Shown here: positions 1 to 64,000 of the stretch, piece after piece | Numbering within the stretch: position 1 is the first letter of the stretch | How the letters are laid out: each line of letters opens with the position of its first letter | DNA from: an uncultured Gammaproteobacteria bacterium | GTDB taxonomy: Bacteria; Patescibacteriota; Microgenomatia; Levybacterales; UBA12049 | DNA length: 64,000 bases | NCBI GenBank assembly: GCA_964497535.1 | Contig: CAZCCG010000003.1 | Span: forward strand, 133,499-197,498 | Reading direction: 5' to 3' | Program-made: the position numbers and the translations under genes | The notes under the pieces: generated by a model | The model's input: the letters and a program-made list of their open reading frames with translations, nothing else | Databases searched by the model: none | What the model was told of the DNA's origin: nothing

Positions 1-753
1 ATTCAGCTATACCAACAAAGTACATTTGACTACAAACATCGTTATACAATTGCTTTCAATACTTCTTCCTCTCAAGCCGTCATTTTTTCCTTTGCACCAG
101 ATACGAAGACAATTTCAGAGCTTACTGTGGACAACAATCCTAACATGAAAACGATTGGGAAAACGCTTCATATTCCGATTGATGCTATTCTCATTTCAAG
201 GGCTCCCAAGAAGTTCCAATCAAATACTATTTCTTCTCAATTACAAGAACTACTATTTCATTATCCCACTTTTGAGGGGAATGCTACTGTTATTGATTTT
301 ATAAAAATGGATCTTTTTTCCAAATCCGTACCCCTTCGCTCTATTACAACAGATACTATTGTGCTTCCTCAAGATGCTACTACTATTGACAAGCTAGTTT
401 CTTCTTTATTTGCGGATGAATCATTTTTACAAGAACAGTCTACTGTTGAAATTGTTAATGCTTCAAGCAAAGCAGGGTTGGGAAATCGTCTTGCGACAGT
501 CCTTACAAATAGCGGAATAAATGTAGTTGCAGTATCAACGGCAGAATCTTCTGCTCAAAATTCGTCAATAACATATTTTATTCCTCAAAATTATACGGTA
601 GGAAAACTGGGAAAGATACTGCACTATTCTTTAAAAGACGAATCTACTCAATCTGAGCCAAATCAAACTGGTACAAGTATTCCCTCCAAAAAGAGAATCT
701 CTGATATAATTATTACTATTGGAGAAAAAGATTCCAATAGTAATCAGTTTTAA
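1..753 (+). CDS. LytR-CpsA-Psr (LCP) family protein, C-terminal part with LytR_C-like domain; 5' end lies outside the window
   Basis: Frame 1 is open from base 1 with no stop before the listed ORF at 127. The C-terminal segment VEIVNASSKAGLGNRLATVLTNSGINVVAV is LytR_C-like. Confidence 0.55.
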   Translation: MQLYQQSTFDYKHRYTIAFNTSSSQAVIFSFAPDTKTISELTVDNNPNMKTIGKTLHIPIDAILISRAPKKFQSNTISSQLQELLFHYPTFEGNATVIDFIKMDLFSKSVPLRSITTDTIVLPQDATTIDKLVSSLFADESFLQEQSTVEIVNASSKAGLGNRLATVLTNSGINVVAVSTAESSAQNSSITYFIPQNYTVGKLGKILHYSLKDESTQSEPNQTGTSIPSKKRISDIIITIGEKDSNSNQF

Positions 754-757
754 TACT

Positions 758-958
758 ATGCCTTTTATAATAATTATCCTTCTTATTGTAGCTTTTTTAG
801 GAGCTGTATTGTCTTTGCAGGGGATATTAAAAAGCAAACAAATTCATAAAAAGGCTTCAGAGGAACTACAACAGGGGAGGGTACTGTTTCAGGCGCAGCG
901 TGATTATACTGTCTCTTCCGAGGGTGATGACCATAATGGCATCTTGAAGCGGGAATAA
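758..958 (+). CDS. small hypothetical membrane protein (one N-terminal TM helix)
   Basis: ATG at 758 lies directly after the LCP stop. The hydrophobic stretch is PFIIIILLIVAFLGAVLSL. The 3' end overlaps a convergent gene, so this is weak. Confidence 0.2.
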   Translation: MPFIIIILLIVAFLGAVLSLQGILKSKQIHKKASEELQQGRVLFQAQRDYTVSSEGDDHNGILKRE

Positions 959-1665
959 TCTTTGTGGGGTGTATCGATAGAGCTAAATGAGACCCCTATT
1001 CCAGTAGAAAGAAAAGAGGCTTGATCTTTAAATTTATTAACTCGTTTGGTTTCTTTCACGAAAATAGTGACCTTGTTTACAGCAATACATTTTACATATG
1101 CTTCATAACAATTGCCTCCTGTCAGAAATTTAATTAAGCGGTTTCCAATATTGTCGGGTATCATACCAACATATTGTTTCTGCCAATCTAATACAAAAAC
1201 TTTTGATCTTTTTACGCTCAAAACGAGTTGTTCACCCGTACGCAGAGCAGAAAGAATCTTGGGGCCGGCAACATTTGCTAGATTAATTATCTTTGTTTTC
1301 CCACTTTCTTCCAGAAACATATTTGTAAATTTTTGTGAAGCATGAGATGAGTATTCTTTATTACAATCAGACTGTGTAGTAGTAAGCCGTTTCAGTCCTC
1401 GAAGCGCAATTGGATTTTGTATATCTACTTCCAATACTTTTTCATAGGTTTTTTTTGCCATGTCATGATTTCCGACAATACCATATGCGAATGCAAGGCG
1501 ATTAAGTGTCTCAATATCATCTGGAGTTTCTTTCAGAAGTTCAATGTTTAAATGTATAGCGGTATCCCAATCACCAGTTAACGCAGTTTGAATAGCTTGG
1601 AATTTAGATAAAGTCATTGTAGGCAGTATGGAGGATATTCTACTCCACTTTATTGCAATTGTCAA
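904..1665 (-). CDS. TPR-repeat protein with uncharacterised C-terminal domain
   Basis: 253-aa ORF. N-terminal TPR-like helices (LNRLAFAYGIVGNHDMAKKTYEKVLEVD) are present. Confidence 0.45.
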   Translation of the reverse strand: MTIAIKWSRISSILPTMTLSKFQAIQTALTGDWDTAIHLNIELLKETPDDIETLNRLAFAYGIVGNHDMAKKTYEKVLEVDIQNPIALRGLKRLTTTQSDCNKEYSSHASQKFTNMFLEESGKTKIINLANVAGPKILSALRTGEQLVLSVKRSKVFVLDWQKQYVGMIPDNIGNRLIKFLTGGNCYEAYVKCIAVNKVTIFVKETKRVNKFKDQASFLSTGIGVSFSSIDTPHKDYSRFKMPLWSSPSEETV

Positions 1666-1744
1666 GTGATCAAGTGTATAATTATAGGCAGCGTTTAGTT
1701 TATAAGCGTTTAGAAACTAATTATAAAACTAAACGCTCATTGTT

Positions 1745-2500
1745 ATGAGTGGTCATTCAAAATGGACGCAGATTAAACGACAAAAAGGAGTAGCGGATCA
1801 AAAACGTGGTCAGGCTTTTACTAAAATGTCTAACGCTATTACTATTGCTGTAAAAGAAGGGGGAGGGGTTACCGATCCCGAACAAAACTTTAGACTTCGA
1901 CTCGCTATTGAAAAAGCACGAGAGGCAAATATGCCAAAAGCAAATATAGAGCGAGCAATTGAGCGCGGAAAGGGTTTTGGGGAAAAAGGGGAGGAGTTAC
2001 AAGAAGCACTATACGAAGGATTTGGCCCTGGTAATGTTGCTATTTTAGTTGAAGTAACAAGCGACAAACTGATTCGATCCACAGTTGAAGTAAAAAATGT
2101 CTTCTCAAAAAATGGGGGTACACTTGGATCACCTGGTTCGGTGGCATATCAATTTGAAAAAAAAGGGCTGATCACTGTTAGAAAAGGGAATCGTTCCTTT
2201 GATGAGCTATTACTCATTGCAGCAGATGCAGGAGCGGATGATATTGAAGATGCAGATGATCATATTTTTATTTATACCAAACCCGAAGATTTAAATCGGG
2301 TAAAAAACAATTGCAAAGAAAGCGGACTTGAAATTGAAAGCTTTGAATTTGTACGCAAACCAACAACGCTTGTCACTATTGAGAATAAAGAACTTGCAGA
2401 GAAAATATTTTCTTTTATTGACAAAGTTGAAGAATTGGATGATGTACAAAAAGTCTATAGCAATCTCGATATCCCTGATTCCTTGTTACCAATAGAATAA
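1745..2500 (+). CDS. yebC: YebC/PmpR family probable transcriptional regulator
   Basis: N-terminus MSGHSKWTQIKRQKGVADQKRGQAFTKMSNAITIAVKEGGG is the hallmark of the YebC family. Length is 251 aa. Confidence 0.9.
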   Translation: MSGHSKWTQIKRQKGVADQKRGQAFTKMSNAITIAVKEGGGVTDPEQNFRLRLAIEKAREANMPKANIERAIERGKGFGEKGEELQEALYEGFGPGNVAILVEVTSDKLIRSTVEVKNVFSKNGGTLGSPGSVAYQFEKKGLITVRKGNRSFDELLLIAADAGADDIEDADDHIFIYTKPEDLNRVKNNCKESGLEIESFEFVRKPTTLVTIENKELAEKIFSFIDKVEELDDVQKVYSNLDIPDSLLPIE

Positions 2501-2526
2501 CAGTATGGTATAAAAGCTTCTGTAGT

Positions 2527-3408
2527 ATGTCAAAAATAAGTAGATTTTTTGTAAGACCGGGGAGTAGAGCGCTTCATGGAAACGAAACTGTAAAAGGAGC
2601 ACGAGTGCGTTTTGATAAAATTCTTCTGAATAAAAGACAACGGTTTGTTGGAGCAGTAGCAGTTTTAACCATATTACTTTTCCTATCGGAGAATTTATTA
2701 GGAAGAGCAAGCATTGCATTTGTATTTTTTCTTGCAATACTGACAGATATTTTTTTGGCCGTTTCCATTTATAAAGATCTGAAAGAGAATTTTTCAATTC
2801 AAGCTTTTATTCTCCCATTCCTTTTTACTCTTTCTTCAGGACTTTTCTATTTTGACTTTCCTCCAAGACAGATATTTCGCATATTTCTTGCAGTTTTATA
2901 TGCGGTTGGCTTATATTCTCTGTTTCTTGCAGAAAATATTTTTATTGTTGCTTCAATGAGAACAATAGCCCTTCTTTCAAGCGCGCGTATTGTTGCTTTT
3001 ATTATTTCTTTATTATCATTTCTTTTTTTAACATATACTATTTTTACACTTCGATTACCCGTATATGCGACAGCGCTTTTGATTTTACTCGAGTCATTTC
3101 TTTTTATTATTCCGGCTTTGTGGACTATAACTCTAGAAAGAGAGATACGTAGTTATATAACATGGGCATTTGTTTTGGGATTAGGTTTGGCGGAGTTAGG
3201 ATTGGTACTTAGTTTTTGGCCCAATAGCAGTTTATGGCCTGAAAAACCGGTATTTGTCACGCTGTTTTTATCAGGATATTTTTATATACTTGTTGCCATA
3301 TCTCAAATTTGGCTCAGCCGTCGACTTTTCAGGGGAGCACTGTGGGAGTACCTATGGGTTGGGGTTTTTGTATTGGCAGTTCTCATTTTGTTTACTTCAT
3401 GGGGATAA
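2527..3408 (+). CDS. polytopic integral membrane protein, function unknown
   Basis: 293 aa with at least six hydrophobic helices and no recognisable catalytic motif. Confidence 0.45.
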   Translation: MSKISRFFVRPGSRALHGNETVKGARVRFDKILLNKRQRFVGAVAVLTILLFLSENLLGRASIAFVFFLAILTDIFLAVSIYKDLKENFSIQAFILPFLFTLSSGLFYFDFPPRQIFRIFLAVLYAVGLYSLFLAENIFIVASMRTIALLSSARIVAFIISLLSFLFLTYTIFTLRLPVYATALLILLESFLFIIPALWTITLEREIRSYITWAFVLGLGLAELGLVLSFWPNSSLWPEKPVFVTLFLSGYFYILVAISQIWLSRRLFRGALWEYLWVGVFVLAVLILFTSWG

Positions 3409-4371
3409 TGGTAGATAAAAATTGTAACTTCATCGTTTTTTTATTAGTACATTTTGGGGTGAAGTAGAGGAGAGGGGAATCGAGGGGGTACAAAATAGCA
3501 AAAAATACTATAGGCATGTAAGAAGAGTTATTATATAGATTGATATAGTTCGCATATAATTATAGGATATATTTGTGGATAACTATTTGGTTTTCACGAT
3601 ATCTAGGCCTCACTTTTCACAGCTCTCCAAGATAGAATCTCATATGTTTGTACGTCTTGCGCTAGTAGGAAGACAGATAGGCACTCTCATGTTCCGGGGA
3701 GGGTGCTCTTCTAGCCTCTATATCCTCTGAAATGAAGAAAATACGAAAACTATTTTTATGATTTTTCGAGGCTAAAATATAGCGTTTAGACTGATATATC
3801 AATCTAAATTATCGTCTGCTTAAAATGCCGGGGAGGGTACTTCGGGAATTGTAGGGGTATAGAAATATGGTTGTACACGGTCGTAGTCTAGAGCAGAGAG
3901 AGTACATTCTTATGGAAGTGAATGCATATATTGATTCTCTCATCCGTTGTCTGGTTGTAATACAATTACGACGTGATAACCCAGCGGGAGCTCGGATAAT
4001 CATGTCGCACAATAATACTTTTGCGACGTCACGGATGGGCTTTGAGAGAAGTGGTACTATTTCTTCTTTTGTCTCTTATTCCCTCTTTTTTTATTTTTTT
4101 ACCATCAGGTTTGTATAGGTATTGTTATATATTCTCCTATTAAGATAAAAACCTTAAAAATTCCTTGTCCCCTACTATGGGCTTTGATTACGCTCATAGA
4201 ATTGAATTTGTGCTTCTCTGCCCGTTTTTCAAATGGGGAAGATGTAGTTTGTTATATGCTGCCTAAAAACCGACGCCCTACGATTCGATTTTAGCCCCCT
4301 GTTTTTTAAAAGACCTATCAATAGTCATCTTTGTCGTGGTAGCTATTTAAAACTCAAAGTAATTGGTAGTC
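3409..4371. other. unusually long non-coding gap; candidate structured RNA(s) not identified
   Basis: It holds only short low-complexity ORFs (67 and 83 aa). CCGGGGAGGGT(G/A)CT occurs at 3694-3707 and 3828-3841. A minus-strand GGGGGCUAAAAUCGAAUCGUAGGG motif lies at 4272-4299. Confidence 0.25.
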
Positions 4372-5736
4372 TTAGTGAAGAATACAGAGGGTATATGGAG
4401 GTTGTTGTGTTGAATCATCAAAAATTTTTTCATTATTTTCAAGTGCTTGCAGAATTTGTATATATCGATAAAAGGCAGCATTTGTCCACCCAAATCCTTT
4501 TTGAGTTTTATAATAATAATCTCCGGTTTTGTCACCAGTAGTTCCATCAATTTTTTCATAGAACGTTTGATATTTTCTATAGATGGCTGCATGGGCAGCG
4601 ATTGATTTTTTCATAATCCGCGTCGCAGAATCTAGAAAGCCATACTTGAGTAGTCCAATAACTGTTATATATTCCATAGGCGACCAAATATTTGGATAAT
4701 CCCATTGCTTTGGATCAATAATTTCATGGATTGCAGGATGGTATCTTTTTTGAATTGTTGATAAGTCTATTGGTTTTGCAAGTGATTCACGTGCCGTAAT
4801 TGCCAGGCCATAGTTAGTCTCAAATTTTTCTATTTTTTGTACCATACGGTTTGCTTGTTCAGCTGTCGCAATTCCTGCCCACATTGGAGTAAATCCCCCC
4901 AGTGATAGGAATTCGCTTTGAGCTTTAAAACTATAGCCATAATCATAAAAAAACCCTTCTTTTTCATTCCACATGTATTTGTTAATCTCAGCTTTCCGGT
5001 TCTTTGCTGCTTCTTCCCAATACTTCTGGTCGCCGTCTTCATTAAAGAGCGGTGCTACAAATGCAAAATCCTTTTCATACTTATACAGATATACATTTAA
5101 ATCTATGGGAAGAAAATCACTACATCTGTTATAAAATCGTGATGTCATATCCCAGCCTGATTCCAATTCTGCCGAGTGGGAATATCCTACGTCACGGTCG
5201 CCATATTTAGACAGACTGTATCCTTCAACTTTATGGTTATATCCCCCATCAATATCGAGCCAAACCATTAAGTATTCTTTTTTTGCTACCTCAATGGCAT
5301 TTCTCAGCCATAGTTTATTCTGATAATTATGAAGCTGAGGTAATAATTTTGCCAGGTTTGCTTTTACGATATTATGGGCGTGGGGAGTGGTAAAAACATC
5401 GAGTATCATCGAAGTAAGAAATGGTGGTTGAGAACGATTTGACCGCCCGTGGTCATTGGAGTTTGGGATGACATCATAGGTATTAAAAAGGTATATGAAA
5501 TTATCAACCATATATTTCATAATTCGTGCCCGTTTCGTACCCATGATACCTTTAAACATGAAATAGGTATCCCAATAAAAAATTGTATTATAAAAACTAT
5601 TATTTGGGGTAATAAAAGGATAGGGAATCATGATCATTTTCCGCGCGATTTTCCTGCGAGCCGGTTTATGGATGATTTCATCCCAATAAGAATCAATATA
5701 ATCCAGACAATCTTTGTATTCTTCTAAATAATTCAT
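4372..5736 (-). CDS. alpha,alpha-trehalase (glycoside hydrolase family 37)
   Basis: Both trehalase signatures are present: IPYPFITPNNSFYNTIFYWDTYF and QWDYPNIWSP. QPPF and GWDMTSRF motifs are also present. Confidence 0.7.
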   Translation of the reverse strand: MNYLEEYKDCLDYIDSYWDEIIHKPARRKIARKMIMIPYPFITPNNSFYNTIFYWDTYFMFKGIMGTKRARIMKYMVDNFIYLFNTYDVIPNSNDHGRSNRSQPPFLTSMILDVFTTPHAHNIVKANLAKLLPQLHNYQNKLWLRNAIEVAKKEYLMVWLDIDGGYNHKVEGYSLSKYGDRDVGYSHSAELESGWDMTSRFYNRCSDFLPIDLNVYLYKYEKDFAFVAPLFNEDGDQKYWEEAAKNRKAEINKYMWNEKEGFFYDYGYSFKAQSEFLSLGGFTPMWAGIATAEQANRMVQKIEKFETNYGLAITARESLAKPIDLSTIQKRYHPAIHEIIDPKQWDYPNIWSPMEYITVIGLLKYGFLDSATRIMKKSIAAHAAIYRKYQTFYEKIDGTTGDKTGDYYYKTQKGFGWTNAAFYRYIQILQALENNEKIFDDSTQQPPYTLCILH

Positions 5737-5740
5737 AAGT

Positions 5741-5846
5741 CCGATACTAATATACTATTTCATACGAATTATACAAATTTATAGTAGTATCTATTGGTTA
5801 TAAAAGTTTATCCGTATGATTAGTATTCATTCGTATATTTGTATCG
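5741..5846. repeat. palindromic intergenic repeat, copy A (CCGATACTAATATAC ... ATACGAAT ... ATTCGTAT ... ATTAGTA)
   Basis: Nested inverted repeats. The first 15 nt are identical to the reverse complement of 8896-8910. ATACGAAT and TTCATTCGTATA blocks are shared. Confidence 0.5.
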
Positions 5847-5871
5847 TTTATAAAGGAATTTAAAATGTAGG

Positions 5872-6783
5872 TTATTGTATTATTGAATCCCAATCCTGTG
5901 CAAATTTCACAATTCCTGTTTGGGAAAGTTCATGGGAAATATCAATTTTTTTTGTTTCCACAGCATTCATAAATGTCTTCAACGAATCAATAGCCATGAG
6001 TTCTTGTGGCGGGTTCCAATAGTCGATAGCTTTGAGATTGGTTTCGGCAGAAGCCTTTGGCATAGAATTGGCGAACCATTCACGGTATAATTTTGCAGGA
6101 ATTGTTATGAGTTCTGTTTTTGCTTCAATTCCTTCCTGGATATGAGAGAGGCTGCGTACAGAAGCTTCCAACATCCACAAGGCTACCGGAGTTGCAGGTA
6201 AATCCAGAAAAAATTCTTTTTTTATTTTCATACCATTTCTCACCAAATCTATACCATTTTCTCCCCTGTCATCAAGCCGTCCAACAAAAGGCGAGATAAA
6301 TGGCGGCCAGGGATCATTTGTTGGTCCATATGCCTTCTGGACTAGTTTTTCATGGAGACATATGGCAAAAATTTGTTGCTCTGAAAAAACAAGTGTGTTA
6401 TTAATAGGGATATGATTTTTTCGCAAGGCGGTTCGGGCCTTAAACCCTTCCAGATTGGTGGGGAGTTTTACCACAACTCTTCTATTCCAGCCGGCTATTT
6501 CTCTCCCCTGCTCAATCATTTGGTCTGCAGTAGTTTTTTCATTCGCATATACTTCACATGATACAGCTCCCGGTACAATATCCAGAATCTCAAGAACTAT
6601 TTTTTTTTGCAAATCAAACGCTTCCTGCATGGAGACTTTTTTACCGGCCAGCTTTTTAGCGATAAGAGTAGGATTGGTTGTTGATCCCCACAGTTGTGAT
6701 CCATGAGTTTTGGCAAGCTCTGAAATTTCACGATATTCGTCAGGGTCACCGCTATCAAGGATAAATTTGGTTGTAGCCTCCAT
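5872..6783 (-). CDS. tal: transaldolase
   Basis: Motifs ILDSGDPDEY, GSTTNPTLIAK, VKLPTNLEGFKA and FISPFVGRLDD match the transaldolase family. Confidence 0.8.
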   Translation of the reverse strand: MEATTKFILDSGDPDEYREISELAKTHGSQLWGSTTNPTLIAKKLAGKKVSMQEAFDLQKKIVLEILDIVPGAVSCEVYANEKTTADQMIEQGREIAGWNRRVVVKLPTNLEGFKARTALRKNHIPINNTLVFSEQQIFAICLHEKLVQKAYGPTNDPWPPFISPFVGRLDDRGENGIDLVRNGMKIKKEFFLDLPATPVALWMLEASVRSLSHIQEGIEAKTELITIPAKLYREWFANSMPKASAETNLKAIDYWNPPQELMAIDSLKTFMNAVETKKIDISHELSQTGIVKFAQDWDSIIQ

Positions 6784-6854
6784 ATGTTTATTGTAAATCT
6801 TTTTAAAGTATTGTCAATGTAAGCACTGTAATAAAAACGTGTATAATAGAACGT

Positions 6855-7463
6855 ATGAAGCAGATTAAGTTGATCTTAGTGCTTATTCTTATTGTTTTTG
6901 GAGTCATGGTTTTTATTCTGGGTATGCAGTCACTCAAAGACTTTTTCAACTCAGGATTTAGCTTTAATACCAGTAAGACTACCGTTATTAAGCAAATTCG
7001 CGGTTTAAATAAGCTTGAAACGGCATCATTTACGATTGAGAAAGTGATAGATGGTGGAACTTCAGGAAACCAATTTCAACAGTTATTGTTTGGGGATCGC
7101 ATCCTTCTTATTGCTCATGGTGAAGTTATTGCTGGAGTTGATCTATCAAAACTCAAAAACTCCGATGTGATAGTTGAGGGTAATACCGTAAAGCTCATAT
7201 TGCCCAAACCCGAGATACTGGTAACCAGGCTCGATAATGATCAGACTCGAGTATATGATAGAAGTACGGGGTTATTGAATCGCGGAGATAAAGATTTAGA
7301 ATCCAAAGCGCGAGAAACCGCGGAACAACAGATTAAAGGGGCTGCATGCACGGGAAATATCTTGAATATAGCCGCAGAGAATGCACGAAAACAACTTACT
7401 GCCCTATTTAAAGCAGCAGGGTTTACAACAGTTATTATTGATATCCCACAAGGGAGTTGCTAA
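6855..7463 (+). CDS. DUF4230-like membrane-anchored protein
   Basis: N-terminal TM helix, then the pattern IAHGEVIAGVDLSKL ... KLILPKPEILVTRLD that I associate with DUF4230. Confidence 0.5.
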   Translation: MKQIKLILVLILIVFGVMVFILGMQSLKDFFNSGFSFNTSKTTVIKQIRGLNKLETASFTIEKVIDGGTSGNQFQQLLFGDRILLIAHGEVIAGVDLSKLKNSDVIVEGNTVKLILPKPEILVTRLDNDQTRVYDRSTGLLNRGDKDLESKARETAEQQIKGAACTGNILNIAAENARKQLTALFKAAGFTTVIIDIPQGSC

Positions 7464-7797
7464 ATAGAGAAAACTCTATTATTAGTAATATGACAATAAG
7501 AAGTAATGCAATAATTATGTATAAAACTCCAACTATTAGTCCCAAACCACCTAAATATCGAATTTTACTGCCTGGTAAAAACCCATCAGCTGGGCTTGGA
7601 GGGAAATCCCAAAGAAAATCGGAATACATTTTGCTAGGGTCATTCGTATAAAAAAATCCTTTTTTCCTATGCTTTGTATTTCTTTCTTGGATATTAGTAA
7701 TACCGATCCATATGATATATATGGCGAGTGGGCCAAACACTAACAGTGGTAATATCCATCTCCAATTATCTGAGCCATCCATAAGTAAAGTATACAT
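7435..7797 (-). CDS. small hypothetical membrane protein
   Basis: 120 aa with two hydrophobic helices and no known motif. Confidence 0.3.
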   Translation of the reverse strand: MYTLLMDGSDNWRWILPLLVFGPLAIYIIWIGITNIQERNTKHRKKGFFYTNDPSKMYSDFLWDFPPSPADGFLPGSKIRYLGGLGLIVGVLYIIIALLLIVILLIIEFSLFSNSLVGYQ

Positions 7798-7811
7798 CTA
7801 AATGATCTCAT

Positions 7812-7846
7812 TTGACATTTATTAACTGACGTCGCAAAATATAAGT
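7812..7846 (+). promoter_or_regulatory. putative sigma70-like promoter (TTGACA-17 nt-CAAAAT) abutting the recombinase start; near-leaderless
   Basis: TTGACA lies at 7812-7817 and CAAAAT at 7835-7840. ATG is at 7847. Confidence 0.25.
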
Positions 7847-8788
7847 ATGACCACTTCCCTACCCGATCTTATACAACAATTCCTGGAATATTTAGAAATA
7901 GAAAAAAATTGTTCCAAATTAACAATTCGGGATTACCGGCATTATCTTGAAACCTTTTATGAGTGGTATGCAGATAAGCACAAAAATCAGTCAATTGAAA
8001 AACTAAATTTGGATATAGTCAGAAGATACCGGGTTTATTTAGCCAATCGAGTTGACAGCCATGGAATGACCCTCAAACGAGTAACTCAAAATTATTATGT
8101 TATTGCACTTCGTTCATTTCTCAAGTATCTGATTAAAAACGATATAGAAACGCTTGAACCAACCAAAATTGATTTACCCAAAACAGAAAGCAGGTCTTTA
8201 AAGTTTTTGGAACGGCATCAGATAGATCAGCTGGTGACAAGTGTGGATACGTCTAAAGAAGAAGGAATTCGGGATCGAACCATTTTGGAACTTCTCTTTT
8301 CTACGGGGTTACGCGTATCAGAACTAGTAAGTTTGAATAGAGATCAAATTAATTTAGACCGGAGGGAGTTTGGTATTATTGGAAAAGGACGTAAAATCAG
8401 GATTGTCTTTGTTTCAGACCGCGCCTCTGAATGGATCCAGATGTATCTGAATGCTCGTAGTGATACTCATAAGCCATTATTTATTCGTTACAGTGGCAGA
8501 CAAATTGCTGAAAATGATGGTGAAAAGATGAGGCTTACTCCCCGGAGTGTTGAACGAGCCGTTAAAAAGTATGTACAGCTTGCTAGATTGCCCGTTGATG
8601 CAACCGTCCATACGTTGCGGCATTCGTTTGCTACCGATCTATTGACCAATGGAGCAGATTTACGTTCTGTTCAGGAAATGCTTGGACATAAAAATATTGC
8701 AACGACTCAGATCTATACTCATATAACCAATAAACAATTGCGAGAGGTACATGAAGCATTCCACTCCGGAAACAAAAATAAAGATTAG
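7847..8788 (+). CDS. tyrosine site-specific recombinase, XerC/XerD family
   Basis: N-terminal SAM-like domain is present. The catalytic region reads GLRVSELVSL ... HTLRHSFATDLL ... LGHKNIATTQIYTH. Confidence 0.85.
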   Translation: MTTSLPDLIQQFLEYLEIEKNCSKLTIRDYRHYLETFYEWYADKHKNQSIEKLNLDIVRRYRVYLANRVDSHGMTLKRVTQNYYVIALRSFLKYLIKNDIETLEPTKIDLPKTESRSLKFLERHQIDQLVTSVDTSKEEGIRDRTILELLFSTGLRVSELVSLNRDQINLDRREFGIIGKGRKIRIVFVSDRASEWIQMYLNARSDTHKPLFIRYSGRQIAENDGEKMRLTPRSVERAVKKYVQLARLPVDATVHTLRHSFATDLLTNGADLRSVQEMLGHKNIATTQIYTHITNKQLREVHEAFHSGNKNKD

Positions 8789-8802
8789 ATAAAACCTCGA
8801 TT

Positions 8803-8910
8803 CTAATATACAAATTAATACTAATTATACGAATGAACCTACTCGGTTCAGATAAAAGTTGGAAAGTAAGATCTGTAGCATTCGTATTGATTGGTATATT
8901 AGTATCGGGG
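8803..8910. repeat. palindromic intergenic repeat, copy B (reverse orientation relative to copy A)
   Basis: Reverse complement starts CCGATACTAATATAC. Internal arms ATACGAATG / CATTCGTAT and TACTAAT / ATTAGTA are present. Confidence 0.5.
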
Positions 8911-8911
8911 A

Positions 8912-9727
8912 CTATTGGATTTCGTAGGAAAGGGAGACGCTGACAGTTATGGTATTTTCTCCGGGATTGAGATTCGTGCTGGTATCGGCAGTTGTATTCT
9001 CAGCCTTCATCGTTGTAGCTCCTTGTGCATATGGGATCTGATTAGAATTTTCATAGATACTGATAATTTTCCCCAAACTCACTCCTGCAGCTTGTGCAGT
9101 TTGTTCTGCTTGCTTTTTCGCATTTTGGATTGCTTGTATCCGCGCTTTTTGTTGGGCGGCTTCCCGTGCCGCATCATCCAGGACAAAATTTGGTCCATAG
9201 ACCTGGTTGGCTCCATCGCCGGTTGCCGTATCAAGAGCCTTATTTGCCAAATCTACGGTTTTTGCTTTTACTTGTATTGAGGTATTTCCAGTATAGCCAA
9301 TAATTTGGGTGGGTTTATTCGCTCCGGGTCCATCCAGTGGTGTGATACCACGATCATTATACTGAGGGGTAATGCTGAAGTTGGATGTCTGGATATCTTT
9401 TTCCAAAATTCCAAGGCTGATTAAATCCTGAGTTACTTTATTGACAATGATATTCATTTGATCTTTTACATCTTGTTCTGAGGTACCAGTTTTAGTCACA
9501 TTGATAGAAATACTTGCTTCTGTTGGCGTTGCGGTAGCTTTACCGGTACCAGTAACCGTAAAAAGGTTATTGTTATTTGTTTGGATGCTGTTAATAGAAA
9601 ATGGAATCGGTCCGGCAATTTTAAAATACAGAAAGAATCCCACAAAAAGAAATACTGCGGTAAAAAAAGGTATTCTTAAATCTCGCAACATACAATAATA
9701 GTAAGGGATGCTTGAGTATCCTGTCAA
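8912..9727 (-). CDS. SIMPL/DUF541 domain protein (periplasmic, membrane-anchored)
   Basis: N-terminal TM helix followed by the DUF541-type pattern TVTGTGKATATPTEASISINV ... ITPQYN. The true start may be an internal Met. Confidence 0.65.
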   Translation of the reverse strand: MTGYSSIPYYYCMLRDLRIPFFTAVFLFVGFFLYFKIAGPIPFSINSIQTNNNNLFTVTGTGKATATPTEASISINVTKTGTSEQDVKDQMNIIVNKVTQDLISLGILEKDIQTSNFSITPQYNDRGITPLDGPGANKPTQIIGYTGNTSIQVKAKTVDLANKALDTATGDGANQVYGPNFVLDDAAREAAQQKARIQAIQNAKKQAEQTAQAAGVSLGKIISIYENSNQIPYAQGATTMKAENTTADTSTNLNPGENTITVSVSLSYEIQ

Positions 9728-10905
9728 GATTGAGGGGTAAGCAGTATGCCTGAGCCCGGTTGTACGCGGATTTTTCCGTTCGAGTATACTGTAGCAGAGT
9801 TTATAACTACTTTTGTTATTTTCCCCTGTACTTTCCAGCCCTCAAATGGGGTCCATTTGCATTTCGTATAAAGATTTTCCTTCTTCAGTTCATACGTAGT
9901 ATCCATATCGATTTCGATATATGTGTTTTCCTGTTTCGGTACTTTAAAACATTCTTGGGGACCGTTATGGCACAGCCTTATAACATCTTCTAGAGTCAGG
10001 CGTTTTTGGGAAACGGCAGTCAAAAGGAGTGGAAGAGTTGTCTCAAGCCCCGGTACTCCAAATGGAATTGGAGCGGGCGGGTCCTGCCGCTCGTCACCCC
10101 CAACCCACGTCCTCACATTCATTGCGGGCGCTGGTTGAAGGTCCCCCACTCGCGTCACCCGCCCTTCAATGAGTGCTTTTCCAAGCTTTTCCTCAGTTGT
10201 ATGAGGGGCATGGTCTGATTCTACACAGTCAATATATGATAGGTTATTCCAGAGATAATCCACATCTTTCTGGGATTTTAAATACGGTTTCATTTTGCCA
10301 AATGGTCCTAATTTTCGCCCATCTGTTGCTGTTAAAAAGAGATGGTGAGGAGTAACGCCGCAGGTTACGCTTAATCCCTGCCCTTTTGCCTGTTTGATCT
10401 GTTCCAAATCTGATTGTGTTGAGATGTGGCAAAAGTGAATTTTTTGTCCAATCTGTTTGCTCAGTTGTATGCAAAAAGCGACTGCATCGTCTTCTGCATG
10501 AAGAAGAACCGGTTTGTGCGGATTTGCTTGGTGCCAGGCAGTAAAAATTTTTTTAAGCTGTGTTTTATCGATCAAAAAGTTGCCGGTGGTTTCATTTAAA
10601 TATACTTTTAGTCCAAACACAGATGGAGCTACTTTTTTAAACTCTATCAAATTATCTCCTAATGTCCCAAAATAGAAACCAATATTACAAACTATTTGTT
10701 TTTGTGCAAGAGAGATTTTTTCATCAAGCCGTTTCTGGGTTGTAATAGGAATAGTATTATTTGGCATATCCAAAACTGTTGTGAATCCTCCGGCTACTGC
10801 TGCACAGGTACCGGTATAGAAATCTTCTTTCTGCTCTTGTCCGGGAGTCCGCAAATGTACATGAGGATCAATAAGGCCTGGAAGTTTTAGTATGTTCATA
10901 CCCAT
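9724..10905 (-). CDS. pyrC: dihydroorotase (cyclic amidohydrolase)
   Basis: Metal-binding start LIDPHVHLRTPG and later HAED/DHAPH motifs are present. It is co-linear with pyrB, carA and carB. Confidence 0.8.
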   Translation of the reverse strand: MGMNILKLPGLIDPHVHLRTPGQEQKEDFYTGTCAAVAGGFTTVLDMPNNTIPITTQKRLDEKISLAQKQIVCNIGFYFGTLGDNLIEFKKVAPSVFGLKVYLNETTGNFLIDKTQLKKIFTAWHQANPHKPVLLHAEDDAVAFCIQLSKQIGQKIHFCHISTQSDLEQIKQAKGQGLSVTCGVTPHHLFLTATDGRKLGPFGKMKPYLKSQKDVDYLWNNLSYIDCVESDHAPHTTEEKLGKALIEGRVTRVGDLQPAPAMNVRTWVGGDERQDPPAPIPFGVPGLETTLPLLLTAVSQKRLTLEDVIRLCHNGPQECFKVPKQENTYIEIDMDTTYELKKENLYTKCKWTPFEGWKVQGKITKVVINSATVYSNGKIRVQPGSGILLTPQS

Positions 10906-13900
10906 TGTAGTTTGTAATCTTGCCAGGAACGGATATGCAGATCTTTCAACGATTTATGAGTAATTGCTTCTATGAATAATTCTGCTTTTTTTAAATCTGT
11001 AAATAGTTGAATGTTGTAGTCTGTTGCTGCACGGCGAATCTGATAATCATCATTAATATCTTTTTTATACCCTCGGTCTACAATATTAATGGCCAGGTCT
11101 ACTTTTCCTGTTTGGAAAATGGTGAGAGTATTGGGAGAGTGTTTCTCATGAATTTTGTAGAGTTTCTTTGTCTTAATTCCCTGTTTGTGCAGAAATTGAG
11201 AGGTATTTTCCGTACCATAGAGTGGAAGGTTTAATGACAATAGTTTTTTTACACTTTCTAAAAAAAGTATTTTATTTGTGTCACCACCGAGGCTGATAAA
11301 TATTCCTTTTTGAGGTATTTTTGCTCCTACCGATAGTTCTGCCTTGAGAAATGCTTCTTCCACATCGTCCCCAAAGCATGCTACCTCACCCGTTGAGGCC
11401 ATTTCCACATCAAGTACCGGATCTGCTCCCGAAAGTCTGGCAAATGAAAACTGAGCTACTTTTGTAGCAACATAGTCATAATCCAAAAAGTTTCTGGGTA
11501 CTTCAGCTACCTCTTTTTTGAAAAATGCATCAGTTGCAAGCTTTATCATATCAATCCCTGTTACTTTTGAAATGAAAGGAAAGGTGCGAGAAGAACGCAA
11601 ATTAATTTCTATAACCATAATTTCATTGTCTTTTGACAGAAGTTGCATATTAAACGGTCCGGTGATTTCCAGTGCTTTTGCGATGCTATAGGTAATCTTT
11701 TTGATTTTCCGAAGTGTATCCAAATAGAGTTTTTGTGCGGGTAGAACAATCGATGCATCTCCTGAATGGACTCCCGCATTTTCTATATGTTCTGAAACAA
11801 TATAGGTAAGCACCGCGCCGTTTTTCGCAACACTGTCAACTTCCAGTTCTTTTGCGTTTTCAATAAATTTAGAAACGGTTATAGGATATTCATCAGATAT
11901 ATGGGCAGTTGCGTGTACATATTGTTGCAGGTCATCATTGGTATTACATATTTTCATATAACTGCCCGATAATACAAAAGATGGACGAGTAAGTACGGGA
12001 TATCCTACCTCTTGTGCAAATGAAATTGCGTCCTCGATTGTTGAGAATTTATTCCATGGAGGCTGTTGAATATTGAGGCTGTCAAGCAGTGAGGAAAATT
12101 TGCTTCGGTCCTCTGCCCGATCGATATTGGCCGGATCAGTCCCCACAATTTTAAATCCATATGCTTTCAGTGCTTTTGCGCGATTATTGGGAGTTTGTCC
12201 CCCTACCGATACAATTACTCCATCCGGTTGTTCAAATTCATAAATGTCAGCGATGCGTTCGAACGTAAGCTCTTCAAAATACAGTCTGTCTGCAATATCA
12301 TAATCGGTTGAAACAGTTTCGGGATTACAGTTAATCGTAATCGATTTTTTTCCATAGTCTTTTAAAGCCATAATGGTTCGTACACTGGTCCAATCAAATT
12401 CTACCGATGAACCGATTCGATAGGGACCGGATCCCAGAACAATGACCCCTACGTTCCCAAGCTTTTTTATATCATTATGGCTTCCGTTATAGGTCAGGTA
12501 TAAATAATTTGTTTTTGCGGGGAATTCCCCTGCTAATGTGTCTATTTGAAAAACAGAAGGAAGGATGTCATAGTCTTTGCGTAGCTTTCTTACTTCCAGT
12601 CCTGTTTTTCCGATAAGAATACCGATTCTTTTATCCGAAAATCCGTTTTGTTTGAGAGTAAGTAACAATTCTTTTGAGACGGCGTGGCTCTTTTGCGATT
12701 GTTTTAACAGTGACTGTTCTAAATCGACTATGTTTTTAATCCTGAATAAAAACCAGGGATCAATTCCTGTCAAGTGGTACGCTTCCTCAATTGACATCTC
12801 ATTATAAAATGCATGTGATATGGCAAATATACGGTTTGGGGTGGGATGTTTGAGAAGAGTTGAAATATTTGCAGATGATAATTTGCCGGTATCAAAAAGT
12901 GTCTCATTTACTGCTCCTTCAAAATCCAAATCGAGCATTCGGATGGCTTTTTGATATGCTTCCTCGAAGGTACGCCCGATACCCATTACTTCCCCCACTG
13001 ATTTCATACTGCTTCCTATCACCTCTTCTGCTCCTTTAAATTTGTCAATATCCCACCGGGGAATTTTAACTGTTATATAGTCAAGTGCCGGTTCAAAACA
13101 AAATTGAGTTGCCTGGGTTACTTTATTTTGAAGTTGCGTCAGCGTATATCCCAGGGCAAGTTTGGCCGCCACATAGGCAAGCGGATAGCCCGTGGCTTTA
13201 CTGGCAAGCGCTGAGCTTCGCGAAAGCCTGGCATTCATTTCAATGACATAATAGTCAAAGGTTTTTTTACCGGCTTTAACACCTGGATGAGGGTTGAGAG
13301 CAAATTGTACATTACACTCGCCTACTACTCCGAGACTTCTCACAATTTTTATGGCTGCATCGCGAAGCGAGTGATATTCAAAATTGGTAAGGGTTTGACT
13401 GGGTGCTACTACAATAGATTCTCCGGTATGTATTCCCAATGGATCCATATTTTCCATATTACATACCGTGATACAATTATCGGCGCTGTCCCGAACAACT
13501 TCATATTCAATCTCTTTGAAATGATGTAAGTATTGTTCCACTAAAATTTGTGAGACAAAAGAAAACGCATGTGATGCAATTGAAACAAGTTCTTTTTCCG
13601 AAGCTGCAATTCCACTCCCCTGCCCGCCCAAAGCAAATCCTGCTCGAAGCATAACAGGATATCCGATTGACTGTGCAATCTTTTTTGCCTCTCCTACATT
13701 TTTTGCGGTTTTGCTTAAGGGTGTTGGAATAGTCAGTGTATGAAGATGCTGGGCGAATTCTTTCCGGTCTTCTGTGAGTTGAATTGTCTCAACAGGAGTT
13801 CCTAATACTTTCACATTATTTTTTTTCAATATGCCCTTTTTATACAGTTCCAGTCCGCAGTTGAGTGCTGTTTGGCCGCCAAATGACAGGAAGACTCCAT

Positions 13901-14150
13901 CTGGTTTTTCTTTTTCTATGACTTTTTCTACAAAATAGACATTGACAGGCAGAAAATAGACAATATCTGCCATAAATTTGGATGTTTGGACCGTTGCAAT
14001 ATTGGGGTTTACCAGTACTGTCTGGATTCCTTCTTCTTTCAGAGCTTTGATTGCCTGAGAGCCTGAGTAATCAAATTCTCCTGCTTCCCCAATCTTTAAA
14101 GCTCCACTTCCCAATACAAGAATTTTTTTATATTTTGAATTATGAATCAT
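10896..14150 (-). CDS. carB: carbamoyl-phosphate synthase large subunit
   Basis: 1084 aa with two ATP-grasp halves and an MGS-like C-terminus. Diagnostic segments such as ECNVQFALNP and PRWDIDKF are present. Confidence 0.95.
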   Translation of the reverse strand: MIHNSKYKKILVLGSGALKIGEAGEFDYSGSQAIKALKEEGIQTVLVNPNIATVQTSKFMADIVYFLPVNVYFVEKVIEKEKPDGVFLSFGGQTALNCGLELYKKGILKKNNVKVLGTPVETIQLTEDRKEFAQHLHTLTIPTPLSKTAKNVGEAKKIAQSIGYPVMLRAGFALGGQGSGIAASEKELVSIASHAFSFVSQILVEQYLHHFKEIEYEVVRDSADNCITVCNMENMDPLGIHTGESIVVAPSQTLTNFEYHSLRDAAIKIVRSLGVVGECNVQFALNPHPGVKAGKKTFDYYVIEMNARLSRSSALASKATGYPLAYVAAKLALGYTLTQLQNKVTQATQFCFEPALDYITVKIPRWDIDKFKGAEEVIGSSMKSVGEVMGIGRTFEEAYQKAIRMLDLDFEGAVNETLFDTGKLSSANISTLLKHPTPNRIFAISHAFYNEMSIEEAYHLTGIDPWFLFRIKNIVDLEQSLLKQSQKSHAVSKELLLTLKQNGFSDKRIGILIGKTGLEVRKLRKDYDILPSVFQIDTLAGEFPAKTNYLYLTYNGSHNDIKKLGNVGVIVLGSGPYRIGSSVEFDWTSVRTIMALKDYGKKSITINCNPETVSTDYDIADRLYFEELTFERIADIYEFEQPDGVIVSVGGQTPNNRAKALKAYGFKIVGTDPANIDRAEDRSKFSSLLDSLNIQQPPWNKFSTIEDAISFAQEVGYPVLTRPSFVLSGSYMKICNTNDDLQQYVHATAHISDEYPITVSKFIENAKELEVDSVAKNGAVLTYIVSEHIENAGVHSGDASIVLPAQKLYLDTLRKIKKITYSIAKALEITGPFNMQLLSKDNEIMVIEINLRSSRTFPFISKVTGIDMIKLATDAFFKKEVAEVPRNFLDYDYVATKVAQFSFARLSGADPVLDVEMASTGEVACFGDDVEEAFLKAELSVGAKIPQKGIFISLGGDTNKILFLESVKKLLSLNLPLYGTENTSQFLHKQGIKTKKLYKIHEKHSPNTLTIFQTGKVDLAINIVDRGYKKDINDDYQIRRAATDYNIQLFTDLKKAELFIEAITHKSLKDLHIRSWQDYKLQWV

Positions 14151-14557
14151 GAGTTATGAATAAAGGTTTTAGATTTTTTAATTAAGCCATTTAAAAGTTT
14201 GCTAACGACAATAGTTTTCTCCTCTGAGTTTTTAAAGATCACGTCTGAAATATAATGAATATCTTTTGCAATTAATAGTTGATTTTGGACTTCTGTTAAA
14301 GAACCTAACGCCATTGAATAAAATTGAATTTTTTCTTTATAAGAGGTTCTGCTAAAGCCTTCAGCTATATTGGACGTGATAGAGACAGCAGCTCTTCTTA
14401 ATTGGTTCGTTAATCCAAACTGTTCATTTTTGGGAAATTCGGATGTCAATTTATAAATTTCTAATACAAGCATATGCCCTTCTTTCCAAGCATTTAAATC
14501 TTTAAATGATTTTATCGCTGTGTCCATAATTCATAATTCTTACTTCATAATTCATTT
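14135..14557 (-). mobile_element. inverted-repeat-flanked cassette carrying a four-helix-bundle gene, inserted between carA and carB
   Basis: Arms GAATTATGAA-type (14525-14557) and TTCATAAYTCAT-type (14135-14166) are in inverted orientation. ATTCATAACTCA/ATTCATAATTCA is a tandem duplicate at the carB start. Confidence 0.45.
14147..14527 (-). CDS. four-helix-bundle protein (23S rRNA intervening-sequence protein family, TIGR02436-like)
   Basis: 126 aa, all-helical, with the NIAEGFSR motif typical of this family. It sits between carA and carB. Confidence 0.75.
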   Translation of the reverse strand: MDTAIKSFKDLNAWKEGHMLVLEIYKLTSEFPKNEQFGLTNQLRRAAVSITSNIAEGFSRTSYKEKIQFYSMALGSLTEVQNQLLIAKDIHYISDVIFKNSEEKTIVVSKLLNGLIKKSKTFIHNS

Positions 14558-15576
14558 AGGAAGTAATCAAATATCCATTCCGCATCGGTTGGTCCCGGGG
14601 TGGCTTCCGGATGAAATTGTACAGACATAAGTGGTAATTTTTTATGTTTTATTCCTTCATTTGTATTGTCATTGGCATTGGTAAACCATGCTTCGAATCC
14701 CGAAGGAATTGTATCAACCGCAAATCCATGATTTTGAGTAGTAATAAAACAACGCTTGGAATTTGTCATCAGACAGGGTTGGTTTTGACTGCGATGTCCG
14801 TATTTGAGTTTTTTAGTATCACCACCGGCTGCAAGGGTGAGTAATTGATGTCCGAGACAAATCCCCAATATAGGAATATTTTTATGCAGTGCTTTTTGGA
14901 TGATTTTGACTGTTGCTGTTGCAAATTTAGGGTCACCGGGGCCATTGGAAATAAGCAAACCGTCAAATGATACGTTATCTGCAAATGGGTCATAGTTCCA
15001 TGGAACGGTAATAACAGTAACTCCCCGTTTTAGCAAACTATTTTCAATATTTCGTTTTGCACCGCAATCAATGAGTGCAATTTTTTTTCCTCCGTGTCCT
15101 TTTTTCAATACTTTCTTTGTTGAGACTTGCGAGACGAGATTGTCACCGTTAGGATCATACCAGGGAATATCCTGATCAAATATAATTTTCCCCAGCATTG
15201 TTCCTTTATCTCGTATTTTTTGAGTAAGAAGTCGTGTGTCTTTTATTTGGATCAGTGGAATATGTTCATCTCTAAACCATTGAGCGAGCGTTTTTTGGCT
15301 TTGGAAATGCGAGGGGGTATCGATATAGTCACTTACAATCAGACCCGATACCATAATATGATCTGACTCCCAAAATATTTTCTCCGGTACTCCGTAGTTT
15401 CCAATCAGAGGATAGGTAAGAGTCAATATCTGTCCTTTATATGATGGATCAGTAAGGCTTTCGGGATATCCCATCATCCCGGTCGAAAAAACAACTTCTC
15501 CAGCTTTTCCCGTAGTATCACCAAATGACTGTGCTTCAAATTCCGATTTATCCTCAAGTATTAGCTTAGCTCTCAT
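14545..15576 (-). CDS. carA: carbamoyl-phosphate synthase small subunit (glutamine amidotransferase)
   Basis: N-terminal CPSase small-chain domain is present. The GATase triad region reads GICLGHQLL ... HGFAV. Confidence 0.9.
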   Translation of the reverse strand: MRAKLILEDKSEFEAQSFGDTTGKAGEVVFSTGMMGYPESLTDPSYKGQILTLTYPLIGNYGVPEKIFWESDHIMVSGLIVSDYIDTPSHFQSQKTLAQWFRDEHIPLIQIKDTRLLTQKIRDKGTMLGKIIFDQDIPWYDPNGDNLVSQVSTKKVLKKGHGGKKIALIDCGAKRNIENSLLKRGVTVITVPWNYDPFADNVSFDGLLISNGPGDPKFATATVKIIQKALHKNIPILGICLGHQLLTLAAGGDTKKLKYGHRSQNQPCLMTNSKRCFITTQNHGFAVDTIPSGFEAWFTNANDNTNEGIKHKKLPLMSVQFHPEATPGPTDAEWIFDYFLNEL

Positions 15577-15633
15577 ATCTAATTTTCAATTTAAAATTTT
15601 AAATTTTCAATGAAATCCCAATATTCAATTTGA

Positions 15634-15648
15634 AATGTTTCAAACATT
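15634..15648. promoter_or_regulatory. perfect 15-nt palindrome AATGTTTCAAACATT in the pyrB-carA spacer (candidate operator/RNA hairpin)
   Basis: Seen directly. It lies in an AT-rich spacer that also holds several AAAATTCAA-like motifs. Confidence 0.2.
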
Positions 15649-15687
15649 AAAAATTAGACAAATGAAAATTCAATGAAAATTGCAAAT

Positions 15688-16650
15688 TTATAGTTTTCCA
15701 AGTACCAACCCCAGGAGGGCCATTCTTACATACATGCCGTTTTGTACTTGTGACCGTAGATATACAGCTCGTGGATCTCCATCTATTTCTGTATGAATTT
15801 CGTCAATACGGGGAAGAGCATGCATAATAATGCTCCTCTTTTTCATATGAGAGGCAAGATTGTTATCAACTACATATTTCCCTTTTACTTTATTGTAGAG
15901 ATCTACCGGCATAAATTCTTTCTTCACGCGAGTTACATATAATACATCAGTATCTCCAATCACAGAATGAATATCTGAATCTTGATTAAAGCTCACTTTT
16001 CTATCTGTTAAATATCTTTTTGTCTCGGCATTGAGAGACACTTCTGGAGGAGAAATAAAACTCATTGTAATATTTGGAAAAAGAGTTAGTACTTTTGCAA
16101 GCGAATTGACTGGACGATAATGGGCAAGTTCTCCCAAGAATGTAATATGGAGATTTTCTAATTTTCCTAATTCTTCTTGGATAGTATAGAGGTCATACAA
16201 TGCCTGTGTTGGGTGTTCACCAATTCCCTCGCCGGCATTGATAATAGGGATAGTTGTAACGCGGGCCGCACGTTGCATTGATCCGAGTTCCGGATGACGC
16301 ATAACAATAACATCACTATATGCACTAAAGGTTTGTATTGTATCTTCAAGTGTCTCCCCTTTTGCTACTGAAGATTGTGCCATTGCTTGCAGCGGGATAA
16401 ATCCTCCTCCGAGTCTCTGCATGCCGGCTACAAACGATCCAAAGGTTCTGCTGCTGGGTTCAAAAAAAAGAGCAGCCATTATTTTATTCTTAAGTAGGTC
16501 GGTTCCTCCTTTTTGAAGGACGAGGTGTTTTATTTCTTCTGCCTTTTGGAGGACGAGTTGCAGGTCTTGTTTTGAAAATTGTTCTGAGGATAGAATATCT
16601 TTACCGTTAAAATTTCCGTTTATCTTGTCAGATCCAATGGGTGTAGTCAT
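15688..16650 (-). CDS. pyrB: aspartate carbamoyltransferase catalytic subunit
   Basis: The carbamoyl-phosphate-binding motif FFEPSSRTFGSF and the HPxQ region are present. I chose the ATG at 16650; the ORF track starts at a GTG at 16665. Confidence 0.9.
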   Translation of the reverse strand: MTTPIGSDKINGNFNGKDILSSEQFSKQDLQLVLQKAEEIKHLVLQKGGTDLLKNKIMAALFFEPSSRTFGSFVAGMQRLGGGFIPLQAMAQSSVAKGETLEDTIQTFSAYSDVIVMRHPELGSMQRAARVTTIPIINAGEGIGEHPTQALYDLYTIQEELGKLENLHITFLGELAHYRPVNSLAKVLTLFPNITMSFISPPEVSLNAETKRYLTDRKVSFNQDSDIHSVIGDTDVLYVTRVKKEFMPVDLYNKVKGKYVVDNNLASHMKKRSIIMHALPRIDEIHTEIDGDPRAVYLRSQVQNGMYVRMALLGLVLGKL

Positions 16651-16728
16651 AAAAAAACAGAGCACGTGCGGAACTGGCTCTGAGGACTTAGTTTACAGAA
16701 AAATATTATATGATGTCAAGCATTCAAA

Positions 16729-17673
16729 CTATACCAAACTCTCAAACCGTTGTACCTCTTCAATCAGTTTGTCTTCCAAAGCTTCGTCAGATGATGAATG
16801 TCCTGAAATAACAAAAGAAAGTTTTGAATTCTTAATTTGCTTATGGAGATTATATGCATTGATTGGCGGACAGACAAAGTCATATCTACCATGAACAATT
16901 GATACCGGTACATCAGATAATACATGAGCATTTTTAAGAATATAATTATCTTCCAGAAAACATTTATTAACTATATAATGGATTTCAATCAGTGACATGG
17001 CAAAGTCAAAGTCGTTTTTTAACTCTTCTTCAAATGCAGTTATAGAAGTATTATTCATTTTGGTTATAAATCCTTCATAAAGATCCCATTCAAATGCATA
17101 TTTGTCTCGATTTTTTTGATCCCCTGTCGTCATCTTTTCATAGTAATATGCAATTGCATTGTTTCTCTTTTCTGACGGGACAAGATGCATAAATCGTTCC
17201 CAACTTTCCGGGAAAAAGTTCTGTATGGTGTTGTCAAAGTGGTAATCATCATCTTTGTTGCACAGAAAAATACCCCGCACAATGATGCCTGATACACGTT
17301 CTCTGTTTTGTATTGCATAGACAAGTGCCAGAGTTGATCCCCAGGAACCACCAAAGAGTACTGCCTTATCAATCTTTAATGAATCAAGTAGTTTGTTCAT
17401 ATCATCTACTAAATCTTTCGTAGTATTGTTCTTCAAAGATGCGTGCGGTCTACTTCTTCCTGATCCTCGTTGGTCAAAGAGTATTACATTCCATATTTTG
17501 GGGTCAAAGAATCGCTTGGCTTCATCACTAAAACCGATACCTGGTCCCCCATGGACAAAAAGAAGTGGTTTTCCATTGGGATTGCCATAACACTCATAAT
17601 ATAATTCATATCCATCCCCCACTTTTAAATAGCCATTTTTATATGTATTTTGTTGGTGGTAAGTTTCACTCAT
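16729..17673 (-). CDS. pip: proline iminopeptidase (S33 alpha/beta hydrolase)
   Basis: LLFVHGGPGIGF ... GGSWGSTLAL (nucleophile elbow GxSxG) with typical prolyl aminopeptidase spacing. Confidence 0.8.
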   Translation of the reverse strand: MSETYHQQNTYKNGYLKVGDGYELYYECYGNPNGKPLLFVHGGPGIGFSDEAKRFFDPKIWNVILFDQRGSGRSRPHASLKNNTTKDLVDDMNKLLDSLKIDKAVLFGGSWGSTLALVYAIQNRERVSGIIVRGIFLCNKDDDYHFDNTIQNFFPESWERFMHLVPSEKRNNAIAYYYEKMTTGDQKNRDKYAFEWDLYEGFITKMNNTSITAFEEELKNDFDFAMSLIEIHYIVNKCFLEDNYILKNAHVLSDVPVSIVHGRYDFVCPPINAYNLHKQIKNSKLSFVISGHSSSDEALEDKLIEEVQRFESLV

Positions 17674-17675
17674 AG

Positions 17676-18662
17676 TTATCTGATAAAATCCAATGGATAA
17701 TCAATCCACCCTAAATTTTCTTCTCGTTTCATCCATACTCGTGCGATTCTTTGTTCTAAATCAGTAATCATTCTCCCAATTGTTCGTTCATTAAACAAAC
17801 TGTCCTTTGTCCCTTCTGAGGTATTACTCACGACGTGTGTAAGTTCATTCAGTATCATATGAGGTTTGACTAATTTGCAAGCATCATCATATCGTTCATA
17901 GGTACCCGTTGAGTTATCATTCTGTTCATATTTTTTAAGGCTTGGGTCTAAGTAGTGGTTTGTGTGTGCATAGGGAACGTCTGGTTGTAGCAGAACTGCT
18001 TCTGTTGCACTGCATTCAAGGTCGTATACGTGACCTTCTAAATTGGTGAAAACATGATTATATCCATTTGCCCGTTGGAATGTTTGTAGCCTTTTAAAAT
18101 CCTTTTCTAGATCATGAGTTTCTGATAGCCATCTGCCAATAACGTCCCTTGTTATGCCAACTTGGTGATCAGTATGAGTCATAGTATTAGTTGCCATAAC
18201 CCATCCAAATGAATTTACAGAACAGGATACTCCTCCTAACGTATTGTAATAAAAAAATTCCAGATTCGTGATACCGTTTACTGTTTTTTTAAGTAAACAG
18301 ATAAGATCCTCCGATCCTACCTCCCAATCTTCAGTATGTGCAAGCAGTTTCCCGTTATTGGTTACCATAATCGAGCACTTTTCCACATACTCAATATCAG
18401 TTTCAAGTCCCATGGTCCAAAATGAAAGAAAATCAATATTTGAAGCTTTTGCATAACCTTCCAGTTCTCTAAGATATTGGGGGAAGTAGTCTTTTATATA
18501 CGGAAGATAAACCTGGAATGCTTCAATCCTTTTTTTCCAATTGGCTTCGGAAGAAGCTCTCTTCAATTTTTCTCTGGCAACTTCACCAAACAATTCTCCT
18601 TTTTGTAATCCCAAGTCATAATCATCTTTTGCCGTAATCTCATAATAGTATTTATGTTTCAT
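17676..18662 (-). CDS. C45-family (acyl-CoA:6-aminopenicillanic-acid acyltransferase-like) Ntn-hydrolase
   Basis: N-terminal YxxGxxxGE-like start (YYEITAKDDYDLGLQKGELFGE) and a candidate nucleophile Cys in VEKCSIMV. Confidence 0.45.
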   Translation of the reverse strand: MKHKYYYEITAKDDYDLGLQKGELFGEVAREKLKRASSEANWKKRIEAFQVYLPYIKDYFPQYLRELEGYAKASNIDFLSFWTMGLETDIEYVEKCSIMVTNNGKLLAHTEDWEVGSEDLICLLKKTVNGITNLEFFYYNTLGGVSCSVNSFGWVMATNTMTHTDHQVGITRDVIGRWLSETHDLEKDFKRLQTFQRANGYNHVFTNLEGHVYDLECSATEAVLLQPDVPYAHTNHYLDPSLKKYEQNDNSTGTYERYDDACKLVKPHMILNELTHVVSNTSEGTKDSLFNERTIGRMITDLEQRIARVWMKREENLGWIDYPLDFIR

Positions 18663-18710
18663 GAGGTTATTCTATCAAATAGTGGAGGGTCATGATAGAA
18701 TCAGAAATAT

Positions 18711-19217
18711 ATGGAACAGGTGGATATTGTTGATGAGAATGATCGAGTATTTTCTTCGACTTCTAAGCAAGAAGCGCATGAAAAAGGTTTGCTTCATCGC
18801 ACGGTAATTTCCGAGGTGATAGATTCAAAAGGGCGATGGCTATTTGTAAAACAGTCATCAACTCGTCAGGACGCAGGGCAATATGTCTCCCCTGTTGGCG
18901 GACATGTGAAAGCTAAGGAATCAGAAGACGAAGCACTGCGGCGCGAAACGTTAGAAGAATTAGGAATAAAGGATTTCACTTTTCGTTTAGTAGGAAAGGC
19001 AATTTTTCAGCGTACTGTTCTTAACAGAAATGAAAATCATTTCTTTATTTTGTATGAGATAACTTCAGATGCACAGCCTGTTTTAAACCATGAATCAGAG
19101 AGTTATCAGTACTGGACTCGGGAAGAGATCAAAGAAGCTCTTAAAACAAATCCTGGGATGTTTGGGGATGCTTTCCACTTTGTCGTCAAGACCTTCTATC
19201 GTGATCTTTTAGGTTGA
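18711..19217 (+). CDS. NUDIX hydrolase
   Basis: Nudix box GGHVKAKESEDEALRRETLEELGI (Gx5Ex7REUxEExGU). Confidence 0.85.
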   Translation: MEQVDIVDENDRVFSSTSKQEAHEKGLLHRTVISEVIDSKGRWLFVKQSSTRQDAGQYVSPVGGHVKAKESEDEALRRETLEELGIKDFTFRLVGKAIFQRTVLNRNENHFFILYEITSDAQPVLNHESESYQYWTREEIKEALKTNPGMFGDAFHFVVKTFYRDLLG

Positions 19218-19387
19218 TGCTTATATTTATGAGTTTTCCCTTTTGGTTTAAATAAAAGTGACTTGATAAAATTCTTCTTTTTCTGTGCTTCACGTATATC
19301 TTTTGCAGCTTCTTTTTCAAAATCCGTAATCTCATCCAGATCATCCGCTTCTTCCTGAGTCATGATATCTTTTGGCTTGTCCCTCAT
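19196..19387 (-). CDS. small charged hypothetical protein
   Basis: 63 aa, acidic N-terminus and Lys-rich C-terminus. No motif found. Confidence 0.25.
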   Translation of the reverse strand: MRDKPKDIMTQEEADDLDEITDFEKEAAKDIREAQKKKNFIKSLLFKPKGKTHKYKHQPKRSR

Positions 19388-19432
19388 GACAGTATTGTAT
19401 CACTCCGCATACGTTGGCTGTATAATAAACCC

Positions 19433-19942
19433 ATGTGGATATTATTTGCTGCTTTAGGGCCATTGTTTTATAGTTTTACCAATATTATTGAGAAATTCCT
19501 GGTTGAAAAACGTATTAAAAATCTGTATACGATTGTTATTTTCAACAGTCTGTTCTTAGGTATCGTTGGTATACTGTTATGGATTTACCTGGGGTTTCCT
19601 GTCTTGCCTTTGAAAGAAACTATTTTTGCGCTTATTTCTGGATTCTTGTTGGCACTCTATATTCTTCCCTATTTGTATGTTCTGAATTTTGAAGAAGCTT
19701 CACGCGTTATTCCTCTCTATCAGTTTATTTCTGTATTCGTCTTATTGTTATCTTACTTCTTTTTGAATGAAGTATTGACTGCAAGACAACTATTGGCAGC
19801 TGTGCTTATTATTTGTGGTGGATTTCTTCTTTCACTTTTTATTCCTCACATTATAAAAGAAGATATTGCAAAATCTACGGTGGGAATTAAATTCATTTCT
19901 ATAACGATCATGTTTGTAGGATTGTATTTAATTAACACGTAG
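19433..19942 (+). CDS. EamA/DMT-superfamily-like membrane protein (single repeat)
   Basis: 169 aa with 5 TM helices and an EamA-like C-terminal helix LTARQLLAAVLIICGGFLLS. Confidence 0.4.
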   Translation: MWILFAALGPLFYSFTNIIEKFLVEKRIKNLYTIVIFNSLFLGIVGILLWIYLGFPVLPLKETIFALISGFLLALYILPYLYVLNFEEASRVIPLYQFISVFVLLLSYFFLNEVLTARQLLAAVLIICGGFLLSLFIPHIIKEDIAKSTVGIKFISITIMFVGLYLINT

Positions 19943-20773
19943 CTGTGCGGCTTTGACGAGGTTTTCCATGAGACATGCTACATTCATCGGTCCGACGCCG
20001 CCCAGCACCGGTGTATAAAAACTTGCGATAGTTTCGATTTCAGTGACTATATAATCTCCTTTTAATTTGCCTTCATCATTTTTGTACATACCGACGCCAA
20101 CTAAAATTACTCCCTGTTTTAAATCTTGCGGCTGAACAATTCCCTCTTTGCCTACAGAGGGAATGATGATATCGGCTTTTTTGAGTACTGCTCCCCTATT
20201 CTCTGTTTTACTATCTATAACAATTGGTTTTACACCATTTTCTTGTAACAACTGAATCGTAGGGCCTCCTCCGGTATTACCTTTCCCAATAACAACAATG
20301 TTTTTAGATTTGAGCCAATCAATAAATGCCATTTTTGGGTTAATCTGGTTAAATATTTCCCCCAAAACATCAAGTACTGCCAATGCAAGTGGGACTTTAA
20401 ACTTCGTTTGAGGATGAAAGCCATCAATGTCTTTTTCCGGTGTTACTTCATACTCAACTTCACGTATATTAATGTGATTGGGTAATGGTTGCTGGACAAT
20501 AATTCCATGGACGAGCGGATCAAGATTTAGTTCGTCAACTTTGTTAATTAATTCTGTTTGTTCTATGTCAGGAGTAAATTGAATTAAAGTAAGCGTTGCG
20601 CCAATACGCTCGGCACCTTTTTGTTTTTGTTTTATAAATGCTACTGATGCAGGATCATCTCCGACTAATATAACTGTTACATTTGGGGTAATACCCTTTT
20701 TCTTCAGTTCGGAAACTTTTTGAGTGAGGCGGTCATAGATTTTTTCAGCAAGTTCTCTTCCGTCTATTTTCAT
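19928..20773 (-). CDS. folD: bifunctional methylene-THF dehydrogenase / methenyl-THF cyclohydrolase
   Basis: Start [12 protein letters not shown] ... [19 protein letters not shown], plus a C-terminal Rossmann GxGxxxG with the [12 protein letters not shown] motif. Confidence 0.9.
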
Positions 20774-23349
20774 TTGGCAGAAACTGTTTCTTCAGATTCT
20801 ATAAAGGTTGCGGCGGATACTTTATCTGAAGTGTTTGAAAATCTCATAAGAATTACTCCCTGAGTATCTCGGGAAAGCTTCGGTACAGCAGAAAGTGCAA
20901 GCTTTACGATCAACCCTTTTTTGGAAGTCATGATAAATTCCGCCGTTCCATGAGGTATTACTTGTGCAAATACCACCTTACCAGTTTTCTCTGTGACATT
21001 TGCTACTTTTACTCCTTGTCCTCCTCTACTTTGGCCACGGAATTGGTCAACCGATGTCTTTTTCCCCAGACCGTTTTCCATAATTGCCAGAAGATCTGCT
21101 TTATCTTTTTTGTCGATGACATCCATTCCGATGACGACATCGTTGCCCACCAATTTAATACCCCGTACTCCTTGCGCACTTCTTCCAATTGGTCTGGTTG
21201 CACTTTCTGAGAATCTAATTGCTTTCCCGTCACGGCTGGTTAGGATAACATCATTGTCGCCACTGGTAAATTTACTCCATACGAGTTCATCACCAACATC
21301 AAGTTTGATTGCAACAATTCCACTGCGTCTGATATTTTCAAACTCAGTTATAGCAGTTTTTTTGACCGTTCCGTGCTTGGTTGTTAAGAAGATATACTTA
21401 TCCTTATTATTTTTATCTACATTTTTGCCTGTTTTATAGGTAATAAATGATTGAACCTTTTCTCCTGAGTCAACATTGATTAAGTTGACTACTGCGCTGC
21501 CTTTGCTGGTTCGTTGAGATTCTGCAATTTCGTAGGCTTTAAGTTGATATGTTTTTCCCTTATTCGTAAAGAATAAGATATTGTCATGGGTTGAAGCATA
21601 GCGAATACTCATGATGCCATCTTCATCTTTGGTTGTCATTCCCTTAATACCCTTCCCTCCTCGATGTTGAGTTTTGAAGCTTAAGACACTTTGTCTTTTG
21701 ATATATCCGGTATTGGTGAGCGTAATAACTGTGGGTTCGTTGGGAATAAGATCTTCTTCTGAGAATTCTCCAACTTTGCTTTTAAAGACTCTGGTTCTTC
21801 GTGGATCAGCATATTTGTCTTTCAAAGCTACGAGTTCATCGTTAACAACAGTCAATATTTTTTTTGGATGTGAGAGCAATTCTTCCAAAGCTGCAATTGT
21901 TTGTGCAACTGCTTTATACTCATCCTCTATTTTTTGTCGCTCCAGTGCCGCCAGACGTCGCAATTGCATATCCAGAATTGCTGTTGCCTGAATTTCTGAA
22001 AGTTTAAACTTCGCAATCAAATTTTGTTTGGCTTCATCTTGGTCTTTTGAATCACGGATGGTTTTGATAACGGCATCAATATTGTCAACTGCAATCTTGA
22101 GTCCTTCCAAAATGTGGAGTCTTGCTTTTGCCTGTTTAAGTTCAAATTCGGAGCGTCGGGTTACCATCAGATAACGGTGTCTGAGGTATTCTTCCAGAAT
22201 TTCTTTCAAGTTTAACGTTTGCGGAGTACCATTTACCAATGCGACGACGTTTGCCGGAAATGATGTCTGAAGACTGGTGTGTTTGAATAAATTATTCAAT
22301 ATTTTTTTCGGTACTGCATCCCGTTTGAGTTCTACAACCACTCGAATTCCATGGCGGTCTGATTCGTCCCGAAGGTCTGTAATGCCTTCTATCTTTTTCT
22401 CTTTTGCCAGGTCGGCAATTCGCGCAACCAAAAGTGCTTTGTTTACCTGGTATGGAAGCTCTGTAATAATAATGGCTGATTTCCCATTACCGATTTCTTC
22501 AATTTCTGCTTTTCCGCGGATAATAATCTTTCCTCGGCCGGTGTTATATACGTTTTTGATCTCAGAAATATCATAAATTGCTCCGGCTGTTGGGAAATCC
22601 GGGCCTTTTATGTATTCCAATAAATCATCAACAGTTGTATCGGTTGATAAATGTACTGTTCCCGTGTCTTTTAGAGCGACTACTGGTTCTGCACCGACAA
22701 TGGCATCCTCTTCGGTTGCATTTTGAGTAACGACCTTTGGTTTGTCAAATTTTGCTTTCGAGATCATAAATATGATCGCATCGACAATTTCGCCTAAATT
22801 ATGCGGGGGAATTTTGGTGGCCATACCGACTGCAATACCTTCTGCGCCCATGAGTAACAAGTTAGGGAGTTTTGCCGGGAGAAATACCGGTTCTTTATGA
22901 CTATCATCATAGTTAGGGATAAAATCAACGGTTTCTTTATCCAGATCCTGGAGCATTTCTATGGTAATGGCGTGGAGTTTTGCTTCTGTATAACGGTCTG
23001 CTGCGGGTGGGTCTCCATCGATAGATCCAAAGTTTCCCTGGCCATGGATTAATGGATATCTCATTGAAAAATCCTGAGCAAGACGTACTAACGCATCATA
23101 AATAGGCATATTTCCATGAGGATGGTATTTTCCCATGGTTTCTCCAACAATACGTGCTGACTTTAAAAACTTAGAGGTAGGTCCCAGTCCCATCTCATGC
23201 ATGGCAAAAAGGATTCTGCGATGGACTGGTTTGAGTCCATCTCGAACGTCAGGAAGAGCACGGGATACAATAACAGACATGGCGTAATTGAGATACGCCT
23301 TTTTCATCTCGTGTGTAATTTCTGTTTTCTTTAACTTTCCAATATCCAT
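20770..23349 (-). CDS. gyrA: DNA gyrase subunit A
   Basis: 859 aa. N-terminal [16 protein letters not shown], the active-site region DRYTEAKL and a C-terminal beta-pinwheel repeat domain. Confidence 0.95.
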
Positions 23350-23430
23350 AACTTTTCAAGTAATACTACCAATATTACAAATAAACCAATACTACCAATC
23401 ACGAAAGCTTCGAGCAATTTGTTTTTTGGA

Positions 23431-23964
23431 TTATTTGTTTATTGGATTATTCTGAATGGCTGTGGCAATAGCCTTCAGGGCTTCAACTTTCCCTTTCCAA
23501 TCCTTAATCTTCACCCATTTATTTGGTTCAAGGGTTTTATAGTTCTCAAAGAAATGTTTTAATTTATTCTTGATCGCTTCTGGTACATCGGTAATATCAC
23601 TATATACGCCGAACAATGGATCAACTTTTTTTGTTGGAACTGCCAAAACTTTGGTATCAATCCCCTCTTCATCTTCCATTTCAAGCATGCCGATAACAAC
23701 ACTTGGGATAACAGCCCCTGGTACAACGGGATGTTCACTGAGCACTAAAACATCTAATGGATCACCATCGTCGGCTAATGTATTTGGAACAGAACCATAG
23801 TTAAACGGATAGCTCATCGCGGTATACAAGAATCTATCTACCATTATAGCTCCTGATTCCATGTCAATTTCGTATTTGATACTTGAATCCTTTGGAATCT
23901 CAACGAGAACATTTATTTCGCCTTGCATTGGATTCTTTCCTGTTTTAATTTTTTTTATATCCAT
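23431..23964 (-). CDS. ppa: inorganic pyrophosphatase
   Basis: The DGDPLDVLVL motif and family I PPase length (177 aa). Confidence 0.9.
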   Translation of the reverse strand: MDIKKIKTGKNPMQGEINVLVEIPKDSSIKYEIDMESGAIMVDRFLYTAMSYPFNYGSVPNTLADDGDPLDVLVLSEHPVVPGAVIPSVVIGMLEMEDEEGIDTKVLAVPTKKVDPLFGVYSDITDVPEAIKNKLKHFFENYKTLEPNKWVKIKDWKGKVEALKAIATAIQNNPINK

Positions 23965-23989
23965 ATGGTAAATTCACCCCCTCGATTTA

Positions 23990-24065
23990 GAATAATGAAT
24001 CATGAAGTATGAATTATGGTGACTAAAAATATATTCCTTTATTCATAACTCATAACTCTTAATTC
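23990..24065. repeat. gene-less copy of the carA/carB cassette inverted repeats (hairpin-forming, MITE-like) between gyrB and ppa
   Basis: Arms GAATAATGAATCATGAAGTATGAATTATGG and TTATTCATAACTCATAACTCTTAATTC match the arms flanking the four-helix-bundle gene at 14.1-14.6 kb. Confidence 0.45.
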
Positions 24066-24067
24066 TA

Positions 24068-26101
<2,034 letters not shown>

Positions 26102-26133
26102 TTATAACTGCTTCTGTGGTACAATCAAAACTT

Positions 26134-27405
26134 ATGTTACATCCCAAACCAGATCGATTTATCGCTTTACAGTCCCGGGATTTCCGGTTTTATCTGTCTG
26201 CTCAGGTAATTTCGGTTATTGGCAGCCAGATGCAAGTTGCTGCCATTGCCTGGCATATTTATATATTGAATCGTTTTATGCCTGATGTGTCTTTTTTGGG
26301 AATTACTTTTATTGCTGCAGCTTTTTCCTTAGGACTGGTTGGGCTTTTTAATTTTGTTCCGATTGTTGCTTTTTCACTGATTGGTGGTTCGGCAGCAGAT
26401 GTCTATGACAGAAAGAAAATTCTCATTATTACCCAAAGTATTCTTGCTCTGCTTGCCTGTATTATGGGAGTTTTGACATTTACCAAAGGAATTAGTACTC
26501 CATGGATTTACCTTCTTACATTTCTTTCCGCGTTGACTCAAGTATTTGATATTCCTTCCCGTCAGGCATTGTTGCCTCATCTTGTTACCCGAGAACAGTT
26601 ACCGAATGCAATAAGTCTTAACTCTACCGCACGACAGGTAGCAACTATTGTCGGCCCGGCTCTTTGCGGATTTGTTATAGCGGCAAACGTAGGGTTTGCC
26701 TATTTTATAAATTCGGTATCATTTTTATTTGTAATCGCGGCGATTTATTTGATCCATGCATCGGGCAAACCAAAAAGGGCAGAGGTGGAAATGGGTCTGA
26801 AAGCGATGATAGAAGGACTGGTTTTTGTAAAAAGGGAAACAATTATCTGGTCTACAATGATGCTTGATTTCATCAGTACTTTCTTTGGTTCTGCAACACT
26901 TCTTATGCCGCTTTTTGCCAATGAAGTACTTCATGTAGGTCCGCAAATGCTCGGGTTTTTATATGCGGCGCCGGGAATTGGTTCTCTCTTGGCAGGAATA
27001 TATATGTCAACTCGAACAACCATCATCCATCAAGGAAAATTACTATTGATTTCTGTTGCATTTTATGGTGCCGCAACAATTCTTTTTGGAATCTCCCAAA
27101 TCTATAGTCTTTCTATAATTACTTTGATGATGGTAGGAGCCGGCGACACTATTTCGGCAATTTTACGAAATACTATCCGTCAGTTGGCAACTCCTGATTA
27201 TCTGCGCGGGAGAATGACAGCAGTGAATATGATCTTCTTTATGGGTGGTCCGCAGTTGGGTGAATTTGAAGGTGGAGTGTTGGCTGCTGCAGTAGGAGGA
27301 CCTCTATCAGTAGTAATTGGAGGGACAGGAACAGTATTGGCTGTTGGAATTATGTATTACGCAATCCCTGCCATTCGTAAATTTACCGTGCAGTCTGCAA
27401 AGTAA
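26134..27405 (+). CDS. MFS transporter
   Basis: 12 TM helices and the MFS motif region GGSAADVYDRKKIL. The listed ORF start at 26047 would overlap the divergent gyrB start, so I chose the internal ATG at 26134. The start is uncertain; 26095 is also possible. Confidence 0.75.
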   Translation: MLHPKPDRFIALQSRDFRFYLSAQVISVIGSQMQVAAIAWHIYILNRFMPDVSFLGITFIAAAFSLGLVGLFNFVPIVAFSLIGGSAADVYDRKKILIITQSILALLACIMGVLTFTKGISTPWIYLLTFLSALTQVFDIPSRQALLPHLVTREQLPNAISLNSTARQVATIVGPALCGFVIAANVGFAYFINSVSFLFVIAAIYLIHASGKPKRAEVEMGLKAMIEGLVFVKRETIIWSTMMLDFISTFFGSATLLMPLFANEVLHVGPQMLGFLYAAPGIGSLLAGIYMSTRTTIIHQGKLLLISVAFYGAATILFGISQIYSLSIITLMMVGAGDTISAILRNTIRQLATPDYLRGRMTAVNMIFFMGGPQLGEFEGGVLAAAVGGPLSVVIGGTGTVLAVGIMYYAIPAIRKFTVQSAK

Positions 27406-27651
27406 CTATTAAAATTGAAATTTGTGGAGTGCAAGAATTGATAAAAATTCAATTATCATCGTTATTCCGATTGCTAATAGTCCAGTTATGGGCCTTTGAA
27501 TAATTGAAATAAAATTATTTAAGTTCATGATAATAATATAAACGGCAGGGATTAAAAAACTATAAGACGAGCGTAAGAATTTTGCAAGAAGAGCTATACG
27601 TGAAGGACAGGAGTATCTATTTTAAACTTTTCGTTTTACTTTTTACGCTTT

Positions 27652-28929
<1,278 letters not shown>

Positions 28930-29044
28930 TCAGTATAGTATCAAGTTTTTCAAAAATTGCCAAGAGGTAGTTTAAATAAACGAATAATCCAATCAACCAA
29001 GCAACAAATTATAATTGTTTTAGAGTTCTAGTTTATTGTTGGAA

Positions 29045-29989
29045 TTATTCTAGGAACAGTTGGTCCCCAAAGTTTTTTTGGTACCTTTTTTTAATCGTTT
29101 CAAGAAGGGGGTGGTGATTCTGAGTGCCATATTTTTCTATAGCGAACGATGAAAGGGTTGCGCCGAGTTGACCACATGTTTTTAGAGAAAGTTTATTGAG
29201 ATATCCTGCAGCAAAACCGGCAATATACGCATCCCCTGCTCCGGTTGGGTCAACAACCGTTTCAGGTTGAGCGATACCGGTTGTAATACGTTCGTCTCGT
29301 GTTTGTATCAGTGAACCGTGTGCCCCCAGCGTGGTTACCAGTATTTGTACATGAGCTAACAGATCTGTTGGTTTCCAGCCTGTTTTTTTCTCAACCAAAG
29401 ACATTTCGTAGTCGTTGGCAATAAAAATATGCGCATTTTTAATGATTTCCTTGAGTTTGGCATCTTCGATTGTTGTTAGCTGTTGCCCGGGAGAAAATAT
29501 ATACGGGATATGTCGGATATGTGCTTGCTGAGCAAAATTATACATAGCTTGCGGGAGTGTAGCACCGATGATTACGAGGCTAATATCCTCGGATGGTAAA
29601 GTTAATTGTAAATCTTTTTGTAAAGCCCCGGGGTAAAACCCGGATATTTGACAGTTGTTTTGATCAGTCATCATAAAGGCATGAGCACTGAATTCATCCG
29701 GTACTTGATAAATCAAAGAAGTATCGACTCCGTTTTTTTGTAAATAGTCTTGATAGGGTGAAAAGTCTTTTTGTCCGGCTGATGCCAATATCGATGATGA
29801 ATGTTTGAGAAGCGCCAAATTATATGCAATATTTACCGCTACACCTCCATAATTTTTATTGAGTGTTTGAAGAAGAAACGATACAGAAAGCGTTTTTATT
29901 TTATCCGGCACGATATGATTTTCATAACTGTCCGGGAAATCCATAATATAATCAAACGCTAATGAGCCAGTGACAATAATTCTTTTCAT
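29045..29989 (-). CDS. PfkB-family sugar/nucleoside kinase (possible adenosine kinase)
   Basis: PfkB signature DPTGAGDAYIAGFAAGYL is present. It sits next to ahcY. Confidence 0.7.
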   Translation of the reverse strand: MKRIIVTGSLAFDYIMDFPDSYENHIVPDKIKTLSVSFLLQTLNKNYGGVAVNIAYNLALLKHSSSILASAGQKDFSPYQDYLQKNGVDTSLIYQVPDEFSAHAFMMTDQNNCQISGFYPGALQKDLQLTLPSEDISLVIIGATLPQAMYNFAQQAHIRHIPYIFSPGQQLTTIEDAKLKEIIKNAHIFIANDYEMSLVEKKTGWKPTDLLAHVQILVTTLGAHGSLIQTRDERITTGIAQPETVVDPTGAGDAYIAGFAAGYLNKLSLKTCGQLGATLSSFAIEKYGTQNHHPLLETIKKRYQKNFGDQLFLE

Positions 29990-30064
29990 GATTTATTTGC
30001 AATATAGCGTATAGGTAATAGCTAATAGGGTATAGTTTCCCCATAAGCCATCTGTTATTGTTTT

Positions 30065-30823
30065 TTAACGAATAAATGTTATTGTATTATTTTTTTCTCC
30101 CAAAAATCTATAGCCTTTTGTATGAAATCCCCGTAAGTCTTTCGGATCTTCAACGGTATTAATAATACAATATTCAATCATCATACCTCTGGCTTTTTTG
30201 GAGTAAATAGCAACATTTTCAATTTTATCTCCTCGTTTTTCCCCAAACTCAACCTTGATGACAGTACAAGGGAGCTTTGGTAAGTCGATAACAGATGAAT
30301 ATTCTTCTGACGCAAGATTTAAGAGATATCGGTGTTTTGCTTCTGTAATCTCTTGTATAAACTCCCTTGTTATTATGTACTTCCAGAAATCATAGAGATC
30401 CTTGGATTTTTGTACTTTTAGTTTTGTCTTCATTTCTAGTCGATAGGCTTGAATCAGATCAAATGGTCTAACAGTGCCATAAAATCCGGACATAATACGA
30501 AGTGATTTTTGGGCATAGTTTAGTTGCTGATGGGAGTATTTTTCCGGGTGCATTTCTTTATAAATATCTCCTTTATAGAAAAATAAGGCAGGACGAGCAT
30601 TCTGCTGCGTGTGCTTCTTATTCCACTGTCCAAAGCGCTTGTGATTCTCTTCTGCAATAGGCTGACTGACGTGCATGAGTTTTTGTAATTCTTTTATCGA
30701 GTATTGTTGTAGTGATTGGTTTATTTCTGCTGCCTGATTCAAAAACAGAGGAAGGGTTGGTTTTATCTGAGTAGTAGGTGAAGTAAAATCAAATGTTTTT
30801 GCCGGAGCGGTAATAATAAGCAC
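30065..30823 (-). CDS. yaaA: YaaA-family (DUF328/UPF0246) peroxide-stress protein
   Basis: MLIITAPAKTF start and overall length are typical of YaaA. Confidence 0.8.
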   Translation of the reverse strand: MLIITAPAKTFDFTSPTTQIKPTLPLFLNQAAEINQSLQQYSIKELQKLMHVSQPIAEENHKRFGQWNKKHTQQNARPALFFYKGDIYKEMHPEKYSHQQLNYAQKSLRIMSGFYGTVRPFDLIQAYRLEMKTKLKVQKSKDLYDFWKYIITREFIQEITEAKHRYLLNLASEEYSSVIDLPKLPCTVIKVEFGEKRGDKIENVAIYSKKARGMMIEYCIINTVEDPKDLRGFHTKGYRFLGEKNNTITFIR

Positions 30824-30831
30824 ATCTGTTG

Positions 30832-31533
30832 TTATACAACAGATAAAAAGAGATTTTCAAGTGTGAAACGTGGATTAGCATTTGTTGTCTTAAGAATTAT
30901 GTATGTTTTTTGGAACTGTTTTGCATACTTGCTGAATTGTCCAAGCGCGTCTTTATTATTGGTTTGTATCTTTTCAATTATTAATACTTGTATGAGTCGA
31001 AGAAGGTGCTCAAGAACTTCTGCAGCGCTTTCGTTTGTTTTTCCATACTGTTCTGCAAGTTTTAGTTTCTCCCCTATCTCACCCATCAGTAATGTATTTA
31101 ATAATTGACCATATTCTTGCATAGATTTTTCCGAATTTTTTTGTTGGTCATAACTATCAATAATAAAGCAGCGTGAAAGAATAGTTGGCAGTAACGCATT
31201 CTTATTTGAAGTAGCCAATACAATTATTGCATGTGGTGGGGGTTCTTCCAGGAGTTTCAAAAGTGCATTTTGTGCTTCAATAGTGAGAAGTTCACTTTGT
31301 TTTATTATGATTGCCTTTATTTTCCCGCTAACCGGTGATAAGAATGCGGACTTCTGAAGCGTTCGGATTGTTGCAATGCCGATAGATTTGAGTTTTTTTG
31401 TACTTTTAGTTGTTGTTTCCTCAGGCTCAATTACGGTAACATCAAATCTGCCCACGGCATATTCGGTAAGAAGGTTGGTTATTTTTTCTTCAGCTGATTT
31501 GAGATTGGTAGCAACAATAAGAAAACTTTTCAT
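30832..31533 (-). CDS. holB: DNA polymerase III delta-prime subunit-like AAA+ protein
   Basis: EAQNALLKLLEEPP ... TILSRC sensor motifs. The protein is short at 233 aa. Confidence 0.7.
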   Translation of the reverse strand: MKSFLIVATNLKSAEEKITNLLTEYAVGRFDVTVIEPEETTTKSTKKLKSIGIATIRTLQKSAFLSPVSGKIKAIIIKQSELLTIEAQNALLKLLEEPPPHAIIVLATSNKNALLPTILSRCFIIDSYDQQKNSEKSMQEYGQLLNTLLMGEIGEKLKLAEQYGKTNESAAEVLEHLLRLIQVLIIEKIQTNNKDALGQFSKYAKQFQKTYIILKTTNANPRFTLENLFLSVV

Positions 31534-31644
31534 AGTAAAATAACTGCTTCAGCTAAAGGCTGATCGGCCTCTGGCCGAAACTCCTAACCTCTAACAGTTC
31601 TACAATTTGTGTAGAGTTATAAGTAGTTAGAAGTTGGTTCTGTT

Positions 31645-31676
31645 GACATTATAACCTACTCTCATCTATCATAAAA
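31645..31676 (+). promoter_or_regulatory. putative promoter (TTGACA-18 nt-TATCAT) upstream of pilB
   Basis: TTGACATTATAACCTACTCTCATCTATCAT lies immediately before the pilB start at 31680. Confidence 0.2.
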
Positions 31677-31679
31677 CTA

Positions 31680-33416
31680 ATGCCTAATGATCTGCCAACA
31701 CCAACTCAGCCTTCTTCCACACAGACACTTGCCGATATCCTTATGGCACAGCATCTTTTGACGAATGAGCAGTACGATCAAATGCGAGCAAAAAGTGCCC
31801 AGGAAGGGAAAAAAATTGATCAAGTTTTGGAAGAATCCCACTTGGTATCAGAAGAGAAAATTACAGAGGCAAAAGCACAACTTTTGGGAATCCCCTATAT
31901 TTCACTTGAGACCACATCTTTTTCTCCCCAAGCATTGAGTTTTATTCCCCGTCCGGTGGCAGAACGATTTCTTTTGATCCCCTTTTTATATGACGAAAAG
32001 ACGAAATTTCTTTCGGTAGCTATGAGCAATCCCACCGATTTGGAAGCAACATCATTTGTTCGGCAAAAAACCGGTTTGTCGATCAAAACGTTTGCTGCCA
32101 ATCCCTCTGCGGTTAAAAAAGCAATTAGTGAGCAATATCGGCAGGAATTGGTTGGGGAAGTAGGGCAAGCGTTAAAAGAGACGGAAGAGCTGCATGGAAC
32201 CAAAACAATCAATAGCGAACAAATAGCGGAAATTATCAAAGAAGCACCAATTGCCAAGATTGTTTCAACGATCCTTGAGTATGCGGTAAATAGCCGTTCT
32301 TCCGATGTCCATATAGAACCGCAGGATGATCGTGTACGGGTTCGGTATAGAATCGACGGTATTTTATATGATCGTTTGAGTTTACCCAAAAGTGTGCAGG
32401 AAGCTGTTATTTCCCGGATAAAAATTCTGTCCGAGATGAAAATTGATGAACATCGTACGCCCCAGGATGGACGGTTTAATTTTAAGGTAGGAAATAGTGA
32501 AGTTGATCTTCGTATCTCAACTATCCCTACTGCAAGCGGAGAAAAAATCGTCATGAGGTTACTTCGAAAATCCGGTGGAATTCCTTCACTTGCAGATTTA
32601 GGACTGACAGGAACAGCATTGAAAAATTTGGAAACGAGTATCCTGCGTCCCCATGGAATCATTATTGTTTGCGGTCCTACGGGTTCTGGAAAAACCACGA
32701 CATTATATGCTGTGTTATCCAGACTCAATACAACCCGCGTAAATATTATGTCGCTTGAGGATCCGGTAGAGTACCAACTTCCCGGTGTAAACCAGGTACA
32801 AATTAATCCCGGCGTTGGACTTACGTTTGCCACTGGTCTTCGGGCTTTTCTACGACAAGATCCCAATATTATTTTAGTGGGAGAAATTCGTGATGAGGAG
32901 ACAACAGATTTAGCACTTCAGGCAGCTTTGACCGGCCATTTAGTGTTTTCAACCCTGCATACTTCAGACGCCGCCGGAGCGTTACCTCGTCTGATCGATT
33001 TGGGTGCCGAACCGTTTCTGCTTGCCTCTACTCTTACCTCGGTAATGGCGCAAAGAATAGTTCGTAAGATTTGCTCACATTGTAAACAGGATTATGTTCC
33101 TCCCTCTCAAATTATTGATGAAATAAAAAAACAGTTGGGTCCGTTATTTCCTCCAACTACTACCGAGATCAAATTATACAAAGGGAAGGGCTGTAGTGAA
33201 TGCGGAGATTCGGGATATCTTGGACGTGTAGGTATTTTTGAAGTAATGCCTATAACTGAAACGATTTCAAATTTAATGCTGCAGCATCCTGATAGTCAGT
33301 CAGTACAACACAAAGCTGTTGAAGAAGGGATGATTACTATGAAACAAGATGGATATCTGAAGGTCTTAAAAGGAGTAACTACTGTGGAAGAAGTACTTCG
33401 TGTAGCTCAAGAGTAA
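31680..33416 (+). CDS. pilB: type IV pilus assembly ATPase PilB (GspE family)
   Basis: T2SSE_N-like N-domain, Walker A GPTGSGKTTTLYA and the tetracysteine CSHC ... CSEC motif. Confidence 0.9.
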   Translation: MPNDLPTPTQPSSTQTLADILMAQHLLTNEQYDQMRAKSAQEGKKIDQVLEESHLVSEEKITEAKAQLLGIPYISLETTSFSPQALSFIPRPVAERFLLIPFLYDEKTKFLSVAMSNPTDLEATSFVRQKTGLSIKTFAANPSAVKKAISEQYRQELVGEVGQALKETEELHGTKTINSEQIAEIIKEAPIAKIVSTILEYAVNSRSSDVHIEPQDDRVRVRYRIDGILYDRLSLPKSVQEAVISRIKILSEMKIDEHRTPQDGRFNFKVGNSEVDLRISTIPTASGEKIVMRLLRKSGGIPSLADLGLTGTALKNLETSILRPHGIIIVCGPTGSGKTTTLYAVLSRLNTTRVNIMSLEDPVEYQLPGVNQVQINPGVGLTFATGLRAFLRQDPNIILVGEIRDEETTDLALQAALTGHLVFSTLHTSDAAGALPRLIDLGAEPFLLASTLTSVMAQRIVRKICSHCKQDYVPPSQIIDEIKKQLGPLFPPTTTEIKLYKGKGCSECGDSGYLGRVGIFEVMPITETISNLMLQHPDSQSVQHKAVEEGMITMKQDGYLKVLKGVTTVEEVLRVAQE

Positions 33417-33420
33417 TACT

Positions 33421-34488
33421 ATGTCAATTCAGGAATTATTACAAATAACTATTACCAGTAAGGCATCTGATTTGCATCTCCTGCCGGCGATTCCTCCTGC
33501 GATTCGGGTAGACGGAGCGCTTCTGTATGTAACCAATTACAAACCACTTACTCCTGAAGAAATTGAGATGATGATATTTTCTATTTTAACTCCCGAACAA
33601 AAAGAATTATTGGTTACGAATAAAGAGCTGGATTTTTCAATTGGATTTGGAGGGGGTGCCTATGGAAATCTGGGTCGGTTTCGGGTAAATGCGTATTATC
33701 AACGGGGACAAATGGCCGGTGCCTTTCGATTTCTCCCTCCCAATATCCGGACGATAGAAAATTTGGGATTGCCAAAAATTTGTCATAGCTTTGCAGATTT
33801 AGAGCAAGGCCTTATATTAGTTACCGGTCCAACCGGACATGGAAAATCAACAACACTTGCTGCCATTATTAATGAAATCAATCTCAAGAGAGAAGCACAT
33901 ATTTTAACCATAGAAGATCCTATTGAGTACATGTATCCTACCGGAAAAAGTATTATTTCTCAGCGGGAAGTGGGATCTGATACACATTCGTGGCCTCTCG
34001 CGTTACGTTCATCCCTACGGGAAGATCCAGATGTTGTCCTCATAGGAGAAATGCGGGATCCAGAAACAATTGCTGCCGCAATTACTATTGCTGAGACAGG
34101 CCATTTGGTTTTTTCAACCTTACATACCAATTCTGCGGCTCAAAGTATTGACCGTATTATTGATTCATTTCCCGCTTTTCAGCAAAACCAAATTCGTGCT
34201 CAACTTGCATCAACGTTGAAGGCAATTCTATCTCAAAGGCTGTTACCTCTTATGAATGGAGGAAGGATACCTGCTGTTGAGATATTGCTTCAGACTACAG
34301 CCGTTGCAAGTAATATCCGCGATGGGAAGACTCATTTGATTGATAGTATTATCCAGACTTCCCAAGCAGAAGGAATGATTACTCTTGATGCTTCTTTGGC
34401 GAAATTGGTGAAAGAAGGAGAAATAACCCTCGAAACTGCGGAAGAATATGCTCTTCATAAAGATGAACTACTCAGGTTAGTAGGTTAG
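33421..34488 (+). CDS. pilT: type IV pilus retraction ATPase PilT
   Basis: GPTGHGKSTTLAAII, AHILTIEDPIEY and GEMRD ... HLVFSTLHTN. Confidence 0.9.
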   Translation: MSIQELLQITITSKASDLHLLPAIPPAIRVDGALLYVTNYKPLTPEEIEMMIFSILTPEQKELLVTNKELDFSIGFGGGAYGNLGRFRVNAYYQRGQMAGAFRFLPPNIRTIENLGLPKICHSFADLEQGLILVTGPTGHGKSTTLAAIINEINLKREAHILTIEDPIEYMYPTGKSIISQREVGSDTHSWPLALRSSLREDPDVVLIGEMRDPETIAAAITIAETGHLVFSTLHTNSAAQSIDRIIDSFPAFQQNQIRAQLASTLKAILSQRLLPLMNGGRIPAVEILLQTTAVASNIRDGKTHLIDSIIQTSQAEGMITLDASLAKLVKEGEITLETAEEYALHKDELLRLVG

Positions 34489-34506
34489 TTCGTCCACCAT
34501 TCTATT

Positions 34507-35712
34507 ATGAAATTAGTTTATCGAGCTGTTACGCGCAACGGCAAAACGGTACGCGGAGTTATAGAGGGAAAAGAAGTAAAAGATGCCGTAGATTTTTTGC
34601 GTTCTCGGGAGTTGCTCCCTATTCAGGTTGCACCGCAAAAGCAAAATGATCTCTCAAAGTATCTCCCCTTTATTAATGCATTTTCCTCAACTGATCTTGT
34701 ATTTTTTACCCGGCAGCTAGCTTCCATGCTTTCTTCAGGGTTAACATTGATGCAAGCTCTTAGAATTTTAAAAGAACAAGTACAAAAAGATAGCGTACTT
34801 ACTGTTATTCAAGGAATTGTGACTGATGTTGAAGATGGAAAACCACTTTCTCAAGCCCTTACCAAATATCCCAAGGTTTTTTCCCCTATATATATCTCTC
34901 TGATTACCTCGGCTGAGGTATCAGGTTTGTTAGATAAAGTTCTGTTGCGTTTGGCTGATAACCTTGAAAAACAAGAACAACTAAAAAGTACAATCAAGTC
35001 TGCACTTATGTATCCAATGATAGTTATTATAGGCATGATTGTGGTAGTAGTAATCATGATGATTTTTGTTATTCCTCAGCTTTCTACTATGTATGAAGGT
35101 ATTGGTATTCCCCTTCCTCTACCTACGCTTATTATTATTGGACTTTCTAACTTTGTTATTTACTTCTGGCCGCTGATTATACTTGGGGCTTTTTTTAGTG
35201 TTATTGTATTTAAAAAATGGCGCAGTAATCCATCAGGTAGATTAATAACTGATGATCTTATTCTCAAAGTACCTATCTTTGGAAAACTTATCAAAGAAAG
35301 TATCCTTACTGAATTTTCTCGTACATTTGGGATTCTTATCGGAAGCGGAACTCTGGTAGTCGACTCGCTCAAACAATCCGCCGATGTGGCCGGGAATGTT
35401 ATTTATAAAAATGCTATCAATGAAACAGCAAAACGGGTAGAAAAAGGACTGAGTATTGGCGATGCATTGGCTTACTATCCTCTCTTTCCTCCGATATTGG
35501 TACAAACCGTTAAAATTGGAGAGCAAACAGGAAAAGTAGATGAATCATTATTGAAAGTGTCAGAATATTTTGAACGAGAAGTAGAACAGACCATAAAAAC
35601 GTTGACGACCGCCTTGGAACCTATAATTATGGTGGTTTTAGGTGTAGGAGTAGCCTTTTTGATTATCTCGGTAATTACCCCAATTTATAGCTTAACAAAT
35701 GCTATTCAATAG
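34507..35712 (+). CDS. pilC: type IV pilus platform protein PilC (GspF family)
   Basis: Two GspF repeats with 3 TM helices. Length is 401 aa. Confidence 0.9.
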   Translation: MKLVYRAVTRNGKTVRGVIEGKEVKDAVDFLRSRELLPIQVAPQKQNDLSKYLPFINAFSSTDLVFFTRQLASMLSSGLTLMQALRILKEQVQKDSVLTVIQGIVTDVEDGKPLSQALTKYPKVFSPIYISLITSAEVSGLLDKVLLRLADNLEKQEQLKSTIKSALMYPMIVIIGMIVVVVIMMIFVIPQLSTMYEGIGIPLPLPTLIIIGLSNFVIYFWPLIILGAFFSVIVFKKWRSNPSGRLITDDLILKVPIFGKLIKESILTEFSRTFGILIGSGTLVVDSLKQSADVAGNVIYKNAINETAKRVEKGLSIGDALAYYPLFPPILVQTVKIGEQTGKVDESLLKVSEYFEREVEQTIKTLTTALEPIIMVVLGVGVAFLIISVITPIYSLTNAIQ

Positions 35713-35754
35713 GGTTGACTTTAGTTGGTGTATTTCCTACACTAGAAATAGCCT

Positions 35755-36585
35755 ATGTCGCAAGAGACTATAAAGACGGATCAACGATCGCCTTTTCATT
35801 TTTTAACACACAGACTTTCCTCAAAACCCCAAAAAATTATTGAGAGTATTATTCTGGCATTACTTATTCTGGTTATCTATCTTTTCACTACGAATTCCGA
35901 TACTCGTGTATATGCCTTGCCATTTCTCCTATTTGGATTTTTATTTGTGGGAGGAGTTTACCTTTTTCAAATACGCTTCACCAAATCCCAACAAGTTATG
36001 GTTCAGACTCGAACATTCAAGATACTTATTTTTGCGTTTGTGGGGGCGATTCTTTTATGGGTAGGTAATACCGGTTGGTTTTTATCTCCATTTTTTTACC
36101 TCCTCTATCTGGTTGCAATTTCTTTAGGATTTCTTTTTAGCAACTCAGTGACGCTTTCTTTTGTTTTGGTTTTGATTGCTATTTTACTTCCTCAAATGGG
36201 AACAGTTAATACAAAAATTGATTTTATCTCTATTGTGTCACTTCTTCTTATCATTCCCCTCACTTATTTTTTGAGAAGGGAATATCTAGTTCGTGTAGAA
36301 AAAGATAAAAAAATCCTTATTTTGGAAAAAGGACACAAAGCAATTGAGACTAAAGTAGAAGAGATTCTCGCAAATAGAGTTACCAAGCTTGGAGCCGAGT
36401 TGCGTGAGCCGATTAACGATATTCGTCAATTGGCTCTCTATGCAAAAAAGAATAAGGAATATAACAGAAAAGAGTTTGAAGCAATTATTTCATCGAGTGA
36501 AAAAGCATTATCTCAACTAAAATCTTTTGAAGAAAATACAACAGGAAGAATATTGGTAAAAACACCCGCCAAGAAAACTAGCTAA
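35755..36585 (+). CDS. membrane protein with C-terminal HisKA-like helix but no ATPase domain
   Basis: 5-6 TM helices followed by LGAELREPINDIRQLALYA, which resembles the H-box SHELRTPL. No HATPase_c is present. Confidence 0.35.
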   Translation: MSQETIKTDQRSPFHFLTHRLSSKPQKIIESIILALLILVIYLFTTNSDTRVYALPFLLFGFLFVGGVYLFQIRFTKSQQVMVQTRTFKILIFAFVGAILLWVGNTGWFLSPFFYLLYLVAISLGFLFSNSVTLSFVLVLIAILLPQMGTVNTKIDFISIVSLLLIIPLTYFLRREYLVRVEKDKKILILEKGHKAIETKVEEILANRVTKLGAELREPINDIRQLALYAKKNKEYNRKEFEAIISSSEKALSQLKSFEENTTGRILVKTPAKKTS

Positions 36586-36949
36586 TATATTTTTTTACAT
36601 TTTCTACCAGTTGATCAGGCGTAATATCTGCTTTAATGATATACGATTTTGCTCCTAAAGAGATGGCTTCTTTTACAATTGGGTCCTGCGCCAAATTAGT
36701 CAATAAGAGAATAGTTGAAGGTGTAGTATCTGAGGGATTTTCGTGAAGTGCCTTGAGTACTCCCAGTCCATCTAGTTTGGGCATCATTACATCGAGTAAT
36801 ACCAAATCGAACTTGGTACTTTTCATTTTATCAAGTCCGTCCTGACCATCAACTGCAGTAGTGATTTCAAATCCTTCATCTTTGAGAACTTCTTCGTAGA
36901 GATCTCTTAAGTATGTGTCGTCATCGACTATCAGGATTTTGTGCGCCAT
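36578..36949 (-). CDS. single-domain response regulator (CheY-like receiver)
   Basis: ILIVDDD ... DLVLLDVMMPKLDG ... K with the conserved Asp pocket. No output domain. Confidence 0.85.
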   Translation of the reverse strand: MAHKILIVDDDTYLRDLYEEVLKDEGFEITTAVDGQDGLDKMKSTKFDLVLLDVMMPKLDGLGVLKALHENPSDTTPSTILLLTNLAQDPIVKEAISLGAKSYIIKADITPDQLVENVKKYIS

Positions 36950-37016
36950 ACCCTGAAATTACCATAGCCCTATTTAAAAGTCAAGCTTCGGAAATGACGA
37001 GTTTTATCTGATCTTA

Positions 37017-37445
37017 TTATTGGAGTAATGATTTTTTTAATTCTCGTAATGTGCTCGTCTGTGCCAGATACGCGTCATTTTTGAAATAGTATTTAGAATA
37101 GTTCCATACGGGTTCAAAAGGATGGGGATCATCTTGATATCGGGGAATGATATGGGCATGTAAATGAGCATTTTTGTTACAGAGGATTTCATAGTTGATA
37201 CGGGTTGGGCCAAAAGCATGAAATATCTGCTCCCCGACAAAAATCATCAGATTCAAAAATGAACTTGGATAAATTGCATTATGTAATTGCTCTACATGAA
37301 TCTTATATATCAGGATGGAATATCCTTTATAGAATTGATTATCTCCAAGTATCCACAATGAAGTTTCGAATTCATCAATAAAATGTGGATCTCTACTTTT
37401 GTTCTCCCTTTCGAGTTGTACTCTTTTACAAATATAACAATTCAT
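37017..37445 (-). CDS. HIT-family hydrolase
   Basis: Histidine triad HLHAHIIP is present. An N-terminal CYIC motif is also present. Confidence 0.7.
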   Translation of the reverse strand: MNCYICKRVQLERENKSRDPHFIDEFETSLWILGDNQFYKGYSILIYKIHVEQLHNAIYPSSFLNLMIFVGEQIFHAFGPTRINYEILCNKNAHLHAHIIPRYQDDPHPFEPVWNYSKYYFKNDAYLAQTSTLRELKKSLLQ

Positions 37446-37480
37446 AAGTAGTTCTACATATTCCTCCTTTCACCGGGCTG

Positions 37481-39631
37481 GTGGCAAAACTATTGTGGCA
37501 TGCACGCTCTATTGTTACCATGACAGGACTGTCAGATAATCTGACAAAGCCTGTGATACAATTTGCTCATATGCAGGCTACAGCCTCAAAATTCCCTGCT
37601 CTTTTTCGGAAATACCGTCTAAAAGCGGAGTTCTCTACTCTATCCCAACTCGGACTCGCCCTCGCAGAAAAAGGATTAATCTACGAAGATAGTATTTTCT
37701 CTCATTGGCAAAAAGGAGACAGAATTCCAAATAGAACCACAATTCTCAAACTCATTGAGATTTTCATCGAGCGGAGAGCTATTACAACTCTTAACCAAGT
37801 AAACGAATTTTTAGTTTCTGTAGGGTACGGTTATATCTCTGAAGAAGAATTGAGAAGGATTCCAATAAAATTAGGAAATCCAATTTTTCAAGTTCCAACT
37901 GAAATTGAAAATTTTACAGGTAGAGAAAATATTATTAAAGAAGTTGTTAATAGAAAGGATATTTTCGGAAAGACTATTTTAATCCATGGGTCGGCAGGTA
38001 TAGGAAAAACTGCATTGGCAATAAAATTAGGTCATTTGCTCAAAAATAAATTTACTGACGGAATCCTATGGTACAAGATTGAGGAAGATAATATATCTGA
38101 TATTCTTTTTTCTATTGCTCACATTTTCGGTGAGGATTTTTCAGAAATTAAGAATAAACAAACAAGGGCTACTATAGTTCGATCACTTCTTGCCACTAAA
38201 AATGTGTTAATTATTCTTGACAGTGCGGAATTAAATGATGAAATCTATTTGCTTATTCCTAACTCGCAGTTTTGTACTACGATTATTACTTCACAGAAAA
38301 ATCATTTTAAAGTATCAATTAATTTTGTTGATATTTCTCTTAAACCATTTACTGATACAGAAGTCATATCACTTTTTCAAGAAGTATTAAAAAAAAAGTT
38401 TTCAAAAACTAATTCATCGATAATTTTAGAATCTGCTAATCAGTTTGGTAATCTGCCTCTAGCTATTCATATTTTTGCACGACAAATACGACACTCTAAT
38501 ATCAGTGCCTCAGAAATCCCTGAGCTATTAAATACTGAAGAAAATATTTTTCAAGACCTAAATTATGAAAACAAAAATCTTCATGTAGCGATTGATATGA
38601 GCTATAAAAAACTCGATATCAAAATGAAATCCGTCCTAGTTTCTGCATCTATTTTTAAAGGAAAAGATTTTTCTATTGATTCAATAGGCTATATTAATGG
38701 GCTTTCAATTGTAGTTTCAAGAAAAATTCTCCAAAGTTTAGTGGATCTTTCACTTATCGAACCTTCTGCTCATGATAGATATAGAATACATCCTGAAATC
38801 AGAGAATTTGTACGAGGTAAACTTGACTATCCTAGATCTTCATATTTAACATTAATTGCTATATTTATCTTTCTCATCTTTGCATGTTGGTGGATATTTT
38901 TACAAATCTTTTATAATAATCGAGAAGCATTACTATTCTTTTCTTGTACTTACGGAATTATTGCATTGTTTGGTGGGATTTGTGGGATGGATGTTTCAAA
39001 AAAATGGGGTGGGATTAAAACTCTTATGGGAAGTGCAACTTTAATGTTCGCTTCAGGCTTATGTTTACAAGCAGTTGGTCAAGCTTCATACACGTACTAT
39101 TTAATAATTGCTCCTTACCAAACTCCATACCCTTCTTTTGGGGATATTGCATATTTCGGTACTATCCCCTTCTATATCTACGGAATTATGCTTTTGGCTA
39201 AATCATCAGGGATTAAATTAAGTATCCAATCATTCAAAAAAAAACTGATAGCTATTATTATTCCAATTGTGATGTTAACAATTGCTTATTATCTTTTTCT
39301 TCAAGGTTATACTTTCAATCTTAATAATCCAGTTAAAATATTTTTGGATTTCGGTTATTCATTAGGAGAAGCGATATACATATCAATTGCTATAATTGTT
39401 TTTATTTTCTCAAGAACTATACTAGATGGAATTATGAAATCAAAAGCATTATGGTTATTGATAGCGTTAGTTGTACAATTTTTAGGTGATTATATTTTCT
39501 TATTAGATGTTAAATTAAAAACTTATTATCCTGGGAATTATGATGATTTTATATTATTACTTGCTTACTTTACTATGACAATTGCACTTCTGAATCTAAA
39601 ATCTATCCAGGTTAAAATAAAAAACTATTAA
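37481..39631 (+). CDS. HTH(XRE-like)-NB-ARC STAND NTPase fused to a C-terminal polytopic membrane domain
   Basis: XRE-like LSQLGLALAEKG ... WQKGDRIP. Walker A GSAGIGKT, Walker B VLIILDS, TTIITSQ and GNLPLAI (GxP) motifs. About 8 TM helices from residue ~470. Confidence 0.7.
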   Translation: MAKLLWHARSIVTMTGLSDNLTKPVIQFAHMQATASKFPALFRKYRLKAEFSTLSQLGLALAEKGLIYEDSIFSHWQKGDRIPNRTTILKLIEIFIERRAITTLNQVNEFLVSVGYGYISEEELRRIPIKLGNPIFQVPTEIENFTGRENIIKEVVNRKDIFGKTILIHGSAGIGKTALAIKLGHLLKNKFTDGILWYKIEEDNISDILFSIAHIFGEDFSEIKNKQTRATIVRSLLATKNVLIILDSAELNDEIYLLIPNSQFCTTIITSQKNHFKVSINFVDISLKPFTDTEVISLFQEVLKKKFSKTNSSIILESANQFGNLPLAIHIFARQIRHSNISASEIPELLNTEENIFQDLNYENKNLHVAIDMSYKKLDIKMKSVLVSASIFKGKDFSIDSIGYINGLSIVVSRKILQSLVDLSLIEPSAHDRYRIHPEIREFVRGKLDYPRSSYLTLIAIFIFLIFACWWIFLQIFYNNREALLFFSCTYGIIALFGGICGMDVSKKWGGIKTLMGSATLMFASGLCLQAVGQASYTYYLIIAPYQTPYPSFGDIAYFGTIPFYIYGIMLLAKSSGIKLSIQSFKKKLIAIIIPIVMLTIAYYLFLQGYTFNLNNPVKIFLDFGYSLGEAIYISIAIIVFIFSRTILDGIMKSKALWLLIALVVQFLGDYIFLLDVKLKTYYPGNYDDFILLLAYFTMTIALLNLKSIQVKIKNY

Positions 39632-39768
39632 TGATGTTTGCGTAGGACTTTCCTAATAAAGAATTTATTCAATTATGAAAATAATCATCTCTTTTCAAAT
39701 TAACTGTAGTATAATTCATCATAGGGAGATAATGAATTATATTACTGAAATGGAGACAAACGGTTTAT

Positions 39769-40905
39769 ATGACTTATAAGTTTTTTGACAGGCAAACATT
39801 ATCGAATATTCCTACTCCTACCCCCTTTTTTGTTTTCAGCCGTGATGCTTTAATCAATAATCTAAAAGAGTATCAATCTTATCTTCCTTCAAATACGGAA
39901 GTTTGCTATTCAATGAAAGCAAATTCTGAAAAACAAGTCATAGAAACACTTAACGATGTTGGTGCTAGTTTTGAAGTAGCTTCTAAATACGAATTAGCCT
40001 TACTAGAATTACTTGAGGTTCCAGCAGATCGAATAATTTATGGTTCTTCTGTAAAATCTGCTGATCAGATTCTTGCTTTTGTAAAATATGGCGTGAGTCG
40101 TTTCGCTTGTGATTCCGAACCTGAATTATTGAAACTTGCGAAATATGCTCCAGGGGCCCAAATATATATTAGGGCGCTTGTTGATGATAAAGCTAATAGT
40201 GTTTTTCACATGTCTGAGAAATTTGGTGTATATCTTAAGGAAGTTATTAAACTACTAATTAAAACAAGAGAATTAGGTTTAATTCCTTACGGAATAAGTT
40301 TTAATGTGGGTTCTCAAGCGAGAAATGAATATGCATGGGCGCGAGGGATAACTGATATTTCATATGCTATGTCTGAGTTACTCAAGAATAATATAAAAAT
40401 ACAAGTAATCAATATGGGTGGAGGTTTTCCTCATCAATATGAGGATTATGACAATATACCAAAAATACAGCAAATTGCAGAGCATATTAAAAATGCAACA
40501 GAAAAGTTACCTTATCCTGTATCATATATCGTAGAGCCTGGGCGAGGACTTGTTGCAAATACATATGTCTTAATAGTTAGTGTTACAGAAAAAATAAAAA
40601 GACATAATGGGTACTGGCTCCATCTGGATGCAGGAGTATACAATGCTCTTTTAGAGGCAATGGCTTATCAAGGCAGTATCAGATATTATATTGAAGCATT
40701 ACAACAATATCGGTCAGATCAAAAAGAACAATTTATTTTAACTGGGCCTGCTTGTGATGATTTAGACGTAATTGATGAAGATGCATTATTGCCAGCAGAT
40801 ATAAAAGTTGGTGACAAATTAGTTATTTACGATACTGGTGCCTATAGTTTTACTCTTATAACACCATTTAATGGTTACCCAAAACCGGGAACAGTCGTGA
40901 TATAA
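39769..40905 (+). CDS. eukaryotic-type ornithine/basic-amino-acid decarboxylase (fold-type III PLP enzyme)
   Basis: PLP-lysine motif CYSMKAN plus GGGFP, EPGR and GPACDDLD substrate-loop motifs. It is co-linear with ODC over the whole length. Confidence 0.85.
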   Translation: MTYKFFDRQTLSNIPTPTPFFVFSRDALINNLKEYQSYLPSNTEVCYSMKANSEKQVIETLNDVGASFEVASKYELALLELLEVPADRIIYGSSVKSADQILAFVKYGVSRFACDSEPELLKLAKYAPGAQIYIRALVDDKANSVFHMSEKFGVYLKEVIKLLIKTRELGLIPYGISFNVGSQARNEYAWARGITDISYAMSELLKNNIKIQVINMGGGFPHQYEDYDNIPKIQQIAEHIKNATEKLPYPVSYIVEPGRGLVANTYVLIVSVTEKIKRHNGYWLHLDAGVYNALLEAMAYQGSIRYYIEALQQYRSDQKEQFILTGPACDDLDVIDEDALLPADIKVGDKLVIYDTGAYSFTLITPFNGYPKPGTVVI

Positions 40906-41626
40906 AATTATTTTTTTGTTCTTTCGTAACAATTGGTGCCAAAATAGTTTTTTCTTGCCAATATTCACAATTTTGTGGAGGGTTAACTTCACAAATTTCA
41001 TATTCAATTTTATCTTTCTTAAATCCTGCATCTTTCAATTTACGTAAGTGCTTATCAGAAAATGTAGTAGCTTCATCAGAATAGTATGTAAGTATTCCTC
41101 CAGGTTTTAAAATCCTATATGCTTCTTTAAAGAACCAGAAATGATTTGAATGAATTTCTTCTTCAGTTAGAGGATAAGTATCAAAAAGGATACCATCAAA
41201 TGTTTCGTCTAAAAGTAAAGGGGTTACATTTTGCCAAAAACCGCTTAATATATGTATACGATTTTCACCGATGGCTTGATGAAAATCTTGAACACATTTT
41301 GCGATTACATCAGGGTGACACTCAATAATATAATGATTAGTAATATTATGTGATTGAATAGCTTTTGCAGACAAACCAAGTCCATAACCAAGCTCTAAAA
41401 CGCAGCCTCCATTTGAAGACGCAATTTGAGCTAGCTTATTCATATAGCTTAATTCCCAATCTTCCATAACCGGATGTCCTGCAATCCGGAGAGTATGTTC
41501 GCTAAAAATAGCTGGGTTTTTTGCCCAATCTTCCTTCTGTTTTGGAAAACCAATATTTTTTCTTGATTTAATTGTATCCATCCTAATTATCTTACTACTG
41601 TACATTGTTAGAATAAATCTTGTCAA
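40868..41626 (-). CDS. guanidinoacetate N-methyltransferase (GAMT/RMT2)-like SAM methyltransferase
   Basis: HTLRIAGHPVMEDWELSYM ... GGCVLELGYG ... HYIIECH ... FDGILFDTYPLTEE ... LKPGGILTYY ... NPPQNCEYW. Near-colinear with GAMT. Confidence 0.75.
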   Translation of the reverse strand: MTRFILTMYSSKIIRMDTIKSRKNIGFPKQKEDWAKNPAIFSEHTLRIAGHPVMEDWELSYMNKLAQIASSNGGCVLELGYGLGLSAKAIQSHNITNHYIIECHPDVIAKCVQDFHQAIGENRIHILSGFWQNVTPLLLDETFDGILFDTYPLTEEEIHSNHFWFFKEAYRILKPGGILTYYSDEATTFSDKHLRKLKDAGFKKDKIEYEICEVNPPQNCEYWQEKTILAPIVTKEQKNNFISRLFPVLGNH

Positions 41627-41699
41627 TAAAGATTATTCTTACTAAAGAAGTTTTAGGTTTGACAAGTAATTCTAGATGAGATATTCTTAACTAAATTTA

Positions 41700-42059
41700 A
41701 TGAACATATTCAATTGGATTATCATTTTATTGTTGAGTTTATTGGCAGGTTTTGCGGATTCAAAAGGATTCTATTTTGCTTCACAAATATGGCCAGGAGG
41801 CAGCTTAGATTTAATAGCTCTTCTTAAATCAGGAGGCGCATTTGTAGTAGGATTGATTTTCTATTGGGGAACAATTTTTTTCATGAATAAAGTTGGTTTA
41901 AATTCTGCGTCTTTTCAGACCGCTATCTGGTTTATTGCTGTTATAATTGGAGTTTCTATAGCAACAGGTGATTTTATGAAATGGCAATCTCTGGATAAAA
42001 TAGTTGCAGTTGTTACTGTAATATGTTTCCTTTTTCTACTTGTTCGTAATGGAAATTAA
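41700..42059 (+). CDS. small 4-TM membrane protein (SMR-sized), function unknown
   Basis: 119 aa with four hydrophobic helices. Confidence 0.35.
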   Translation: MNIFNWIIILLLSLLAGFADSKGFYFASQIWPGGSLDLIALLKSGGAFVVGLIFYWGTIFFMNKVGLNSASFQTAIWFIAVIIGVSIATGDFMKWQSLDKIVAVVTVICFLFLLVRNGN

Positions 42060-42070
42060 CTTTTATTACA

Positions 42071-42853
42071 ATGGGAGATATTAAAATAGAAGAAAATTTT
42101 GAGAAGTTTTCACCTCGAGAATATTTAGAAGAATATTACTCTCATATTGGATCTGAGAATGATAGTCTTCTGCGTTTCTTTAAAGATGTCTATGAGATTA
42201 TTCCTTCAGAGGTTATGATACTTGAGTTCGGTGGAGGTCCAACAGTTTATCAATTGATTACTGGTGCTACTAAAGCAAAATTTATTTATTTTTCAGACTA
42301 TTTAGAATTAAATTTGAACGAAGTCAAAAAATGGAAAAATAATAATAATGATGCGTTCGACTGGAGTGACTATATCAAAAGAGCTTTGGAAATAGAAGGG
42401 GTACCTTATGTTGCTAAAAGGCAGATTGATGAAAGAGCTGAGTTACTTCGTCAGAAAATCACTCATTTTATTCATTGTGATGCCTTCCAAAATGATCCAC
42501 TTGGGAAACAATATAGAGATTTTTTTGACGTAGTAAGTGTAAATTTTGTTCCCGAATCTATATCAAAAAACAAACAACAATGGCAACAAGCTATGATAAA
42601 TATTTGTAGTTTAGTTAAACCAGGAGGAGTTTTTATAATGACTGCCTTAAAGGGAGCTAATTATTGGCATAATGGAAATAAAAAATTTGCTGCAGCATAT
42701 ATTGATGAAAATGACGTTGAGGATGTTCTAAAAGATAATGGATTTAAACAAGAAACAATTAAAATAAGTGTAAGTCCTGCAGAAACACTTAACGAGGATG
42801 GAAAAGGAGCACAAGGTTTTCAAGGAATTATTTTTGTTTTTGCACAAAAATAA
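42071..42853 (+). CDS. NNMT/PNMT/TEMT-family SAM-dependent N-methyltransferase
   Basis: FSPREYLEEYY, GGGPTVYQL, DYLELNLNEVKKW ... AFDWSDY and C-terminal GFQGIIFVFAQK mirror the PF01234 family conserved blocks. Confidence 0.8.
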   Translation: MGDIKIEENFEKFSPREYLEEYYSHIGSENDSLLRFFKDVYEIIPSEVMILEFGGGPTVYQLITGATKAKFIYFSDYLELNLNEVKKWKNNNNDAFDWSDYIKRALEIEGVPYVAKRQIDERAELLRQKITHFIHCDAFQNDPLGKQYRDFFDVVSVNFVPESISKNKQQWQQAMINICSLVKPGGVFIMTALKGANYWHNGNKKFAAAYIDENDVEDVLKDNGFKQETIKISVSPAETLNEDGKGAQGFQGIIFVFAQK

Positions 42854-42893
42854 TTCTTCCTTGTTAAATTTAAGTCTTTTTATAATTTAACAC

Positions 42894-43739
42894 TTGCTAT
42901 CGTCAAACGTTTGTGTATATAGTAAAAGAGCTATGAGGCTATACGCAATCCACAAATTTCTTCTTGTATATTTGGTTTTTCTATTAGCTTATTGGATTAT
43001 CCTACATTTATCTGCTCAACAAACAAGTATATGGAATTATCTTTATTCATTTGCATTTAGTTTAGTTCCACTTCTAGGAAGCTTAGTTGGTATATATATT
43101 TCTAAATCTTGGGGTTTATTGTCAAGCGCAATTGGGAAAGCTATTTTCTATATTTCAGCGGGATTATTTTTTTGGGGTCTTGGAAGTATGATTTGGGCAT
43201 ATTATAATATTTTTTTAAATATTCCTGCTCCTTACCCTTCTATATCTGATGCAAGCTATGTTTTAAGTTGGCCTTTATGGGGAATAGGAATAATTAATCT
43301 TTCTCATGCAACTGGGGCAAAATTTTCACTAAGGCAAATAAAAGGAAAACTACTACTTTTTATTATTCCTATTATTTTGATTGTTTTATCTTATTATTTA
43401 TTAGTAGTTGTAGCGCGTGGGGGATTTATTACTGATTTTTCTGAAAATGGATTCAAATCTTTTTTTGATTTAGCTTATCCAATTGGGGATGTAGTGATAC
43501 TATCTCTTGCTGTTTTAATTTATGGTTTATCGTTTCGATATCTGGGTGGAAAATATAAGGCGACAATTCTTTTGTTACTCTTTGGTTTTGTTTTAAATTA
43601 CATTGCCGATTTTATCTTTTCTTATACCACTACAGTTGAGACTTTTTACGTAGGTGATTTGGGTGATCTTGTCTTTACACTAGCTTTTTTCTTCATTACA
43701 TTTGGCGTTCTAGGGTTTTATAGAGTAAGGAATACATAA
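42894..43739 (+). CDS. polytopic membrane protein paralogous to the C-terminal domain of the NB-ARC protein
   Basis: Shared blocks PYPSISDASY / PYPSFGDIAY, GAKFSLRQIKGK / GIKLSIQSFKKK, IIPIILIVLSYYL / IIPIVMLTIAYYL, DLAYPIGD / DFGYSLGE. Confidence 0.5.
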   Translation: MLSSNVCVYSKRAMRLYAIHKFLLVYLVFLLAYWIILHLSAQQTSIWNYLYSFAFSLVPLLGSLVGIYISKSWGLLSSAIGKAIFYISAGLFFWGLGSMIWAYYNIFLNIPAPYPSISDASYVLSWPLWGIGIINLSHATGAKFSLRQIKGKLLLFIIPIILIVLSYYLLVVVARGGFITDFSENGFKSFFDLAYPIGDVVILSLAVLIYGLSFRYLGGKYKATILLLLFGFVLNYIADFIFSYTTTVETFYVGDLGDLVFTLAFFFITFGVLGFYRVRNT

Positions 43740-43744
43740 GTATT

Positions 43745-44023
43745 ATGGATGTTTTTGCACAAATGGCCCAAAAGATTATCACAGAGCAGGAAGGTATTGT
43801 CGGTCCAGTAGCCCTGGAACAGGCCAAAAAAGTCTCAGGACTTACTGTTGATTGGTCAAAGCATGAAGTAACAATATCGGGGAATAAAAGTGATGTTCTG
43901 GAACATCTTGTTGAGCAATATGGACATCTTTTTGGGCAAGCTTCTATTGAAGTGTGTAAAGATGCAGTTCGGGGAATGATAACTAAAATACCTAAGGATC
44001 AAATACCTTCTTTACTCCTATAA
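43745..44023 (+). CDS. small hypothetical protein upstream of the histidine kinase
   Basis: 92 aa and soluble. It starts 6 nt after the preceding gene and ends 24 nt before the kinase gene. Confidence 0.35.
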   Translation: MDVFAQMAQKIITEQEGIVGPVALEQAKKVSGLTVDWSKHEVTISGNKSDVLEHLVEQYGHLFGQASIEVCKDAVRGMITKIPKDQIPSLLL

Positions 44024-44047
44024 GAAAATACTATACTATAATTCTGC

Positions 44048-45502
44048 ATGAGTAGTTCGCAATCAGGAGATTCTCAGAATCAAGCCAATATATCAGAAGA
44101 GTTGGGGCATATTACGCAAGAAATATACAAAAAAAATGCCGAACTTGCGCATACCAATAAAACTCTTTCGGTTCTTCGAAAACTCGATGAGATTATTTTA
44201 AGCAGTGTTACTTCACTTCATAAAGTTGCACAACAAGTAGCAGATGCTATCGTCCAAGAAGCAGAGTTCCAAGCAGTTGCGGTGTTTCTTATAAATCAGG
44301 AAGAACAATGTCTGGTAGAGCTTGCTATTTCGCAAACTGCTGCTATACAACTTGCCGAGACTGAGTTTGGGATACACTTCAAAGATCTTCGAATACCTCT
44401 TTCAGAAGAAGAAAATCTACTGGTGCAGGTAATGCGCGAAAAAACTCAAAAAGTAGGACGTGATTTATATGCTGTATATAGACCTGCTTTTACTATAGAT
44501 CAAACTGCCCGGCTGGAAGAGCTTGAACGAGTCAGGACAATATTAGTAATTCCCTTGGTAGTACGTGAACAACTGATTGGAATTATGGCAATTAGTCTGG
44601 AGCAGGAAGAAGCCAATCTAACGGATTTCCAAAGAGATTTGGTGACACGGTTAACAGGAGTAGTAGGAATTGCTATGGATAATGCCCTTCTCTATCGTCA
44701 AATAGAGCAAGCAAATGAAAAGTTGAAGCAACTTGATAGATTGAAAGATGATTTCGTTTCTCTTGCTTCTCATGAACTGCGTACTCCTATGACAGCTATT
44801 AAATCGTATTTATGGATGGCTCTTGCCGGTAAAGGAGGAGAACTTACGGAAAAACAAAAATATTACATTCATCGTTCTTATGATTCAACCGAACGGCTTA
44901 TAAAGCTGGTTAACGAAATGCTCAATGTTTCGCGTATTGAATCGGGCCGTATAACTCTCGATGTTCATGCGATTGATATGAATACACTGGTTGATGATGT
45001 TTTTGAGGAATTGAAGCCTCGAGTGCAAGAACTAGGACTTAATTTGAAAGTAGATCATATTTCCCTACCTCAAGTTTTGGCAGATACAGATAAAATAAAA
45101 GAGGTTTTGATTAACCTGATTGGGAATTCACTCAAATTCACCCCCCCGGGAGGAATGATCTCCGTAAGCTTCAAAGTAAATGCTGAAATGATCGAGACAA
45201 GTGTCTCAGACACCGGTAAAGGTATTGCACCTGAGGATATTTCTAAGTTATTCCAGAAATTCGGCATGATAGACAATAACTATTTAACAATTCAAGATGT
45301 TCGGGGAACAGGACTGGGGCTTTATATTAGTAAATCAATTATAGAACTTCTTGGGGGTAAGATTTGGGCAAAATCTGAGGGACTAGGGAAAGGGACGACA
45401 TTCACTTTCTCACTCAAACAATTTTCGGAAAAAGATAAATCAAGCTTTGATCAACAGCAGCAAGGAAAAGAAAAAATAGATATTATTCCTACACAGTTAT
45501 AA
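44048..45502 (+). CDS. cytoplasmic sensor histidine kinase with GAF domain
   Basis: No TM segment. GAF-like middle region. H-box ASHELRTPMTAI, N-box LINLIGNSLKFTPPGG, G1 DTGKGIAPED and G2 GTGLGLYISK. Confidence 0.9.
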   Translation: MSSSQSGDSQNQANISEELGHITQEIYKKNAELAHTNKTLSVLRKLDEIILSSVTSLHKVAQQVADAIVQEAEFQAVAVFLINQEEQCLVELAISQTAAIQLAETEFGIHFKDLRIPLSEEENLLVQVMREKTQKVGRDLYAVYRPAFTIDQTARLEELERVRTILVIPLVVREQLIGIMAISLEQEEANLTDFQRDLVTRLTGVVGIAMDNALLYRQIEQANEKLKQLDRLKDDFVSLASHELRTPMTAIKSYLWMALAGKGGELTEKQKYYIHRSYDSTERLIKLVNEMLNVSRIESGRITLDVHAIDMNTLVDDVFEELKPRVQELGLNLKVDHISLPQVLADTDKIKEVLINLIGNSLKFTPPGGMISVSFKVNAEMIETSVSDTGKGIAPEDISKLFQKFGMIDNNYLTIQDVRGTGLGLYISKSIIELLGGKIWAKSEGLGKGTTFTFSLKQFSEKDKSSFDQQQQGKEKIDIIPTQL

Positions 45503-45618
45503 ATGCCCAAATTCCCCTCTTGACAACAGATGAGTATATATGGTTTGCTAGATAAAGAGTTAAAAGATTTTAACTCTTGACAAGTAATAAAACAATTTGT
45601 TTCAATAGAAATATACCT

Positions 45619-46137
45619 ATGAATTTATTCAAATCCTTTAAATCTTCACAGTCCGGTTTTACCCTTATTGAGTTATTGGTTGTTATCGGTATTCTCGGTG
45701 TTTTGGCGGCCGCATTGGTTGCAACAATTGATCCATTTGAACAGCTGAAAAAAGCACAGGATGCCAATGTTAAAAATACTGCAGTTGAGTTTGTAAACGC
45801 AAATATTCGATACTATACAACTCACAATGCACTCCCGTGGGCAAACGGAGTTTCCAATTGTAGTTCAACCGGAAGCGTCGGTTCATCCAGTAACATCGGA
45901 TGTGTAGGCGCTCTTATTGATGATGGAGAGTTGAAGAGTGGATTTACTACCGTTTCTACGATTAATAGTGTTATCTTTACTGGCACATCCAATTCGGTAG
46001 TTGCATGTTTCCAGCCGCAATCAAAATCTCAATGGAGAGATCCCAACACCAAATATTCATCTGCTGGGATAGCAACTACAGGTTGTATCTCTCAGACCAG
46101 TGCCGGTGTTACCACCTGCTACTGGTGTGCTCAATAA
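45619..46137 (+). CDS. type IV pilin (prepilin N-terminal methylation domain), major-pilin candidate
   Basis: Leader MNLFKSFKSSQSG, then FTLIELLVVIGILGVLAA with E5. C-terminal Cys pair CYWC. The listed ORF starts earlier, at 45577. Confidence 0.85.
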   Translation: MNLFKSFKSSQSGFTLIELLVVIGILGVLAAALVATIDPFEQLKKAQDANVKNTAVEFVNANIRYYTTHNALPWANGVSNCSSTGSVGSSSNIGCVGALIDDGELKSGFTTVSTINSVIFTGTSNSVVACFQPQSKSQWRDPNTKYSSAGIATTGCISQTSAGVTTCYWCAQ

Positions 46138-46144
46138 TATCTTC

Positions 46145-48166
46145 ATGCAGGCAGGCATAAAATTAATTCCCTTCTTCCTTTTATTCTTTTTGTTAGTCCT
46201 TTATATCCATAACCTTTCTCGGGATATTTACGGTGGCGATATCGGAGATTTGGTAACTGCTGCTTCTGTAGCTGGAGTTCCTCATGCTCCTGGGTATCCC
46301 TTGTTTACATTTCTGGGGTTTTTAGTAACACGATTTCAAGGGTTGGCTACCCCTGCTTTTCTGGTAGGTTTGATATCCGCATGTGCCGGTGCATTGGGAA
46401 TACTGTTTCTTTTTTTGCTTATTAAAAGGCTTACCAAAAATACTATGGTATCAGTAATTAGCTCTCTTATACTAGCTTTCTCGTATTGGTTTTGGTTATA
46501 TAGTGAATTGGCTGAGGTTTTTATTTTAAATTCATTTTTCGCAATCCTCCTTTTGTATCTTTCGCTTCGCATTCGAGAGACTCCCTCAACCAAATTATTT
46601 CTTCTCTTTAGTTTTGTGTTGGGATTATCTCTTACCCATCACCAGACGATTACCTTGATCTTCCCGACCCTCCTTTTGATTGTGCTAAAGCAACTGAAAA
46701 TATTGTGGAAGGATAAACGATTACTGCTGGGATGTTTTGTAGCCGGTTTGGTAGGTTTATCAGTTTATTTATATGTTCCTATAGCTGCCAGCCATAACCC
46801 TATCATTAATACCAATTCTGTGCATGACTTGGACTCTTTCTTGCATTTGGTATTGCGCAAGGACTATGGTACTTTCAATGCCGGTCCTTTTGTTTCATCA
46901 ATACCCATGGAAAGAATGATAGCTTTAAAGGTTTATTTATTTGATGTAGTTTCCCAACTTACATTTCCAGTAATACTTCTGAGCATTATTGGAATAGGAG
47001 CTCTCTATAAAAAGGATCAGTGGCTATGTATATCTTTTTTAACCGGGTTTTTAATAACCGGACCAATCTTTACTACCTATGCAGGGTTTCCATTGAGTAA
47101 CGCATTTCTTATCGGTGTCAGTGAGCGTTTTTATATTCTCTCCACAATTTTTATTATAATTTTTTTCCCTTTTGGTCTTTTGTACCTTACTCAAAAGCTT
47201 GGATCCTTCTTTCATAACAAATACTACACACTATGGTTCCAGGCAATATTTTTGCTTATTCCCTGTCTGCTATTTTTTTATAACTTTCCCAAAACTGATT
47301 TGTCACAGATACATATCGGGGATAATTTGGGATATGATTTGTTGAAGTCTCTCCCTCAAAACGCCGTGCTTTTGATTGAAGGAGATACCGGTGTCTACAA
47401 TACATGGTATATCCACTATGCGAAGGGATATAGAAAAGATATTGATGTTGTAAATATTAATAATTTCGTAGGAAATAGTTATTTCCGTTCCCAGGTGGAT
47501 CGATATAAAAAGGTTGTTCGAAACGGTTCAACTGCCGATCGAATGGCAATCATTATAACAAAAATTAACCAAAACCGGCCTGTTTTTTCTCATATTAAGA
47601 TACAAACAAAAAATTATCCCCTTCCCTGGATTCCCTACGGACTGGTATATAAATTATTGTTGCCTAACCAGAAACCTCCTTCTGAGCCGGAGTTTACTCT
47701 GATGACTCATACAGTGTGGAATTCAATTCAGACTCCTTATAAATCCTTGAGAAACAAAAGCGCTTTTGGGAATATAACAATTTCGGATATCCCTCCGTAT
47801 TATTCAGATGCCCTATTGGTAACCGGCTCGTATTTTCTTTCTACGTATCATAATGATAGTATGGCACAAGAGTTTTTTACTAAAGCAATGGATGTAGATC
47901 CTGCATATTATAAAAACTACGAAGTGTGGGGTGGCTATTATTTGTCCAATCATCAATGTAATCCGGCTGCAAAATATTTTATAAAGACGATTGAACTGAG
48001 GCCATATGAGAAGATTGCTTATTTTCTGCTCTATAGTGCGTATCATGAATGTTCCCACAATAATACGGCTTCAAAGCAGGTAGTTGTGGAATATCAAAAG
48101 TATTTCAATGATTCCTTTTTCAAGGAATTGAAAAGTCAAATGAAGGATATAAAAATAGCCTTGTGA
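46145..48166 (+). CDS. GT-C fold glycosyltransferase of the DUF2723/TMEM260-like family with C-terminal TPR repeats
   Basis: N-terminal RDIYGGDIGDL ... GVPHAPGYPLF motif, more than 10 TM helices, then TPR-like repeats (AMDVDPAYYKNYEVWGGYY). Confidence 0.6.
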   Translation: MQAGIKLIPFFLLFFLLVLYIHNLSRDIYGGDIGDLVTAASVAGVPHAPGYPLFTFLGFLVTRFQGLATPAFLVGLISACAGALGILFLFLLIKRLTKNTMVSVISSLILAFSYWFWLYSELAEVFILNSFFAILLLYLSLRIRETPSTKLFLLFSFVLGLSLTHHQTITLIFPTLLLIVLKQLKILWKDKRLLLGCFVAGLVGLSVYLYVPIAASHNPIINTNSVHDLDSFLHLVLRKDYGTFNAGPFVSSIPMERMIALKVYLFDVVSQLTFPVILLSIIGIGALYKKDQWLCISFLTGFLITGPIFTTYAGFPLSNAFLIGVSERFYILSTIFIIIFFPFGLLYLTQKLGSFFHNKYYTLWFQAIFLLIPCLLFFYNFPKTDLSQIHIGDNLGYDLLKSLPQNAVLLIEGDTGVYNTWYIHYAKGYRKDIDVVNINNFVGNSYFRSQVDRYKKVVRNGSTADRMAIIITKINQNRPVFSHIKIQTKNYPLPWIPYGLVYKLLLPNQKPPSEPEFTLMTHTVWNSIQTPYKSLRNKSAFGNITISDIPPYYSDALLVTGSYFLSTYHNDSMAQEFFTKAMDVDPAYYKNYEVWGGYYLSNHQCNPAAKYFIKTIELRPYEKIAYFLLYSAYHECSHNNTASKQVVVEYQKYFNDSFFKELKSQMKDIKIAL

Positions 48167-48183
48167 ATGGATGAGGAAGGATT

Positions 48184-49332
48184 ATGAAACAGGTTATTAT
48201 TCTTATTATTACAGCTAAAATATCGATAGTTCTTCTTATATTTCTAGCGTATAGTCTGTTACCGTTTGGTAAAGTGTATTATTATTCGAATTTTGTATAT
48301 CCGCCAGGTGAAGAAATCAGTTTGAAGTCAGCATACAAAACGTGGGATGCACAACATTATTTATTTCTGAGTGAAAAAGGGTATAAAAAGGGAAATTTTT
48401 CAGATAGCTTTTACCCTCTCTTTCCTAATATTATACGATTTTTTGCCAGCATCTTTTATGATTCCTTCTGGGTCGGTATAGTGTTTTCTAATCTATTCTC
48501 AACTATAGCTTGTATCTATTTCTATTTATTTGTAAAAGAACGATTTCCTAAAGATGGCGTTGCGTATACTGCACTTATTTTTCTTTTGGCGTTTCCAACT
48601 GCTTTTTATTTCTCGCTAATTTACACCGAATCACTATTTTTTTTACTTGCCATCTGTTTCTTTTATTACTTATACAAAAACGATTACCGGTTAGCTGCAG
48701 TACTTGCTTTTTTTCTCCCTTGGACCCGACCCATGGGTCTTTTCATTATTATCCCATTTGCATTTTATTATATATCTCATCATAGGAGTTTACTGCATAA
48801 CCAACCCTTTCTGGATCGTAAGTTTACTATCGATAAAAATATAGTATTTCTTCTCAGTCCTGTGTGCGGTTTTCTGGGATATTTATTGTTTATGCAATTA
48901 AAAACAGGAAACCCTTTTGAAGGTTTCAGTATGCAGCAATATAATATAGCTCATTGGAGTGTTGGGAGTATTTTTTCACCGCTGCTTTTTTTGCAAAACT
49001 TTTTCTCCCATAACCTGACAATTCATGGTTTTACCAACTCAGTAATAGATAGGATATTTTTTGTTATTTTCCTGGTATCACTGCCTTTTATATACAGAAA
49101 AACTACCAAACCACTATTTTTGTATTCACTGTTTCTTGGTTTTACTCCGTTTTTAGGTAGCTTTATGTCTTATACTCGATATATGCTGGTTATTTTCCCG
49201 ATTTTTATTACTGCGGCGATTTATATTGAAAACAAAAAATATGCCGAGCTTAAATATCCTTTATTATTTTTATCTCTTATAATGCAATCCCTGTTTTTGG
49301 TTATGCATTCTCTGAATTATTGGGTGGCGTAG
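48184..49332 (+). CDS. GT-C fold mannosyltransferase-like membrane protein (PIG-V-like)
   Basis: WDAQHYLFLSEKGY motif after the first TM helix. Roughly 9-10 TM helices. Confidence 0.45.
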   Translation: MKQVIILIITAKISIVLLIFLAYSLLPFGKVYYYSNFVYPPGEEISLKSAYKTWDAQHYLFLSEKGYKKGNFSDSFYPLFPNIIRFFASIFYDSFWVGIVFSNLFSTIACIYFYLFVKERFPKDGVAYTALIFLLAFPTAFYFSLIYTESLFFLLAICFFYYLYKNDYRLAAVLAFFLPWTRPMGLFIIIPFAFYYISHHRSLLHNQPFLDRKFTIDKNIVFLLSPVCGFLGYLLFMQLKTGNPFEGFSMQQYNIAHWSVGSIFSPLLFLQNFFSHNLTIHGFTNSVIDRIFFVIFLVSLPFIYRKTTKPLFLYSLFLGFTPFLGSFMSYTRYMLVIFPIFITAAIYIENKKYAELKYPLLFLSLIMQSLFLVMHSLNYWVA

Positions 49333-49333
49333 T

Positions 49334-50128
49334 ATGGAAGAAATTCTTCTCACATCATTACTATTTATTATCGGAATATCCATTGGGTCATTTTTAAATG
49401 TATTGATTGACCGTGTTCCTCGAGAAGAATCAGTAGTGGCAGGACGATCTCACTGCGATTCCTGCAAAAAAACACTTCAGTGGTTTGATCTTGTTCCTCT
49501 CTTCTCATTTTTATGGCTCAGAGGAAAATGTCGTTACTGTAAGACCTCAATTGGTACTCGTACTGTTATTGTTGAATGTATCACGGGGATTTTTTTTGTG
49601 GCCACCTTTTCTACTCTTGTTCCCGGTATCGCTGCTCTAAATGGGGTGCTATTTATCGAACTTCTCTATTTTCTATTTATAATTTCATGCCTGATTGTCA
49701 TTTTCTTTTGTGATCTGAAGTATGAAATAATTCCTGATGTAGTGGTATATCCGGGTATTATCATAAGTCTTGCCTATTTACTTTTTTTGCATCCTCCTTT
49801 GCTCTTTCCTTCAATGCTTACTGCTTTGTGTATTTTTTTATTTTTTTTGGTTCTATTTCTTGTTACGAAAGGAAAAGGTATGGGATTTGGGGATGTAAAA
49901 CTGGTATTTCTCATCGGATTACTGCTTGGTTTCCCTCTGGCAATAGTAAGTATTTATATATCGTTCTTGACAGGAGCGATTATCTCTCTCATACTAATTT
50001 TATGGAGGAAAAAGAAATTTCGCGGAAACACTATCCCTTTCGGACCATTTCTCGTGTTTGGAGTTCTTATAAGCTTTTACGCAAAAGATTTACTATTAGT
50101 AATACTTCATCAGGTTTTACCCTTGTAG
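49334..50128 (+). CDS. pilD: prepilin peptidase (A24 family)
   Basis: Tetracysteine CDSC ... CRYC and the catalytic GFGDVKL motif. About 7 TM helices. Confidence 0.9.
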   Translation: MEEILLTSLLFIIGISIGSFLNVLIDRVPREESVVAGRSHCDSCKKTLQWFDLVPLFSFLWLRGKCRYCKTSIGTRTVIVECITGIFFVATFSTLVPGIAALNGVLFIELLYFLFIISCLIVIFFCDLKYEIIPDVVVYPGIIISLAYLLFLHPPLLFPSMLTALCIFLFFLVLFLVTKGKGMGFGDVKLVFLIGLLLGFPLAIVSIYISFLTGAIISLILILWRKKKFRGNTIPFGPFLVFGVLISFYAKDLLLVILHQVLPL

Positions 50129-50799
50129 AACTGGTAATAGATCTGGCAATATTGGCAGTTCTTATTGCATTAATCTTTATCCTGTATGATCCTATTAAGC
50201 AGCTAAATAAAGCAAAAGATTCTCAGCGTCAGCATGATTTTGAACAAATCAGAAACGCCTTGGATACCTATTATAATGATCACAATTGTTATCCTACTTC
50301 TGTTCCCTTTGGTTCGCAGTGGCAGGAAGGATCAGTAACGTACATGAGAAAAGTTCCTCAAGATGAGACATGCGGGAAAATAAATGGAGCATGTTATTCC
50401 TATATAACCGATAGCCAAAATTGGTGTCCACAATGGAATATATTATTTGGTAAAACGTTAGTTCCTCCGAAAGATCCAACTATAGCCTGTTCATTAAATG
50501 ACTCCTGTTTGCCGCAAAACTATACTCAGGAAGGATATAATGCCTGTTTTGTATCGGGCAGTGTAGATTGTGATATTGTTGGTTCAAGTATTATTGAAGT
50601 TGGGAGTCCTCCTCCTGTGTCGACTCCCACTCCCTCTCTCCCACCGGGTTTGACCCCTACAGATACACCCATACCTTCTCCTACTCCGAATTGTTCGAAA
50701 AACTATGCATGTACGGGTTTTCCTACGGAACGATGTAATGTAGTCGCGGTGGGTACCGGGACGTATTGCAGTTCTAATTGTGATGGAGCGTGCTTATGA
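50002..50799 (+). CDS. type IV pilin-like protein with Ser/Thr/Pro-rich linker and Cys-rich C-terminal domain
   Basis: SG|FTLVELVIDLAILAVL prepilin motif with E5 and linker SPPPVSTPTPSLPPGLTPTDTPIPSPTP. The start is uncertain; the nearest ATG at 50002 overlaps pilD by 127 nt. Confidence 0.6.
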   Translation: MEEKEISRKHYPFRTISRVWSSYKLLRKRFTISNTSSGFTLVELVIDLAILAVLIALIFILYDPIKQLNKAKDSQRQHDFEQIRNALDTYYNDHNCYPTSVPFGSQWQEGSVTYMRKVPQDETCGKINGACYSYITDSQNWCPQWNILFGKTLVPPKDPTIACSLNDSCLPQNYTQEGYNACFVSGSVDCDIVGSSIIEVGSPPPVSTPTPSLPPGLTPTDTPIPSPTPNCSKNYACTGFPTERCNVVAVGTGTYCSSNCDGACL

Positions 50800-51326
50800 G
50801 AAAAATTAAAGAATTCAAGATGAGTAATTTACACGTGCAACGTGGTTTTACATTGATTGAGCTTATTATAGTTACTGCTATCCTCGGAATATTGACTGCA
50901 ATAGTTATTGCAAGTCTTGATCCGCCAGCACAATATGCAAAAACCCAAGACGGCCGAAGAAAATCTGATCTTTCCCAAATACAAAGAGCTTTGGAATCCT
51001 ATTATCAGGACCATAATTACTATCCCGATAGTACCGCTAATTACCAGATTTCCGGTGCTGCCTGGGGTTCATCCGGTTTGGCTCCTTATATGACAAAAGT
51101 GCCTATAGATGCGAATCCTACCAAAACATATGCATATAAGTCGAGTGGGCATAATGGACAGTCATATTGGATCTATGTTAGTCTAGATAGAGGCGGTAAA
51201 GATCCTCAAGCATGTAATAGCGGTAATCTGTGCGCAAATGCTACCGGGATTTCTTGTGATAGAAGTGGTAGCCTTGCAAATAATATCTGTAATTACGGCG
51301 TTAGCAGTCCTGATCAATCACCATGA
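50790..51326 (+). CDS. type IV pilin / pseudopilin (GspG-like)
   Basis: Leader ending QRG, then FTLIELIIVTAILGILTA. Alternative start at 50820. Confidence 0.8.
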   Translation: MLMRKIKEFKMSNLHVQRGFTLIELIIVTAILGILTAIVIASLDPPAQYAKTQDGRRKSDLSQIQRALESYYQDHNYYPDSTANYQISGAAWGSSGLAPYMTKVPIDANPTKTYAYKSSGHNGQSYWIYVSLDRGGKDPQACNSGNLCANATGISCDRSGSLANNICNYGVSSPDQSP

Positions 51327-51823
51327 GGCGAATTTCAAAATTCAAAATTCAAAATTCAAAATTCACAGGTGGATTTACTCTTATTGAACTTCTGATTGTG
51401 GTCGCAATTATTGGAGTACTTGCTACTCTTCTTATGGCTAACTTTGTCGGGATTAGGCAACGGGCACGTGATGTACAAAGGAAGTCTGAAATTCAACAAA
51501 TACGTTCGGCATTGGAGTTGTACCGGGCAGACCAGGGTGCCTATCCCATCAATGCAACAGATTTGTATACTGGCGGAGTATGTAATGCTACTTTTTCAAG
51601 TGGATCGACGGTGTATATGAAAAAAGTTCCCTGTGATCCCTTAGGTAATGGAATGACTTTCTACGGTGGATATTACTTATATTCTTCAGATGGGAGTCAA
51701 TATACGCTGCAAGCATGTCTGGAGAATGCAAATGATAATGATACCAATGATACCGCTACGCCTGCCCTCCCCGGCCTAGGAGCATGTGCCTCAAGTAAAT
51801 ATTTCACGCTCACTAATCCATGA
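51323..51823 (+). CDS. type IV pilin / pseudopilin (GspG-like) with repeat-containing leader
   Basis: MRRISKFKIQNSKFTGG|FTLIELLIVVAIIGVLA. Confidence 0.8.
   Translation: MRRISKFKIQNSKFTGGFTLIELLIVVAIIGVLATLLMANFVGIRQRARDVQRKSEIQQIRSALELYRADQGAYPINATDLYTGGVCNATFSSGSTVYMKKVPCDPLGNGMTFYGGYYLYSSDGSQYTLQACLENANDNDTNDTATPALPGLGACASSKYFTLTNP
51334..51361 (+). repeat. tandem heptanucleotide repeat (TTCAAAA)x4 within pilin leader codons
   Basis: Four perfect tandem 7-nt units are seen directly. The unit length is not a multiple of 3. Confidence 0.85.
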
Positions 51824-52581
51824 CACAAAGAGGATTTACTCTCATCGAACTTGTCGTTGTATTTACTATTATGGCAATCCTCTCAACCCTTGCGATTGCA
51901 TCATTTGTTAGTTATGGGCGGAGTCAGTCGTTAGAAAAAAATGCACAGGATGTATATACAACACTCATAACTGCCAGAAGTAAAGCTCAGACTCAAGTAA
52001 AACCCTCAGGTTGTACGGATTCGGATACACTTGCGGGATATCGTGTAGATTTTACTGACATTCGTGATTATAGCCTGCGGGCTCTCTGTGGGGAGAAAGC
52101 AGTACTTATATCTGCCAATCATTTATCGTCAGACACCCGCTTTGCGAATGTAACTACATTTACTTTTCAAGTATTAACCGGCACTACTCAAAATGATGGC
52201 GTTATTGTTGTACAAAATACAACCGGAGGCAAAAAAATGATAAATATATGTCCAGATGGACGAGTCATCATTGATACCCCATCAATGACACTCAGTTCGT
52301 CTTCTGTCACATCAGGCGCAACCATAAAAGTCAATTGGTGTGGAGTCTCAAATGACCTTTCAACTACCTGGATTGGTTTATATCCCCAAGGAGCAGCTGA
52401 TACCGGTTATGTAATGTGGTTATTTCTGAACAATCCCAATTGTTCCAACCAGGGAGGTAACGGTGTATGTAGCTTTCAGCTTGCTCCCGGTTTGACAACC
52501 GGTACGTATGAATTTCGCATGTTTAAAGACGGAGGGTATAGTCTCTTGACTACTTCACCACCGTTTACTTTTGGGAATTAA
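51820..52581 (+). CDS. minor pilin / pseudopilin with extended C-terminal domain
   Basis: MTQRG|FTLIELVVVFTIMAIL. The start overlaps the upstream gene in an ATGA overlap. Confidence 0.7.
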   Translation: MTQRGFTLIELVVVFTIMAILSTLAIASFVSYGRSQSLEKNAQDVYTTLITARSKAQTQVKPSGCTDSDTLAGYRVDFTDIRDYSLRALCGEKAVLISANHLSSDTRFANVTTFTFQVLTGTTQNDGVIVVQNTTGGKKMINICPDGRVIIDTPSMTLSSSSVTSGATIKVNWCGVSNDLSTTWIGLYPQGAADTGYVMWLFLNNPNCSNQGGNGVCSFQLAPGLTTGTYEFRMFKDGGYSLLTTSPPFTFGN

Positions 52582-53059
52582 TATGATGAGAGGACAATCT
52601 TTATTAGAGGTTTTGGTTGCACTCGGGGTATCCCTTACCGTTTTGAGTGTCGTGGTACTTGCGGTTATTACTTCCTTGCAAAACAATAATGCGAGCAAAA
52701 ATCAGAATATGGCCACTCAGTATTCGCAGGAGGCAATGGAACTATTACGAAGCAGCAGAGATTCCAACTGGACAGTATTTAGTGGATTAGATGGGAATTA
52801 TTGTCTTTCCAAGGGTTCAACCACGCTTGATGCAAATGGAAGCTCATGTTCGACTGCCTGTGCAAAAAATATTGATAATTTATTTGCAAGAAAAATATGT
52901 GTTACTCCTAATTCATCATATTGTTCTACAGGTAACGCTACTGAGGTACTTGTGACGACTTCCTGGTCAGATTCAAAATGCCAATCTGCCACTGATCTTT
53001 GTCATACGGTAGAGTTAAATTCCTGTTTATCTAGTTATAATAGATTACCAACACCATGA
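52571..53059 (+). CDS. minor pilin-like protein (degenerate prepilin motif)
   Basis: MMRG|QSLLEVLVALGVSL with Glu at +5. Confidence 0.5.
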   Translation: MGINMMRGQSLLEVLVALGVSLTVLSVVVLAVITSLQNNNASKNQNMATQYSQEAMELLRSSRDSNWTVFSGLDGNYCLSKGSTTLDANGSSCSTACAKNIDNLFARKICVTPNSSYCSTGNATEVLVTTSWSDSKCQSATDLCHTVELNSCLSSYNRLPTP

Positions 53060-53649
53060 GAGGAAATTCAAAATACAAAATTCATCTACTCGAACTATTA
53101 AGCAAAGCGTTGCAGGCGAGGAATTCAAAATTCCAAGGTGGATTTACTCTTATCGAATTGCTTGCCGTTATTTTTGTAATTGGTATAGTAGGAGGGGTCG
53201 TTTTCGCAACTACCGTTTCTTTATTGAGAGGAACCAATAAATCCAACGCCCTTACCAATATCCGCCAAAATGGAAACTATGCGGTGACCCAACTGACCAA
53301 AATTCTCCATGATGCAAAAAGAATTAATGATCCACTAACTTCGTCATGTGATGGGTCTGCTCTTACAAAAAAATCCATTACTGTAACAGGGTTTGATAAC
53401 GCACAAACAACAATCAGTTGTTCAACCGGAGCAAACGGTACCATTGCCTCCAACAGTGCTTCCCTGATCAATGCAAATAGTATTCTGGTGACAGCGTGTT
53501 CGATTTCCTGTCAGCAGGTATCGGCAGCAGACATTCCTCGAGTAACTGTTACATTTACTTTGAGTCAGCGGACCACAAATTCGTTATTTGAAAATCAGGC
53601 CAGTTCATCATTTAATGCCACTACGCAGTTGAGGAATGCTAGCCGGTAA
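53056..53649 (+). CDS. minor pilin / pseudopilin
   Basis: Long leader ending NSKFQGG|FTLIELLAVIFVIGIV. The leader DNA carries an imperfect AAATTCAAAA repeat. Confidence 0.65.
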   Translation: MRGNSKYKIHLLELLSKALQARNSKFQGGFTLIELLAVIFVIGIVGGVVFATTVSLLRGTNKSNALTNIRQNGNYAVTQLTKILHDAKRINDPLTSSCDGSALTKKSITVTGFDNAQTTISCSTGANGTIASNSASLINANSILVTACSISCQQVSAADIPRVTVTFTLSQRTTNSLFENQASSSFNATTQLRNASR

Positions 53650-53714
53650 AAATCAGCCGTAACATTGACAGGATTTTTATTGGCTGTTACTCTAGTATAG
53701 AGGGTATTTTTACT

Positions 53715-54596
53715 GTGAAAATCCAAAGAGATAGAAACACTATGCGTGGACAACAAGGACAAGCATTATTGATTGTGGTATTGGTTCTAATTGTTGCTTT
53801 AACAGTAGGTTTGGCAGTAGTATCCCGCAGTGTTACCAATATCAGCCTGACTCGAAATGAAGAGGAATCTTCAAAAGCATTCTCAGCAGCCGAAGCTGGG
53901 ATAGAACAGGCACTCAAGTCCAGTACAAATATCGCCTCAACTCAACTACAGAACAGTTCTACCTATAGTGTTCAGGTCACCTCTCTAAGCGGTACAGATT
54001 TCTTACTCAATGGCGGTAATTCTGTGTCAAAAAATGATGGTGCGGATATTTGGCTTTCCGATTATTCTGCTGATCCAAATCTTATTTATCAAAACCAATG
54101 GGGAACGTCAGCAGAGCCGGGATATATTACTGTGTATTGGGGTTTATCAAGCGATGCATGTACAACTCAACCGGCAACTAATACAATGGCGGCTTTGGAA
54201 ATCATTGTATTGAGCGGACCAAAATCAGCCCCGGTAACAACCCGTTATGCCTATGATCCCTGCGCCGCAAGGAGAAATAGCAATAATCTGTTAACGCCGC
54301 TGTCTGCCAATGGAGAAACAATTGGTGGAAAGAGCTTTGCCAACAAAACAGCAACAATCACAGTTGTGTCAGGGCTTTTTATGAGAATTGTTCCCTTGTA
54401 TTCGGGTACTCCAATTGCGGTACGGGCATGTACAAGTAGTAATTCAGCTTGTAGTACTCTTCCACCACAAGGAACTAAAGTAGTATCGACCGGAATCGCA
54501 GGGGAGACGCAGCGTAAGATTGTGGTATATCAGGCGTATCCGGGTATTCCTACAGAATTTTTTCCTTATATATTATTTTCACCAACTACTCAATGA
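53715..54596 (+). CDS. PilX-like minor pilin (PilX N-terminal domain)
   Basis: GQALLIVVLVLIVALTVGLAVVS is a PilX_N-type hydrophobic segment. Confidence 0.6.
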   Translation: MKIQRDRNTMRGQQGQALLIVVLVLIVALTVGLAVVSRSVTNISLTRNEEESSKAFSAAEAGIEQALKSSTNIASTQLQNSSTYSVQVTSLSGTDFLLNGGNSVSKNDGADIWLSDYSADPNLIYQNQWGTSAEPGYITVYWGLSSDACTTQPATNTMAALEIIVLSGPKSAPVTTRYAYDPCAARRNSNNLLTPLSANGETIGGKSFANKTATITVVSGLFMRIVPLYSGTPIAVRACTSSNSACSTLPPQGTKVVSTGIAGETQRKIVVYQAYPGIPTEFFPYILFSPTTQ

Positions 54597-55645
54597 AAAA
54601 TAGAACATTTGGACTCGATATTGGGGCATCGTCTATAAAAGTAGTCTGGCTTGAGCAGCAAAAGAACGGGTTTCTATTACGTGCGGCTGTCAATGCGCCT
54701 TCTCCGTCAAAAGGCATGTTATCAGAATCTCCGTTAGATCAGGAAGAGATGGCTCAGACAATACGAAAAGTAATTGATGAGGCAAAGATTTCTACCCAAT
54801 TTATAAATCTTGCATTGCCGGAAAGTCAGGTCTACACACGGGTAATTGAAATGCCTGTTTTGTCTGAAAAGGAGCTTACCTCAGCAATTTATTGGGAGGC
54901 TGAACAATACATCCCCGTTCCCCTTGCAACGCTAACCCTTGATTGGTCAGTTCTTTCAAGGCCAAAGAATAATCTATCAAGTGAAACAATGCAAATTTTA
55001 TTGGTAGGTGCACCGGCACAACTGATTAATAAGTATGAAAAAACTCTTGCAATGGCAGGCTTAACAATTACAACTGTTGAGACGGAAATCCTTTCAGCAG
55101 TGAGAGCGCTTAATTATCTTCCCGGAAATAGTAAGGCTGTAAATACGCTTACGATGCTTATCATTCATATCGGTGCAGTCAGTACTGCTTTGGCAATTGT
55201 AAAAGAAGGGGTTATTGTATTTGCTTATTCTATTCCTACCGGTGGTCAGGCAATCAATAGATCGATTGCTTCAGATTTTGGTTTTACCCTTTCTCAAGCA
55301 GAAGAATATAAAAAAGTATATGGAGTTTCCCAAAAATCTCTCAACGGTAAGATTGGAAAAGCAACCACGCCTATACTTCAATCAATAGCTGCTGAAGTTA
55401 AAAAAGCAATCTCATTTTTTAATGAGAAATATAAAGAATCCAATCCTATCCAGCAAATTGTTCTTTCCGGTGGAACTGCAAAGCTTCCTGATATTGAACT
55501 TTTTTTTGCACAAAGTTGCGGTATAGAAACAGTCATTGCGAATCCCTGGAAGGTTTTAGCAGACCAAACAATCCCCAAAGAAATATTGGAAAATGCTCCT
55601 GATTATACTATTGCCGTAGGGCTTGCAATGAGAGAATATGAGTAA
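54593..55645 (+). CDS. pilM: type IV pilus assembly protein PilM (actin-like ATPase fold)
   Basis: N-terminal GLDIGASSIKVV and overall PilM architecture. Confidence 0.85.
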   Translation: MKNRTFGLDIGASSIKVVWLEQQKNGFLLRAAVNAPSPSKGMLSESPLDQEEMAQTIRKVIDEAKISTQFINLALPESQVYTRVIEMPVLSEKELTSAIYWEAEQYIPVPLATLTLDWSVLSRPKNNLSSETMQILLVGAPAQLINKYEKTLAMAGLTITTVETEILSAVRALNYLPGNSKAVNTLTMLIIHIGAVSTALAIVKEGVIVFAYSIPTGGQAINRSIASDFGFTLSQAEEYKKVYGVSQKSLNGKIGKATTPILQSIAAEVKKAISFFNEKYKESNPIQQIVLSGGTAKLPDIELFFAQSCGIETVIANPWKVLADQTIPKEILENAPDYTIAVGLAMREYE

Positions 55646-56174
55646 CGATATCAATCTCCTAAAAAAAAATAAGAATCAATTTCAAGATTTATCCCCAACC
55701 CTTAAAAAGGTACGAACGTTTGGGATTATCAGTCTTTTCCTAGTATGTATTCTCTCGGTAGGGCTATTTATTGTAAAGCTTCAGTCCCCTATTTCTCAGT
55801 TGCAGGCAGAAGAGGAAGTTATGAGAACTCGGGTGAAGCAGCTTTCCAAAAAGCAAACCAAAACGCTTTTTATAAAAGAACGATTACAAAATATCAATCA
55901 GATTTTAGCTACCCGTACACAATTTGAGAAATTAATGAACAATATGACTCAAATCATGCCTTCGGGGGTAACTGTTGATGCTTTTTCTATTGATAAAAAA
56001 CAGGCTAATCTTACCGTTACTTCACCATCACTACTTCCTCTAAAAGAATTTACCCAGCGAATTTTAGACTATTCAGAGGCAAAAAAGGAGTTTTTGACAG
56101 TAGTTATTGAAAATACTGCCTATAGTGAACAGAGTCACCTGTATAAGTTATCGATAGTATTTACTTTTATATGA
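55638..56174 (+). CDS. pilN: PilN-like bitopic membrane protein
   Basis: Single N-terminal TM helix plus coiled coil. Its position is directly after pilM. Confidence 0.6.
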   Translation: MSNDINLLKKNKNQFQDLSPTLKKVRTFGIISLFLVCILSVGLFIVKLQSPISQLQAEEEVMRTRVKQLSKKQTKTLFIKERLQNINQILATRTQFEKLMNNMTQIMPSGVTVDAFSIDKKQANLTVTSPSLLPLKEFTQRILDYSEAKKEFLTVVIENTAYSEQSHLYKLSIVFTFI

Positions 56175-56935
56175 GTTCACAGATTCTGTATATATCTCAA
56201 AGACAATTGCTAAATTATAGTTTTTATAAAATACTCTATTCTAAGTATAAAGAAATTATTATTGTTGTGGCGTTATTGTTAGTATCGATACTCCTGCTCT
56301 TTTTTGCGGTGATTCCACAATTTCAGGATTGGCAATTAACATTGGATGAAGAACATATGGAACAGGCGAAAATTTCAATACTTAAAAATAATTACGCTCA
56401 ATTGGCAGGATTGAATGATGCTCAAATCGATACAGATGTTACGTTAGTATCCCAAGCATTTCCTATTGATAAAGATTTTATTGGTGTTTTGGGAGCAATA
56501 TCCAGAGCTGCGGTAAAATCCGGGGTATCACTTCAAGATTATACATTTTCAGTGGGTCAATTAACGCCAACGGGTCCCTCACAGAAAAAACCCTCTCTCG
56601 ATCTGAAAGTTATCGTGAAGGGTTCGGTTGGACAAACACAACAATTTATTACGCAGCTTGCTTCTCAATTACCGTTATCAGAAATTACAAAAATTGATGT
56701 TGGACAACAAAATTCAACGATTGCACTTTCTTTCTATTACAACCCGTTTCAGGAGCTTACGTTTCAGGCAGATGTCCCTGTTAAGTTATTATCAACACAA
56801 GATACACAATTATTGGATAAACTTTCACAGTGGAAGCAAGATGAGGAGAATACTATTATTCCTGGTGCTGTGGGAAATATAAATCCGTTACTTCCATTGT
56901 CTCCTTCCCCTTCAAGCAGCACGTCTGCTCTTTAA
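56171..56935 (+). CDS. pilO: PilO-like bitopic membrane protein
   Basis: Single TM helix and a coiled-coil periplasmic domain, positioned after pilN. Confidence 0.5.
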   Translation: MSSQILYISQRQLLNYSFYKILYSKYKEIIIVVALLLVSILLLFFAVIPQFQDWQLTLDEEHMEQAKISILKNNYAQLAGLNDAQIDTDVTLVSQAFPIDKDFIGVLGAISRAAVKSGVSLQDYTFSVGQLTPTGPSQKKPSLDLKVIVKGSVGQTQQFITQLASQLPLSEITKIDVGQQNSTIALSFYYNPFQELTFQADVPVKLLSTQDTQLLDKLSQWKQDEENTIIPGAVGNINPLLPLSPSPSSSTSAL

Positions 56936-57619
56936 CAGGTCAGGACGGTGTGTTTGTGTTACTCTTTCTGCCTGTTCCATTCTCCATTTCTCGATTTCCC
57001 CGTGATTTCCGTTGAGAAGCACTTGTGGAACACTATGATCATTATATGTTTGAGGTTTGGTATAGTGTGGATATTCAAGTAATGAGGTTTGAGTATCGTT
57101 GGCCAGAGAAAAAGACTCAAATAAAGTGGCGTCATCTTTGATAACACTGGGGATAAGTCGTACTATGGCATCAGTTATTGCCATACAGGGAATTTCCCCT
57201 CCTGTTAATATATAATCACCAATTGAGATTTGTTCGTCAATAAAATTCAAAATCCGTTCATCAAATCCTTCATAATGCCCAGCGATGAGAATTACGTGGT
57301 CTAGGGTACTGAGTTGTTGTGCTTTCTTTTGAGTAAATGGTGTGCCCCGTGCATCCAGAAGGACAGTATGTGGTTTTATTGCGGGCGTTTGTGCTTTGAT
57401 TTTTTCAATTGCATTGTGGACGACATCCACCCGAAGAACCATCCCCGTTCCCCCACCATAGGGAGTATCATCTACTGTTTGGTGGTTCCCGATACCAAAA
57501 TCACGTAAATTCACTATTCGGATATCGACAAGTTTCTTCTCTTGTGCTCGATGCACAATAGAATGATGAAATGGTCCATCAAACATTTGGGGAAATAAAG
57601 TGACAATGGAGATAATCAT
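56912..57619 (-). CDS. trmD: tRNA (guanine37-N1)-methyltransferase
   Basis: The SPOUT fold motifs TLFPQMF and IAGHYEGFDERI ... LTGGEIP. Confidence 0.9.
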   Translation of the reverse strand: MIISIVTLFPQMFDGPFHHSIVHRAQEKKLVDIRIVNLRDFGIGNHQTVDDTPYGGGTGMVLRVDVVHNAIEKIKAQTPAIKPHTVLLDARGTPFTQKKAQQLSTLDHVILIAGHYEGFDERILNFIDEQISIGDYILTGGEIPCMAITDAIVRLIPSVIKDDATLFESFSLANDTQTSLLEYPHYTKPQTYNDHSVPQVLLNGNHGEIEKWRMEQAERVTQTHRPDLLKSRRAA

Positions 57620-57643
57620 GTGTTTATTGTACCAGAAGAAAGA

Positions 57644-57880
57644 TTATTGCTCGTCGGCAAGCGTTATGGAGACTTTTTTACTTTGTTTCATTGCCGGAAT
57701 TTTCATAGTATTTCGAATTGCTTTTATAACTTTCCCATTTTTACCGATAACTTTTCCCATATCGGTTTTTGCGACAGCAATAGTCAGGTGTATCAAGCCA
57801 TTTTCCTCTTCTTCAGTGATAGTGACTTGCTCAGGGTTTTCAACAATTGAGGTAACGATGTGCTGCAGGGTATCTTTCAT
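57644..57880 (-). CDS. KH-domain RNA-binding protein (UPF0109/YlqC-like)
   Basis: GKVIGKNGKVIKAIR is a KH GxxG loop. ATG at 57880 overlaps the rpsP stop as ATGA. Confidence 0.8.
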   Translation of the reverse strand: MKDTLQHIVTSIVENPEQVTITEEEENGLIHLTIAVAKTDMGKVIGKNGKVIKAIRNTMKIPAMKQSKKVSITLADEQ

Positions 57881-58107
57881 TTTTGTAACAGCTCCTTCAC
57901 GCTTGGGGTGGTTTGTGCACCTTTGGAGACCCAATAGCGTACTTTTTCCATATCTATTACTTTTTTTGAGCTTGTTGCTGTTTTTTCATACCATCCCAGG
58001 TATGCCACAGCTTTGCCATCACGTTTGCTGCGTTTTTCTTTTACAACAATCCTGTATTTTCTTTCTCCTCTTTTGCCTGTTTGGGTAAGCCGAATTACAA
58101 GTGACAT
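57877..58107 (-). CDS. rpsP: 30S ribosomal protein S16
   Basis: MSLVIRLTQTGKRGERKYRIVV ... KRDGKAVAYLGWYE. Internal ATG at 58107 chosen. Confidence 0.85.
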   Translation of the reverse strand: MSLVIRLTQTGKRGERKYRIVVKEKRSKRDGKAVAYLGWYEKTATSSKKVIDMEKVRYWVSKGAQTTPSVKELLQK

Positions 58108-58163
58108 AACTATGATTATACTAATTTTCTCTCCATTTCTCAAGTACGGTCTCAAAATTGCCA

Positions 58164-58841
58164 TTATGAGCTTCGAAGGGGTGCTTTTAATTGGGTAAGA
58201 GCTTGGGATGCAGCATTCTCTTCTGCTTCTTGTTTGGATTTCCCGGTTCCCTGTCCCAGTTCCTGGTCATCTACATATACGCCTACCGTAAATATCTTGG
58301 CATGTGCCGGGCCTTCTTCATGGATTACACTATAGATAGGTGAATTTTGCTTTTGTGCTTGTACATATTCCTGAAGCAAGCTCTTGGGATCCTTGAATAC
58401 TCTATTTTCTACTAATGGCTCAAGCAGAGGGAGAAAACATGCCATCAGAAATGTTCTTACGACGTCAACGCCCTGGTCTAAATAGAGAGCTCCAATGTAT
58501 GCCTCAAAACAATCTGCCAACAGAGAAATATTTTTTCTTCCTTGTGAGTCCTCTTCTCCTTTGGAAAGCTTGAGATATTTTCCAAAATCAAGGCTTGCCG
58601 CTATATTTGCCAGTGATTTGGTATTTACCAGGAGAGAACGGATATTGGTAAGAATTCCTTCATTAAAATCAGGGTACCGTTCATATAAATAAGAAGAAAT
58701 AACAAAAGAAACGATAGAATCGCCTAGAAATTCAAGCCGTTCGTTCGATTCTATTTTTTGTTTGGCCTCATTCAGATAAGACCGGTGGGTGAAGGCTTTG
58801 TCGAACAGAGCTTTATTTTTAAATTCAGGTAATGTTGGCAT
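58164..58841 (-). CDS. rnc: ribonuclease III
   Basis: Signature ERLEFLGDS and a C-terminal dsRBD. Confidence 0.9.
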   Translation of the reverse strand: MPTLPEFKNKALFDKAFTHRSYLNEAKQKIESNERLEFLGDSIVSFVISSYLYERYPDFNEGILTNIRSLLVNTKSLANIAASLDFGKYLKLSKGEEDSQGRKNISLLADCFEAYIGALYLDQGVDVVRTFLMACFLPLLEPLVENRVFKDPKSLLQEYVQAQKQNSPIYSVIHEEGPAHAKIFTVGVYVDDQELGQGTGKSKQEAEENAASQALTQLKAPLRSS

Positions 58842-59184
58842 AGGTTAAAATTTTACCCAGAGCACCATTGACGAATGCAGGACTTGTTTCTCCTCCATAT
58901 TCTTTCGCAAGTTCTATTGCTTCATCAACTACTACTTTGGGAGGTTCTTTTTTCGCAACCAGGAGTTCATATGCTGCCAGTCGAAGAACCGCTAAGTCTA
59001 CTTTGTTTATTTTATCTATGGGAAATTCGGGGGCGGCGTTTTTGATGGCTTCATCGATCGTATCTTTATCCGCCATGATTACCTTGGCTTCCGGAGTGAC
59101 TGGTTGTGAATGAAAGTCAAACTTAAATAGTTCTTCTACCAGTTTTCTTCTTCGTGTATGTCTTGGATCAAACTGTGACTTCAT
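58825..59184 (-). CDS. nusB: transcription antitermination factor NusB
   Basis: DLAVLRLAAYELL ... VVDEAIELAKEYGGE.SPAFVNGALG. I chose the internal ATG at 59184, giving the N-terminus MKSQFDPRHTRRRK. Confidence 0.8.
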   Translation of the reverse strand: MKSQFDPRHTRRRKLVEELFKFDFHSQPVTPEAKVIMADKDTIDEAIKNAAPEFPIDKINKVDLAVLRLAAYELLVAKKEPPKVVVDEAIELAKEYGGETSPAFVNGALGKILTYANIT

Positions 59185-59374
59185 TCTTTTTGGTAGGTTT
59201 ATTGCGTAATACTTGTTTTCCTTTATAAAACCCGCAGTTTTTGCAAACAATATGAGGGAGAATAATCGCACCACAATTTTGGCATAGTTGCGTTTTAGTC
59301 ACCGTGAGGTGAATATGTGCTCGTCTCTTGCCTTGTCTGGCCCTGGAATGGCGTTTTTTTGGTTCTTGCGGCAT
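59168..59374 (-). CDS. rpmF: 50S ribosomal protein L32
   Basis: PKKRHSRARQGKRRAHIHLT plus the zinc ribbon CQNCG ... CKNCGFYKG. Confidence 0.85.
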   Translation of the reverse strand: MPQEPKKRHSRARQGKRRAHIHLTVTKTQLCQNCGAIILPHIVCKNCGFYKGKQVLRNKPTKKNEVTV

Positions 59375-59483
59375 AGTAGGTTCTATTTTACCTTATTTTC
59401 ACAGAGGTTGCAATACAGGCTGGGCTTGGGATCTACTTCTTGCGTCTTGAGTCTAATTCAAAATTTAAAATGTAAAGGTCAAA

Positions 59484-59504
59484 CCTTGCCTGCCGGCAGG
59501 CAGG
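59484..59504. repeat. palindromic element CCTTGCCTGCCGGCAGGCAGG (core CCTGCCGGCAGG)
   Basis: Seen directly. A second, longer copy lies at 60068-60095. Confidence 0.6.
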
Positions 59505-59550
59505 ATTGCAATTCAAAAGTCAAAATTATAGACTATAAAAATCTACATTT

Positions 59551-60474
59551 ATGAAAACAACAGAGTTTCACAAGATTATTTGGAATTACTATGAGATAAA
59601 TCGACGAAAGTTACCGTGGAGAGAAACGAGTGATCCTTACAAAATCTTTATTTCCGAAGTGATGCTTCAGCAGACTCAGGTACCGCGGGTTTGGGTGAAA
59701 TATCCTGAGTTTATTCATGCTTTTCCCACTTTTAGGGCATTAGCAAAAGCGCCATTTGAAGCGGTGTTAGGTCAGTGGCAGGGCTTGGGGTACAATCGGC
59801 GGGCGTTGTACCTGCAACAGTCAGCACAGCAGGTTGTAGAGGCATACAATGGGGTTCTTCCATCAGATGAAGTGGCATTGGAGATGCTCCCGGGTATTGG
59901 GCCTGCGACTGCTCGGTCTATTGTGGTGTTTGCCTTCAATAAACCGTTGGTATTTATTGAAACCAACATCCGCCGCGTCTTCATCCACCATTACTTTAGG
60001 GAGGGTCATTCTGAACAAAGTGAAGAATCTCTTGCGAATGCGAGTTCTCAAACAAGCTTAGAGATCCCTTCCTTACCTGCCGGCAGGCAAGGAAGTAAAA
60101 GAGTTCTCGCTAACGCTCGAACAATAGAAGGAGTTGATGACAAACAATTGTTTCCTCTGATTGAACAGACCTTGGATCGCCGCAATCCCCGCGAGTGGTA
60201 CTATGCGTTAATGGATTATGGCTCAATGCTTGGCAAAACAATTGAAAACCCCAACCGGAAGAGCAGGCACTATACCAAACAATCAAAGTTTGAAGGCTCA
60301 ATCAGGCAGGTCCGCGGACAAATCCTTAAGTTATTACTTCAGAATAAGACAATGAACCGTCAGGAGTTGGAAACACTCTTCAAAACCGATTCTGTGCGGT
60401 TTAGTAAGGCACTTGGGCAATTGGAGCAAGAAGGATTTATTGTAGGTGATGAAACATTACAACTGAAATCTTAG
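59551..60474 (+). CDS. HhH-GPD family DNA glycosylase (MutY/Nth-like) lacking the 4Fe-4S cysteine cluster, with C-terminal winged-helix-like tail
   Basis: MLQQTQV ... GLGYNRRA ... LPGIGPATA (HhH-GPD) ... YYALMDYGS. No Cx6Cx2Cx5C follows. Confidence 0.7.
   Translation: MKTTEFHKIIWNYYEINRRKLPWRETSDPYKIFISEVMLQQTQVPRVWVKYPEFIHAFPTFRALAKAPFEAVLGQWQGLGYNRRALYLQQSAQQVVEAYNGVLPSDEVALEMLPGIGPATARSIVVFAFNKPLVFIETNIRRVFIHHYFREGHSEQSEESLANASSQTSLEIPSLPAGRQGSKRVLANARTIEGVDDKQLFPLIEQTLDRRNPREWYYALMDYGSMLGKTIENPNRKSRHYTKQSKFEGSIRQVRGQILKLLLQNKTMNRQELETLFKTDSVRFSKALGQLEQEGFIVGDETLQLKS
60068..60095. repeat. 28-bp near-perfect palindrome CTTCCTTACCTGCCGGCAGGCAAGGAAG inside the glycosylase CDS
   Basis: Seen directly. 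It encodes the peptide SLPAGRQGS. Confidence 0.6.
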
Positions 60475-60526
60475 ATAGGTTTATTGTAGATTTTGGATGA
60501 ATTATGAATGCGTCATTTATAGATAT

Positions 60527-60555
60527 GAAAAAAGCCGGGGTAGTACTACCCCGGC
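60527..60555 (-). terminator. rho-independent terminator (minus strand): GCCGGGGTAGTACTACCCCGGC followed by TTTTTT
   Basis: Perfect 9-bp stem with a 4-nt loop and a downstream T6 on the minus strand. Confidence 0.55.
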
Positions 60556-60575
60556 TATGGTGCCGTTGACGATGG

Positions 60576-60731
60576 TTACTGAGTGTGTTCCTTTTGGTAC
60601 TTGCGGTACCCGAACCATTCAATGGCATTGTTGTCACCGGCAAGCATTGATACCAGGTCATACAGCTTCCGCTGCCATCCTGGTAGTTGCTTGAGCCACT
60701 GACCGACCGTCGGACCGAACTCGGAATCCAT
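60576..60731 (-). CDS. small GC-rich ORF (51 aa), DUF1801/YdhG-like N-terminal fragment
   Basis: Strong SD AAGGAGG 7 nt before the ATG. Peptide MDSEFGPTVGQWLKQLPGWQRKLYDLVSMLAGDNNAIEWFGYRKYQKEHTQ. The terminator follows directly. Confidence 0.4.
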   Translation of the reverse strand: MDSEFGPTVGQWLKQLPGWQRKLYDLVSMLAGDNNAIEWFGYRKYQKEHTQ

Positions 60732-60901
60732 TGTTTATCCTCCTTGTGCGGCTATGTGCTACTGGCTGAAGAATTATACCAAAAAGAACGAATGATTGAT
60801 ATGGTTTGACATAGTACCTGACTGTCTTTGATAATAAATCCCGATGAACTGTCATTTAGGAATTGTTATGGAGTTTGACTTCTGTAGCATAGGGTACTAT
60901 T

Positions 60902-61420
60902 CTAAAGTACTTTTTCCATGATATATTCGTCATGTTCCCGTCCGTCACCCAACATATACTTCTCTGTTCCAACAATTGTCAATCCAAATGTTTGATACAA
61001 TCTAACTGCAGACTTCTGTTGTTGGTTCACCATAAGTTTGATCCGTTTTACCGTAGGCATTTTTTTTAATCTTTCTATAATTTCTTCCATAAGTCTTTTG
61101 CCGATTCCCTTCTTTCTATACTGTTTATTTACATAAACACCCCAAATATACCCTATTCCTAGATTCTCCTCACTTTTATTAAAATAAGCTCCTATCATTC
61201 CTACTAATTTCCCCTTATCTTGTGCAAAGAGCATTATATCTTTGTCTTCTTTTTCTGCTGCTGTTACTCGTTGTATCCATTCTTCATCCGGTTTGGTTTT
61301 TGCTTCACTATATCTTGCTCCAAAAGCATGTGCTTCATGCTTCAACGCTTCTAACCGGATATTTTTATATTCTTCCCAACGGGATAGTGGGAGGGAGACA
61401 ATAGTAATTGATGATTCCAT
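60902..61420 (-). CDS. GNAT-family N-acetyltransferase
   Basis: Acetyl-CoA motif QYRKKGIGKRLMEEII and GNAT fold length. Confidence 0.85.
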   Translation of the reverse strand: MESSITIVSLPLSRWEEYKNIRLEALKHEAHAFGARYSEAKTKPDEEWIQRVTAAEKEDKDIMLFAQDKGKLVGMIGAYFNKSEENLGIGYIWGVYVNKQYRKKGIGKRLMEEIIERLKKMPTVKRIKLMVNQQQKSAVRLYQTFGLTIVGTEKYMLGDGREHDEYIMEKVL

Positions 61421-61497
61421 ACAGCCAGTATATCAAATGGTTTAGTCAGCTATAAATAAATGAAGGTCGTCTTCTCCTTACTTAGTACAGTTGATAA

Positions 61498-61526
61498 CTG
61501 GCTTTCCTGGTTATGTGGAAACATAC
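61498..61526 (+). repeat. direct repeat ACTGGCTTTCCTGGTTATGTGG (copy 1) upstream of the ATP-grasp gene
   Basis: Matches 63934-63960 (ACTGGCTCTCCTGGGTTATGTGG) at ~22/24 positions. Confidence 0.4.
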
Positions 61527-61565
61527 ATTTCTAATCTTCTAAGTCAAATTTTTTTCTAGTATGGT

Positions 61566-62987
61566 ATGCTAATTAAATACCGTATGAAATATATTATATT
61601 TACCTTTGACGGATCAGGTATTCCAGTCGCGCAACATTTGCATTTGGAAGGTCAAGATGTAGTACTCGCTCAAGTCGAACACATGAGAAGTTTGGCAGCC
61701 GAAGGTGAGGATGAGTATATAGAAAATCGGAAAGATAAAGAAATGCGTCTTGAGGGATTTGATGGGCTGGTTAAGAAAAAACCGGCAGAAGAAATCTTGA
61801 AAGAAATGAAAACATATAAAAATCCACAGGATTATTTTGTATTTTTTGACACGAATGGATTATACGCACTTGCAGAACAAATCAAAGATCTTGGATTTCA
61901 TGGTAACTTTCCAACCCGTGAAGATTATTTATTTGAAGTCGATCGAGATAAAGCAAAAGAGTTTGTAAAAAAACACTACTCAAAATTAAATATAGCACGC
62001 AAGAAAGAATTTACGAGTATTTCCGATGCGAAGAAATTTTTAGCAAATACAGACGAAGTCTGGGTGTTAAAAGGTAATAGTGATTCAACGAATGCTTTTG
62101 TCCCTGATGTTGATGATCCAGTTCTTGCAGCACATCAAGTAATTGAAACTTTGGATAAGGACTCTGACTCTTATCAATCGGAGGGATTTATTCTTGAACT
62201 ACTTATCCCTTCGGTTATGGAAATAACTCCTGAAAAAATATACTATGATGGGGAACCTGTAGCCGTTACTGTAGATATTGAAAATAAACCTATTGGGAGT
62301 GGCAATATTTCTATTCAAACCGGTTGTGCTGCAGATCTTGTTTTCCCTATCCCCGATAGTGATAGGATCAACCAAATTGCTTTTCCACCAATAATTGATG
62401 AAATAGCAAAAAAACACAAAGGACTGTTTTATTGGGATGCATCAATTTTGATTAATAAGAGGGACGGAAAAATGTATTTTGGAGAATTTTGTCCAAATCG
62501 CCCTGCATACAATGCTTCTTTTACAGAATTTGCCCAATGCGGTAGTGTACATGAGTTTTTCGAAAAGGTATCGCAAAAGAAAAATCCATTTACATTAGGG
62601 ACTGTTGCTACATCTATTCGGATTTTTAATTTTCATAGAGACAATGATACGCAACAAATCCTAGGTGGGTTGACAGTCGATTTCGCACCAGAAGTTGAAA
62701 AAGATATTTGGTTATGGGATGTAAAGAAAAAAGGAAAAAAACTTGTTAATATTGGGTATGGTGATGTAATTGCAGTTATCACCGGATCGGGAACATCTGT
62801 GGAGGAAGCAGTCAATAGAATGTATAGAAATCTAGAGAAATTTTCTTTCCTGGGAGCGTATTACCGCCCAAAAGCAGATTATTTATCACTTGGATACTCA
62901 ACATCCATTCTTAACCGTCTCAATTACGGTATGGAACGTGGACTTTATCAGATACCATTTAATGTTAAAGTAGGAGATATTCTTTAG
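61566..62987 (+). CDS. ATP-grasp enzyme, divergent PurD (glycinamide-ribonucleotide synthetase)-like
   Basis: C-terminal GDVIAVITGSGTSVEEAVNRMYRNLEKFSFLGAYYRP resembles the PurD C-domain. The central region is ATP-grasp-like. Confidence 0.4.
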   Translation: MLIKYRMKYIIFTFDGSGIPVAQHLHLEGQDVVLAQVEHMRSLAAEGEDEYIENRKDKEMRLEGFDGLVKKKPAEEILKEMKTYKNPQDYFVFFDTNGLYALAEQIKDLGFHGNFPTREDYLFEVDRDKAKEFVKKHYSKLNIARKKEFTSISDAKKFLANTDEVWVLKGNSDSTNAFVPDVDDPVLAAHQVIETLDKDSDSYQSEGFILELLIPSVMEITPEKIYYDGEPVAVTVDIENKPIGSGNISIQTGCAADLVFPIPDSDRINQIAFPPIIDEIAKKHKGLFYWDASILINKRDGKMYFGEFCPNRPAYNASFTEFAQCGSVHEFFEKVSQKKNPFTLGTVATSIRIFNFHRDNDTQQILGGLTVDFAPEVEKDIWLWDVKKKGKKLVNIGYGDVIAVITGSGTSVEEAVNRMYRNLEKFSFLGAYYRPKADYLSLGYSTSILNRLNYGMERGLYQIPFNVKVGDIL

Positions 62988-62990
62988 ATT

Positions 62991-63428
62991 TTAGCGTATT
63001 TTCCAGATATTCTTTTGTTTTTTACTTCCTTTTTTCTGTGCAGGTTTTAGTTTCACTTTCACGGTATAGATAGATTTTTGATAGATTTTCCAATCTATTC
63101 CCATGTTTTCAAGGAAATGACGCTCTATAGTATTTGCCATACGATGATATTTACAATATAGTTTATACTGCTTTTTATATTTTTCTTGGGCAGCATAATC
63201 CGTATCAAATGCGTCAATCATAGATACAGGAATCCCAGCCGATTTGATCAAGGTATATTCGATAAATTCATGCAAAATAATACCATTAATGAAAATGGGG
63301 TTTTTCATGTCATACGCAATGATAGATGAATCGAAATAATCGCCTACATCCTCGTATCTCATTGATTTCCGCGTTTTGAATTTAATCTTAGAGTAATCGA
63401 TCAGCTTGGATAAATCTCCTCGTTTCAT
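62991..63428 (-). CDS. hypothetical protein
   Basis: 145 aa, AT-rich and Lys-rich C-terminus. No motif. Confidence 0.3.
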   Translation of the reverse strand: MKRGDLSKLIDYSKIKFKTRKSMRYEDVGDYFDSSIIAYDMKNPIFINGIILHEFIEYTLIKSAGIPVSMIDAFDTDYAAQEKYKKQYKLYCKYHRMANTIERHFLENMGIDWKIYQKSIYTVKVKLKPAQKKGSKKQKNIWKIR

Positions 63429-63483
63429 AGTCCTATATTATATCAATACTAGTGGCTTTTAGTAAAGGAGTGAAAGTATGAAG

Positions 63484-63517
63484 GCCGGTACGGTTCCCGA
63501 TGGAACCGCCCGGCCTG
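63484..63517 (-). terminator. stable nested stem-loop GGCCGG-GC-GGTTCC-ATCG-GGAACC-GT-ACCGGCC downstream of the GC-rich ORF
   Basis: Seen directly. Only a weak U-run follows on the minus strand. Confidence 0.35.
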
Positions 63518-63549
63518 GTGATGGCAGACTATAAGTGAATTACCTGAGG

Positions 63550-63849
63550 TTACTTAATCTGCTCTCGGTATAGCATAATCCTCCCAAGGTTAGCCGCCAA
63601 GTGAAGTGCTACATACTCGCTCGTGCCCTCTACCCCAACTATGTCTTTTAGTCCAATGTTGGGGCTGGCACTAATCCCTCCACTGCTTCGAGTATCAAGC
63701 CGGATCTCGACTCGGCCTGCCTCCGGTCCTTGGCCTTCTAGTGAGAAGGCCTTGTACGATACAAGGATGCCATATAGCTCTTTTGGTTCAGTTACTACGA
63801 GATGGTCAATGAACTCGTCGAGTAGACTTCGTAACTCTGCCAGGGTCAT
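63550..63849 (-). CDS. GC-rich hypothetical protein (99 aa from the ATG, or 108 aa from an upstream TTG)
   Basis: SD GGAGGG sits 4-5 nt before the ATG at 63849. Local GC is much higher than the flanks. No motif recognised. Confidence 0.4.
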   Translation of the reverse strand: MTLAELRSLLDEFIDHLVVTEPKELYGILVSYKAFSLEGQGPEAGRVEIRLDTRSSGGISASPNIGLKDIVGVEGTSEYVALHLAANLGRIMLYREQIK

Positions 63850-63933
63850 TTTTCCCTCCACGGCATGTCGCCGCAAATTATGCTTTGAGGATTATAACAG
63901 AACTTAGGGCGAAAATAAACTATAGGATGCATT

Positions 63934-63960
63934 ACTGGCTCTCCTGGGTTATGTGGGTAC
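63934..63960 (+). repeat. direct repeat ACTGGCTCTCCTGGGTTATGTGG (copy 2)
   Basis: Pairs with 61498-61526 and is followed by TTGACA at 63971. Confidence 0.4.
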
Positions 63961-64000
63961 TTCTTTTAGATTGACATATTCTTAAGCAAGAAGTATTCTA

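Follow-up and report, generated by a model that had tools for sequence, protein, structure and literature searches.

Since the early 1990s the IVS (S23p) protein family has, to our knowledge, been without an assigned function. MITEs, REP elements and Rickettsia palindromic elements (RPEs) are short palindromic repeats dispersed at gene boundaries, and Avd, the DGR accessory protein, binds reverse transcriptase and nucleic acid. In the 23S rRNA intervening sequences (IVSs) of Coxiella burnetii and Leptospira, an S23p ORF occupies the loop (PMC4990558); the Coxiella IVS has a terminal stem of 28 bp, which RNase III cleaves, and its tandem GACAGAT heptamers number 3-4, varying among strains (PMC4990558). 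Xanthomonas is enriched in GGGAATC heptamer repeats, of which about 70 form inverted pairs, mostly between co-oriented ORFs (PMC4692102), and Rehm et al. (2015) described the intergenic GGGAATC (Xanthomonas) and GGGGA(C/T)T (Nostoc) heptamers as G-quadruplex-forming simple-sequence repeats, without mention of a four-helix-bundle (4HB) gene (PMC4692102). Apart from a local remark on the Coxiella IVS, we found no literature linking PF05635 genes to heptamer arms, which is weak evidence, as subscription papers were thinly covered.

We analysed a 64,000-nt stretch of DNA (hereafter the window) from a Candidatus Levybacteria genome with 38% G+C, in which a PF05635 4HB gene of 126 aa lies between carA and carB with inverted 31-nt arms on either side. 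The features of this locus are as follows:

14545-15576, minus strand: carA, carbamoyl-phosphate synthase small subunit (ORF list; Pfam CPSase_sm_chain and GATase, domains unambiguous)
14524-14553, minus strand: 5' (left) arm, four tandem heptamers, GAATTAT GAAGTAA GAATTAT GAATTAT, followed by GG
14147-14527, minus strand: 4HB ORF, 126 aa, PF05635 / TIGR02436 ("23S rRNA IVS protein", S23p; ORF list, HMM)
14137-14164, minus strand: 3' (right) arm, TTTATTC ATAACTC ATGATTC ATAATTC, the inverted complement of the 5' arm
10896-14150, minus strand: carB, carbamoyl-phosphate synthase large subunit (ORF list; Pfam, domains unambiguous)

The initial annotation, made from the letters of this stretch, had described the 4HB gene and its flanks, and its sequence statements all hold. 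A repeat search returned the inverted arms at 14136-14166 and 14524-14554 (31 nt, 81% complementary), together with a 12-nt near-duplicate at 14136-14147 and 14150-14161 (spacing 14). The first heptamers of the 5' arm take in the last codon and TGA stop of carA (14547-14545), and the same arm includes the 4HB ATG (14527-14525), 17 nt downstream of the carA stop. The 3' arm carries the 4HB stop (14149-14147), which overlaps the carB start (14150-14148) as ATGA, and it encodes carB codons 2-5 (IHNS), giving CarB the N-terminus MIHNS. The first and last codons of the 4HB gene are arm sequence.

The encoded protein scored far above the cut-offs of both PF05635 (E = 2.7e-38, 130.8 bits versus 33.8) and TIGR02436 (E = 2.8e-36, 124 bits versus 24), with a pI of 9.3 and, across the 4HB family, a median dN/dS of 0.058, a sign of strong purifying selection. 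Its homologue of known structure is Xanthomonas XCC0516 (PDB 2GSC; E = 1.7e-19 over residues 4-94), with which it shares the conserved RRAxxSIxSNIAEG segment; the R-x3-S-x3-N-x2-E motif described in PMC3936711 is kept in QLRRAAVSITSNIAEG, which aligned with QLRRAAVSIPSNIAEG of 2GSC. XCC0516 also sits between two subunit genes, in the order accB-4HB-accC, and has heptamer arms of the GGGAATC type, although the two proteins are well diverged and both the heptamer and the host phylum differ. By its homology to 2GSC, the Levybacteria protein may form a homopentameric toroid. Avd has a related fold and weak HMM similarity, and both proteins are small and basic, whereas the neighbours here are carA and carB rather than a reverse transcriptase or a template/variable repeat pair. 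The Avd scores stayed below cut-off (PF22296, 24.8 versus 40 bits; NF033474, 20.5 versus 80 bits) and there was no adjacent reverse transcriptase, and membership of the DGR Avd group was rejected.

Compared with the 23S IVSs, the locus has the same protein family in the loop, terminal inverted repeats that could pair into a stem of roughly 25-35 bp enclosing the ORF, and tandem heptamers directly 5' of the ORF, as in Coxiella, with four heptamers per arm. The shared traits extend to the length of the terminal repeats (about 28-36 nt), the 3-5 tandem heptamers reaching the start codon, their variable copy number, and the sense orientation of the ORF relative to the host transcript, for which an Azospirillum example was verified: there a 4HB ORF lies inside the LSU rRNA with heptamer arms of 36 nt that are 86% complementary. 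In contrast to the 23S IVSs, the present copy lies at the carA|carB junction, outside any rRNA gene (an Rfam scan of the window returned no rRNA and no other RNA family), in an mRNA between translationally coupled genes whose stop and start codons have been co-opted from the arms. We read it as an IVS-type palindromic heptamer-hairpin cassette in an operon, with arms that keep the neighbouring genes intact (probability about 0.7), its mode of spread and the role of its protein being inferred; the anatomy and the insertion between carA and carB are very likely correct as described. The proposal in the initial annotation of a discrete inverted-repeat cassette of the 23S-rRNA-IVS type, placed exactly at this junction, was upheld.

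In a purely RNA-level version of the same idea, the arms would base-pair once carA-carB is transcribed and the loop would be excised by RNase III, so that the insert is tolerated through processing rather than translation. The match in architecture to the Coxiella and Azospirillum 23S IVSs speaks for it, as does the RNase III cleavage demonstrated in the Coxiella heptamer stem (PMC4990558). The arms are also paired in the minimum-free-energy fold of the whole cassette, and mini-hairpins gave z scores of -3.8 to -5.3, including that of the present arms joined via an artificial GAAA loop (-20.1 kcal/mol, z = -5.3). However, the whole-cassette fold was not unusually stable (z = -1.3), the strong conservation of the 4HB protein would be unneeded for such an element, and RNase III excision, the functional hallmark of an IVS, would be expected to harm carA and carB, stem cleavage severing the carA stop and carB start codons. 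Nor did the arms carry a sense-strand RNA-stem signature: their mismatches comprised 35 G:U, 52 A:C and 153 others, with no excess of G:U over A:C, and were periodic and uncompensated (34% at heptamer positions 5 and 7 versus 2-3% at positions 1-3). Selection for an RNA stem on the sense strand was rejected on these grounds, and the mismatch pattern looks more like that of a conserved repeated motif than like selection for pairing. We consider this RNA-level account improbable.

The arms stand out within the window. Flank complementarity of the 4HB gene (16.0) was the highest among the 71 window ORFs of at least 100 aa (median 7.0, runner-up 11.0), and the arm motif GAATTATGAA, allowing up to one mismatch, occurred 33 times in the window against 14.1 ± 3.7 expected, a count that 0 of 100 shuffles reached. 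The arm motif is over-represented in the window, which supports the cassette proposed in the initial annotation, as does a second copy of the element that lacks the ORF:

23990-24065, plus strand: ORF-less element copy, GAATAAT GAATCAT GAAGTAT GAATTAT GG, an 18-nt loop, then TTTATTC ATAACTC ATAACTC TTAATTC

This copy occupies the gap from the gyrB stop to the ppa start (the two genes are on the minus strand), and its minus-strand RNA has a folding energy of -21.4 kcal/mol (z = -4.6). Its inner ends are identical to those of the carA|carB cassette, and the two share the 16-mer TTTATTCATAACTCAT, which among the sequences compared was confined to the copies of this organism. That an ordinary small gene is merely surrounded by AT-rich, low-complexity repeats that arose by chance is conceivable insofar as the genome has 38% G+C, slippage readily makes heptamer repeats, and heptamer copy number differs between near-identical loci (L122 versus L123, L141 versus L142). 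The motif enrichment in the window and the top-ranking flank complementarity argue against this. So do the lag-7 signal and the within-element arm matching described below, and the fact that 67 of 71 relatives share the architecture, which also recurs in GC-rich genomes whose heptamers are quite unlike these; we regard chance as practically negligible.

We then compared the carA|carB junction across relatives, a comparison that the initial annotation had proposed as a check on the insertion. In about 15 related Levybacteria-like genomes the site is empty, with the carA TGA overlapping the carB ATG in a tight ATGA junction, and CarB begins MK(V/L)KK, without IHNS. It follows that the arms supply the carA stop as well as the new start and the IHNS codons of carB, and that IHNS is element-derived rather than a duplicated target. 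Four carriers (L005, L009, L101 and L136) have a 4HB gene at the same junction with related flanks, whereas unrelated flanks would have spoken against a cassette; the outcome favours it. L003, the closest carA relative, has an ORF-less heptamer hairpin at carA|carB, L015 has a different 4HB subfamily with different heptamers and a relic MIHNS start, and a sister strain shares the insertion, differing at 1 nt in 600. The nearest approach to an empty-site carB beginning with ATGATTCATAATTCA without other arm trace was found in L010, and it reads better as an excision footprint; excision would leave an ATGA-to-ATGA footprint, GAATTATGATTCATAATTC.

These empty sites bear directly on the suggestion that a transposon-like cassette recognised the carB 5' end and duplicated its target, ATTCATAAYTCA, by classical transposition. 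The near-duplicate is indeed present, as two copies of ATTCATAAYTCA, and abuts the carB start, and the element has terminal inverted repeats. However, the duplicated 12-mer consists of two units of the heptamer array that also end 4HB genes in dozens of carB-free contexts, the empty-site CarB lacks IHNS, and the cassette encodes no transposase. Direct repeats outside the arms were not in excess across 60 loci (4.02 versus 3.93 ± 0.12). Target-site duplication was ruled out by the empty-site comparison and this flank test, and the FIHNS/MIHNS resemblance is the 7-nt periodicity of the heptamer arm. The further claim that the carB 5' end had been targeted was not sustained, as the same array surrounds 4HB genes in dozens of unrelated contexts. 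Classical transposition into carB is highly improbable.

A different alternative treats the unit as a resident regulatory module passed on vertically: the 4HB protein would be a host factor such as an RNA-binding regulator of the pyrimidine operon, the hairpin its operator or a translational-coupling device, and absence in relatives the result of loss. The strong purifying selection on the protein fits such a role, and so do the start codons sequestered in the predicted hairpin and the stability of the position in sister strains and at least five Levybacteria lineages. An identical 4HB protein is, moreover, always found in one context (for P0089, the same context in 10 of 10 places read), and the host tree (neighbour-joining, carA and carB) is star-like and does not decide between gains and losses; one old gain with several losses is compatible with it. 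Yet the unit also occurs between unrelated gene pairs and in 23S rRNA and is therefore not pyrimidine-specific, the carA|carB junction holds 4HB proteins that do not form one clade (that of L015 falls in a separate subfamily and has other heptamers), copies without the ORF or with internal deletions are common, and loss would need a precise restoration of the ATGA overlap many times. We consider a resident module unlikely.

The architecture held across the family. Inverted arms were present at 67 of the 71 related metagenome 4HB loci (median 25 nt, score 15.5 versus 7.0 when shuffled), and lag-7 autocorrelation in the flanks reached 0.54 and 0.56 versus 0.26 in controls. Arms matched within their own element better (15.1) than across loci (12.9 ± 0.32; 0 of 2000 permutations reached 15.1), and the heptamer type (GAAT, GTAT or GAAG) tracked the 4HB protein tree. 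Most of the 71 loci are wedged co-directionally between two genes, the upstream neighbour being co-oriented at 53 loci to 2 and the downstream neighbour at 59 to 7; the upstream stop lies inside the arm at 46 of 61 loci, and the downstream ATG in or at the arm at 50 of 68. Stops in all three frames occurred in 51% and 71% of arms versus about 26% when shuffled, and ATGs were enriched too. In CPR bacteria the unit was seen at many operon junctions, and its settings across bacteria include accB/accC, cmr2/cmr3, cas6/cas4, nrdB/nrdA, parA/parB, pilin genes and 23S rRNA. At least eight ORF-less hairpins and two internal-deletion copies that retain the ORF termini were found among the derivatives; the unit thus also decays into hairpins that lack the ORF. 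Alternative cargo in GAAT-type hairpins was considered and rejected, since loops without the 4HB gene were mostly pairings between arms of neighbouring elements.

With respect to mobility, the cassette encodes no transposase (its sole ORF is the 4HB gene), and no transposase family recurs beside 80 related loci. Carriage by phages was rejected, viral contigs and phage records being without relatives, and very recent transposition was rejected on the constant context of P0089. These points weigh against the cassette reading: no movement was seen directly, with P0089 keeping one context and the sister strain sharing the insertion, and target duplication, transposase and phage copies were all looked for and not found. 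The star-like host tree, the missing sense-strand stem signature and the loci that lack inverted symmetry weigh against it too. The pattern of copies and polymorphism comprises two copies in the window, many 4HB contexts, carA|carB junctions that are filled, solo or empty, and identical proteins always in one context. In having full-length as well as ORF-less or deleted forms, in tolerated insertions and in joining neighbouring coding sequence (as RPEs do), the element resembles MITEs, REP elements and RPEs; it differs from them in having no target-site duplication, no transposase or RAYT partner, arms built of tandem heptamers in place of unique terminal repeats, and a cargo that is conserved and is not a transposase.

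In the cassette reading, a hairpin carries the PF05635 gene in its loop, and its two arms are arrays, inverted relative to each other, of about four GAATTAT-type heptamers. Because the heptamer length of 7 is not a multiple of 3 and the unit contains ATGA or TAA, the array could offer stops and starts in all frames, so that insertion at a gene junction might be nearly harmless, a step that we put forward tentatively. It is conceivable, if doubtful, that translation passes from carA through the 4HB gene to carB as a coupled relay, and arm pairing in the transcript might perhaps hide the start codons of the 4HB gene and carB for as long as upstream translation has not opened the stem. By analogy with rRNA IVSs, the stem may possibly be an RNase III substrate; a cut in the mRNA would remove the carA stop and carB start, and this step may not apply at carA|carB. 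The basic, strongly conserved, Avd-related 4HB protein would act on the heptamer arrays, again only as a possibility. Spread would be rare, and recombination or slippage between heptamer arms at existing hairpins might be likelier than cut-and-paste transposition, although we hold this loosely.

Beyond the Levybacteria, heptamer-armed 4HB genes were also found in Picosynechococcus (at cmr2/cmr3), Riemerella, Aulosira, Nostoc, Trichormus, Geminocystis and Leptolyngbya, and in cyanobacteria the unit occurs inside cas operons. Some loci depart from inverted symmetry: in Pseudanabaena the (AAAAGCT)n arrays on the two sides are direct, in Gemmatirosa the repeats are direct octamers, and Calothrix has a one-sided array. 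The Xanthomonas and Nostoc heptamers and the cyanobacterial STRR repeats are similar to the present arms in forming tandem arrays, often as convergent inverted pairs, between co-oriented ORFs near the upstream gene; in contrast to the GGGAATC repeats, the carA|carB heptamer is AT-rich and cannot form a G4. Most of the published GGGAATC and GGGGA(C/T)T repeats would correspond to the ORF-less form. A more speculative proposal, which we consider rather unlikely, is that PF05635 4HB proteins and tandem-heptamer arrays constitute one two-part, cross-phylum system, in which a pentamer recognises about 4-5 heptamers in its own hairpin and, in trans, in ORF-less copies. Such a system, selfish or regulatory, would spread through its arms without a transposase, would be harmless at coupled junctions, and would explain both the heptamer excess noted long ago (STRR, GGGAATC) and the S23p rRNA IVSs. 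The excess of heptamer repeats and the IVS protein family, two separate puzzles, would then be parts of one thing, and binding to arrays, a coupling relay via the arms and site-to-site movement via the arms are testable in culturable hosts (Xanthomonas, cyanobacteria). The unit can reside within rRNA or exactly where two subunit genes of an essential enzyme meet (carA/carB, accB/accC, nrdB/nrdA, cmr2/cmr3), and it leaves them undisrupted.

In genome annotation, it matters that such an element can be the source of the start and stop codons of the genes beside it; the MIHNS start of CarB and the window's NSKF-type prepilin leaders are examples.

The 126-aa four-helix-bundle (4HB) ORF between carA and carB and its flanking arms lie among the following features of the window.

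15688-16665, minus strand: pyrB (ORF list)
14545-15576, minus strand: carA (ORF list)
14147-14527, minus strand: 126-aa 4HB ORF (ORF list; Pfam, NCBIfam)
14136-14166 / 14524-14554: inverted arms, 31 nt, 81% complementary (repeat search)
5' arm, coding (minus) strand: GAATTAT GAAGTAA GAATTAT GAATTAT GG
3' arm, coding (minus) strand: TTTATTC ATAACTC ATGATTC ATAATTC
10896-14150, minus strand: carB (ORF list)
9724-10905, minus strand: dihydroorotase-like gene (ORF list)

The ORF belongs firmly to PF05635 (Pfam, E 2.7e-38) and TIGR02436 (NCBIfam, E 2.8e-36), with XCC0516 (PDB 2GSC, E 1.7e-19) as its nearest solved structure. Each arm consists of about four tandem heptamers, the two arrays being inverted complements, and together they encode the carA stop, the 4HB start and stop, and the carB start plus IHNS: the first two heptamers of the 5' arm contain the carA TGA, its last heptamer forms the 4HB ATG, and the third heptamer of the 3' arm holds the ATGA common to the 4HB TGA and the carB ATG. 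Flank complementarity of the 4HB ORF (16.0) was the highest among the window's 71 ORFs of ≥100 aa (median 7.0), and the arms, joined via a short artificial GAAA loop, folded at -20.1 kcal/mol (z = -5.3). The sequence details of the initial annotation were all present in the window, and the arm-motif frequency, which it had proposed to check genome-wide, was above expectation, with 33 occurrences of an arm 10-mer (up to one mismatch) in the window vs 14.1 ± 3.7 expected. Arm complementarity, motif count and fold at this locus exceed chance, and a chance repeat is rejected. Two short period-7 runs, GAAAATT TAAAATT TTAAATT just 5' of the carA start (15587-15611) and AATTCAAAATTTAAAATG upstream of the ORF at 59551 (59455-59476), may be relics of single arms.

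The contig derives from a Candidatus Levybacteria (CPR/Patescibacteria) population, with identical sequence in the Logan assemblies SRR9179562/63 and the same insertion in a sister strain (SRR9179560) that differs by 1 nt over 600. Species-representative genomes were scanned by carA, giving 80 loci, and about 27 Levybacteria-like relatives were compared. In about 15 of these the junction was tight, typically ...AAAATATGAAAGTAAAAAAAGT..., with the carA TGA overlapping the carB ATG and a CarB N terminus of MK(V/L)KK. Measured against the ancestral state, an overlapping carA/carB junction, the cassette is inserted DNA, and insertion had first been proposed from the sequence; the accompanying claim, that the F-I-H-N-S / M-I-H-N-S repeat duplicates an insertion target, was not borne out, because CarB at empty sites lacks IHNS. 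The repeat (a 12-nt near-duplicate at the cassette 3' end, spacing 14, in the repeat search) is two consecutive heptamer pairs, so that the duplicated motif is arm periodicity, and the junction states across relatives mark IHNS as element-derived. A classical transposon with target duplication is rejected; neither target-site duplication nor a transposase was found at the cassette or the related family loci.

Other relatives displayed a range of junction states. A 72-75% identical 4HB gene occupied the junction in two of them (L005 and L009, arms GAATCAW and GAATTAR), and metagenome loci L101 and L136 likewise carried a 4HB gene with heptamer arms there, while the closest carA relative (L003) had a heptamer hairpin without an ORF, in whose arms carA terminates and carB begins (MVHNT...). 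Relative L015 (2050-2520) carried a divergent PF05635 gene (27% identity, E 4e-22) with different, GAAAACT-like heptamers (GAAAAGT GAAAACT ... / ...CGTTTTT AGCTTTT), and its adjoining carB still opens ATGATTCATAACTCA (MIHNS), which suggests successive occupation of the site. In L010 (1438-1480) the carB start overlaps the carA stop directly (MINSINN..., ATATGATTAATTCAAT / ATGATTAATTCAATAAAT), and this looks like the footprint of a cassette deletion between the ATGA words of both arms. Given these varied states, the junction appears to have been occupied more than once. Inserts without heptamer arms were also observed, namely a 215-aa SAM-methyltransferase-like ORF (L004, 4029-4678), a 215-aa ORF with no Pfam match (L026, 4071-4732), and several hairpin or MITE-like inserts of 60-260 nt (L018, L022 and L023); in the Levybacteria-like group, the junction is a hot spot for insertions in general. 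The host tree (carA plus the first 300 carB residues) was star-like, its filled and empty lineages intermingled, and does not fix the number of gains and losses.

A metagenome scan using three close 4HB proteins as queries yielded 80 loci (62-78% identity), of which 71-73 non-identical ones were analysed. At nearly all loci, GAA[TG][TC]A[TA] heptamers run into the 4HB ATG and ATGATTC/ATAATTC heptamers span the last 4HB codons and the downstream flank, with lag-7 autocorrelations of 0.54 upstream and 0.56 downstream (control flanks, 0.26). Inverted arms were present in 67/71 loci (median 25 nt; mean score 15.5 vs 7.0 shuffled), no direct repeats flanked the arms at family loci, and arms fitted each other better within an element (15.1) than across loci (12.9 ± 0.32; 0/2000 permutations reached 15.1). 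Loci with GTATTAT/ATAATAC and GAAGCAT/ATGCTTC arms clustered on the 4HB protein tree, so that arms and ORF evolve as one unit. Gene contexts varied while the geometry was constant: neighbours were co-oriented with the 4HB gene (upstream 53:2, downstream 59:7), the upstream stop fell inside the 5' arm in 46/61 loci, and the first downstream ATG lay -10 to +35 from the 4HB stop in 50/68. Stops in all three frames occurred in 51% and 71% of arms vs ~26%, and ATGs were also enriched. Purifying selection on the coding core is strong (median dN/dS 0.058), and 71-82% identical proteins occur in genomes named Parcubacteria, Uhrbacteria and Gribaldobacteria, a conservation equal to or above that of CarA within Levybacteria. 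In two pairs of near-identical loci (L122 vs L123, L141 vs L142) the 3' arms differed by exactly one heptamer, showing ongoing slippage of arm length.

Copies without the gene extend this picture. One lies within the window:

23990-24065, plus strand: ORF-less heptamer hairpin in the gyrB-ppa gap (gyrB stop at 24068, ppa start at 23964), antisense to both genes

The 16-mer TTTATTCATAACTCAT is common to this hairpin and the cassette and, in the ~0.97 Mb compared, is confined to this organism's copies; the hairpin's minus-strand (transcribed) RNA folds at -21.4 kcal/mol (z = -4.6), the plus-strand RNA more weakly (-13.3 kcal/mol, z = -1.7). At least 8 family loci had ORF-less hairpins keeping the inner ends (...ATGG / AAAACC-AT...), and two contigs (L085 1127-1239, L099 4985-5146) carried internal deletions that keep both arms and fuse the N-terminal codons (..KIKSFT..LN) with the C-terminal ones (NGLIKKSKT..), resembling non-autonomous copies of mobile elements. 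Heptamer arms and 4HB ORF are inherited together as a widespread module, of which ORF-less versions also occur.

Plasmid tblastn recovered 4HB genes in cyanobacteria, Riemerella, Azospirillum and Gemmatirosa, and the 14 loci examined included the following.

Picosynechococcus: inverted arms GGAGATA / TATCTCC, between cmr2 and cmr3
Riemerella: inverted arms GGTT[TC]AA / AACCTTG
Aulosira, Trichormus: inverted arms, CAGGAGT-type
Nostoc edaphicum: inverted arms GGGAGTR / TCCCTAC, between nrdB and nrdA
Geminocystis: inverted arms GGGAAGA / TCCCTTT, between parA- and parB-like genes
Leptolyngbya: inverted heptamer arms
Stanieria: inverted heptamer arms, 5' array offset ~60 nt upstream
Azospirillum lipoferum: within an LSU rRNA gene, arms 36 nt, 86% complementary

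The inverted arms in these phyla combine purine-rich and pyrimidine-rich heptamers. Exceptions were a Pseudanabaena galeata plasmid (L189, 500-1100), where a 4HB gene between cas6 and cas4 has direct arrays of (AAAAGCT) (~12 copies, upstream) and (AAAAGCC) (~10 copies, downstream), Gemmatirosa with direct octamers, Calothrix with an array on a single side, and two Nostoc PCC 7120 copies, each with a lone 3' array and an upstream transposase gene. 4HB genes within cas operons have been noted before (PMC3936711). A search with 2GSC showed that X. arboricola and X. sacchari (L180-L183, ~1480-1935) carry XCC0516 homologues at the accB-accC junction, flanked on one side by GGGAATC GGGAGTG GAGAATC, with the inverted array CCCATTC CCCATTC TCGACTC CCTATTC directly preceding the accC ATG. 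Xanthomonas genomes are strongly enriched in GGGAATC arrays, with ~70 convergent inverted pairs mostly between co-oriented ORFs near the upstream gene; XCC0516 is not mentioned in that report (PMC4692102).

Among known systems, the cassette may work like the 23S rRNA IVS, which encodes the same protein family and in Coxiella has a 28-bp terminal stem that RNase III cleaves, together with an S23p ORF whose ATG is preceded by 3-4 tandem GACAGAT heptamers, their number varying among strains (PMC4990558); however, those elements are defined by their rRNA location, whereas the cassette lies between carA and carB. As tolerated palindromic inserts with ORF-less derivatives, MITEs, REP elements and Rickettsia palindromic elements resemble the cassette, but the cassette differs in being without target-site duplication or transposase. 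A diversity-generating Avd identity (DGR Avd) was rejected for the 4HB protein, with scores below cut-offs and no adjacent reverse transcriptase. The gene family, the rRNA IVSs and the heptamer repeats have each been described already. Within incomplete literature coverage, we found no description of a PF05635 ORF in a tandem-heptamer hairpin at operon junctions, of arms as neighbours' stop and start codons, or of a link to the Xanthomonas GGGAATC repeats; the general unit of ORF and heptamer hairpin in operons and the GGGAATC link appear new, although an earlier description is possible.

As to how the cassette is tolerated, a 7-nt unit with ATGA or TAA would offer starts and stops in every frame within 21 nt, and an insertion at a junction would therefore end the upstream gene and restart the downstream one whatever its phase. 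At this locus, the relay of carA stop, 17 nt, 4HB, ATGA and carB would keep both CPSase subunits translationally coupled, as they were through the ancestral ATGA overlap. A resident regulator of the pyrimidine operon is unlikely, the contexts of the 4HB unit being too diverse. A purely RNA-level IVS is partly compatible. In folding, the arms can pair in RNA, and such pairing would keep the 4HB and carB starts inaccessible until the stem is opened by ribosomes reaching the end of carA. RNA processing is possible but probably not the main point, since RNase III, which is shown to cleave rRNA copies, would do harm by cutting at carA-carB and arm mismatches (35 G:U vs 52 A:C) lack a sense-strand wobble bias. 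Recognition of the repeated motif by the 4HB protein is suggested by the concentration of mismatches at heptamer positions 5 and 7 (34%; positions 1-3 are 97-98% complementary), by its basic (pI 9.3), strongly constrained nature, and by its relative Avd, which binds nucleic acid. The least secure step is movement, which may occur rarely via recombination or slippage between arms; this would fit better than transposition because of the missing target-site duplication and transposase, the stable gene context of identical 4HB proteins, the ~25-nt arms, ORF-less hairpins at the same sites, and the occupation of one junction by distinct 4HB lineages.

Heptamer arrays were also observed in other settings. 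On four CPR contigs (L099, L103, L149 and L151), several arrays occur, at one gene junction after the next; adjacent elements turn their arms towards each other and ordinary genes seem array-bracketed, a layout loosely reminiscent of a cassette array. In the window (51323-51370 and 53056-53090, plus strand), (AAAATTC)n arrays encode the leaders of two prepilin-like genes (G|GFTLIELL...; MRRISKFKIQNSKFTG..., MRGNSKYKIH...NSKFQG...); the arrays resemble those of the right arm and seem to have been taken up into cleavable leaders, and slippage in the ~5-copy array at 51329-51368 could change the reading frame.

Follow-up and report, generated by a model that had tools for sequence, protein, structure and literature searches.

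The NNMT-like gene and its product

The stretch of DNA analyzed here, called the window (64,000 nucleotides in all), raises the question of what a relative of the animal enzymes NNMT, PNMT, and INMT does among bacterial genes. A first-pass annotation of the sequence had assigned the gene to this family, had regarded a bacterial copy of an overwhelmingly metazoan family as unusual, and had suggested that a primary or secondary amine is methylated. The family assignment and the amine function are upheld by the present analysis, but the supposed rarity and the implied transfer from animals are not.

The genes of the locus are listed in Table 1. The cassette consists of the fold-III decarboxylase, GAMT-like, 4-TM, and NNMT-like genes, and is followed by the genes for a membrane protein, a 92-aa protein, and a GAF histidine kinase. 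The 4-TM and polytopic membrane proteins on either side of the methyltransferase had been noticed in the first pass and are confirmed; the decarboxylase and the GAMT-like methyltransferase had been missed.

Table 1. Genes at and around the NNMT-like locus of the window
Feature	Coordinates	Strand	Basis or remark
NB-ARC (STAND) NTPase with C-terminal multi-pass membrane domain	37481..39631	+	Upstream of cassette; Pfam NB-ARC 1.5e-10
Fold-III PLP-dependent basic-amino-acid decarboxylase (Orn/Lys/Arg/DAP family)	39769..40905	+	Predicted amine supplier; Pfam, PDB
GAMT-like methyltransferase, 237 aa from ATG at 41581 (longest ORF to 41626)	40868..41581	-	phmmer, PF27704
119-aa 4-TM protein of an unnamed family, predicted SMR-like fold	41700..42059	+	Predicted exporter of cationic product
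NNMT/PNMT/INMT-family (PF01234) SAM-dependent N-methyltransferase, prokaryotic subfamily	42071..42853	+	Pfam, PDB, AF2/Foldseek
Polytopic membrane protein, 268 aa from ATG (281 aa from TTG at 42894)	42933..43739	+	No Pfam match; possible sensor module
92-aa protein between membrane protein and kinase	43745..44023	+	Conserved position
Cytoplasmic GAF-HisKA-HATPase histidine kinase	44048..45502	+	End of co-directional gene string; Pfam GAF_3, HisKA, HATPase_c

The methyltransferase ORF starts with ATG, encodes 260 aa, and is intact; the ORF listing shows no rival of 50 aa or longer in any other frame at 42071-42853. L001 and L002, two Logan assemblies independent of each other, carry the identical protein in the same gene order. 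The ORF is thus no artifact of assembly, and an interruption of the kind for which the first-pass annotation had allowed was not seen. In the Pfam check that it had proposed, PF01234 matches with 165.7 bits (E 1.5e-48, gathering cut-off 25) over its full length (residues 5-260 align with positions 8-261 of the 261-position profile). A phmmer search of the PDB retrieves NNMT (5e-30), INMT (6e-25), and PNMT (7e-22). The AF2 model (pLDDT 94.1, pTM 0.92) superimposes in Foldseek on NNMT and PNMT with TM scores of 0.81-0.85 and an rmsd of 2.5-2.9 Å over about 255-264 columns; as modeled, the product would have a class I SAM-methyltransferase fold together with the N-terminal helical lid of PF01234.

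The family motifs quoted in the first pass are indeed there (FSPREYLEEYY, GGGPTVYQL, DYLELNLNEVKKW, and AFDWSDY), and the C-terminus reads IIFVFAQK where an FFVFAQK-type tail had been described. Residues that bind SAM are kept and align with their NNMT equivalents: LEFGGGPT at 51-58 (E52, G54, G56, P57, and T58 of the ExGxGPT loop), D76-Y77 with the acidic residue that follows strand 2, N81, and C136-D137, the Cys-Asp pair in contact with adenine. Tyrosines Y18, Y22, and Y23 of the N-terminal YLxxYY motif align likewise. Within the pocket, E162 (the equivalent of PNMT E185) and D/E238 (beside the position of NNMT Y242) are conserved whichever type of decarboxylase accompanies the gene. The relationship of this bacterial product to the animal methyltransferases is genuine, and the residues of the product were also compared with those that define individual animal enzymes. 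The nicotinamide pocket of NNMT proper (EC 2.1.1.1) involves D197, S201, and S213; the corresponding segment of the window protein, 190-MTALKGAN-197, contains no acidic residue in phmmer and MAFFT alignments. PNMT binds its substrate through the acidic residues E185, E219, and D267; the first has its equivalent in E162, and the positions of E218/E219 are occupied by G195 and A196.

Relatives in bacteria and archaea

A scan with one 10-residue pattern located homologues in 46 GTDB species, which represent at least 12 bacterial phyla and the Woesearchaeota. Among 1.84e9 representatives, there are 1562 matches at E<=1e-3 and 178 at E<=1e-30, the latter being clusters at 50% identity. Contrary to what had been assumed in the first pass, prokaryotic relatives of NNMT, PNMT, and INMT are not rare in bacteria. 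In a neighbor-joining tree of 4 animal and 56 prokaryotic sequences, the animal sequences stand apart in 99 of 100 bootstraps and the window methyltransferase lies deep within the prokaryotic clade, which speaks against the transfer from animals that had been implied. To the recent acquisition of an animal-type NNMT or INMT, which would detoxify pyridines, indolamines, or thioethers, we give hardly any credence. It is true that full-length identity of the enzyme to NNMT and PNMT is 25-28%, and the local GC content (0.29-0.33, vs about 0.38 elsewhere) means that the segment could be foreign. However, identity to dozens of prokaryotic proteins is 35-62%, compared with at most 33% for the best animal match, and both the non-acidic residues in the NNMT D197 region and a conserved operon context that is prokaryotic argue in the same direction as the tree. 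Methyltransferases of the window's own clade are 45-62% identical, and the syntenic relatives carry the labels Patescibacteria or Saccharibacteria, with one labeled 'uncultured Gammaproteobacteria'. The NNMT-like locus of Mycobacterium szulgai DSM 44166 (L007), with an OKR_DC gene at 5364-7118 and the NNMT-like gene at 8010-8768, looks intact. Desulfonema magnum was considered as a cultured model and rejected, because an in-frame stop interrupts its NNMT-like gene and the GAMT-like gene is split.

The best-scoring curated bacterial model for the window methyltransferase is NCBIfam NF041360 (GntF, an equivalog), with 131.4 bits against a cut-off of 60, and NCBI already names three of the relatives (P0023, P0031, and P0040) GntF. 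Read literally, this score would make the enzyme a true GntF orthologue acting on a cyclic guanidine in a guanitoxin-like pathway, which we judge to be extremely improbable. The 60-bit cut-off appears permissive and lies far below an orthologue-level score; searches of the neighbors with Pfam and NCBIfam revealed no further member of the gnt set (hydroxylases, the PLP cyclase GntC, aldolase, transaminase, kinase, and O-methyltransferase); and the sources of the relatives named GntF (Gaiellaceae, Binatia, and Electrothrix-like MAGs) are not guanitoxin producers. The label on these relatives looks over-propagated.

Decarboxylase partners

Genes for decarboxylases provide the main insight into the substrate. 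In 26 of the 46 GTDB loci a decarboxylase is adjacent, and it belongs to one of four families: pyruvoyl arginine decarboxylase (PvlArgDC, 13 loci), fold-I Orn/Lys/Arg decarboxylase (OKR_DC_1, 7 loci), fold-III decarboxylase (SpeA-type or short; 3 loci, 2 of them of the SpeA type with Arg_decarb_HB/C domains), and an AdoMet_dc-like protein (3 loci). These partners are mostly directly adjacent to the methyltransferase gene and on the same strand. (No decarboxylase lies within 8 kb in the other 20 loci, several of which are on short contigs and some of which are perhaps cut off.) Three families are also found as fusion proteins: PvlArgDC with the NNMT-like domain (P0203), the NNMT-like domain with OKR_DC_1 (P0247), and AdoMet_dc with the NNMT-like domain (P0296). 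Since decarboxylases of four families adjoin the gene and fusions exist, N-methylation of an amine is supported; gene context thereby lends strong support to the first-pass suggestion that a primary or secondary amine is the probable acceptor.

In the clade to which the window belongs, three kinds of enzyme occupy the decarboxylase position: the fold-III enzyme (the window), PvlArgDC (L049 and L003), and an AdoMet_dc-like protein (L051 and L053). The partner has been swapped and the methyltransferase kept. If the pathway proposed below holds, such repeated exchange beside a constant methyltransferase would be a clear natural case of non-orthologous displacement and a strong handle for pathway discovery.

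PvlArgDC and SpeA are arginine-specific, which argues for arginine as the substrate; the OKR_DC_1 and AdoMet_dc-like partners show no arginine specificity. The decarboxylase of the window (Pfam Orn_Arg_deC_N 1.3e-44, Orn_DAP_Arg_deC 2e-13) has as its best PDB matches a Lys/Orn decarboxylase (5gjm, 1.5e-44) and ODCs, followed by the PBCV-1 arginine decarboxylase (2e-32), and its LDAGVY motif presumably carries the Asp seen in ODCs (mapped by eye). Because the Lys/Orn decarboxylases are closer than the PBCV-1 enzyme and this Asp is ODC-like, ornithine or lysine is a possible substrate here. These relationships fit a diamine/polyamine N-methyltransferase, for which putrescine, cadaverine, or an aminopropylated polyamine, not agmatine, would be the acceptor and ornithine/lysine decarboxylases and true SAM decarboxylases the partners; the pairing of some relatives with AdoMet_dc-family (PF02675) or OKR_DC_1 genes, whose specificity is not fixed, fits it as well. 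We consider this alternative possible but unlikely. The commonest partner is PvlArgDC, with one fusion besides its 13 loci; the SpeA-type partners carry domains specific to arginine decarboxylases; PvlArgDC and the fold-III enzyme are interchangeable in the window's clade; the GAMT-like neighbor implies a guanidino substrate; and the cassettes of the neighborhoods examined showed no aminopropyltransferase gene.

The GAMT-like protein, whose precomputed Pfam family is PF27704, matches human GAMT (3orh, 8.7e-45) and rat GAMT (1xcj, 6e-43) in phmmer. D134 of GAMT is the catalytic base (PMC12471008). The GAMT-like protein has retained equivalents of rat E45 and D134 (MEDWE vs MERWE, and LFDTYPL vs LYDTYPL), and the alignment shows a deletion of the 13-residue stretch that corresponds to rat GAMT 168-180. 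Work by Komoto et al. in 2004 reportedly indicated that this segment, through L170/T171, binds the substrate carboxylate of guanidinoacetate. As the protein is bacterial and its gene is next to a decarboxylase gene, its substrate is probably a decarboxylated guanidino compound, and it is predicted to N-methylate the guanidino group. At another locus (L030) a GAMT-like gene lies beside a SpeA gene, near the NNMT-like gene.

The 4-TM protein

The 4-TM gene is located 11 nt upstream of the methyltransferase gene. Genes of its family directly adjoin the NNMT-like gene in 14 of the 46 GTDB loci and also in L049 and L054-L056; in a search begun from the 4-TM family, three of four sampled members lie in PvlArgDC-NNMT-4TM operons in which stop and start codons overlap. 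In L051-L053 the gene is replaced by one for an unrelated membrane-associated protein of 306-425 aa. The family comprises at least 237 clusters and lacks a Pfam domain in all of them. D20 (in TM1, present in 60/60 sequences), Q73, and W77 are invariant, and E71 is found in 59/60.

A candidate promoter, TTGACA-17-TATTCT, is present at 41659-41687, just upstream of the 4-TM gene; a scan for promoters and terminators gave no enrichment over shuffled sequence. Rfam, searched across the entire window at the gathering score and across 36.5-46.5 kb at E<=1, yielded no relevant riboswitch or leader and no guanidine riboswitch.

The top four Foldseek PDB matches of the AF2 model (pLDDT 88.5) are Gdx-Clo and EmrE (TMq 0.54-0.63, TMt 0.58-0.70, E 0.2-0.8). 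The modeled 4-TM protein thus resembles SMR transporters, at the level of the fold only: PF00893 (SMR) matches none of 16 members even at E<=10, hhalign of the family with EmrE and SugE gives a probability of <1%, which is not significant, and a profile search of the family against the PDB returned no match. SMR transporters carry guanidinium and quaternary ammonium cations. If the 4-TM protein were instead a partner, anchor, or flippase, the methyltransferase could act on an amine bound to the membrane or envelope, for instance a lipid head group or a component of the cell wall. This would be compatible with the absence of demonstrable sequence homology to SMR transporters, with the fusion of one relative (P0193) to an LPG_synthase_C (MprF-type aminoacyl-transferase) domain, and with the one 4-TM family member (P0177) that is paired with a different methyltransferase. 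However, all characterized PF01234 enzymes act, to our knowledge, on soluble small molecules, the decarboxylase fusions argue for a free-amine intermediate, and no lipid-synthesis genes recur in the neighborhoods of NNMT-like genes. An envelope target is, in our estimation, very unlikely.

Putative sensor and regulatory genes

Downstream of the NNMT-like gene, the order membrane protein, 92-aa protein, histidine kinase is kept in L003, L033, L049, L051, L052, and L053. The 92-aa protein, which has no Pfam or NCBIfam match, occupies the same position in L003, L033, and L049-L053, and the histidine kinase is syntenic within the close clade. The membrane protein has a paralog (~30% identity) in the C-terminal domain of the upstream-encoded NB-ARC protein. 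The latter protein is probably a regulator; it has partial NCBIfam matches of the AfsR/HaaT-like kind, and homologues lie upstream in L003 (65% identity) and L049-L051. An anti-phage defense reading of the NB-ARC neighborhood was dropped, as PADLOC gave no meaningful match. Hybrid kinases of the sCache/CHASE4 type, GGDEF/EAL proteins, and a TonB receptor accompanied by a periplasmic binding protein are encoded near the cassette in other loci.

The recurrent closeness to sensor kinases and c-di-GMP enzymes points to a possible new signaling molecule. The cassette would then be the synthase and exporter of a diffusible cationic signal (N-methylated agmatine) that is read out by the adjoining sensor genes, which in the window's clade would be the membrane protein, the 92-aa protein, the GAF histidine kinase, and the NB-ARC membrane regulator. 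Such polyamine-type cell-cell signaling would extend across many phyla, including probable CPR bacteria. We put this forward as a speculation that is, as it stands, quite unlikely to be right.

Proposed pathway

For the methyltransferase, the family, the fold, the intact SAM site, the conserved linkage to decarboxylase and 4-TM genes, and the fusions are demonstrated. Their best explanation, to which we assign a probability of roughly 55%, is that the prokaryotic NNMT-family enzyme performs the second step of a two-step decarboxylase-methyltransferase cassette, with agmatine as the likely substrate and with export of the product. In the first step, the neighboring decarboxylase would convert a basic amino acid, most likely arginine, to the amine (agmatine). 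In the second step, the NNMT-like enzyme would add one or more methyl groups to the new primary amine, like its characterized bacterial relative GntF and animal INMT. In the window, the GAMT-like enzyme would probably also methylate the guanidino end, and the SMR-like 4-TM protein would probably export the cationic product. The identity of the substrate as agmatine, the number of methyl groups, and the export step are what we infer from the gene context and the models.

The literature searched contained no paper that describes a decarboxylase/NNMT-like/4-TM cassette or a methylated agmatine branch. N-methylagmatine units do occur in the saskemycin paper, where they are attributed to an SznE-like arginine methyltransferase and not to a PF01234 enzyme. 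If the proposed pathway is correct, it would provide the first function for the prokaryotic members of a family on which nearly all work has been done in animals, and methylated agmatine would be a new branch of bacterial arginine and polyamine metabolism. It would also correct the 'GntF' label that is spreading in public annotation and would give a testable function to a 4-TM family that may be a distant structural cousin of the guanidinium/quaternary-ammonium exporters.

Comparison with known systems

The animal enzymes NNMT, INMT, and PNMT (2iip, 2a14, and 1hnn) share with the window protein the fold, the SAM motifs, the Tyr-rich N-terminal lid, and an acidic residue at the position of PNMT E185, NNMT D167, and the INMT Glu (E162 in the window); moreover, the acceptors that INMT and PNMT N-methylate are likewise primary or secondary amines. 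The two groups differ in their low identity and separate phylogeny, in the non-acidic residues at the positions of NNMT D197 and PNMT E219, in residues specific to the prokaryotic branch (N30, F36, N158, A196, P207, and A237-D/E238), and in the operon context with decarboxylases.

In the case of GAMT, the enzyme of creatine synthesis, the window's GAMT-like protein has equivalents of the guanidino-binding Glu45 and the catalytic Asp134, but lacks the putative carboxylate-binding segment, is bacterial, and is encoded beside a decarboxylase. NspS/MbaA norspermidine sensing in Vibrio offers a loose analogy for the signaling speculation.

SMR transporters such as Gdx and EmrE have about 105-120 aa and four TM helices, as does the 4-TM partner, and are its best structural matches (Gdx-Clo 6wk5, TMq 0.63, TMt 0.70). 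In either group just one acidic residue of TM1 is invariant, and TM3 contains a conserved Trp. The weak K+R bias of the 4-TM partner is compatible with dual topology, and its predicted cargo would be a guanidinyl or ammonium cation. In contrast to SMR proteins, it has no homology detectable with PF00893 or hhalign, and its acidic TM1 residue is Asp20, a putative counterpart of SMR Glu13/14 that comes later in the helix; unlike Gdx, it has no guanidine riboswitch upstream.

GntF of the cyanobacterial guanitoxin pathway, which forms pre-guanitoxin, differs from the window enzyme in that the latter scores far below the orthologue level, has a decarboxylase partner instead of a hydroxylase/cyclase/aldolase/transaminase route, and belongs to a clade with its own context (4-TM protein, membrane protein, 92-aa protein, and histidine kinase). 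Nevertheless, GntF is, like the window protein, a bacterial PF01234 enzyme. It methylates the primary amine of an arginine-derived, guanidine-bearing diamine, and methylation of agmatine, the predicted substrate here, would be the same chemistry.

Identity and active site of the NNMT-like protein

The NNMT-like gene begins with ATG and encodes 260 amino acids, rival ORFs of at least 50 aa being absent. Its coordinates and length are reproduced as the first-pass annotation had them, the reading frame is uninterrupted, and two independent read-set assemblies hold the identical protein with the gene order unchanged. Pfam PF01234 (NNMT_PNMT_TEMT) covers the entire protein (165.7 bits, E 1.5e-48; gathering score 25), which supports the family assignment made at that stage, and the closest solved structures by sequence are NNMT (5e-30), INMT (6e-25), and PNMT (7e-22). 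The AlphaFold2 model, computed with 30 homologues as input (pLDDT 94.1, pTM 0.92), matches NNMT and PNMT structures with a TM score of 0.81-0.85. The SAM-binding elements are kept, namely LEFGGGPT, D76-Y77, N81, C136-D137, and the N-terminal Y18/Y22/Y23 motif.

Residues E29, N30, F36, N158, F159, E162, S/T191, A196, P207, A237, and D/E238 are kept in all prokaryotic sequences, whatever the type of decarboxylase that accompanies them. In particular, E162 falls at the position of PNMT E185, NNMT D167, and the INMT Glu, where an acidic residue lies beside the acceptor nitrogen. The segment 190-MTALKGAN-197, which corresponds to that of NNMT D197 (nicotinamide-binding) and PNMT E219, has no acidic residue; consequently, the enzyme is strictly neither an NNMT nor a PNMT. 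NNMT Y242, which lines the pocket, has its counterpart at position 237 here; the adjoining D/E238, a feature of the prokaryotic branch alone, may accommodate another positive charge. Because the pocket is uniform across decarboxylase types, the alignment suggests one substrate class throughout the prokaryotic subfamily.

Distribution and origin

The first-pass annotation had treated a bacterial copy of this enzyme as a rarity and had raised horizontal transfer as a possibility. Neither idea was borne out. A word-indexed search gave 55 relatives, nearly all of them metagenome or MAG proteins, with the top-ranked animal protein (Branchiostoma, 33% identity) at rank 53. A single 10-residue pattern, applied to one genome per GTDB species, found 46 loci with NNMT-like genes in Myxococcota, Desulfobacterota-type "Deltaproteobacteria", Chloroflexota, Bacteroidota, Actinomycetota (including Mycobacterium szulgai), Spirochaetota, Planctomycetota, Cyanobacteria, Verrucomicrobiota, Patescibacteria and Saccharibacteria, Cloacimonadota, Binatia, and Woesearchaeota. 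An exhaustive HMMER search of 1.84 billion 50%-identity representatives yielded 1562 matches at E<=1e-3, of which 924 passed E<=1e-10 and 178 passed E<=1e-30. In a neighbor-joining tree of 60 sequences, human NNMT, PNMT, and INMT (sequences checked to be full-length and near-identical to PDB chains) together with Branchiostoma split from all the prokaryotic ones in 99 of 100 bootstraps, and the window protein lies deep within a prokaryotic clade. A recent animal-to-bacterium transfer is thus rejected; this simple tree, with its four animal sequences, bears on recent transfer and not on ancient events.

Linkage to amino-acid decarboxylases

Open reading frames around the 46 GTDB loci were clustered, recurring families were named by Pfam, and the loci were re-scanned with family HMMs. 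An amino-acid decarboxylase, drawn from one of four different families, lies beside the NNMT-like gene in 26 of the 46: the pyruvoyl-dependent arginine decarboxylase PvlArgDC (PF01862; 13 loci, mostly immediately upstream), a fold-I Orn/Lys/Arg decarboxylase (PF01276; 7), fold-III decarboxylases (3), or AdoMet_dc-like pyruvoyl enzymes (PF02675; 3). Two of the fold-III enzymes are of the SpeA type and carry the helical-bundle and C-terminal domains of arginine decarboxylases; the window decarboxylase and that of locus L037 are of a short form. Fusions of the NNMT-like domain to three of these families, PvlArgDC (database protein P0203), OKR_DC_1 (P0247), and AdoMet_dc (P0296), were found in the exhaustive search. 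Within the window's own clade, whose methyltransferases are 45-62% identical, the decarboxylase family switches while the rest of the operon is constant: the window has the fold-III enzyme, loci L049 and L050 have PvlArgDC adjoining the methyltransferase, and L051 and L053 have AdoMet_dc-like enzymes. L003 also has PvlArgDC, ~5 kb upstream.

When non-orthologous enzymes replace one another as partner and fusions also occur, the pattern is the classic mark of two successive reactions of a single pathway. The earlier proposal that the enzyme methylates an amine product is thereby strengthened. Since both PvlArgDC and SpeA act specifically on arginine, agmatine is the simplest candidate for the shared intermediate. 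However, the window decarboxylase is closer to Lys/Orn decarboxylases than to the sole solved fold-III arginine decarboxylase, and for this reason putrescine or cadaverine, rather than agmatine, stays a serious alternative as the methyltransferase substrate, albeit an improbable one.

Two further fusions, P0193 and P0306, involve LPG_synthase_C (MprF-type aminoacyl-transferase) or a second class I methyltransferase domain, a hint of extra tailoring of the amine in some lineages. In L030 (Desulfonema magnum 4be13 chromosome), the NNMT-like gene (8001-8753) has an in-frame stop at the codon matching window residue 24, and a nearby GAMT-like gene adjoining a SpeA gene is split in two (14704-15565). 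This would reflect either decay of the cassette in this cultured strain or sequencing errors in the record.

Organization of the locus

Genes around the NNMT-like gene in the window
Feature	Position	Strand	Remark
NB-ARC/STAND protein	37481-39631	+	C-terminal multi-pass membrane domain
Fold-III PLP decarboxylase	39769-40905	+	Orn/Lys/Arg/DAP family
GAMT-like methyltransferase	40868-41581	−	Strong homologue of animal guanidinoacetate N-methyltransferase (GAMT), 8.7e-45 to the human enzyme; PF27704 in precomputed annotation
4-TM protein	41700-42059	+	119 aa
NNMT-like gene	42071-42853	+	11 nt downstream of the 4-TM gene
Polytopic membrane protein	42933-43739	+	Paralogue of the NB-ARC C-terminal region
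92-aa protein	43745-44023	+	
GAF-HisKA-HATPase kinase	44048-45502	+	

From 41700 to 45502 the genes are co-directional with gaps of 5-79 nt, and thus plausibly form a single transcription unit. A consensus-like -35/-10 pair is present at 41659-41687; such matches are not enriched relative to shuffled sequence. The lowest GC of the window (0.29-0.33 over 38001-44000, versus roughly 0.35-0.42 elsewhere) would fit either an islet gained by horizontal transfer or just the AT-richness of genes for membrane proteins.

The remaining window is ordinary bacterial chromosome, with gyrA, gyrB, carAB, pyrB, SAH hydrolase, and type IV pilus genes. The cassette flanks (31680-35712, 45577-46137, 46100-49332) encode type IV pilus/type II secretion ATPase and platform proteins, a prepilin-like protein, and two large PMT_2/TMEM260-like glycosyltransferases. 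Syntenic relatives carry Patescibacteria or Saccharibacteria labels, which makes a CPR bacterium a possible source of this DNA. A tyrosine recombinase (Phage_integrase plus N-terminal SAM-like domain; 7847-8788, +) is probably of the XerC/D housekeeping type rather than a mobile-element marker. Over positions 1-64000, no Rfam family, tRNA included, reached its gathering score.

The 4-TM and GAMT-like neighbors

A homologue of the 4-TM protein directly adjoins the NNMT-like gene in 14 of the 46 GTDB loci and in L049. By profile search, its family comprises at least 237 clusters, all of ~121 aa, all "hypothetical", and with no Pfam domain. When the search was reversed, three of four family members on long contigs were in operons of PvlArgDC, NNMT-like, and 4-TM genes whose stop and start codons overlap, and the remaining one comes after a different class I methyltransferase. 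D20 (TM1), Q73, and W77 are invariant in two alignments (A2, A3), E71 at the start of TM3 is almost so, and the positive-charge bias across the membrane is weak (mean -1.6). The AlphaFold2 model (pLDDT 88.5) has the SMR transporters Gdx-Clo and EmrE at its top four PDB ranks, with TMq 0.54-0.63 and TMt 0.58-0.70, but with weak E-values of 0.2-0.8. No sequence-level link to SMR was found by Pfam, profile against PDB, or hhalign. The predicted structure thus appears SMR-like in fold and size only, and the family could be defined as a new one. SMR proteins export guanidinium and quaternary ammonium cations, the cargo chemistry expected of methylated agmatine, so that product export would be the most economical role for the 4-TM protein.

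In three close relatives, the place of the 4-TM gene between decarboxylase and methyltransferase is taken by members of an unannotated family (L051 7091-8011, L052 820-2097, L053 3506-4750). These proteins, 306-425 aa long and hydrophobic in their C-terminal half, may be a functional replacement.

The GAMT-like gene, a second "animal-like" methyltransferase in the window (longest ORF to 41626, −), overlaps the convergent decarboxylase gene by 38 nt at its 3' end (40868-40905). Its product keeps the guanidino-binding Glu and the catalytic Asp, which in GAMT is D134 (PMC12471008). It lacks a 13-residue segment, residues 168-180 of rat GAMT. That segment, in the 2004 work of Komoto et al., is said to give backbone amides that bind the guanidinoacetate carboxylate. 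Its loss is consistent with a decarboxylated guanidino substrate.

Regulators and possible signaling

Synteny throughout the window's clade extends to an NB-ARC membrane regulator upstream and, on the downstream side, to a membrane protein, the 92-aa protein, a GAF kinase, and a response regulator; these genes probably control or respond to the pathway. The NB-ARC C-terminal membrane domain (residues ~487-710) is paralogous, at ~30% identity, to the membrane protein 42894-43739; it recurs in L003, L033, and L049-L053, lacks any Pfam match, and may represent a shared ligand-sensing module. By simple tally, many cassettes have genes for histidine kinases, response regulators, or GGDEF/EAL proteins at their side; a link to signaling is plausible but unproven. 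In the deltaproteobacterial-type loci L006, L009, L014, L020, L023, and L055, a conserved trio of TonB-dependent receptor, PF04392 ABC_sub_bind periplasmic protein, and sCache_4/HAMP hybrid histidine kinase precedes or follows the cassette.

Proposed pathway and comparison with guanitoxin biosynthesis

Taken together, the NNMT-like gene is best placed in an uncharacterized, widespread prokaryotic subfamily of PF01234 whose members are linked to arginine-type decarboxylases and, in many cases, also to a new membrane family that is SMR-like. In the pathway proposed from this context, the window decarboxylase would convert arginine to agmatine and the 260-aa enzyme would methylate the primary amine; GntF and INMT each add two methyl groups. 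In this window, the GAMT-like enzyme would additionally methylate the guanidino nitrogen, and the resulting cation would exit the cell via the 4-TM protein. The analysis establishes family, fold, cofactor site, and gene linkages; substrate, product, export, and regulation are inferred from them. No description of the decarboxylase/NNMT-like cassette was found in the literature searched, whose incomplete coverage makes this absence of evidence only. The interest lies in a context that predicts a specific, easily testable, apparently undescribed metabolite pathway, and not in a bacterium having an "animal" enzyme.

The sole characterized bacterial PF01234 enzyme found is GntF, of guanitoxin biosynthesis. 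The window protein passes the NCBI GntF model (131 bits versus a 60-bit cut-off), and some of its relatives already bear the GntF name at NCBI. However, no other gnt gene lies near the NNMT-like gene, the relatives stem from lineages not known as guanitoxin makers, and the conserved partner is a decarboxylase; the label is therefore judged to be over-propagated. The likeness to GntF in chemistry is still informative: each enzyme would act on a guanidino compound that derives from arginine and has its primary amine free.
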